DNA from: Armatimonadota bacterium
GTDB lineage: Bacteria; Armatimonadota; Zipacnadia; Zipacnadales; UBA5352
Reading direction: 5' to 3'
NCBI GenBank assembly: GCA_034722055.1
Contig: JAYENL010000154.1
Location: 1 to 24,343 of the forward strand
DNA length: 24,343 nucleotides
Part shown: one piece after another, positions 1 through 24,343 of the stretch
Layout: every line of letters begins with the position of its first letter
Position numbering within the stretch: the stretch's first letter is position 1
The notes under the pieces: model-generated
Databases searched by the model: none
What the model saw: the letters and a program-made list of their open reading frames with translations, nothing else
Told to the model about the DNA's origin: nothing
Made by a program: the position numbers and the translations under genes

Positions 1-801
1 GTAGTAGGGCCGCACCTGGTTGGTGTAGAGGGCCTCGTCGGGGGCACCGGGATACTGCAGCCACTGCGGCTCGCTCCAGTGGATGAAGTCCGGCGAGGTG
101 GCGGTCTTGATGTCCCGGATGCCGTCACGGAAGTCGCGCATGTAGGCCCGGTATTCCCCGCGGAACGAGTCCCAGAACGCCAGGTTCTGGGAGTCGAAGG
201 CGCAGCCGGTCAGCACCGGCTTCTGTTGCATCAGCGACCAGTGGATGCCATCCAGAGAGGCGAAGGCGAAGACGCCCCGGCCGGCCTCAGTCTTTCCGTG
301 GCCGAAGGCCTTATACCGCGCCTCCGAGGGCGCCTCGGGGTTGGGGTCGCGGAAGGGCGAGAAGCCGTGGTCCCCCTGGCCGTGCCATACGATGTTGTTG
401 GCCGTGGAGCCCTCGAACTCAAACAGCCCCAGCTCCGGCCTCCGCCACACGATGCCGTCATCGCTCTCCGCGTAGCCGATATGCAGAGGCGATGTCTTGA
501 GGCGCCCCTCGCTCACGTCCAGATGCCAGGCCTTGTAGTACATGCGGTAGCGGCCCTCGTCCTCGAAGACGGTCACGTAGCCACAGGCGGAGCCCTCCCA
601 GGGCTCGTCGAAGGCGATGACGGTCTCCTTGGGCTGCGGATGATGCAGGCGCAGCTCCGCGCCGGTCATGCGGTCAATGAGGAGCTCGTCCACCATCAGC
701 TCCAGCCTGGAGCCGATGTCGATCGGCTCCTCGGCGCCGGCGGCGGCGAGGACAGTGGCGATGCTGACTCCGGTGAGGATCACGCGCTCAACGCCTCCCA
801 T
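1..801 (-). CDS. Secreted Asp-box/beta-propeller protein, putative glycoside hydrolase (GH32/GH43-like fold); 3' end runs off the window
   Basis: Not in the ORF track; translated by hand. The ATG at 801-799 overlaps the upstream TGA (TGATG), and the frame stays open for 267 codons to base 1: MGGVERVILTGVSIATVLAAAGAEEPIDIGSRLELMVDELLID...FDEPWEG...YRMYYKAW...YAESDDGIVWRRPELGL...FASLDGIHW...FDSQNLAFWD...TSPDFIHWS...LYTNQVRPYY. It has a signal-peptide-like N-terminus and three S-x-D-[GF]-x-x-W motifs. Confidence 0.8.
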   Translation of the reverse strand, partial: MGGVERVILTGVSIATVLAAAGAEEPIDIGSRLELMVDELLIDRMTGAELRLHHPQPKETVIAFDEPWEGSACGYVTVFEDEGRYRMYYKAWHLDVSEGRLKTSPLHIGYAESDDGIVWRRPELGLFEFEGSTANNIVWHGQGDHGFSPFRDPNPEAPSEARYKAFGHGKTEAGRGVFAFASLDGIHWSLMQQKPVLTGCAFDSQNLAFWDSFRGEYRAYMRDFRDGIRDIKTATSPDFIHWSEPQWLQYPGAPDEALYTNQVRPYY

Positions 802-1757
802 CAGTTCGCGTGCTCGCGGTACTGCAGCGCCCTGTCGATCATGTGGAAGATGTCGTTCTCGGGCCTGTAGCCCAGCATGCAGCGGGCCTTGTTGATGTCG
901 ATCTCGAAGGAGTGGTAGCCGGGGATCGGTATGTCGATCGTCGGGGTGCCCGTGGCCTTCGAGAGATACTCCCCGGCCTCCCGGTAGTCGAACGGCGCCG
1001 GCCCCGCGATGTTGAAGGACTCCCCGATGGCCGTGGGGTTGCCCAGGACCTTGCCGAAGGCCTGCACCACGTCGTCGATGTGCACGATGTGCCGGTGGTA
1101 GGGCCAGCCGGACTCGTCCACCTGCACCGCAACGCGCTCCTCGCCCGCCTCCGCCAGCGCCATGATCTCCTCATCGACCTCGCCGAAGCCGTGGCCCTCC
1201 TCCTCGGGATCCAGATTCTCCAGCAGCGAAAAGTGCGTCAGGAGGTCGTCGCGCTCGAACATCCACGACGAGCGCAGAATACAGTAGGGGATGCCGTACT
1301 GGATGTTGTACTGCTCCACCATGACCTCCTCGAGGACCTTGGTGAAGGCGTAGTAGCCGGGGTAGGCCATGCGGCGGTGGTTCTCGTCGATGGGCACGGG
1401 CTGCTCGTAGAACCAGATGCCGAAGGCGGCGTCGCCGCCCATGAGGATGAGCTGCTTGATGTCCGCGCCGCGGCAGGCCTCCAGGACGTTAAGTGTGCCG
1501 CGCACGGAGACGTCGAAGAACGTGTCGGGGTCCTCCTTGGTGGTGGCGAGCTGCACCACCACGTCAGCGCCTGAGACCAGCTCCCGGCAGCACTCGGGGT
1601 CGGTCACCGAGCCGGAGAGGGTCTGCACGCCCTCGGCCTTCACCGGCGTGCGGTGCACCAGCGCCCGCACGGTCAGACCTCTCTCGAGCATCAGCGGAAC
1701 CACGTACCGCCCCACCTTGCCGGATGCGCCGAAGACCGCCACAGTGCTGATGTCCAT
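801..1757 (-). CDS. NAD(P)-dependent epimerase/dehydratase family protein (extended SDR)
   Basis: 318 aa with Rossmann motif VFGASGKVG, catalytic YxxxK (YAFTK), 'VRGTLNVLEAC', 'HIVHIDDVVQA', 'ESFNIAG' and 'DINKARCMLGYRP'. Confidence 0.9.
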   Translation of the reverse strand: MDISTVAVFGASGKVGRYVVPLMLERGLTVRALVHRTPVKAEGVQTLSGSVTDPECCRELVSGADVVVQLATTKEDPDTFFDVSVRGTLNVLEACRGADIKQLILMGGDAAFGIWFYEQPVPIDENHRRMAYPGYYAFTKVLEEVMVEQYNIQYGIPYCILRSSWMFERDDLLTHFSLLENLDPEEEGHGFGEVDEEIMALAEAGEERVAVQVDESGWPYHRHIVHIDDVVQAFGKVLGNPTAIGESFNIAGPAPFDYREAGEYLSKATGTPTIDIPIPGYHSFEIDINKARCMLGYRPENDIFHMIDRALQYREHAN

Positions 1758-1987
1758 CTCCGCTCACCCTTACTCCCGAGGCTTCGCCACGGTGAGCGGC
1801 AGTTTCCGCGCGCGGCGCAGGAGGACCTCCGCTCGGCCGCAATGGAGGCTCAGCCGTCAGCATCAGTGCATCCCTCTCGAGCAGCTCCAGCAGAGGTGCC
1901 GCAGGCGGCTGCGGAGAAACCGGGCAACGCCGCCCGGGTCACGTGTTCCGTCGGGCGGCGCTGTCACGTCCCTGCGGAGCAATCATC

Positions 1988-3970
1988 ATGCGCAGCCGCT
2001 CGCCGCTTGCCGGACTCGCCTCCGGCCGACATCAGCCTGAGGATGCGTCGTCAGGCCCGTCGCTGACCCCCCGGGCCGTCATCATCGCGTGCCTGCTGCT
2101 GCCCATCAACGCCTACTGGATCACCCAGATGGCGGTGGTCCGCTACGAGGGCCACCCCACCACCGTCTCCCTGTTCTTCAACGCGGTCTTTCTTCTGTTC
2201 GTTCTGCGCCTCGGCAACACGGCGCTGCGCCGCCTGTCTCCCCGCCTGGCGCTGCACCGCAACGAGCTGCTGGTCATCTACGCCATGGTCACCGTCGGCT
2301 CAGCGCTGTGCGGGCACGACCTGGTGCAGGTGGTCACGCCCCAGATCGTCATGCCCTTCTGGCTCGCCACGCCTGAGAACCAGTGGGAGGAGCTGTTCTT
2401 CCAGTACCTCCCGGATCATCTCACCGTCAGCGATCCATCCATCTACGTCCCCGCCTTTGAGGGCGGCGCCACGCTCTACACCCGCGAGCGCCTGCTGGCC
2501 TGGCTGCCCCCGGTGGCAAGCTGGGGGCTGTTCCTGGCCGTCCTGACCACCATGATGCTGGCCATCAACGCCCTCCTGCGGCGGCGGTGGATGGACCAGG
2601 AAAAGCTCACCTACCCCATAGTGCACATGCCCCTGGAGCTGTCGCGCGATGACGCCGCGCTGCTGCGCAGCAGGATGATGTGGCTGGGATTCGCGCTGGC
2701 GGCGGCGGTGGACCTGCTCAACGGCATCCACGAGCTGCGACCGGCGTGGCCGCTGATCAAGGTCAGGGTCGTGCACTTCGATGCCATGATGCGCTCGGCC
2801 TTCACCGGCTATCCCTGGGCGGCGCTGCGCGGCTCGCGCATCTCGTTCTATCCCTTCGCCATCGGCCTGGGGATGCTGCTGCCGCTGGACCTGGCCTTCT
2901 CGTGCTGGTTCTTCTACCTGTTCTGGCGGGCGCAGACGCTGCTGTCGATGCTCCTGGGGCTCAACCGGATTCCCGGCTTTCCCTACGTCAATGAGCAGTC
3001 CTCGGGGGCCTATCTGGGCCTGTGTGCCTTTGCGCTGTACATGGCACGGAGACGGCTCTCTCGTCTGCTGCGCAGGACCCTGCGCGGCAGGGCCGAGGAC
3101 GAGGGGGAGCCCATGAGCTACTCGCTGGCCATGATGGTGATCTTCGGGGGATTGCTCTTTCTGGCGCTGTTCACCGCCGCCATGGGCATGTGGCTGTGGC
3201 TGGCGGCACTATTCTTCCTGCTCTACTTCGGACTGTCCCTGGCGGTCACCCGCATTCGGGCGGAGCTGGGGCCCCCCGCCCACGACCTGCACCGCGGTGG
3301 CCCCGACCTGATTCTCACCAACATCTTCGGCACCGACGGCACCATCCTGCCCCCCGGGCAGCTCACCGCCCTGAGCCTGTGCTTCTGGTTCAACCGCGCC
3401 TACCGGGCCCATCCCATGCCGGTGCAGCTTGAGTCCTTCAAGATCGCCGACAGCACCGGAATCCGCCAGTCGCACATGGCCATGGCGCTGACCATCGCGG
3501 CATTCCTGGGAGCCTTTGCGGCCTTCTGGGCGCAGGTGCACAGCTACTACGCCTACGGGATCAACGCGAAGATGAGCTTCGTGGCCACGACCTTCGGCCG
3601 GGAGCCCTTCCAGCGCCTGCGCTCGTGGCTGATGCACACCCATGGCACCGACTGGCCGCGGGTCGGGGCCTACGTGGTGGGCATCGGCTTCACGTGGCTG
3701 CTGATGGTGCTGCGCATCAACTTCGTGAACTGGCCCTTCCACCCGGTGGGGTACGCCATCTCCTCGAGCTGGTCGATGAACTGCCTGTGGCTGCCGATTC
3801 TGATCGCCTGGGCGGCCAAGTGGGTCATCACCCACTACGGCGGCCACCGCGCCTACCAGCGCGCGATCCCCTTCGCCCTGGGGCTGGTGCTGGGCGAGTT
3901 CATCGTGGGGAGCCTGTGGTGCATCATCGGCATCGCGCTGGGGATCGACACCTACAGCTTCTGGGTGTGA
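1988..3970 (+). CDS. Multi-pass membrane protein, DUF6785/DUF6784-like putative (OPT-related) transporter
   Basis: About 660 aa and highly hydrophobic. Motifs 'LTPRAVII', 'NELLVIYAM', 'ATPENQW', 'RRRWMDQEKLTYPIVHMPLEL', 'TRIRAELG', 'WPFHPVGY' and 'PFALGLVLGEF'. I prefer the ATG at 1988 (GGAG upstream) to the track start at 1943. Family assigned from recalled motifs. Confidence 0.75.
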   Translation: MRSRSPLAGLASGRHQPEDASSGPSLTPRAVIIACLLLPINAYWITQMAVVRYEGHPTTVSLFFNAVFLLFVLRLGNTALRRLSPRLALHRNELLVIYAMVTVGSALCGHDLVQVVTPQIVMPFWLATPENQWEELFFQYLPDHLTVSDPSIYVPAFEGGATLYTRERLLAWLPPVASWGLFLAVLTTMMLAINALLRRRWMDQEKLTYPIVHMPLELSRDDAALLRSRMMWLGFALAAAVDLLNGIHELRPAWPLIKVRVVHFDAMMRSAFTGYPWAALRGSRISFYPFAIGLGMLLPLDLAFSCWFFYLFWRAQTLLSMLLGLNRIPGFPYVNEQSSGAYLGLCAFALYMARRRLSRLLRRTLRGRAEDEGEPMSYSLAMMVIFGGLLFLALFTAAMGMWLWLAALFFLLYFGLSLAVTRIRAELGPPAHDLHRGGPDLILTNIFGTDGTILPPGQLTALSLCFWFNRAYRAHPMPVQLESFKIADSTGIRQSHMAMALTIAAFLGAFAAFWAQVHSYYAYGINAKMSFVATTFGREPFQRLRSWLMHTHGTDWPRVGAYVVGIGFTWLLMVLRINFVNWPFHPVGYAISSSWSMNCLWLPILIAWAAKWVITHYGGHRAYQRAIPFALGLVLGEFIVGSLWCIIGIALGIDTYSFWV

Positions 3971-3995
3971 CGCAAAGCGCAAGGGCCCCAACCGC

Positions 3996-4275
3996 GGCAG
4001 GCAGGATGCCTGCCCCACGGGTAAGCCCAAATCCGTGGCGCAGGCTTCCAGCCTGCGGTCGTTCCGGTTGCGCACGAAAGCGGCGCACGGCAACGGCAGG
4101 CGGCGTAGGCACGCCGCCTCTCCGTACGACAAGGCGAACAATCCCGCGGATCGACTCTGCACCACACCGTGGCGCGGGCTTCCAGCCTGCGGTCGTTCTC
4201 CGTTGGAGGGGCCGCACGAGCGCCGAAGGCGTGAGGCCGGCCCACCACGGGAAGGCGGACGCATCTGAAGATGCG
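3996..4275. repeat. Cluster of REP-like palindromic elements (BIME/REPIN-like) between convergent genes
   Basis: A 32-bp direct repeat CCGTGGCGC(A/G)GGCTTCCAGCCTGCGGTCGTTC sits at 4033-4064 and 4167-4198 (1 mismatch), each with a GTGG foot and hairpin. Oppositely oriented hairpin units lie at 3996-4020 (GCAGGCA-GGA-TGCCTGC-CCCAC), 4098-4128 (AGGCGGCGT-AGGC-ACGCCGCCT) and about 4208-4250. A further hairpin is at 4260-4275. Confidence 0.75.
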
Positions 4276-4363
4276 CCGATCCGGACGACGAGAGCGAGGC
4301 GTCCCTCCGGACGAAAAACGACCTGCAAACGCCATCAGGCAGGACCTCTGCCCCACGAGTTCG

Positions 4364-7300
4364 CTACTCCAGCACCTGCACCATCACCGGCTCCATCAGC
4401 CCATGGTCGTTGAGGTAGTACTGGTAGCGCCAGTCCGGGTTGTTGGGGTCGAACTCGCCGGGCCCTGTCCAGGGCTTCCAGGGCGTGTGCAGCGGCCCCA
4501 GGATGTTCTTGCGCCCGCCGATTATCTCCACAGCCACCTCGTTCTCGCCCTCGGTCAGAGCATCGGTGATGTCCGCCGCGAACGGCGGCCAGGGCATCAC
4601 GAAGCTCTCGCCGTTGACATGCAGGGCCGCCGCGGTGCACTCCACCTCAGGCAGCCACACCTGGCAGCGTTGGCCCTCGGCCGGCCGCTGGACCGTCACC
4701 ATATACCGCACCGCCGCGCCGTAGAAGTCCAGGCCCTGGCCCACCCACGAGCCCAGCTCCAGCGTCTGCGGCGGCGCCACCAGCGTCATGTTCCCGGGGT
4801 TGGACGCCTCCTCGTCCAGGCTGGCGACCCCGAACTCGCCCACCAGGTACATGTTCTCCAGCTCCATCGTGGGGCGATAGTCGAAGGTCAGCAGCACCTC
4901 GTTCTCGCCCTTCTGGAGCTGCGCGGTGATGTCGATGGTCTCGATATCGTCGTCAACCCACCAGCCGTCCACCTTTGAGACCTCGGCCCCGTTGACGGTC
5001 ACCGTATAGTCCTCCGGGCTCTCCAGCGCCAGGTGGCAGGTCGTCGGGAGGGCCGTGACGTGGAACGAGTAGCGCAACTGGCAGGTGTCGCGTGGCTCGG
5101 TGTCCACCACGCCCGTGGTGTAGAGGTACCATGGCTGGTGCTCCCGGCCCAGCCGGGTTCCCAGCCCGTAGCGGGCGCGGATCTGCTCATCGGCCTTCAG
5201 CGTGGGCACCGGCTCGGAGAACTCCTCATCGGCGATCCTGACCTGGCAGTAGTCCAGTGGCATGGTGTTGGGCTCGGTGCGCTCGATGTCGAACGGCCCT
5301 GAGAGCTCCGTTCTGTCCGCGACCGTCCGTCTCGGCTCCCGCTCCCCGGCCTCCGGGACCTCGATGCCGATGGTGAACAGCGCCGATCCGGTCGGCCCCA
5401 GCTCGACCTCGAAGGCCACCCGCCCGTCCGCCTCCCACGGCGCCACCTCGATCCTGCGCTCGGTCATCGCATCCCACTCCACGATGGGGCCGTCGGCGTC
5501 CACGCTGACCGTCACCGCGTGCGAGTTCTCGCGATCGTGCGACTGGATGAAGACCAGGTAGCCGTCATCGATCTCCCGGAGCATCGCCCACACGAAGTCG
5601 GCGTGCTGGCCCTCCCGGGTAACTCGCACCCGCCTGTGGAGGACATCCTGCAGCGCCGCGATGACGGACTGCGGCTCGGCCAGCGACGAGAGGGCCTTTC
5701 CGCGCAGCATGGCCGGCCGGTCGTCGGGCTCGCCATCGATCAGGCGCGGGGCGTCGCCGGCGAAGATCACGGTGCCGCCGGCCTCCACCAGCTCTTCCAG
5801 CAGTTCCAGCGTTGACTGTCGCAGCGTGATGCTCGGGGGCACCAGCACCACCTGGTAGGTCATCCGCTCGACCGTCAGCGTCTCGCCCTCCACCCGGGCG
5901 TGCTTAGACAGCAGGGACTCGTCGCCCAGGTCGAAGTCATAGTGCTGGCCCATCAGCTCGTAGATGATCCCGTTGAGCTGCTCGTTGAGGCGCTCGATGG
6001 CCTCCGTGCCCTCGGGGCCGGTAGTGAGGCCCCAGCCGCTCTCGATCGGGTGTATCACCAGCACGTCGCGGATGGGCCGCCCGGCGGTGAGCATCACGCT
6101 CAGGCGCGCGAAGTAGTCCTCCACGGTGTCGTAGTAGGGCCACCAGGGGCTGTGGTCGCGAATGCTGGCGGGGTAGTCGCGCTTGGCGCCGCCCGCGAGC
6201 GAGTAGTGCGTCAGGTGGGGGCAGCGGAAGTTGATTCCGCAGACCCACTGCCAGTCGCCGATGAACTTGTGCCCCTCCAGCCGCCAGTCCCAGCCGGTGC
6301 AGCCGTACAGCTCGGTCAGCACGCGCTCGGCGCCGAGCTGGTCGGCCACGGAGGTGCACTGCTTGGCGGTGAGCAGCTCGTCGCACTGATCGCGCAGCAG
6401 GTCGATTCCGGGCCACTGCATGAACTCGTAGTGTGGCATGGCCGCGCCGATGGCCTGCCGCTGCGATGCCAGCGTCTGCTCGGCGAGCATATGCCCCGTC
6501 AACGCGATGTCGTGCTCGCCGCACCACTGTCCGACCTGCTCCGAGAACGCCTCCACGAACAGCTCGGTGATAGTGCGGAAGTAGTCGTGGCGCACCTTTG
6601 AGAACTCCCCGTCCGCGAGCGGGAGCACCACCTCAGGCAGCCGGTCGGGCAGACTATAGCCGCGTCGGCGCTCGAACTCGTCGGCCAGCGCGCAGGTCCA
6701 GGGGATGCGGTGGCGGCCATCCACGGTGCCGTGGATCTGCGCGCCGTAGCTGGGCTCATCGGTGAAGACCGCCGGGATGATCTCCCCCATCACGTCGCCG
6801 TAGCGGTCGGCGTAGGCCTCATGGGTGACGCGGAGGAACTCGGCCACCGCCTCGAGGTCGAGCGTGTCCAGGTAGCCGCCGTCGTTGGTCCAGCCGCTCG
6901 GCTCCTGAAAGCCGGGGCAGAAGAACAGCGCCCGCTCCGCGCTGACCTCATCCGCGCTCATCACCTCCCCAGGGCCCGCGATCTTCTGGTAGGAGACCAG
7001 GCGACCGTCATCATCAAGCTGCACGTCGAAGACCGCGTGGACCTTGTCTGTGGCGGGATCGGGCTCATCGAAGCTGGCGCTGAGGTACTTGAGGCGGAAC
7101 TGGGGATTCTCGCGCGTCACCAGCCCGCCGGCGGGCCCCGACGGCCACCGGTCCTCGTCGTACATGTAGGCCTTCATATCCAGCTCGCGGCACTTCTGAA
7201 CGCAGGCGGTGACGCACTCGAACCATCGCTCCGACAGGTAGGGCGTCTTCAGCCCGTAGCGGCTGTGCATGAAGGCCCCGCCCATCCCCGCTCCGTGCAT

Positions 7301-7423
7301 GCTCTCGATCTCCCGCTGCAGCCGGTCGGGCTCCAGCTCGCTGTTCCAGGACCAGAACGGCGCCCCCCGATAGATGGCTGATGGGCTGATCCACTGCTCC
7401 TCGAGCGCTCCCAGTTCGCTCAC
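4364..7423 (-). CDS. Large glycoside hydrolase, GH106 (alpha-L-rhamnosidase)-like, with C-terminal beta-sandwich domains
   Basis: 1019 aa, GTG start with GAGGGAG upstream. Motifs 'PFWSWN', 'GMGGAFMHSRYGL..PYLSERW', 'YDEDRWPSG.AGG', 'FTDEP', 'LTGH', 'PGIDLL', 'ELYGCTGW' and 'KRDYPAS'. No signal peptide is evident. Confidence 0.75.
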   Translation of the reverse strand: MSELGALEEQWISPSAIYRGAPFWSWNSELEPDRLQREIESMHGAGMGGAFMHSRYGLKTPYLSERWFECVTACVQKCRELDMKAYMYDEDRWPSGPAGGLVTRENPQFRLKYLSASFDEPDPATDKVHAVFDVQLDDDGRLVSYQKIAGPGEVMSADEVSAERALFFCPGFQEPSGWTNDGGYLDTLDLEAVAEFLRVTHEAYADRYGDVMGEIIPAVFTDEPSYGAQIHGTVDGRHRIPWTCALADEFERRRGYSLPDRLPEVVLPLADGEFSKVRHDYFRTITELFVEAFSEQVGQWCGEHDIALTGHMLAEQTLASQRQAIGAAMPHYEFMQWPGIDLLRDQCDELLTAKQCTSVADQLGAERVLTELYGCTGWDWRLEGHKFIGDWQWVCGINFRCPHLTHYSLAGGAKRDYPASIRDHSPWWPYYDTVEDYFARLSVMLTAGRPIRDVLVIHPIESGWGLTTGPEGTEAIERLNEQLNGIIYELMGQHYDFDLGDESLLSKHARVEGETLTVERMTYQVVLVPPSITLRQSTLELLEELVEAGGTVIFAGDAPRLIDGEPDDRPAMLRGKALSSLAEPQSVIAALQDVLHRRVRVTREGQHADFVWAMLREIDDGYLVFIQSHDRENSHAVTVSVDADGPIVEWDAMTERRIEVAPWEADGRVAFEVELGPTGSALFTIGIEVPEAGEREPRRTVADRTELSGPFDIERTEPNTMPLDYCQVRIADEEFSEPVPTLKADEQIRARYGLGTRLGREHQPWYLYTTGVVDTEPRDTCQLRYSFHVTALPTTCHLALESPEDYTVTVNGAEVSKVDGWWVDDDIETIDITAQLQKGENEVLLTFDYRPTMELENMYLVGEFGVASLDEEASNPGNMTLVAPPQTLELGSWVGQGLDFYGAAVRYMVTVQRPAEGQRCQVWLPEVECTAAALHVNGESFVMPWPPFAADITDALTEGENEVAVEIIGGRKNILGPLHTPWKPWTGPGEFDPNNPDWRYQYYLNDHGLMEPVMVQVLE

Positions 7424-7686
7424 CTGAATCTCTCCCTCGCGTGGCAGGCTACGCCGCGGCCCGACCGCCGGCGCCGCTGTATCGCAGTGTGCAATTCTCG
7501 CTTCGTCCGCTATCCCCTGCCTGTGAGGGGGTCACCAGGCAGAACCATCCTCGTCCGGAACTGCACGCAGGTGCTGATGCGTTTACCAAGATACACCATG
7601 CCACCGGCGTATCTCCCACCGTGTGAACCGCGATCGACGGGGAAGGTGAGACCGCAACGGGAGCACCCAGGACGCTGGCGGAGGTC

Positions 7687-8727
7687 GTGGACGTCTTCAC
7701 CTGCTGCCTGTTCACCTGGAAGGTACTGGTGATGGTGGTGCCAGCCTTCCTGCTGGCGGGAGCAGTGAGCGCCTTCGTTCCGCCGCAGCTCGTGCTGCGA
7801 TACCTGGGCACCGCGGCCCGCAAGCGCGTCTCCTACTCCGTCGCCGCCATCTCCGGCATCATCCTGTCGCTGTGCTCCTGCAACGTGGTCCCCCTGTTCG
7901 TGAGCATCTACCGCACAGGCGCCGGGATCGGCCCGGCCAGTACCTTCCTCTACGCCGGGCCGGCCATCAACCTCGTCAGCCTGGTGCTGGTCTTCGAGGC
8001 CATCGGCTGGCGAATGGGCCTGTGGCGCGCCATCCTGGTGCCTGTCGTGGGCGTGCTGTGCGGGCTGACCATGGCGGCGCTGTTCGGGCATGAGGACCAG
8101 CAGTCTCCCGAGGCCGCCGCAGCCCAGGCCGGCGTCGCCGCCGATACCGCCGATACCGTCCGGCTGGGCGGGCTCTTTGCGCTGCTCACCGGCATGGTCA
8201 TCTTCGGCGGCTGGGAGACCTCCGTGGCCTGGAAGGCGGCAGGGATGGGCACGATGGCCGTGGCGACGGCGCTTGTGGTGGCCCTCCGCTTCTCAAGTGA
8301 TGACCTCCGCGACTGGGGCCGTGACACCTGGTACCTGGTGAAGACCGTCATCCCGGTGCTGGTCCCGGCCGTCGTGGTCATCGGCTTGGCCGCGGCCTGG
8401 GTGGACATGAAGTGGATCTACCGCCACGTGGGGGACGACTCCCTCCGCTCGGTGGTCTTCGCCGATCTCTTCGGTGAGCTGATGTACTTCCCGATCCTCG
8501 CCGAGGTCGTCTTCGCTGGGGCCATGATGCAGCTGGGGATGGCCTCCGGCCCCGCCATGGCCATCCTGCTGACCGGCACCGGCGCAAGCCTGCCCGGCGC
8601 GATCATCATCGCCCGCTTCATCGGCTGGCGCAAGGCCGCCGCCTTGGTCGCCTGCGAGCTGGTCTTCACCATCGCCGCGGCGATGCTCTTCACGCTGGTC
8701 CCGGGCGTCAGCGTGCCACCTGTGTGA
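7687..8727 (+). CDS. Predicted permease, DUF318/ArsP family
   Basis: 346 aa and hydrophobic, with the family signature 'VPAFLLAGAVS...LSLCSCNVVPLFVSIYRTGAGIGPASTFLYAGPAIN' and a second half-repeat 'LMYFPILAEV...GPAMAILLTGTGASLP'. Start is uncertain (GTG 7687 or ATG 7732). Confidence 0.85.
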   Translation: MDVFTCCLFTWKVLVMVVPAFLLAGAVSAFVPPQLVLRYLGTAARKRVSYSVAAISGIILSLCSCNVVPLFVSIYRTGAGIGPASTFLYAGPAINLVSLVLVFEAIGWRMGLWRAILVPVVGVLCGLTMAALFGHEDQQSPEAAAAQAGVAADTADTVRLGGLFALLTGMVIFGGWETSVAWKAAGMGTMAVATALVVALRFSSDDLRDWGRDTWYLVKTVIPVLVPAVVVIGLAAAWVDMKWIYRHVGDDSLRSVVFADLFGELMYFPILAEVVFAGAMMQLGMASGPAMAILLTGTGASLPGAIIIARFIGWRKAAALVACELVFTIAAAMLFTLVPGVSVPPV

Positions 8728-8760
8728 CCCCCGCTGTGGCGCTATGCCGCCGCGGCGAGC

Positions 8761-9234
8761 TCATATCACGCCATCGTCGCCGATGTCATCGTCCTCGAAG
8801 AAACTGTCCCGCCGCACCGACGGCATCGAGACCTCCAGCACCAGCGCCGGCCCCAGCCCCGTGAAGCAGTGGCCCGTCCCCGGCGCCATCGCCAGCACGT
8901 CACCCTGCTCCATGATGCGCTCCCCATCGTCGAGGCACATCCGGATGCGGCCCTTCAGCACGTAGAAGGTCTCGTGCTTGACCTCGTGGTGGTGCTGCGG
9001 GCAGGTCTGGCCGTCGAAGAGGAACAGGAACTTGCCGCAGTAGCCGTGCTCCGTCTCGTTGGCGACCCAGAACTCCGTCTCCCCCACCTCATCGAAGCGC
9101 TTCAGGCCGAAGTCCAGCGGCAGCGGCTCCACCTCGGGCATGGTCAGCCCCCATGCCTGCATCTGCTCCTCGATGGCCGCCAGGGCGCGCGCCCGCTGGG
9201 GCCCCGCAAGCTCCACGTCGGCGTACTTGCCCAT
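8761..9234 (-). CDS. D-lyxose/D-mannose isomerase family cupin
   Basis: 157 aa from ATG 9234 (RBS GAGGAG). Contains 'LDFGL..F...G', 'YCGKFLFLFDGQTCPQHHHEVKHETF', 'H.F' and 'LEVSMPS...DSFF', the cupin metal-binding pattern of D-lyxose ketol-isomerases. Confidence 0.8.
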   Translation of the reverse strand: MGKYADVELAGPQRARALAAIEEQMQAWGLTMPEVEPLPLDFGLKRFDEVGETEFWVANETEHGYCGKFLFLFDGQTCPQHHHEVKHETFYVLKGRIRMCLDDGERIMEQGDVLAMAPGTGHCFTGLGPALVLEVSMPSVRRDSFFEDDDIGDDGVI

Positions 9235-9274
9235 GGATGGCTCTCCTCGCCGAAGGCTCTTCGACGCCGATGAG

Positions 9275-9302
9275 AGAATACTACCCTGACGCGCGACGTC
9301 AA
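9275..9302 (-). promoter_or_regulatory. Putative sigma70-type promoter for the cupin isomerase gene, overlapped by a short palindrome
   Basis: Minus strand reads TTGACG (9302-9297), 16 nt, TATTCT (9280-9275), about 40 nt upstream of the ATG at 9234. The palindrome TGACG-N5-CGTCA (9287-9301) overlaps the -35 box. Confidence 0.5.
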
Positions 9303-9344
9303 GCACTCACCACTACTCCGCCCGCCGCTGGAGGAGCGTGCAGC

Positions 9345-10712
9345 ATGTCTCTGCCCGCTGACTACTGGTCGAACGTCGATGCCGGCAGCATTCCGAAGCT
9401 GGTCACCGACACCATTCCCGGCCCTCGCTCGGAGGAGCTGAATCGCCGGGGCACCGCACACATGATCGGCTACTCCAGCCAGGTGCGGCTCTTCCCGGTG
9501 GCCTTCGAGAGAGGACATGGGGTCACGCTCACCGACGTGGACGGCAACACCTACATTGACTTCTCGTCGGGGATCTACGTGACCACGCTCGGCCACTGTC
9601 ACCCCAAGATATCCGAGGCCGTGGCCTCAGCAGCCAGGCAGCTCATGAACTGCCACGACTTCAACACCCCCGTGAAGGTGGCGCTGCTGGAGAAGCTGGC
9701 GGAGGTGCAGCCGTGGGACCTGACGGGCATGCAGCTTTATGACAGCGGCACCACCGCCGTGGAGGCCGGGCTGCGCGTGTGCAGGGCGGCCACCGGCAAC
9801 CATGAGTTCATCTCCTGCTTCATGGACTTCCACGGCAAGACTGGTCACGCCGTCAGCCTCGGCAGGATGAAGCCCGTCAACGGACCGGGCAGAAGTCAGG
9901 GCTTCTACCTGGTGCCCCGCCCGGACCCCTACCGGCCGATGTTCACCACCGCCGAGGGGCAGATCGATACCGACGCCTACCTCGACTTCTACGACGAGTT
10001 CATCGAGAAGGCCACCACCGGGCAGGTGGCGGCCTTCGTCCTCGAGCCCGTCCAGGGCTGGGCGGGCTCGATCTTCCCGCCCGATGACTTCTTCCCCAAG
10101 CTGCGGCAGTTCTGCGACGAGCGGGGCATCCTGCTGATGGCCGACGAGGTCCTCACCAGCATGGGTCGCACCGGGAAGTACTTCTGCATGGAGCACTGGG
10201 AGACGGCGCCCGACGTGATCACCGTGGGCAAGGGCTTCGGCAACGGCTTCCCGGTGACGGGGATGCTGGTCTCCGACAAGTACAAGGAGAGCATCGCCAC
10301 CATCTCCGCCTCCACCAGCTACGGGGGCAACCCCATGGCCTGCGCGGCGGCGCTGGCGAGCATCGAGGCCATGGAGGAGGAGGGTCTGCTGGAGCACGCT
10401 CTGGAGCTGGGCGAGTTCATGCTCCAGCACATGCGCGGCATCCGCGATCGGCACCGGATCGTCGGCGACGTCCGGGGCCTGGGCTGCCTGCTGGGCATCG
10501 AGCTGGTGAAGGACCGCGAGACCAAGGAGCCCTTCGAGGAGGCGGGCCGGGCCGTCTACCAGCGGGCCTTCGAGAAGGGCCTGGCCTGGGTGCCGGCCTG
10601 GCACATCCTCCGGATGTCCCCGCCCATCGTCATGCAGAAGGAGGTCGCGGCCAAGGGCCTGGAGATCATCGAGGAGGCCATCGACGAGGTCGAGCGCGAG
10701 CTGGGATACTGA
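9345..10712 (+). CDS. PLP-dependent class III aminotransferase (GabT/ArgD-like)
   Basis: 455 aa from ATG 9345 (RBS GGAGGAG). Motifs 'DVDGNTYIDF', 'LGHCHP', 'FHGKT', 'VLEPVQG', 'LMADEVLTSMGRTG', the PLP lysine in 'DVITVGKGFGNGFP', 'TSYGGNPMAC', 'GDVRGLG' and 'LRMSPP'. Confidence 0.92.
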   Translation: MSLPADYWSNVDAGSIPKLVTDTIPGPRSEELNRRGTAHMIGYSSQVRLFPVAFERGHGVTLTDVDGNTYIDFSSGIYVTTLGHCHPKISEAVASAARQLMNCHDFNTPVKVALLEKLAEVQPWDLTGMQLYDSGTTAVEAGLRVCRAATGNHEFISCFMDFHGKTGHAVSLGRMKPVNGPGRSQGFYLVPRPDPYRPMFTTAEGQIDTDAYLDFYDEFIEKATTGQVAAFVLEPVQGWAGSIFPPDDFFPKLRQFCDERGILLMADEVLTSMGRTGKYFCMEHWETAPDVITVGKGFGNGFPVTGMLVSDKYKESIATISASTSYGGNPMACAAALASIEAMEEEGLLEHALELGEFMLQHMRGIRDRHRIVGDVRGLGCLLGIELVKDRETKEPFEEAGRAVYQRAFEKGLAWVPAWHILRMSPPIVMQKEVAAKGLEIIEEAIDEVERELGY

Positions 10713-10750
10713 CCGGCTCGACCTCGGCCGACGGATCGGGCCGTGGGCCC

Positions 10751-10779
10751 GGACGCGGGCGAGGGCGCCCGCGTCCCAG
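10751..10779. repeat. REP-like GC-rich hairpin inside the operon
   Basis: Perfect 11-bp stem GGACGCGGGCG-AGGG-CGCCCGCGTCC. Its reverse complement shares the core GCRGGCGCCCTCGCCYGCG with the element at 17237-17261. No U-tract follows directly. Confidence 0.6.
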
Positions 10780-10815
10780 TGTTTACTGCTGGTGACTGGT
10801 GGCTGATAGCTGTCA

Positions 10816-12294
10816 ATGACCGTATACCTTACCTTCGACATCGGGACCACCGCTCTCAAGACCGCCCTCGTGGGTGAGGACGGGGCGGTGCTGGCCATCG
10901 CTGAGGAGGAGTACTCCCCGCACACGCCCCAGCCGGGGCGCATGGAGATGGAGCCGGAGCGCTACTGGGAGGCGGCGGTGGCGGGCTCGCGCCGGGTCGT
11001 CGCGCGCGCCGGTATCGACCCCGGCCGCGTCGCCGCCATCGGCCTCAGCTCCCAGGCACAGAGCTTCCTGGCGCTGGACGCCTCCGGCCGGCCTCTGACG
11101 CCGGTGATCGTCTGGCTGGACGGCCGGGCCCGCGAGCTGGCGGAGCGGTGGGCCACTGACTGGCTGTCGGCACAGCGCTACCGGGCGATCTCCGGCTACC
11201 CGTGGGTGCCACACGAGCTGACGCTGTTCAAGATCGCCTGGCTGGCCGAGAACCGGCCTCAGATGCATGCCCGCGCTGCGTGGTTCCTCTGCCTCCCGGA
11301 CTACCTGGTCCTCCGGCTTACGGGAGAGGTCGCAACGGACTACAACATCGCGCAGATGAGCGGCATGCTGGATCTGCGCGCGGGCCGGTGGCACCAGGAG
11401 CTGCTGCAGGCGGCACGCATCTCCGAGGATCAGCTTCCGACCGTCCACGGGCCCGGGACGCCGGTGGGCGAGGTCACCGCGGTTGCCGCCGGCGAGCCGG
11501 GCATCCCGGCGGGCACCCCCGTCTGCGTGGGCTGCAACGATCAGCTCGCCGGGGCCATCGGCGCCGGCAACGTGCGGCCGGGCGTGGTCACCGAGACCAC
11601 CGGGACCGCGCTGGCGGTGGTCGCCACCACCGCCGAGCTGCTGGACGATGAGCGCCTCTTCGTCGGCCGCCACGCTGTCGAGGGCGCATCGTACGCCATG
11701 CCCTTCGCCCCGGTCTCGGCCGCGGTGCTGACGTGGTTCCGCGACCTCTGCGGCGAAGCCGGCGGCTGGGATGAGTTCCTGGCGGGCGTGGAGGACGTCC
11801 CCCCGGGCAGCGACGGGCTCACGGTGGTGCCGCACTTCTCGGGCACCGCCTCGCCCACGTTCAACCCCGACGCCCGGGGCGCCATGGTGGGACTCACACT
11901 GGCCCACGGCCGGGCGCACATCGCGCGAGCCATCATGGAATCCTGCGCCTGCGTCCTGCGAGAGCTTCTGGAGCCGGTCACCGACCACGGCATCGACCTG
12001 CGCACCGTCTGCTCCCTCGGCGGCGCGGCCCGCAGCGACACCTGGCTGCAGATGAAGGCCGACATGCTGGGGGTGCCCGTCGAGCGCCCGGCCTGCCCGG
12101 AGGCGGCCTCGCTGGGCGCGGCCATGCTGGCGGCGACCGGCACCGGGGTGTTCGAGTCCCTGCAGGACGCCGCCGATACCTGGTATCGACCCAGCGCGAC
12201 TTTCCAGCCTGATCCGAAGCGGGCTGCAGCCTGCGCCGAGATCCACGAGCGCTACCTCGACGCTTACCACCGCCTCTACGGGCGGGAGGAGTGA
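10816..12294 (+). CDS. FGGY-family carbohydrate kinase (xylulokinase-like)
   Basis: 492 aa. Motifs 'FDIGTTALK', 'IGLSSQ', 'IVWLDGRA', 'LPDYL..RLTG', 'GCNDQ', 'TTGT', 'PHFSG...P', 'RAIMES' and 'GGAARSDTWLQMKAD'. Confidence 0.92.
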   Translation: MTVYLTFDIGTTALKTALVGEDGAVLAIAEEEYSPHTPQPGRMEMEPERYWEAAVAGSRRVVARAGIDPGRVAAIGLSSQAQSFLALDASGRPLTPVIVWLDGRARELAERWATDWLSAQRYRAISGYPWVPHELTLFKIAWLAENRPQMHARAAWFLCLPDYLVLRLTGEVATDYNIAQMSGMLDLRAGRWHQELLQAARISEDQLPTVHGPGTPVGEVTAVAAGEPGIPAGTPVCVGCNDQLAGAIGAGNVRPGVVTETTGTALAVVATTAELLDDERLFVGRHAVEGASYAMPFAPVSAAVLTWFRDLCGEAGGWDEFLAGVEDVPPGSDGLTVVPHFSGTASPTFNPDARGAMVGLTLAHGRAHIARAIMESCACVLRELLEPVTDHGIDLRTVCSLGGAARSDTWLQMKADMLGVPVERPACPEAASLGAAMLAATGTGVFESLQDAADTWYRPSATFQPDPKRAAACAEIHERYLDAYHRLYGREE

Positions 12295-12298
12295 GCCG

Positions 12299-13084
12299 AT
12301 GTCATACCTGTTCCGCGACCAGTCCTCGACCACGCTACGCGAGCACATCGAGCAGCAGTCCCTGCTGCTGCTGCCCGTGGGCACTACCGAGGAGCACGGT
12401 CCGCACCTGCCGGTGGACACGGATGTGCGCATCGCGGAGGCCTACGGCCACGCCCTCGCCCGCGAGATCGCCGGCGAGCTGCCGGTGCTGCTGATGGACG
12501 CCATCCGCTACGGCTACTCCATGAGCATCATGCGCCAGTGGCCGGGCACCATCGTCGTCGGCACTCGCACCTTCATGGACTACGTCTTCGGCGTCTGCCG
12601 CTCGGTGCTGGAGATGGGCTTCAGGCACCTCGCAGTGCTGGACTGCCACGGGCATCACAGCGGCCTGCTCAGCGGGGTGAACCGGGAGCTGTGCGACGCC
12701 TGCGACGTGGCCATCGCCATCATCAGCCCGGCCAGGCTCTCTGCCGAGGCCTTCAACGAGGTGCGCCGGTCCGACCGTGGCGGCGCCATCCACGGCGGAG
12801 AGTGGGAGACCTCGCTGCTGCTGCACATCAGCCCCGAGGTGGTGGACATGTCGCTGGCCGGCGACGAGGACGCCATGCGCTACCACTCGGAGTTCGTGGC
12901 CGGCGACAACTTCACGGGCGGTCAGAAGGTCACATGGTCCACCTGGTATCTGCAGCCGTCTCACACGGGCATCTACGGCGATCCCACGGTCGCCACCGCC
13001 CAGACCGGCGAGGCGATCATGCGCGCGGCCGTCGAGACCGGCGCCCGCTTCCTGCGCGAGTTCTACCACCACGCCCCAGCGTGA
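12299..13084 (+). CDS. Creatininase (creatinine amidohydrolase) family metallohydrolase
   Basis: 261 aa. Motifs 'LPVGTTEEHGPHLPVDTD', 'YGYS.....WPGT', 'IHGGEWETS' and 'GIYGDPTVATAQTGE'. Starts 4 nt after the kinase stop codon. Confidence 0.9.
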   Translation: MSYLFRDQSSTTLREHIEQQSLLLLPVGTTEEHGPHLPVDTDVRIAEAYGHALAREIAGELPVLLMDAIRYGYSMSIMRQWPGTIVVGTRTFMDYVFGVCRSVLEMGFRHLAVLDCHGHHSGLLSGVNRELCDACDVAIAIISPARLSAEAFNEVRRSDRGGAIHGGEWETSLLLHISPEVVDMSLAGDEDAMRYHSEFVAGDNFTGGQKVTWSTWYLQPSHTGIYGDPTVATAQTGEAIMRAAVETGARFLREFYHHAPA

Positions 13085-13094
13085 GGTGACAGTG

Positions 13095-15722
13095 ATGGCC
13101 GAGTCGCTGGATGAGATCCGCCGGGAGCTGGATGGCCGGGAGCTGCTGGTGGTGCCCTACTGCCACGCGGACTGGGCCTGGACGCACTCCCGCCGCTGGC
13201 ACGCAGTGCGCTACACGCTGGCTATCGATGAGGTCCTCGACATCATGGCGGCCCAGGACGAGGCCGGCGTGAGTGGCGATGCGCCGGAGGCCTACCGCTG
13301 GTACACCGACTGCTACCGCACGCAGATCGTGCCCTTCCTGCAGGCCCGGCCGGAGCGCGAGGCGGAGCTGCGCCGGCGCATCGCCGAGGGCCGCATCGCC
13401 ATCTGCGGCGGATACGCCAACGTGCGCATCAACCACGTCCCCGGCGAGCTGTTCGTCCGCGGCATGGTCCTGGGGCGCCGGGAGTGGGAGCGGCTCTTCC
13501 CCGAGGCGGAGCTGACCGTGCACTCCGACATCGTGGACGTGGCCGTCGGCCACCCGCAACTGCCGCAACTGCTGCGCCTGGCGGGCTATCGCTCCCTGCA
13601 GTTCTGGCGCCCGGAGGAGGCACTGAATGCTAAGGGCATTCCGCACCACTTCGTGTGGGAGGGCCTGGATGGCACGCGCGTGCTGGCCGCACGGGGCTGC
13701 TACGGTGGCCTCAACGCGCTCGGCTACGCCCCCGAGAACTTCGCGGAGGGCTGGGACGAGACCGTGCGCTTCTGGTGGGAGAACCTGCTGGAGTACAAGC
13801 TCCAGCACTCGCCCGCCGACCTGCTGTGGCTGCAGCGCGGCGCCGACGACGCCCGGCCGCTGCGCACCAACGTGGCGTCCGACGAGCCCATGGACCTGCC
13901 GGGGCTGATCCGGGCCTGGAACGACCGGGAAAGCTCCTCCATGCGCTTCGCCACGCCGGTTGAGGCCTTCCGGCTCCTGGAGCAGCGGCGCGAGGAGCTG
14001 CCGGTCGTCAGCGGCACGCTCGACCCCTGCGACGTGGCCTACAACGCGGCCTGGGGCGGCTCGCACGGCCTGTGGCGGCTGAGGCAGGAGGCGGCGCGGG
14101 AGATCGGCGTCACCGAGATGCTGGAGGCCCTCGGCGCCGCGTCGGGTGCAACGGACGCTGACCCGGATGCCGCACAGGAGCGTCTGGACGACCTGTGGCG
14201 CGACGCGCTGCTCTTCTCGGCCCACGCCACCCAGTGGCTCTTCGAGGAGGACTTCGGCGAGCTCTACGCCCTGGCGCAGAGCACTGTGACGCGGGCCCGC
14301 CGCGAGCAGCAGCAGGTGCTGCGCTCCCTGTCATCGCGAATCGACTGCCCCGAGGACGCGGCGGAGGTGCTGGTCAATCCGCTGCCTCGCGAGCGGGAGG
14401 TCACGGTGCCGCTGCGCGTCACCTTCGTCCGCGGCGAGCGTCCCGGCGCGCCGGAGCCCATGCGGCTGATCGACGGCGCCGGCCGGGAGGTGCCCTGGCA
14501 GCTTCTACGAGACCTGCGCCACGCCAACGCCACGTGGGAGTGCGATGTGCTGGCCCGGGTCACGCTGCCGCCGGGCGGCTGGACGGTCCTGCGCTGGGAG
14601 GAGGCCCCGCCGGCCGAGGACCCCGGGCCCGCGGGTGAGGCGTCGGCGGAGTGCATCGAGGCCGACCTGCTGAGCCTGCACTTCGACCGCGGCCGACTCA
14701 TGCGCATCGAGGATCGGGCGGCTGGTCGGGAGTGGCTCGCGCCGCAGCACACGCCCTTCGGCCATCTGCGCATCTACGACGTGGACACCACCGCGCCGCT
14801 GCACGTGGGGCCCATCCTGGGGCGCACGGACGCGGTCTGGGAGCGCTGGGGCGTGATCGAGCGCGGTCCGCTCCGCTGGAGCGTGCGCTGTGAGGGCGCC
14901 ATTGGGGCCTGCCCGGCGGCCATGGAGGTCCGCCTGTACCGCGGCCAGCGACGCGTGGAGTTCGCAGTGGAGGTCGAGTGGGACGGCCGCGGCGGCTTCC
15001 TGGCCTCGCACCTGCCCTGGCCCGGCCCTGGCGAGCTCTTCGGCGACATGCCCTTCTGCGTGGAGCCCACGCCGCTTGACGACGAGCCCTATGTGGGCAT
15101 CGAGCGCGCCCGCGAGGGGATGTTCATCGCCCGCAGCTTCGTGGACCACGTGGGCGACGGTGGCTCGATCGCCTATCTCTCGCACGATGGCGACCGCTAC
15201 TTCATCCGCGACCGCGAGCGCAGCACGCTGGCGCATATCCTCATCAACTCCGTCCGCGAGCCCTACGCGGAGTGGGAGGAGAGCGTCAACCGCACCATGC
15301 GCGGCAAGGGCCTGCATCGCTTCACCTTCAGCCTCGTCCCCCATGAGGGCGACTGGCGCGACGGCGGCCTGTGGCGGCTCTCCGAGGAGCTGCGCACACC
15401 GGTGCTGCAGACGCGACCGCTCGGGGCGGGGGACCTGCCGATGCACGGAGAGCTGCTGGCCGTCGAGCCCGGGAACGTGAGCCTTACCGCCTGCTACGCC
15501 GACGCCGGCCGGGTGCTGGTGCGGCTGTGCGAGCTGCACGGGACGCACACGGAGGCCATGGTGCGGCTGCCCTTCGAGGCTGCGGAGGCGGCGCTGGTGG
15601 ACCTGGCCGGCCACAGCCTCGACGCCCGGCCGCCGCGCGTGGACGGCCGCACAGTTGCCCTGCCCATGTCCCCGCATCAGATCGCCACGCTGGCGCTGAC
15701 TGTGGAGGAGGAATCATCGTGA
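13095..15722 (+). CDS. Divergent GH38 (alpha-mannosidase-like) glycoside hydrolase
   Basis: 875 aa from ATG 13095; the track start at 12777 overlaps the previous gene. Motifs 'VPYCHADWAW' (HxD), 'GRIAICGG', 'GELFVR', 'DVAVGHPQLPQLL', 'FVWEGLDGTRV', 'VNPLP..R', 'G.HRFTFSLVPH.GDW' and 'LVRLCE..G'. Confidence 0.8.
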   Translation: MAESLDEIRRELDGRELLVVPYCHADWAWTHSRRWHAVRYTLAIDEVLDIMAAQDEAGVSGDAPEAYRWYTDCYRTQIVPFLQARPEREAELRRRIAEGRIAICGGYANVRINHVPGELFVRGMVLGRREWERLFPEAELTVHSDIVDVAVGHPQLPQLLRLAGYRSLQFWRPEEALNAKGIPHHFVWEGLDGTRVLAARGCYGGLNALGYAPENFAEGWDETVRFWWENLLEYKLQHSPADLLWLQRGADDARPLRTNVASDEPMDLPGLIRAWNDRESSSMRFATPVEAFRLLEQRREELPVVSGTLDPCDVAYNAAWGGSHGLWRLRQEAAREIGVTEMLEALGAASGATDADPDAAQERLDDLWRDALLFSAHATQWLFEEDFGELYALAQSTVTRARREQQQVLRSLSSRIDCPEDAAEVLVNPLPREREVTVPLRVTFVRGERPGAPEPMRLIDGAGREVPWQLLRDLRHANATWECDVLARVTLPPGGWTVLRWEEAPPAEDPGPAGEASAECIEADLLSLHFDRGRLMRIEDRAAGREWLAPQHTPFGHLRIYDVDTTAPLHVGPILGRTDAVWERWGVIERGPLRWSVRCEGAIGACPAAMEVRLYRGQRRVEFAVEVEWDGRGGFLASHLPWPGPGELFGDMPFCVEPTPLDDEPYVGIERAREGMFIARSFVDHVGDGGSIAYLSHDGDRYFIRDRERSTLAHILINSVREPYAEWEESVNRTMRGKGLHRFTFSLVPHEGDWRDGGLWRLSEELRTPVLQTRPLGAGDLPMHGELLAVEPGNVSLTACYADAGRVLVRLCELHGTHTEAMVRLPFEAAEAALVDLAGHSLDARPPRVDGRTVALPMSPHQIATLALTVEEESS

Positions 15723-17149
15723 CACGCGGACTGCAGAGCATCACGCTGGGCCTGGTGCCCATCAGTAAGTTCGTGTTCAGCCGCGAGGACGCGCTGCACT
15801 ACAAGGGGCTCATCGAGCAGCGGCTGCGAGAGCTGGGCGTGCGCTTCGTGAGCATAGACTCGATCACCGAGGACGGGACGCTGTTCCGGCACGAGGATCT
15901 CCCGCGGGTCATCGAGCACCTCCGCCGGGAGGGCGTGGACGCTATCTTCTGCCCACACTGCAACTTCGGCACCGAGGACGTGGCCGCGCTCCTCGGCCGC
16001 GAGATGAGCCTGCCGTATCTGCTGTGGGGGCCGCGCGATGAGGAGCCGCTGCCCGACGGCACCCGCCTCCGCGACACCCAGTGTGGGCTGTTCGCCACCA
16101 GCCAGATCCTGCGGCGGATGGACGTGCCCTTCACCTACATCCCCAACTGCCGCCTCGACGATGCCGCCTTCGACCGCGGCGTGCTCGGCTTCCTGCGCGT
16201 GGCGTCGGTGGTGCGGGCCTTTCGGGGCATGCACATCGGGCAGATCGGCCAGCGCAACGACTTCTTCTGGACCGTGATGGTCAATGAGGCCGAGCTGCTG
16301 GAGCGGTTCGGCATCGAGGTCTATCAGATCTACCTCACAGATGTCCTGGATGAGGTGGAGCGGCTGGCAGCCTCTCCCAGCGCGGAGCTAAAGGAGCTTG
16401 TGGAGCGGATGCGTGAGGAGGTCACCTTCGAGGGCCTCGGCGATGGCCGGGTGCGCGCGGTGGCGGCGCTGAAGCTGGTGCTGACCGCGCTGGCGGAGGA
16501 GCATGGCCTGTCGGCCATCGCCCAGCAGTGCTTCCCCGGCTTCCAGCAGCGATTCGGCGTCTACCCCTGCTACGCCAACAGCCTGCTCACCGATGAGGGC
16601 GTGCCGGTCATCTGCGAGACGGACGTGCATGGCGCCATCACCGCATGCATCCTCCAGGCCGCCGCGCTGGGCGAGAGCCCGCCATTCTTCGCCGACCTCA
16701 CCATCCGCCATCCCGGCAACGACAATGCCGAGCTGCTCTGGCACTGCGGGGCCTTCCCGGCCTCGCTGGCCGCCGACGATGAGGACCTGCGCGTCGGGGA
16801 GCACTTCATTATGCCCCAGGACGCCACCGGCGTCTGCCACTGGCGCATCCGGGGCGGCGACATGACCATCGCGCGCTTCAGCGATGATCGCGGCGACTAT
16901 CGGCTCGGGTTCGGAGAGGGCCGGGCCACCGATGGCCCCGAGACGGTCGGCACCTACACCTGGATGGAGGTGGACGACTGGCCTGCCTGGGAGCGCCGCT
17001 TCATCCGCGGTCCCTACATCCACCACGTCGCCGGCGTTCACGGCCACTGGGCCACGATCCTCCACGAGGCCTGCCGCTACATCCCCGGCCTGCAGCCCGA
17101 CCCCATCGGGACCGATGGCAGGGAGCTGGAGGACTACTGGTGGCGGTGA
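15719..17149 (+). CDS. L-fucose/L-arabinose isomerase family protein
   Basis: 476 aa from GTG 15719, overlapping the GH38 stop (GTGA), RBS GGAGGAGG. Motifs 'HCNFGTE', 'LRDTQCG', 'IGQIGQR', 'CETDVHGAIT' (ExD), 'LLWHCG', 'TIARF' and 'GPYIHHVAG'. Confidence 0.85.
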   Translation: MTRGLQSITLGLVPISKFVFSREDALHYKGLIEQRLRELGVRFVSIDSITEDGTLFRHEDLPRVIEHLRREGVDAIFCPHCNFGTEDVAALLGREMSLPYLLWGPRDEEPLPDGTRLRDTQCGLFATSQILRRMDVPFTYIPNCRLDDAAFDRGVLGFLRVASVVRAFRGMHIGQIGQRNDFFWTVMVNEAELLERFGIEVYQIYLTDVLDEVERLAASPSAELKELVERMREEVTFEGLGDGRVRAVAALKLVLTALAEEHGLSAIAQQCFPGFQQRFGVYPCYANSLLTDEGVPVICETDVHGAITACILQAAALGESPPFFADLTIRHPGNDNAELLWHCGAFPASLAADDEDLRVGEHFIMPQDATGVCHWRIRGGDMTIARFSDDRGDYRLGFGEGRATDGPETVGTYTWMEVDDWPAWERRFIRGPYIHHVAGVHGHWATILHEACRYIPGLQPDPIGTDGRELEDYWWR

Positions 17150-17171
17150 GGGGACTGGCGCTCGCGCCGAG

Positions 17172-17366
17172 TGGCGGAAGTGCGCGCATTGTCTCGCGTC
17201 AGAACAACACGTCTGCCGGCACTACCCACCCGTTAAGTAGCGCAGGCGCCCTCGCCTGCGCGCCGTTTCGTGGGTAGAGATGCGTTCCCGGCCGGGGTGG
17301 AACCTTCGGCCGGTTCGCTCCGCTCACGGTCCTCGCCGGGCGCTCCGCGCCCGGCGGCCCCTCCAC
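17172..17366. repeat. Second cluster of REP-like palindromes between convergent operons
   Basis: GTAG foot plus stem GCGCAGGCG-CCCT-CGCCTGCGC at 17237-17261. A perfect 10-bp stem CGCCGGGCGC-TCC-GCGCCCGGCG at 17334-17356 is followed by ...CCAC (GTGG foot on minus). An imperfect stem at about 17173-17217 is followed by CTAC (GTAG foot on minus). Confidence 0.65.
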
Positions 17367-17448
17367 GAGAATCCTGCCCGTCCCCGGCACGGTCAGAGCC
17401 GCCAACTGCCCTCGTCGCGAACATGCGACGACTCCGGCGAGTGGCGCG

Positions 17449-18201
17449 CTACGGGCCGGCGACCACCAGGCGATTGACGGGCGGGTAGCGGTCCTCGGAG
17501 ACCAGCTCGCGGCCCTGTGCATCCCGGAGCTCGCGGTAGACCAGCACCCGGTAGCCCGGAGCGCCGCGCACCAGCCGGTGGCACTCGCCGGGCCGCAGAT
17601 CCGAGTCGATGCGCAGCACCTCCCGCGGCGGCAGGACGCCCCGAACCTTCGTGTGCAGCGTCGCCATCGGACCTGCCTCGCGGCCGAGAATGGCGACGCC
17701 CAGCGAGTCCTCGGTTGGCTGGGCCTCGATGCGCACCGGCCACGGATGGGAGTTGCGCAGCCGCAGGTCGATGTCGTACTGGGCGACGGCCGCGTCCCGC
17801 CCCAGCGGGCAGTAGTGGGGCGCCCACTGGTGGCGGTGCCGCTCCACGATCTCCAGGCCGGCCACCAGCGCGGCGTTGTAGAGCGTGGTGGAGGTCTGGC
17901 AGACCCCGCCGCCCCACGCCGGGTGCATCTCCCCGCCGTAGCTGACGGGGGCCTTCAGGTAGCCGCGGTCAGCCGTCCACGGGCCCACGGTACGGTTGAA
18001 GGAGAGGACCTCCCCGGGCTCCAGCACCGTCCCGTGCAGGGCCCTCGCCGCTCGGAGGGCGTTGGCTCGCTGGTTCCGCTCCCGGTCCTGCAGCGGCGTC
18101 CGGTAGCTGCCGACGAGCGCCCGGCTTGGAGGAATGGCTGCCGCCGCCACCAGGCCGATGGTCGCCAGCATTCCCGCCGCCCATGCGAACTTGCCGCCCA
18201 T
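17449..18201 (-). CDS. VanW-domain protein with an N-terminal signal/anchor and a C-terminal G5-like segment
   Basis: 250 aa from ATG 18201 (RBS GGGAGG). Motifs 'R..N...AA..L.GTVLEPGEVLSFNRTVGP....RGY..AP', 'GGGVCQTSTTLYNAAL.AGLEIVERHRH' and 'Y.PLGRDAAV....IDLRLRN'. The tail 'G.PGYRV.VYR...ELVSEDRYPP' is G5-like. Confidence 0.88.
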   Translation of the reverse strand: MGGKFAWAAGMLATIGLVAAAAIPPSRALVGSYRTPLQDRERNQRANALRAARALHGTVLEPGEVLSFNRTVGPWTADRGYLKAPVSYGGEMHPAWGGGVCQTSTTLYNAALVAGLEIVERHRHQWAPHYCPLGRDAAVAQYDIDLRLRNSHPWPVRIEAQPTEDSLGVAILGREAGPMATLHTKVRGVLPPREVLRIDSDLRPGECHRLVRGAPGYRVLVYRELRDAQGRELVSEDRYPPVNRLVVAGP

Positions 18202-18217
18202 CGCCGCCTCCCTCCGC

Positions 18218-21200
18218 CTACGGCTCGATGACGAACTCATCCGCGGCCCCGTAGGACCGCACCGTGGGGTCATACATGTTGTAGGCAACTGTGGGCATGG
18301 CTCTGTAACGCCCTGGGACCTCCGCCCGCATCCGGTAGCTGAGCGTCCTGGCGCCGATCGGCAGGAACTTCACGGCGAAGGCCACCATCTCGTCGCGCAC
18401 GATCTGGTCGCTCCACCACCTGTCCCACTCCCATTGCCGGAGCCGGCCGCGGTCGATGACCTCGCAGCCCGCCGGGATGGGGTCCTCGATCACGAGGAAC
18501 TCGTGCGCTCGTCCGGCGCGCACCGTCAGCGTCACCTCCACCACATCACCGCTGCGGTAGCGCGTCCGCCGGCCGGGCACGGTCTGATCCAGCAGGGCCA
18601 GGCCGCGCCTCGCCGGCGTCTTCACCTGCCGGTAGGTGCGCTCGAGCACCAGCGCCGAGCCGCCGGTCACGGGCGTGGCGAGGTCGGCCCTCACGTGCTG
18701 ACTCAGCTCCAGCGTGTAGTAGAGCCGCCCCGCGCCCGGAGAGGCGCGCTCGACGGCCACCTCAACGTTCCCCGGCCGCAGCAGCTCTGGCGGCACCTCC
18801 ACCACCCTCTCGGGTCGGAAGACATCCTCGGCGGTGAAGCGGCCGGAGAAAACCTCGCGCTCGCCAACTGTCACAGTGGCGATGAAGTCCGGCGACAGCT
18901 CACCGCTGACCCGCAGGTAGTCCGCCAGCGCATAGAGCACGAAGGCCGTGTCGCGCGTGGAGTACCAGTGGTCGCCTCTGCGATGCACGAGCAGCCACCG
19001 GACCACCTTCGACAGGCGGGTGTCGTCGGGCGTCAGCCGACAGCCCGCTGAGAGCGCCAGGGCCGTGGTCTCGGCGTCGGAGAACACGCCGCCGTGCGCC
19101 TCCCAGGAGATGAGGCCCCCGGTGGATTCGGCCTCTCGCCACAGCTTCCGGAGCAGGTCGCGGGCCGGCTCCTCCTCGTCCATGGCGTGCAGCGCCAGGC
19201 AGGCCAGAGCCCGGGACCGCACCGGGGCCTCCCGCACGCGATCCACCAGCGCCTGGACGCCGTTGCTCTCCGAGGCCGCCCGCACCACGTCGCCCCGGCC
19301 GGCCACGGCCAGCGTGTAGGCCACCCACGCCATGTCGGTGGCTTCCAGCGTGCCCTTCTCGTAGAGCTCCGCCAGCCGCCCGATGCCGGCTACAAGCACC
19401 GGCGCCGTCACCTCAAAGCCGGCCTCCCGCGCCTGCACCAGCGCGAAGACAACATAGGCCGTCATCCACGGATCCTGATCATCGTAGCCCCACCATCCCC
19501 ATCCGTCGTGGCCGCGCTGGTAGTCGTAGATCTTCAGCAGGCCGCGCTCCACCATCTTCGGGAGGCGCTGGCGCAGCTCCGGCTCCTCGATCCCGAACTC
19601 GTCCAGCATCCTGGCGATGATCACGTCAGGCAGGAAGCTGGAGGTGGTCTGCTCGATGCACCCGTAGGGGTACTGCGCCAGGTAGTCCAGCGATCCCAGC
19701 ATGGCGGAGGCGATCGACGGCGTGAGGCGAACTGTCAGCGAGGGCGTGCCCTCGATGACGTCCTTGCGCACCGGGAGCACCTCCACCGTGCGGCCTCCGG
19801 CGGCGCCTGAGCGCAGCTCCACGCGGCGGCGCCCGAAGGGCAGCACGGGGATGGCCCGCTGCATGGCGTCCTCCAGCTCCCCGGCCTTCGCCCACACCCG
19901 CACGGTCTGATCGCCCACCGCCGGCGCCTCGACCTCCCACTCGAACCGCCGCGCCTCTCCGGCCGCCACCGCTCCGGACTGCTGCGGCCGACCGTCGATC
20001 GTCAGGTAGTCCCCGTCCAGCCCCACCTCCGCCTGCAGCGAGCCGTCGGTGCGGTTGTGCACCACGCCTCCGACGCGCAGCCGGTCGCCCTGGGTGATGA
20101 AGCGCGGCGCCTCCAGCCGCACCAGGAACGGCTTGGTCACCACCGCCTCGTGGGTGCTCTGGCCCACCAGGGTCTGGGCCGTGTGCGCCCGCGCCGTCGC
20201 GCGCCAGGTGGTGAGGTTGTCGGGCAGGGCGAACTCGAAGGTGGCCTCCCCGGCCTCGTTGGTCACCGCGGAGGGCGCCCAGAAGGCGGTGTCGCGGAAG
20301 CGCCGCCGCGTCTCGATCTGCGCGCCGGCCCCCTTCCAGCCGTCGCTGAGGTAGATCATGGGGAACGAGAAGTCCGTGTACACCCGGTGGCTGCGCCGGG
20401 GGTAGAAGGCGTCAACGATCTCCTGCGTCCGGTCGGGGTACAGCGCGAAGAGGGCCTGGTCCACCACCGCCAGCGAGACCTCCGCGCGGGCGGGCCGGCC
20501 CTCCGCGTCCGTCGCCCGCACCGTGTAGACAGCCGCGTCGCCGGGACGATACTGTCGCCGATCGCTGCTCACCTCCAGCTCCAGCGTCCGGCTCTGGGGC
20601 TCAATGCGCAGCTCCAGCGCCTCCTCCACAAAGCGCTTGTCGTGCACGAAGGCCACGCTCACCCAGCAGTTCGGCGCCCACTCGGGCTTCAGCTCCACCT
20701 CGACCACGGTGGAGTTCTCGCGCAGCTTCACCAGGCGGCGGGAGTGGATCCGGCTACTCTCGACGGTCAGCAGCGCCGTGGTCGGCACCAGTTCGGTGTT
20801 GATGAGGATGCGCGCCGTCTCGCCCTCGCTGTAGCTGCGCCGGTCGGCGACCAGGTCTAGCTCCCCGTAGGGGTAGTCGTAGGTGAAGCGGGCGCGGCGT
20901 GCCACCCACAGCCACGTGCTGCCGGTGATGCGGTTGCCGCGGCTGTCGCGAGTGGTCGCCAGCACCCGGTAGCTGCCCTCCGCGCCCGGCGTGAAGGTCA
21001 CGGTCGCCGTCCCGTCCGCTCCGGTCTGCCAGTCGGCGACGGCCCGCTCCTCGAAGTGCTCCTCGTCCTCAGACCACTCCGAGAGCTCCAGGCGGACCTC
21101 GCCGTTGGCCTGCACCGGATTGTCGTCGTAGTCGATGGTGCGGATGGTGACCGTGGTCTCCCTGCCCACGTGCAGGATCGAGGGCTCCGCCTCCACCTGC

Positions 21201-22936
21201 ACCCGGAAGGCCCCCTGCACCACCAGCACTCTGTGCGAGGCGCTCACCGAGCGCCGGCTGGCATCGGTTACCTGCACCTCGATCCTGTAGGTCCAGTCGG
21301 AGGGCCCGCGCCGGCGCTCCTCCTCTTCCTCGAACGTCGTGGGCACCGAGAGCCTGAACCGGCCCGCGCTATCGGTCCTCCCCTCCCCCGTCGTGACCAC
21401 CTCGCCGCCGCCATAGTCGCCGTAGTAGTCGAAGTAGCCGCCCTCGGCGGCCCAGCCCTCGTCCTCCGGCCACCACCAGGCCTCTGAACGCGTGACGTAA
21501 TACCGCACCTCCGCGTCCGCCACCGGTGCCCCGTAGAAGTAGCTGGCGGTGGCGGTCACCTCGATGGGATCGCCCCGCACGTAGCGCTCGCGGGATGTGC
21601 CGACCTCCACCTCCCACTCCGGCTTGCGATACTCGGCGACGACGAAGCGCGAGTAGTGCGGCTCCCCGGCCACCGCGGTCTTCAGCGCGTAGACGCCCGG
21701 CAGCGCGGCATCCGAGAGGCTCAGCGTGCCGTGGAAGGAGCCCATCTCGCTGGTGTGGAGGCTCGCGGTGTGGACGAGGTTGTCCATGTCATCGCGCACC
21801 TGCACCTCAACGGGCAGGTCTGCGGGCACGCCGTAGCCGCCCTCTTCGAGCTCCCGCACGATGCCCTTGAAGTGCACATCGTGGCCCGACCGGTAGGCGG
21901 GCCGATCCGTGTAGCTGTAGACGCGGTAGCCCTCCTCCTCAGAGCTCCAGGGGCGGTACCACCCCTCCACAGCGGCCGTTGATGGCCCGTCCCCGGCTCT
22001 GATCACGATGCGGCCCTCCGCCTCCTCCTCGGCACTCTCCAGGGCGAGCTTCACCAGCCCGTCGGAGTCCGTCACCCCCTCGGCCAGCAGCGTGTCCTCG
22101 CGCACCGCCTCCACACTCAGGCCCGGCCGTGGCTCGCCGGTGGCGATATCCACCGTCCACGCCAGCACCGACCCCGGCATGCGCTTGCAGACCAGCGCCA
22201 GGTCGGTGACAGTCAGCACCTCCACCCGCTGCAGCTCGCCCACGCGGAGCGCCACCGGGTAGACGCCGGGCTCCAGCCGCGGCAGGTCCATCCGCATGGC
22301 GAAGACGCCCTCACCGTCGCGCCCGGTGATCTCCTCGGTGGTGCGCCGCACCCGCTCCAGGCGGTCGCTGGCGTCCAGGTCCAGCTCATCCTCATCGGCC
22401 CGGCGATCGCCCAGCAGGGCCGCCAGGTGCGTTTGCCCGGTCACCTCCGTCGCCTCGAGGCTCAGCCGGTAGATCGCCATCTCCATGTCGCCGAAGGGGG
22501 CGAAGCCGCGCACGCGAAGCTGTGGCTCCTCATCGGGGGTGAACACGCGCGTGGGCACCGACACCTCCATGAAGGGGTCCACCGGCTGCAGCTCCAGGCG
22601 CAGATCGAGCGTCTCGCCCTCCGTCACCGTCACATCCCGGCCGCCCCGGAGCCGGTGGGCCTCGGAGCGAACCTCCAGGTCGTAGCTGGCGGCCGGAATC
22701 TCCGCGAACCTGAAGTGCCCGCGCGCGTCCGTGCGCCTCGTGAAGCGCCCCTCGCTCCGGTATCCTTGAGAGAGTGTGACGCGGGCGTCAGCGATGGGGA
22801 CTCCCAGCTCCTCCGCGATCACCACGCCCTGGACGCTGCCGCGGGGCGTCTCCGACATCAGCGCCCACGCCATCACCGCGCCAGCGGCCAGCAGGGCCGC
22901 GCAGAGGACCGCCGCTCGCGAGCGACTCTCACGCAT
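18218..22936 (-). CDS. Bacterial alpha-2-macroglobulin (thioester-containing) with an N-terminal carboxypeptidase-regulatory-like domain
   Basis: About 1572 aa; start is ATG 22936 or 22942, overlapping the upstream stop. It has an N-terminal TM segment, then 'GSVQGVV....G.PIADARVTL...TDARGHFRF.EIPAASYDL', 'YTDRPAYRSG', 'EYRKPEWEV', 'EVSLAVVD', 'RRRFRDTAFW', 'LPDNLTTWR', thioester 'YPYGCIEQ' (CIEQ 19660-19649), 'GWGWW', 'WYSTRDT', 'EDPIPAGCE' and 'MYDP'. Confidence 0.93.
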   Translation of the reverse strand: MRESRSRAAVLCAALLAAGAVMAWALMSETPRGSVQGVVIAEELGVPIADARVTLSQGYRSEGRFTRRTDARGHFRFAEIPAASYDLEVRSEAHRLRGGRDVTVTEGETLDLRLELQPVDPFMEVSVPTRVFTPDEEPQLRVRGFAPFGDMEMAIYRLSLEATEVTGQTHLAALLGDRRADEDELDLDASDRLERVRRTTEEITGRDGEGVFAMRMDLPRLEPGVYPVALRVGELQRVEVLTVTDLALVCKRMPGSVLAWTVDIATGEPRPGLSVEAVREDTLLAEGVTDSDGLVKLALESAEEEAEGRIVIRAGDGPSTAAVEGWYRPWSSEEEGYRVYSYTDRPAYRSGHDVHFKGIVRELEEGGYGVPADLPVEVQVRDDMDNLVHTASLHTSEMGSFHGTLSLSDAALPGVYALKTAVAGEPHYSRFVVAEYRKPEWEVEVGTSRERYVRGDPIEVTATASYFYGAPVADAEVRYYVTRSEAWWWPEDEGWAAEGGYFDYYGDYGGGEVVTTGEGRTDSAGRFRLSVPTTFEEEEERRRGPSDWTYRIEVQVTDASRRSVSASHRVLVVQGAFRVQVEAEPSILHVGRETTVTIRTIDYDDNPVQANGEVRLELSEWSEDEEHFEERAVADWQTGADGTATVTFTPGAEGSYRVLATTRDSRGNRITGSTWLWVARRARFTYDYPYGELDLVADRRSYSEGETARILINTELVPTTALLTVESSRIHSRRLVKLRENSTVVEVELKPEWAPNCWVSVAFVHDKRFVEEALELRIEPQSRTLELEVSSDRRQYRPGDAAVYTVRATDAEGRPARAEVSLAVVDQALFALYPDRTQEIVDAFYPRRSHRVYTDFSFPMIYLSDGWKGAGAQIETRRRFRDTAFWAPSAVTNEAGEATFEFALPDNLTTWRATARAHTAQTLVGQSTHEAVVTKPFLVRLEAPRFITQGDRLRVGGVVHNRTDGSLQAEVGLDGDYLTIDGRPQQSGAVAAGEARRFEWEVEAPAVGDQTVRVWAKAGELEDAMQRAIPVLPFGRRRVELRSGAAGGRTVEVLPVRKDVIEGTPSLTVRLTPSIASAMLGSLDYLAQYPYGCIEQTTSSFLPDVIIARMLDEFGIEEPELRQRLPKMVERGLLKIYDYQRGHDGWGWWGYDDQDPWMTAYVVFALVQAREAGFEVTAPVLVAGIGRLAELYEKGTLEATDMAWVAYTLAVAGRGDVVRAASESNGVQALVDRVREAPVRSRALACLALHAMDEEEPARDLLRKLWREAESTGGLISWEAHGGVFSDAETTALALSAGCRLTPDDTRLSKVVRWLLVHRRGDHWYSTRDTAFVLYALADYLRVSGELSPDFIATVTVGEREVFSGRFTAEDVFRPERVVEVPPELLRPGNVEVAVERASPGAGRLYYTLELSQHVRADLATPVTGGSALVLERTYRQVKTPARRGLALLDQTVPGRRTRYRSGDVVEVTLTVRAGRAHEFLVIEDPIPAGCEVIDRGRLRQWEWDRWWSDQIVRDEMVAFAVKFLPIGARTLSYRMRAEVPGRYRAMPTVAYNMYDPTVRSYGAADEFVIEP

Positions 22937-24343
22937 CGCCATCACCGCCCCCCTGCAGAGCCTCAGCCCGGGCAAGCGTGGTGCGCACGGCAATCCACAC
23001 CGCCGCCACGAGGGCTATCGCCACTACAACGCCGGCCTTGACCGCGCGCGAGATGGGCCCCAGGCCGGCCACGATCGGCCCAAGCTGCAGCGCCACCAGC
23101 GCCGCCCCCACCAGGGCCGCATGTGGCGCCGCGGCCAGGCAGACGGCCCTGTCGCGATCCGTGGACCACGCCGCCAGCACCATCCACACCAGCTCGCCCA
23201 CCACCAGGCCCACCAGCAGTCCCTGCAGCGCGCCCTGCCCCCACACCGCCAGCATTGCCGCAGGCAGCAGAGCCACACCCAGCATCGGCAGCGGCGCCCG
23301 CGCCATCATCCGCCGCAGGGCATCGAGCGGGTCACCGGCCTCCGCCGCGGCCCGCCAGGACCCGGCGCCCTGCGCCACCAGCCCCAGCACCGCCAGCGCG
23401 CCCACGATCAGCCCGAAGTAGACGTAGTGCTCCTCCAGGTCCACCGCCTGGTGGCCACCCGTGGTCTCCAGCACCATCCGGTAGGCCGCAAGCAGGACCA
23501 CGATGGTGAAGCTGCCGACCAGCAGGGGCGCCGCCAGCCCGCGCCGCTTCCGCGCCGCCGCGCTCCCGATTACCGCCAGCGGCGCCACGCCGGCCGCCAG
23601 TGCCAGCGCCTCCCCGTAGCCGTGCAACACCTTGAAGGCCACCGCCACCATCGCCAGCGCCACCAGGCCCAGGGCGAAGGCCTCCAGCGCCGGCCGCCCC
23701 TCCTCGGCACCGGTCTCGGCCGCCAGCCACGCCGCCATCCCCATTCCCACGGCGCCGGTCAGCACCACCAGCAGCGGACTCCACTGGCCGAAGAGCTTCC
23801 AGGCGAGCATCAGGGCCACCAGCACCGGCAGGAGCGTCGCCACCAGCGCGATCAGCGCCTCTCGCAGGCCGACATCGCCCTCATCGTCCGCCGAGGCCAG
23901 CGTCGAGGGGATCATGGCCCCCAGTCCAGCGCTCGCCACCAGCAGCACGGGCAGCGGCCAGTAGGCCTCGGCGGCGTCGCTGCCCCCGAAGTGCTCCAGG
24001 CCCAACCGCGCTCCCAGCGCCCCCGCCACGGCCACCAGCGCGAAGATCTCCACACCGAGCACCGCCGGCGAGTCAGTAGCCTCCTCGCGCGCCCCCATCG
24101 GGGCCAGGCACAGCCGCCAGAGCAGCGCCGCCAGCACAGCCGAGAGGGCAAAGCCGACGAGGGGTACGGTGGGGGAGGCAGCGAAGAGGATCAGCACCAG
24201 CGCCGGCCCGGCGGCCGCGGTACTGATCAGGCCGATGGCGCGCGCCAGCCATCCGCTGCTGGCCCATGAGCGGCTGGCCTCGATGGAAGCGTAGACCCCG
24301 GCTACCGCGCCGATCAGCAGTCCCGAGCCCAGGCCCATGCCGG
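22929..24343 (-). CDS. Multi-pass membrane protein resembling a membrane pyrophosphatase (HppA) scaffold without catalytic loops; 5' end probably outside the window
   Basis: At least 469 aa with roughly 15 hydrophobic helices. The frame is open to the window edge, and the stop overlaps the A2M start. The CDS is well supported; the HppA resemblance is by-eye alignment to a recalled consensus (see findings). Confidence 0.7.
   Translation of the reverse strand, partial: GMGLGSGLLIGAVAGVYASIEASRSWASSGWLARAIGLISTAAAGPALVLILFAASPTVPLVGFALSAVLAALLWRLCLAPMGAREEATDSPAVLGVEIFALVAVAGALGARLGLEHFGGSDAAEAYWPLPVLLVASAGLGAMIPSTLASADDEGDVGLREALIALVATLLPVLVALMLAWKLFGQWSPLLVVLTGAVGMGMAAWLAAETGAEEGRPALEAFALGLVALAMVAVAFKVLHGYGEALALAAGVAPLAVIGSAAARKRRGLAAPLLVGSFTIVVLLAAYRMVLETTGGHQAVDLEEHYVYFGLIVGALAVLGLVAQGAGSWRAAAEAGDPLDALRRMMARAPLPMLGVALLPAAMLAVWGQGALQGLLVGLVVGELVWMVLAAWSTDRDRAVCLAAAPHAALVGAALVALQLGPIVAGLGPISRAVKAGVVVAIALVAAVWIAVRTTLARAEALQGGGDGDA

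Follow-up and report, generated by a model that had tools for sequence, protein, structure and literature searches.

A protease that cuts the bait segment of an alpha-2-macroglobulin (A2M) is caged and then bound through the thioester. To date, the idea that bacterial macroglobulins act in partnership with wall repair rests on the yfhM-pbpC pair, for which this trap-and-repair proposal was originally made, and it is still a hypothesis (PMC5764988). YfhM of E. coli (ECAM) and the Salmonella Sa-A2M carry a CxEQ motif and the bacterial MG/BRD/TED/MG10 layout, are anchored to the inner membrane and are encoded beside the gene of a peptidoglycan cross-linking enzyme (PMC5764988, PMC4498604); the ECAM bait was described as largely disordered (PMC4498604). 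The Type II systems, magABCDEF of P. aeruginosa and yfa of E. coli, co-encode the A2M with a membrane protein, and in Pseudomonas MagB holds and stabilises MagD (PMC5764988). Concerning wall enzymes, VanW domains were characterized as L,D-transpeptidases in which a Cys is essential and for which a Cys-His-Asp triad was proposed (PMC11348318; also PMC12729407). They form 3-3 peptidoglycan cross-links, and Ldt4 and Ldt5 of C. difficile combine a membrane helix, a VanW domain with its Cys, His and Asp, and G5, while three of seven foreign VanW proteins were active (PMC11348318). The main text of that paper holds no mention of macroglobulins; its alignment includes a Chthonomonas VanW (residues 47-176) that stands outside its assayed proteins and is probably of the short type described below. 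Regarding membrane pyrophosphatases (mPPases), helices 10, 13 and 15 and loop 12-13 make up the dimer interface, and the outer-ring helices were said to have a "largely unknown function" (PMC10897367).

Here we analyse a locus of Armatimonadota in which a thioester A2M lies between a polytopic membrane protein and a short VanW protein. The window, that is the whole stretch of DNA analysed, spans positions 1-24343 of a contig of 80841 bases. According to its ORF list, the unit consists of three genes on the minus strand in the order MEM, A2M, VanW, where MEM and A2M stand for the membrane-protein and macroglobulin genes as well as for their products. The features are the following:

22929..24343, continuing past 24343, minus strand: MEM, 17-helix membrane protein with mPPase fold, without the catalytic loops
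18218..22942, minus strand: A2M, bacterial alpha-2-macroglobulin of the thioester (Type I) class by its domains, 1574 aa
22838..22915, minus strand: membrane anchor of A2M followed by an E-T-P-x-G motif, with no conserved lipobox
20291..20386, minus strand: bait segment of A2M, placed by alignment to YfhM, with Lys870 at 20333-20335
19649..19660, minus strand: CIEQ thioester motif of A2M, residues 1095-1098
18202..18217, minus strand: spacer between A2M and VanW, 16 nt, ribosome-binding-site-like GGAGGGAGG
17449..18201, minus strand: short VanW-family putative L,D-transpeptidase, 250 aa
17794..17901, minus strand: putative catalytic triad of VanW, Cys101, His124 and Asp136, invariant in 42 of 42 aligned sequences

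The sequence-only reading of this DNA had proposed three co-directional and tightly coupled genes, and both the coupling and the distances were borne out. The MEM stop and the A2M start overlap by 14 nt if translation begins at the ATG at 22942, which gives the 1574 aa, or by 8 nt if the second ATG at 22936 is used, and the A2M stop (18218) is followed by a 16-nt spacer with GGAGGGAGG before the VanW ATG (18201). The window ends at a scaffold gap of 100 N with 127 identical bases on its two flanks. The 5' end of MEM lies past this gap; of its roughly 536 residues the final 470 fall inside the window, the size of the whole gene (about 536 codons) being arithmetic across the gap. MEM is unbroken in close relatives, which carry Armatimonadota labels. 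The alternative of a frameshift or truncation in MEM was rejected, this being an artefact of the gap and its repeated flanks. The upstream neighbour is a divergent heparinase II/III-like gene and the downstream one a convergent fucose-isomerase-like gene, and thus the unit is made of three genes. A promoter and terminator scan of 17000-17600 found nothing.

The unit lacks defining features of both described systems. With yfhM-pbpC and the Salmonella A2M it shares a CxEQ macroglobulin of the bacterial layout, anchored at the inner membrane and encoded next to a peptidoglycan cross-linking enzyme. However, the partner enzyme is a VanW L,D-transpeptidase instead of a bifunctional class A PBP, the macroglobulin is anchored through a helix predicted to remain uncleaved whereas YfhM is a lipoprotein, the A2M has an extra N-terminal CarboxypepD_reg-like domain, its bait is shorter and conserved with a fixed Lys, and there is a third gene encoding a 17-helix product. 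With the mag and yfa operons the unit shares an A2M co-encoded with a membrane protein, but those operons have six genes and no CxEQ while the unit has three genes and a thioester, and MagB has one predicted helix against the 17 of MEM. In agreement with the sequence-only reading, which had seen neither set of partners, scanning of the flanks, including the region upstream of 24343, where the next gene is the heparinase-like one, revealed no pbpC next to the A2M gene and no Mag/Yfa-type partner. Across the phylum, PBP1C scores above cut-off in 3 of 251 Armatimonadota genomes, and in these three it lies beside a different A2M of roughly 1900 aa. The window's genome is not among them; its best TIGR02073 match lies on a different contig and reaches 332 bits, below the cut-off of 494. 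A hidden pbpC was also considered and rejected, the weak BiPBP_C match on contig C303 being below cut-off.

The earlier reading had made its proposal depend on the trio being conserved in related genomes, and this is what we found. With the MEM of the window as query, 17 of 61 related genomes gave matches, the window's own genome included; A2M directly followed MEM in the 14 of 14 fetched loci with sequence beyond MEM, and VanW came next in all 10 of those whose contig extended far enough. A MEM profile search in 251 Armatimonadota genomes, after setting aside partial matches to ordinary pyrophosphatases, gave at least 117 genomes with MEM among the matches listed, and a profile of the A2M N-terminus gave 138 genomes matching from the N-terminus among the matches listed for the same phylum. 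Among those listed matches, 115 of the 117 MEM genomes also have the A2M, adjacent in 98, while 64 would be expected by chance, a figure to be read with the genomes being kin and not independent; in the other 17 of the 115 the two genes are non-adjacent, some of them owing to contig breaks. Moreover, when 20 loci were fetched from the 23 A2M genomes lacking a listed MEM, 18 showed a divergent MEM and two had no MEM beside A2M. In 40 fetched MEM loci, chosen on long contigs and spanning the score range, A2M is adjacent in 36 and the full trio is present in 31. The spacing of MEM and A2M lies between -23 and +12 nt in 48 of 50 loci, with starts picked nearest to the stop.

In a search from the VanW side, nine of the best 80 loci carry Bacillota labels, a long VanW and neither partner; the other 71 comprise 49 with the trio, 11 with A2M on a short contig with no room for MEM or no MEM upstream, three at a contig start and eight without an adjacent A2M. 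The short VanW is kept in all 25 genomes picked by hand in which the unit is broken or incomplete (two of them judged by the start of the match only) and was found in none of nine comparison genomes without a unit-type A2M, while a VanW frame of 233 aa is present in two additional comparison genomes, whose A2M is of another type. Rearranged units stay clustered, MEM following VanW in four loci (L215-L217 and L230), and the flanking genes are variable in the 54 loci scanned. All these counts are descriptive, since the genomes are kin. Outside the phylum, the search covered a single Bacillota-type sample of 301 genomes; no MEM was found there, the 10 best of 14 matches being intact mPPases. The conservation of the trio across the phylum excludes a chance arrangement. 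The MEM-A2M-VanW unit is real and phylum-wide in Armatimonadota, the gene-level link among its members is near certain, and we found no description of it in the open-access literature.

MEM constitutes an unnamed protein family. It has no Pfam or NCBIfam match, the best ESM Atlas feature (score 0.87) has no named family, and a PDB sequence search with the MEM profile returned weak hydrophobic matches only. The sequence-only reading called it mPPase-like, which holds for the fold and not for a working pyrophosphatase. The AF2 model of P0001, a MEM homologue 50% identical to that of the window, has 17 long helices (pLDDT 93, pTM 0.94) and matches mPPases in Foldseek at E 7.9e-10, where 36 matches at E <=0.001, those listed being mPPases, outrank any other fold. 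In a VIA comparison it reaches Z 31.5 (rmsd 2.9 over 500 residues) and 30.4 to mPPases, the next chain scoring 10.9. The two-ring mPPase fold of 16-17 helices is thus present in the model, and the relationship is also detectable in sequence: a profile alignment of MEM with 30 mPPase rows is collinear in global mode with a probability of 99.6, and the MEM profile run on 7763 long ORFs matched, besides itself, only the H+-PPase of the genome (E 2.9e-11). In this sense MEM shares with the mPPases (PF03030; T. maritima, V. radiata, P. aerophilum) both the helix bundle and its order.

However, the catalytic apparatus is missing. The PF03030 HMM matches 0 of 83 MEM members at E 0.1, and in the window's genome it matches only the intact H+-PPase gene, which is separate from MEM. 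Alignment gaps in MEM fall on the cytoplasmic loops that bear catalysis, the inner loops adding up to about 146 residues in MEM and 346 in mPPases. Among 49 charged or Asn positions invariant in mPPases, each present in at least 28 of the 30 rows, MEM shows 25 gaps, 23 replacements and one kept residue, so that 48 of the 49 are lost; one row (L092) was wrongly extracted and is included in the alignment, residue and conservation counts. The acidic motifs DVGADLVGKxE, DNVGDNVGD, DNAKK and GDPFKD and the coupling funnel are absent. The sole kept position is the Asp of ADxFES in helix 6, which is Glu or Asp in 63 of 83 MEM sequences and an acid in 58 of 92 in a wider alignment; the remaining ion-gate residues are gone, the helix-6 Glu being mostly Ala and the helix-16 Lys hydrophobic. 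MEM therefore has the fold of the mPPases but falls outside their family by HMM, by catalytic motifs and by ion gate. With the catalytic loops deleted and the charged residues lost, it would not be a working pyrophosphatase, and pyrophosphate hydrolysis appears very unlikely.

Conservation in MEM has instead moved to the outer face. Under the mPPase topology the inner loops are enriched in Lys and Arg in 82 of 82 MEM sequences, a positive-inside bias that speaks for this topology, and the presence of a BamA-family gene in the genome leads us to call the outer side the periplasm. Outer loops or the outer halves of helices hold 29 of the 30 positions with the highest conservation, and all eight outer loops are more conserved than all eight inner ones, true mPPases showing the reverse. 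Mean conservation inside and outside is 0.46 and 1.32 in MEM and 2.15 and 1.30 in true mPPases, values that are comparable in direction only, as the two sets differ in depth. Selection on MEM thus appears to act at its predicted outer face. Many conserved residues lie on helices 10, 13 and 15 and loop 12-13, Arg362 is found in 89 of 92 sequences and Tyr380 in 86, and His185, Arg362, Glu366 and Gln492 are placed at the outer ends of the inner-ring helices 6, 12 and 16. Complex prediction for MEM with the first 345 residues of A2M, a cognate pair from locus L029, scored 0.14, below the mark of 0.32, and thus weighs on neither side as to binding, and no fused MEM forms were found among 8000 longer candidates, which is weak evidence.

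The A2M consists of an N-terminal helix, the CarboxypepD_reg-like domain, MG domains, BRD, A2M, TED and MG10, with bMG3, MG2, A2M_BRD, A2M, TED and bMG10 over the Pfam cut-off. Its best PDB match is E. coli YfhM (E 7.6e-22), and it is the only bMG10 match of the genome. Of the 48 homologues reaching the site, two fragments being excluded, 44 have CxEQ and four lack it. By its thioester and MG/BRD/TED/MG10 domains, the protein is classed as a Type I bacterial A2M. Regarding the anchor, E-T-P-x-G is conserved (E in 44, P in 41 and G in 50 of 51 rows), while a lipobox-like pattern occurs in 3 of 50 sequences and is unconserved; by this pattern test the protein would not be a lipoprotein, and the anchor is a predicted uncleaved membrane helix.

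The bait deviates from that of E. coli. It is about 11 residues shorter, its length staying within 19-29 residues and mostly at 20, and few parts of the protein are better conserved (mean identity 0.48 versus 0.41 for TED). A Lys stands in the bait of 45 of 46 aligned A2Ms; by pattern, this Lys is recovered in 116 of 118 distinct segments, and by eye it can be seen in the remaining two as well. The residue before it is Asp in 86 of the 116 and the one after it is Gly, Ala or Ser in 100; most relatives read D-K-G/A, some read D-K-F and the window reads W-K-G. The pattern fails in nine A2Ms of other types within the phylum. Six of these pair with AMMECR1; their baits vary and lack the motif, and no VanW or MEM lies nearby. 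In the other three, two of them confirmed beside tatC, inspection by eye places a Lys in the same register, and the one of their genomes that was checked (G086) has a short VanW.

The VanW protein was taken by the sequence-only reading as a wall domain of unknown activity, a statement superseded by the assignment of the family to L,D-transpeptidases (PMC11348318). Both motifs pointed out in that reading, GGGVCQ with its Cys and ERHRH with its His, are present. The protein has an N-terminal helix, a VanW domain (44-171) and a G5 domain that is below the Pfam cut-off but backed by PDB G5 matches, and its model has a pLDDT of 94.6. PF04294 matches at E 1e-44 with 151.6 bits against a cut-off of 27, and the triad was matched through conservation to that of PMC11348318. 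Judged by PF04294 and Cys-His-Asp, the protein would belong to the family and is a putative L,D-transpeptidase. Compared with Ldt4 and Ldt5, it has no PG4 domain and only 250 aa, is a second, dedicated paralogue and comes from a diderm phylum. A role in vancomycin resistance was rejected, as the glycopeptide-resistance model NF033128 scores 46.8 bits against a cut-off of 365; no van genes were found among the scanned neighbours. The window's genome also encodes a PG4-type VanW and two YkuD proteins, together with a DD-carboxypeptidase that could supply tetrapeptide donors; since the genome has these other enzymes and a source of tetrapeptide, the short VanW looks dedicated to the unit.

A possible explanation that brings these observations together is a trap combined with re-cross-linking of the wall on a non-catalytic membrane platform, a proposal that we see as evenly poised between right and wrong. 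MEM, A2M and VanW would form a single envelope-defence unit at the inner membrane, facing the periplasm, and we infer a division of labour among the three proteins. The A2M would cage a narrow class of targets, either Lys-cutting proteases or wall-attacking enzymes, the narrowness being suggested by the short bait with its fixed Lys. The dedicated short VanW would re-cross-link the nearby wall in the slot of E. coli PBP1C. This substitution had been put forward by the sequence-only reading; it is plausible for a wall enzyme but it is not like for like, since cross-linking is all that an L,D-transpeptidase can do, whereas the bifunctional PBP1C is predicted to polymerise glycan as well. MEM would be a non-catalytic descendant of the mPPases reused as a membrane platform, whose outer face may hold or stabilise A2M and VanW, as MagB does with MagD. 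Extending trap-and-repair to this unit seems the most economical reading by analogy, with the co-inheritance of MEM, A2M and VanW, the retention of the thioester and of the VanW triad, and the loss of the catalytic centre of MEM on its side. Several observations go the other way. With the PG4-type VanW and the two YkuD proteins, generic repair would need no dedicated paralogue; the conserved MEM residues at the position of the mPPase dimer interface may serve self-dimerisation only; 17 helices are large for a mere anchor, and the A2M owns a membrane helix. Also, MEM and A2M are non-adjacent in 17 of 115 genomes, 4 of 48 A2Ms have no thioester motif, and only three of seven foreign VanW proteins were active.

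A different role for VanW would be to act on the A2M itself, either by linking a peptidoglycan stem to the bait Lys or by meeting a bait that mimics the Glu-mDAP/Lys-Ala stem, so that the A2M, docked on MEM and tethered to the wall, would trap or sense wall-cutting enzymes. The near-invariant Lys with its preferred neighbours (116 of 118, Asp before it in 86 and Gly, Ala or Ser after it in 100 of 116) speaks in its favour, as do the dedicated short VanW accompanying unit-type A2Ms even when unlinked and the variable, motif-free baits of the six A2Ms paired with AMMECR1, near which neither VanW nor MEM occurs. The three TatC-adjacent A2Ms with a Lys in the same register by eye point in the same direction, the one checked (G086) having the short VanW. 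Attachment through Lys also has a precedent in LdtA-C, which act on the Lys of Lpp (PMC12729407). However, the bait Lys lies in an internal loop, a D-configured stem is poorly mimicked by L-residues, and the Lys might simply serve as a trypsin-type P1 site or take part in a structural salt bridge; in addition, the window reads W-K-G and some relatives D-K-F. To our knowledge, the protein acceptors of L,D-transpeptidases are terminal residues and not internal loops, as is the case for the Lys acceptor (PMC12729407). Taken as a whole, a unit working as a trap or sensor of wall damage, in which VanW ties the bait Lys to peptidoglycan or the bait mimics the stem, wall-cutting enzymes trigger the thioester and the change is passed to MEM, which would work from its outer face, is in our opinion unlikely.

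Other alternatives concern MEM. A gated channel for ions or solutes that opens once the A2M is triggered, and so reports an attack on the envelope, would give meaning to the one kept charged residue, which aligns with the ion-gate Asp of ADxFES (63 of 83; taken as D6.50 of PMC10897367 from the motif, without structure overlay), and to His185, Arg362, Glu366 and Gln492 at the outer ends of helices 6, 12 and 16. Yet the other gate residues are lost (the helix-6 Glu mostly Ala, the helix-16 Lys hydrophobic), the acid is kept in just 58 of 92 sequences of the wider alignment and the unconserved cytoplasmic half offers no evident surface for downstream signalling, and we regard a channel as quite unlikely. 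Much the same low probability goes to an outward-facing enzyme or transporter of a phosphorylated lipid, for example the undecaprenyl carrier, or of a wall fragment, feeding wall repair. Among the conserved residues of the outer face, Arg, Lys, His, Asp and Tyr are abundant (Arg362 in 89 and Tyr380 in 86 of 92), and wall-turnover genes neighbour some units: NamZ in L061, a DD-carboxypeptidase in L073, and GH20 with a beta-lactamase-fold gene in L075-L077. Nevertheless, MEM has no known catalytic motif, the flanking genes are otherwise variable in the 54 scanned, no lipid carrier is used in L,D-transpeptidation, and gene order ties MEM closer to A2M than to VanW (36 versus 31 of 40). Finally, the three genes might be merely co-regulated envelope-stress genes with separate jobs, as the splitting of the unit in several families could indicate. 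This is highly doubtful, given that the three are gained and lost jointly even when unlinked and that their clustering survives rearrangement (MEM after VanW in L215-L217 and L230).

Under the preferred reading of trap and re-cross-linking, an unrelated cross-linking enzyme in the same slot throughout a whole phylum would constitute independent support, and a new test case, for the partnership of macroglobulins with wall repair. The fixed Lys of the bait gives a direct handle on the natural target of bacterial A2Ms. If the wall-damage sensor proved true, it would represent a new use of a complement-like protein, an L,D-transpeptidase and the mPPase fold together. Furthermore, some of the lineages that carry the unit have members in culture (labels Chthonomonas, Fimbriimonadaceae, Armatimonas and Abditibacterium), which makes the unit testable. 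MEM retains the membrane-pyrophosphatase bundle without its catalysis, which bears on the purpose of the outer-ring helices.

Outside the MEM-A2M-VanW unit, the window holds the following features:

1988-3970 and 4364-7423, a DUF6785/DUF6784 membrane protein and a GH106-like glycoside hydrolase
9345-17149, plus strand, a gene cluster of class III aminotransferase, FGGY kinase, creatininase-like, GH38 and fucose-isomerase-like genes
17412-17431, an inverted repeat of 7 bp, 17 nt past the VanW stop, with no T run

The plus-strand cluster converges on VanW, and it probably serves sugar catabolism and lies outside the unit. The terminator scan made no call on the inverted repeat.

Among the loci fetched from related genomes, the genes found beside the trio or its separated members were diverse. 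Downstream of VanW, three genomes of one family (L075, L076, L077) carry a gene with a GH20 domain and a beta-lactamase-fold gene. In L073 the trio is followed by a DD-carboxypeptidase gene. A NamZ gene lies upstream of the solitary MEM, the mPPase-fold membrane protein, in L061. One family has an unlinked A2M, and the genes that come after it in the scanned loci (L222, L223, L234) are Flp-pilus cpaB-like and ParA-like ATPase genes; the layout of L224, L225 and L227 resembles theirs. A bin labelled Actinomycetota also contained a contig with the trio (L147), which may be due to mis-binning or transfer. In some assemblies (L045, L036, L133, L138, L177, L217) A2M is spread across two or more frames, which may be due to sequencing error or decay.

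The phylum encodes a second A2M type of ~1450-1500 aa (L248, L250, L253, L254, L255, L256), with an AMMECR1 gene immediately upstream and variable baits. Neither VanW nor MEM was found in these six loci, and the CxEQ thioester motif had no match in three of the six proteins. In L249, L251 and L252, A2M is followed by a TPR/zinc-ribbon gene, and tatC precedes it in both of the loci scanned among these three. By eye, the bait of their A2Ms has a Lys that is in register with that of the MEM-linked type.

Five mPPase genes (G069:C45, G108:C2, G084:C30, G096:C5, G109:C55) have open frames of 987-1125 aa. In these long frames PF03030, the membrane pyrophosphatase family, matches in two parts (~1-298 and 290-645), which implies that the five proteins carry a mid-protein insertion of a few hundred residues.

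Follow-up and report, generated by a model that had tools for sequence, protein, structure and literature searches.

To our knowledge, a single function has been described for the membrane pyrophosphatase (mPPase) fold, and our searches did not contradict this. The role of the outer-ring helices of mPPases has been called largely unknown (PMC10897367). Among the bacterial alpha-2-macroglobulins (A2M), ECAM of E. coli has a CxEQ thioester and a lipobox, is encoded beside the peptidoglycan enzyme PBP1c and was proposed to act with it as a protease trap coupled to wall repair (PMC3328433). In the MagABCDEF system of P. aeruginosa, mutually stabilising partners from the operon keep the A2M homolog at the inner membrane (PMC3735191). 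For VanW proteins, three of the seven from outside C. difficile were active in the study that examined them (PMC11348318). Our literature searches, limited mostly to open papers, found no paper on the family or the operon described below.

The window analysed here is the whole stretch of 24,343 nucleotides from an Armatimonadota genome (contig C154). The operon that concerns us lies on its minus strand:

22929..24343, minus strand: ORF of the mPPase-fold protein, a predicted pseudoenzyme (the window covers TM3 to TM17, 470 aa; the 66 aa of TM1-2 fall beyond a scaffold gap)
18218..22936, minus strand: bacterial alpha-2-macroglobulin, 1572 aa (Pfam A2M, bMG10, A2M_BRD, TED and MG2 over the cut-off)
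22838..22915, minus strand: N-terminal hydrophobic helix of the A2M with a conserved E-x-P-x-G (E in 66, P in 69 and G in 79 of 80 rows)
19649..19660, minus strand: A2M thioester motif CIEQ, read from the sequence
17449..18201, minus strand: VanW-domain protein, 250 aa, with GGGVCQ, ERH and GRDAA (Pfam VanW, E 1.4e-44)

An earlier sequence-only reading had found the first gene coupled to the next one, whose identity it left blank. The coupling holds, with the A2M ATG overlapping the stop of the mPPase-fold gene (ATGCGTGA), and the genes that follow can now be named as an A2M and then a VanW protein. The lipobox pattern matched 4 of 80 A2M rows, none at a conserved position. The strict thioester pattern [YF]GCxEQ was present in 37 of 46 full-length A2M homologs, and a CxEQ variant in 3 more. 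The VanW protein has a hydrophobic helix at its N-terminus and a weak G5 match. Its Cys, His and Asp motifs are conserved in the consensus of 28 sequences, the Cys conservation being partly built in because the selection pattern required the Cys motif, and the third gene of the operon is predicted to encode an L,D-transpeptidase. A scan for promoters and terminators upstream of the mPPase-fold gene found none, and no fused forms of 1090-3110 aa were seen at E<=0.001, which is weak evidence.

The minus-strand frame 22929-24341 is uninterrupted for 470 aa, has a GC3 of 0.90 and contains all the hydrophobic segments that had been quoted from it. It is 5'-truncated in the window, whose end is a 100-N scaffold gap on contig C154. 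The gap flank is an exact 127-bp duplicate (24217-24343 = 24444-24570), one contig from one of four sequencing runs (same study as the possible source) bridges the gap and omits exactly these 227 letters, and the same-genus homolog P0002 runs continuously across this position. The cut at the window edge is an assembly-gap artefact. The full-length ORF likely starts at a GTG at C154:24766 behind GGGGGAGGG, which adds 66 aa and gives a protein of about 536 aa with about 17 helices.

The similarity of this protein to HppA exceeds chance. The homology proposed in the sequence-only reading was borne out by profile-profile alignment (hhalign Prob 97.7, E 2.3e-12, 490 colinear columns), at about 18% identity, and by structure searches, in which the AlphaFold model matched mPPases with both VIA-align and Foldseek. 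The predicted models (pLDDT 93) have the two-ring mPPase fold of 15-17 helices, with TM-scores of up to 0.71 against mPPases. In VIA-align, the V. radiata PPase 5gpj scored Z 29.4 (rmsd 2.7 Å, 433 residues), 8b37 scored Z 27.5 and the next fold after the mPPases reached Z 10.2; the helices come in mPPase order, range 1-437 lying on 139-766 of 5gpj. Foldseek returned 36 matches at E<=0.001, mPPases only among the matches listed, and its first unrelated match had an E of 0.064-0.084. When the family profile was run on 106 real HppA sequences, the median was 52 bits for the 33 from Armatimonadota and 29 bits for the 73 others, and all 106 reversed controls fell below zero. Several archaeal and Patescibacteria HppAs scored equal to the Armatimonadota ones or higher, so these scores do not fix the donor among HppAs. 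Among 5.8 billion entries the same profile retrieved two PF03030 proteins (E 2.6e-9 and 2.4e-7). Pfam and NCBIfam gave no match over the cut-off for the window protein or its homolog P0003, PF03030 was absent among the 25 families listed for 93 family members, and the ESM Atlas gave leads of low score only (0.80-0.81). The best mPPase in one PDB-sequence profile search had an E of 0.16, and another search returned none. Myomaker and RnfA, which came out on top of these searches, were dismissed as composition effects, without support from the fold searches.

The catalytic motifs reported as missing are indeed missing: seven of nine HppA motif patterns occur in none of the 173 aligned rows, and the remaining two gave sporadic matches only. 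The deletion of the loops stands as first described, with the correction that the cytoplasmic helix extensions are gone as well and that a 17th helix is present; the median length is 526 aa in the family vs 738 aa in HppA. The replaced loops and the position of the former ion gate map as follows:

24066..24110, minus strand: short linker CLAPMGAREEATDSP replacing the catalytic 5-6 loop (TKAADVGAD...DNVGDNVGD deleted), from the alignment
23538..23564, minus strand: linker SAAARKRRG replacing the catalytic 11-12 loop (D..GP..DN...GNTTK deleted), from the alignment
23148..23174, minus strand: linker AAWSTDRDR replacing the catalytic 15-16 loop (WDNAKK...GDTVGDP.KD deleted), from the alignment
24042..24056, minus strand: GVEIF, with E98 at the ion-gate Asp position 6.50 (alignment posterior 0.38, low)

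The loop 5-6 motifs (TKAADVGAD, DNVGDNVGD), deleted in the alignment, occur in 0/80 and 0/93 family rows vs 15/15 for HppA, and those of loop 11-12 (D..GP..DN, GNTTK) in 0/80 and 0/93 vs 15/15 and 13/15. For loop 15-16 (WDNAKK, GDTVGDP, P.KD) the counts are 0/80 and 0, 0 and 1/93, vs 14-15/15 in HppA. The nucleophile-binding D16.39 belongs to the HppA P.KD motif of this last loop. At the ion-gate positions, taken from PMC10897367, the residues D6.50, E6.53/57, S6.54, D/N16.46 and K16.50 are E, A, L, H and V in the window protein (posteriors 0.25-0.61). The mPPase ion gate is mostly replaced, with only the E at 6.50 partly persisting: it is found in only 32/80 family rows, and A and L have taken the place of the gate E and S next to it. 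Across the family, no charged residue of the membrane core is conserved (E at 6.50 in 32/80, R in 16/80, the gate K replaced by L/I/V). Taken together, the alignments support a pseudoenzyme without catalysis. The host genome carries an intact HppA elsewhere.

The conserved side of the protein faces outward, away from the lost cytoplasmic active site. Each of the 8 outward inter-helix segments exceeds every one of the 8 cytoplasmic segments in conservation (mean 1.26 vs 0.67 bits). The lengths of the outward segments are nearly fixed, whereas those of the cytoplasmic segments vary. The inside/outside assignment was made by homology, and the K+R bias agrees with it modestly (18.9 vs 11.3). The main outward features are:

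23613..23621, minus strand: outward-side GxG turn connecting TM10 with TM11 (the two G: 91% and 96% of rows)
23424..23483, minus strand: outward 12-13 region, YR...HY (R288 95%, H305 65%, Y306 82%)
23037..23054, minus strand: start of TM17, outward side (R432 84%; K/R three residues on in 94%)

R288 and H305 are family-specific gains, since the aligned HppA residues are G and P. The outward conservation may be what remains after relaxation of the cytoplasmic half. It may also reflect a kept dimer interface, because the mPPase dimer is formed by helices 10, 13 and 15 (PMC10897367) and several of the conserved glycines sit on these helices.

Members of the family were found in 162 of 301 Armatimonadota genomes, G013 (E 1.5e-13) having been dropped from this count as a probable HppA cross-match. 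A tally of 183/301 was discarded because it includes weak matches to intact HppA. The frame is open, the homologs are intact and dN/dS is 0.08-0.25 in 6/6 pairs, which shows purifying selection, in line with the earlier view that the gene does not look like one in decay. Its presence follows that of the A2M: 153 genomes have both, 4 the A2M only, 9 the pseudoenzyme only and 135 neither. This tally overstates independence: the genomes are related, the A2M cut-off (E<=1e-70) was set with the data already in view, and paralogous A2Ms reach up to about 1e-65. The A2M comes after the pseudoenzyme gene in 14/14 close genomes, and 83 of 94 non-redundant loci, chosen across the E-value range with long contigs favoured, have the N-terminus of an A2M on the same strand; 10 of the 94 have downstream DNA and no A2M. 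Scanning 185,579 genomes with one subfamily motif, to probe the reach beyond Armatimonadota, placed the A2M directly downstream in 59/60 loci, the 60th being truncated. In a blind test from the A2M side, a divergent member was directly upstream in 19 of 26 loci that lack a known family match, and 4 more of these genomes carry the pseudoenzyme elsewhere. Both genes may be present though unlinked (e.g. G088, G101, G124 and G051), VanW being mostly missing beside unlinked A2Ms, and G307 has a second pseudoenzyme copy with no A2M nearby. Besides VanW, neighbouring gene clusters recur in at most 5 of 60 loci. The pseudoenzyme gene is usually the first of an operon that also encodes a TM-anchored thioester A2M and a predicted L,D-transpeptidase of the VanW type.

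The sequence-only reading had offered a channel, a scaffold or an anchor. Repurposing is supported, and the phylum-wide A2M-VanW pairing favours a scaffold or partner over a channel. We consider it somewhat probable that this mPPase-fold protein serves an envelope module for protease trapping and wall repair as its membrane partner or scaffold, because the co-occurrence persists when the genes are unlinked, the outward face is conserved and the A2M has no lipobox. A 17-helix pyrophosphatase copy would have shed the active site on its cytoplasmic side along with most of the ion gate, and the catalytically dead copy would have been kept as the inner-membrane partner of the protease-trapping A2M. 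Its outward face and helix bundle would dock the N-terminal helix and ExPxG stalk of the A2M, and perhaps the VanW L,D-transpeptidase too, so that the trap would be held beside the cross-link repair enzyme at the peptidoglycan. The role would be that of the lipid anchor in E. coli ECAM, and that thought to be played by MagB with MagD. The pseudoenzyme would then bind the A2M physically. Complex prediction with a full-length homolog and A2M residues 1-345 scored 0.01 in both runs, which counts neither for nor against binding, and covariation over 145 paired rows gave no clear inter-chain signal, the top pairs being scattered. Two points against a scaffold are that the A2M's own hydrophobic helix may make an anchor unneeded and that not every lineage has the operon intact.

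The same module could instead be served by a sensor or transporter, relaying A2M cleavage or envelope damage to the other side of the membrane, or passing a small product (peptide, muropeptide or ion) through the old coupling funnel. Seventeen helices are much to keep for a mere anchor, new conserved polar residues (R288, H305, Y306, Q419, R432) surround the former exit side, and the window protein retains R and E at two gate positions. We nevertheless regard such a role as unlikely: the cytoplasmic segments, unconserved and of variable length, offer no evident output surface, the core charges vary across the family as described above, and gene clusters nearby other than VanW recur in few loci. 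Less likely again is a dedicated assembly or quality-control factor for the insertion, folding or protection of the 170-kDa A2M during export, rather than a stable partner of it. Its place as first gene of the operon, overlapping the A2M start, its presence alongside unlinked A2Ms and the mutual stabilisation of the Mag proteins (PMC3735191) fit such a factor, but no positive evidence singles it out and the data fail to separate it from the scaffold model.

Half-of-the-sites coupling in mPPases suggests that the protein might regulate intact HppA as a heterodimer. An intact HppA accompanies the gene in 13 of 14 close genomes (the one lacking it is 59% complete), glycines on the dimer helices are conserved, and a truncated maize VPP has been proposed as an antagonist (PMC5071666). 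HppA is, however, present in 37 of 41 relatives whether or not they have the gene, it is not among the recurring neighbours, the gene follows the A2M instead and identity to HppA is about 18%, all of which makes this regulation very improbable. The silence of Pfam and NCBIfam, together with PDB-sequence profile searches that put unrelated hydrophobic proteins above mPPases, might suggest a decaying pseudogene or a generic hydrophobic resemblance; this reading is refuted by the fold score (Z 29.4 vs 10.2), the negative reversed controls, the PF03030 retrievals, the selection on the gene and its occurrence in 162/301 genomes.

A selected, phylum-wide family that kept all its helices and lost its active site demonstrates that the mPPase fold is open to repurposing. 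The family also provides a minimal scaffold, made by nature, on which the role of the outer-ring helices can be studied. Pfam and NCBIfam missed it entirely among the members and families listed. More doubtfully, this may be the first protein of the mPPase fold whose role has nothing to do with pyrophosphate. As a phylum-wide pseudo-pump, it would bring together a membrane-tethered protease trap and a VanW enzyme for cross-link repair, and it might also use the old coupling core to report protease attack across the inner membrane.

Compared with HppA (PF03030; 5gpj/4a01, T. maritima 4av3, P. aerophilum 8b37), the fold and helix order are common to both, the helix-end motifs are recognisable, and the 17th helix is as in the host genome's own HppA. 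The predicted pseudoenzyme differs in being about 200 aa shorter, in lacking each of the three catalytic loops as well as the extensions of the helices on the cytoplasmic side, and in having a mostly replaced gate, conservation on the outward face and a tie to an A2M operon. Like the truncated plant vacuolar PPase ZmVPP5 (PMC5071666), it is a PPase derivative without catalytic regions; ZmVPP5 is a single truncated gene highly similar to ZmVPP1, whereas here an old family has kept all its helices and had its loops excised. The third gene resembles C. difficile Ldt4/Ldt5 in its VanW domain and conserved Cys/His/Asp motifs. Operon-encoded membrane anchoring in P. aeruginosa provides a precedent for an A2M partner here (PMC3735191), although MagD has no thioester cysteines and MagB a single TM helix; no gene resembling the Mag genes stood out at this locus. 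As with ECAM (PMC3328433), the gene for a CxEQ thioester A2M has that of a peptidoglycan enzyme, here a predicted one, as its neighbour. In place of a lipobox, the A2M here carries a hydrophobic helix at its N-terminus and a carboxypeptidase-regulatory-like domain, and the operon is led by a polytopic mPPase-fold protein. No pbpC (PBP1c) adjoins the A2M in the window, where the VanW-type enzyme is next; VanW is on the same strand as the A2M in 40 of 45 loci. With a VanW enzyme in the place of PBP1c, the locus represents a third arrangement for bacterial alpha-2-macroglobulins and an independent pairing of a trap with a wall enzyme.

Read on the minus strand, 22929-24341 codes for 470 hydrophobic residues, among them all of the hydrophobic segments quoted in the sequence-only reading. 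The window covers the beginning of contig C154 of the source genome (G000), and the frame runs into the window end, which lies at a 100-N gap; the 127 bases beyond the gap are an exact repeat. The gene is thereby divided into two database proteins (P0001 and P0064). The gap is an assembly artefact, since one contig (among four runs) joins across the site while skipping the 227 letters of gap and duplicate, and since the same-genus homolog P0002, 85% identical to the window protein, is uninterrupted there. The N-terminus that the window lacks lies beyond the gap. There a GTG behind a ribosome-binding site (C154:24766) is the probable start, for a full length of about 536 aa.

Features in and near the window (L002, locus spanning the window end)
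1943-3970, plus strand: 675-aa protein with DUF6785 and DUF6784
4364-7423 (minus strand) and 8761-17149: carbohydrate cluster (GH106 rhamnosidase-like, cupin, class III aminotransferase, FGGY kinase, creatininase-like, GH38, fucose-isomerase-like)
G000:C154:24217-24570 (L002:4217-4570), at the window end: scaffolding artefact, 127-bp duplicate flanking 100 N
Next gene after the pseudoenzyme: alpha-2-macroglobulin (A2M), 1572 aa, with a CIEQ thioester
Directly after A2M: VanW protein, 250 aa
L002:4977-8036, plus strand: 1019-aa protein, divergently transcribed, likely signal peptide

Because the called ORFs for GH38 and the isomerase run into neighbouring ORFs, their true starts are probably further downstream. 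The 1019-aa protein matched oligoalginate lyase weakly, at E 2.5e-7 and far short of the cut-off.

The pseudoenzyme family had no match in Pfam or NCBIfam. Among 1.84 billion representatives searched, 114 proteins matched at E<=0.001, most of them 490-560 aa long. When 93 near-full-length database sequences were aligned and compared by hhalign with 15 membrane pyrophosphatases (HppAs) from relatives, the match spanned 490 colinear columns with Prob 97.7 and 18% identity. The window protein and a full-length homolog were modelled with AlphaFold, without templates and from alignments without any HppA; both models reached pLDDT 93, and segmentation of the full-length model gave 17 helices. Against 48,161 chains, the top two VIA-align matches were mPPases (Z 29.4 and 27.5; next fold Z 10.2), in agreement with Foldseek. 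The proposed homology to HppA was thus borne out by both profile and structure. With the family profiles, the median score of real HppAs was positive, 106/106 reversed HppAs scored negative, and two PF03030 proteins were recovered from 5.8 billion sequences. Profile searches of PDB sequences, in which mPPases were not top-ranked, count against the homology.

Seven of the nine HppA motif patterns occur in none of the 80 locus-derived and none of the 93 database rows, which are overlapping sets, versus 13-15 of the 15 HppAs. Of the other two, the loose R..GGG pattern matches 3 locus-derived and 7 database rows, and P.KD matches one database row and no locus-derived row. Among 25 HppA functional positions, labelled with T. 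maritima residue numbers, 13 are deleted or unaligned in the family, and of the remaining 12 not one is conserved throughout it. Compared with a gate residue set drawn from PMC10897367, the window protein keeps R76 and E98 at two positions and has valine in place of the gate lysine. As judged from these alignments, the pseudoenzyme is predicted to be catalytically dead; together with the models they indicate a homolog of PF03030 that keeps the fold and is not a functional member, its catalytic motifs and most of its gate being lost.

An intact HppA is encoded on contig C100 of the source genome and in 37/41 relatives. The source copy (L001:1429-3699) has GNTTKAAT, with Lys at 12.46, and a 17th helix; PMC10897367 describes this Lys as the K+-independent signature.

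The family was found in 162 of 301 sampled Armatimonadota genomes, and the database names of its members are Armatimonadota. Scanning 185,579 genomes for a family motif gave 60 loci (57 with Armatimonadota-group titles, one unlabelled, two with other labels). With dN/dS of 0.08-0.25 in six pairs of family genes, purifying selection agrees with the earlier view that this is not a decaying pseudogene. G307 carries a second, 600-aa copy (L098:4581-6383, contig C35) with no A2M within the 11-kb contig fetched; its neighbours look, from their sequence, like hemC and a gene for a B-type DNA polymerase.

In line with the coupling noted earlier, the start of A2M overlaps the end of the pseudoenzyme by ATGCGTGA. 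This linkage was seen in 14/14 close genomes, 83/94 non-redundant loci and 59/60 named loci. Starting from A2M in genomes without a family match, 26 of 27 loci were fetched (the remaining one lacks upstream DNA), and 19 of the 26 have a divergent family member directly upstream. Across the 301 genomes, which are related and so not independent, and with an A2M cut-off chosen after the fact, 153 have both genes and 135 have neither. Four genomes, each 80-89% complete, have A2M only, and 9 have the pseudoenzyme only, at least 4 of these with an adjoining A2M that is truncated or split. VanW accompanies A2M in 40/45 loci. The N-terminus of A2M has a hydrophobic helix and a conserved ExPxG, and no conserved lipobox.

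Both genes are present and unlinked in L113, L116, L117, L119, L166-L168, L172 and L176-L178 (family f37), in L118, L122 and L162 (f32) and in L131, L148 and L165 (f18); VanW was not found adjoining A2M in the f37 and f18 unlinked loci having downstream DNA. The thioester motif of the module A2M is altered or unrecognised in L108, L127 (YSSVEQ), L124, L091, L111, L123 and L130, and the A2M frame is split in L078, L097 and L130. The gene order is permuted in L111 (G246:C37), as A2M, VanW, pseudoenzyme.

With sidedness assigned from mPPase topology, each of the 8 outward segments is better conserved than any of the 8 cytoplasmic ones, and the outward segments are almost constant in length. They hold polar residues absent from HppA, R288 (95%), H305 and R432. 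This conservation could also reflect a retained dimer interface. We lean towards the view that the dead pump would serve as a membrane platform for the operon's A2M, and perhaps also for VanW. That it is instead a sensor or transporter appears unlikely; that it assembles A2M, its operon partner, is less probable still, and we regard regulation of the intact HppA as very improbable.

The pseudoenzyme is real, phylum-wide and apparently unannotated, and literature searches, as judged from their listings, gave no description of the family or its operon. Thioester A2Ms are periplasmic protease traps anchored at the inner membrane (PMC4498604) and are frequently encoded adjacent to PBP1c (PMC3328433), and P. 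aeruginosa MagD is anchored and kept stable only with the help of its operon partners (PMC3735191). In C. difficile, VanW domains that carry a Cys-His-Asp triad act as L,D-transpeptidases, enzymes that can repair cross-links without new synthesis (PMC11348318). The pseudoenzyme module would resemble the A2M-PBP1c and Mag loci in how it works, but it lacks the defining features of either.
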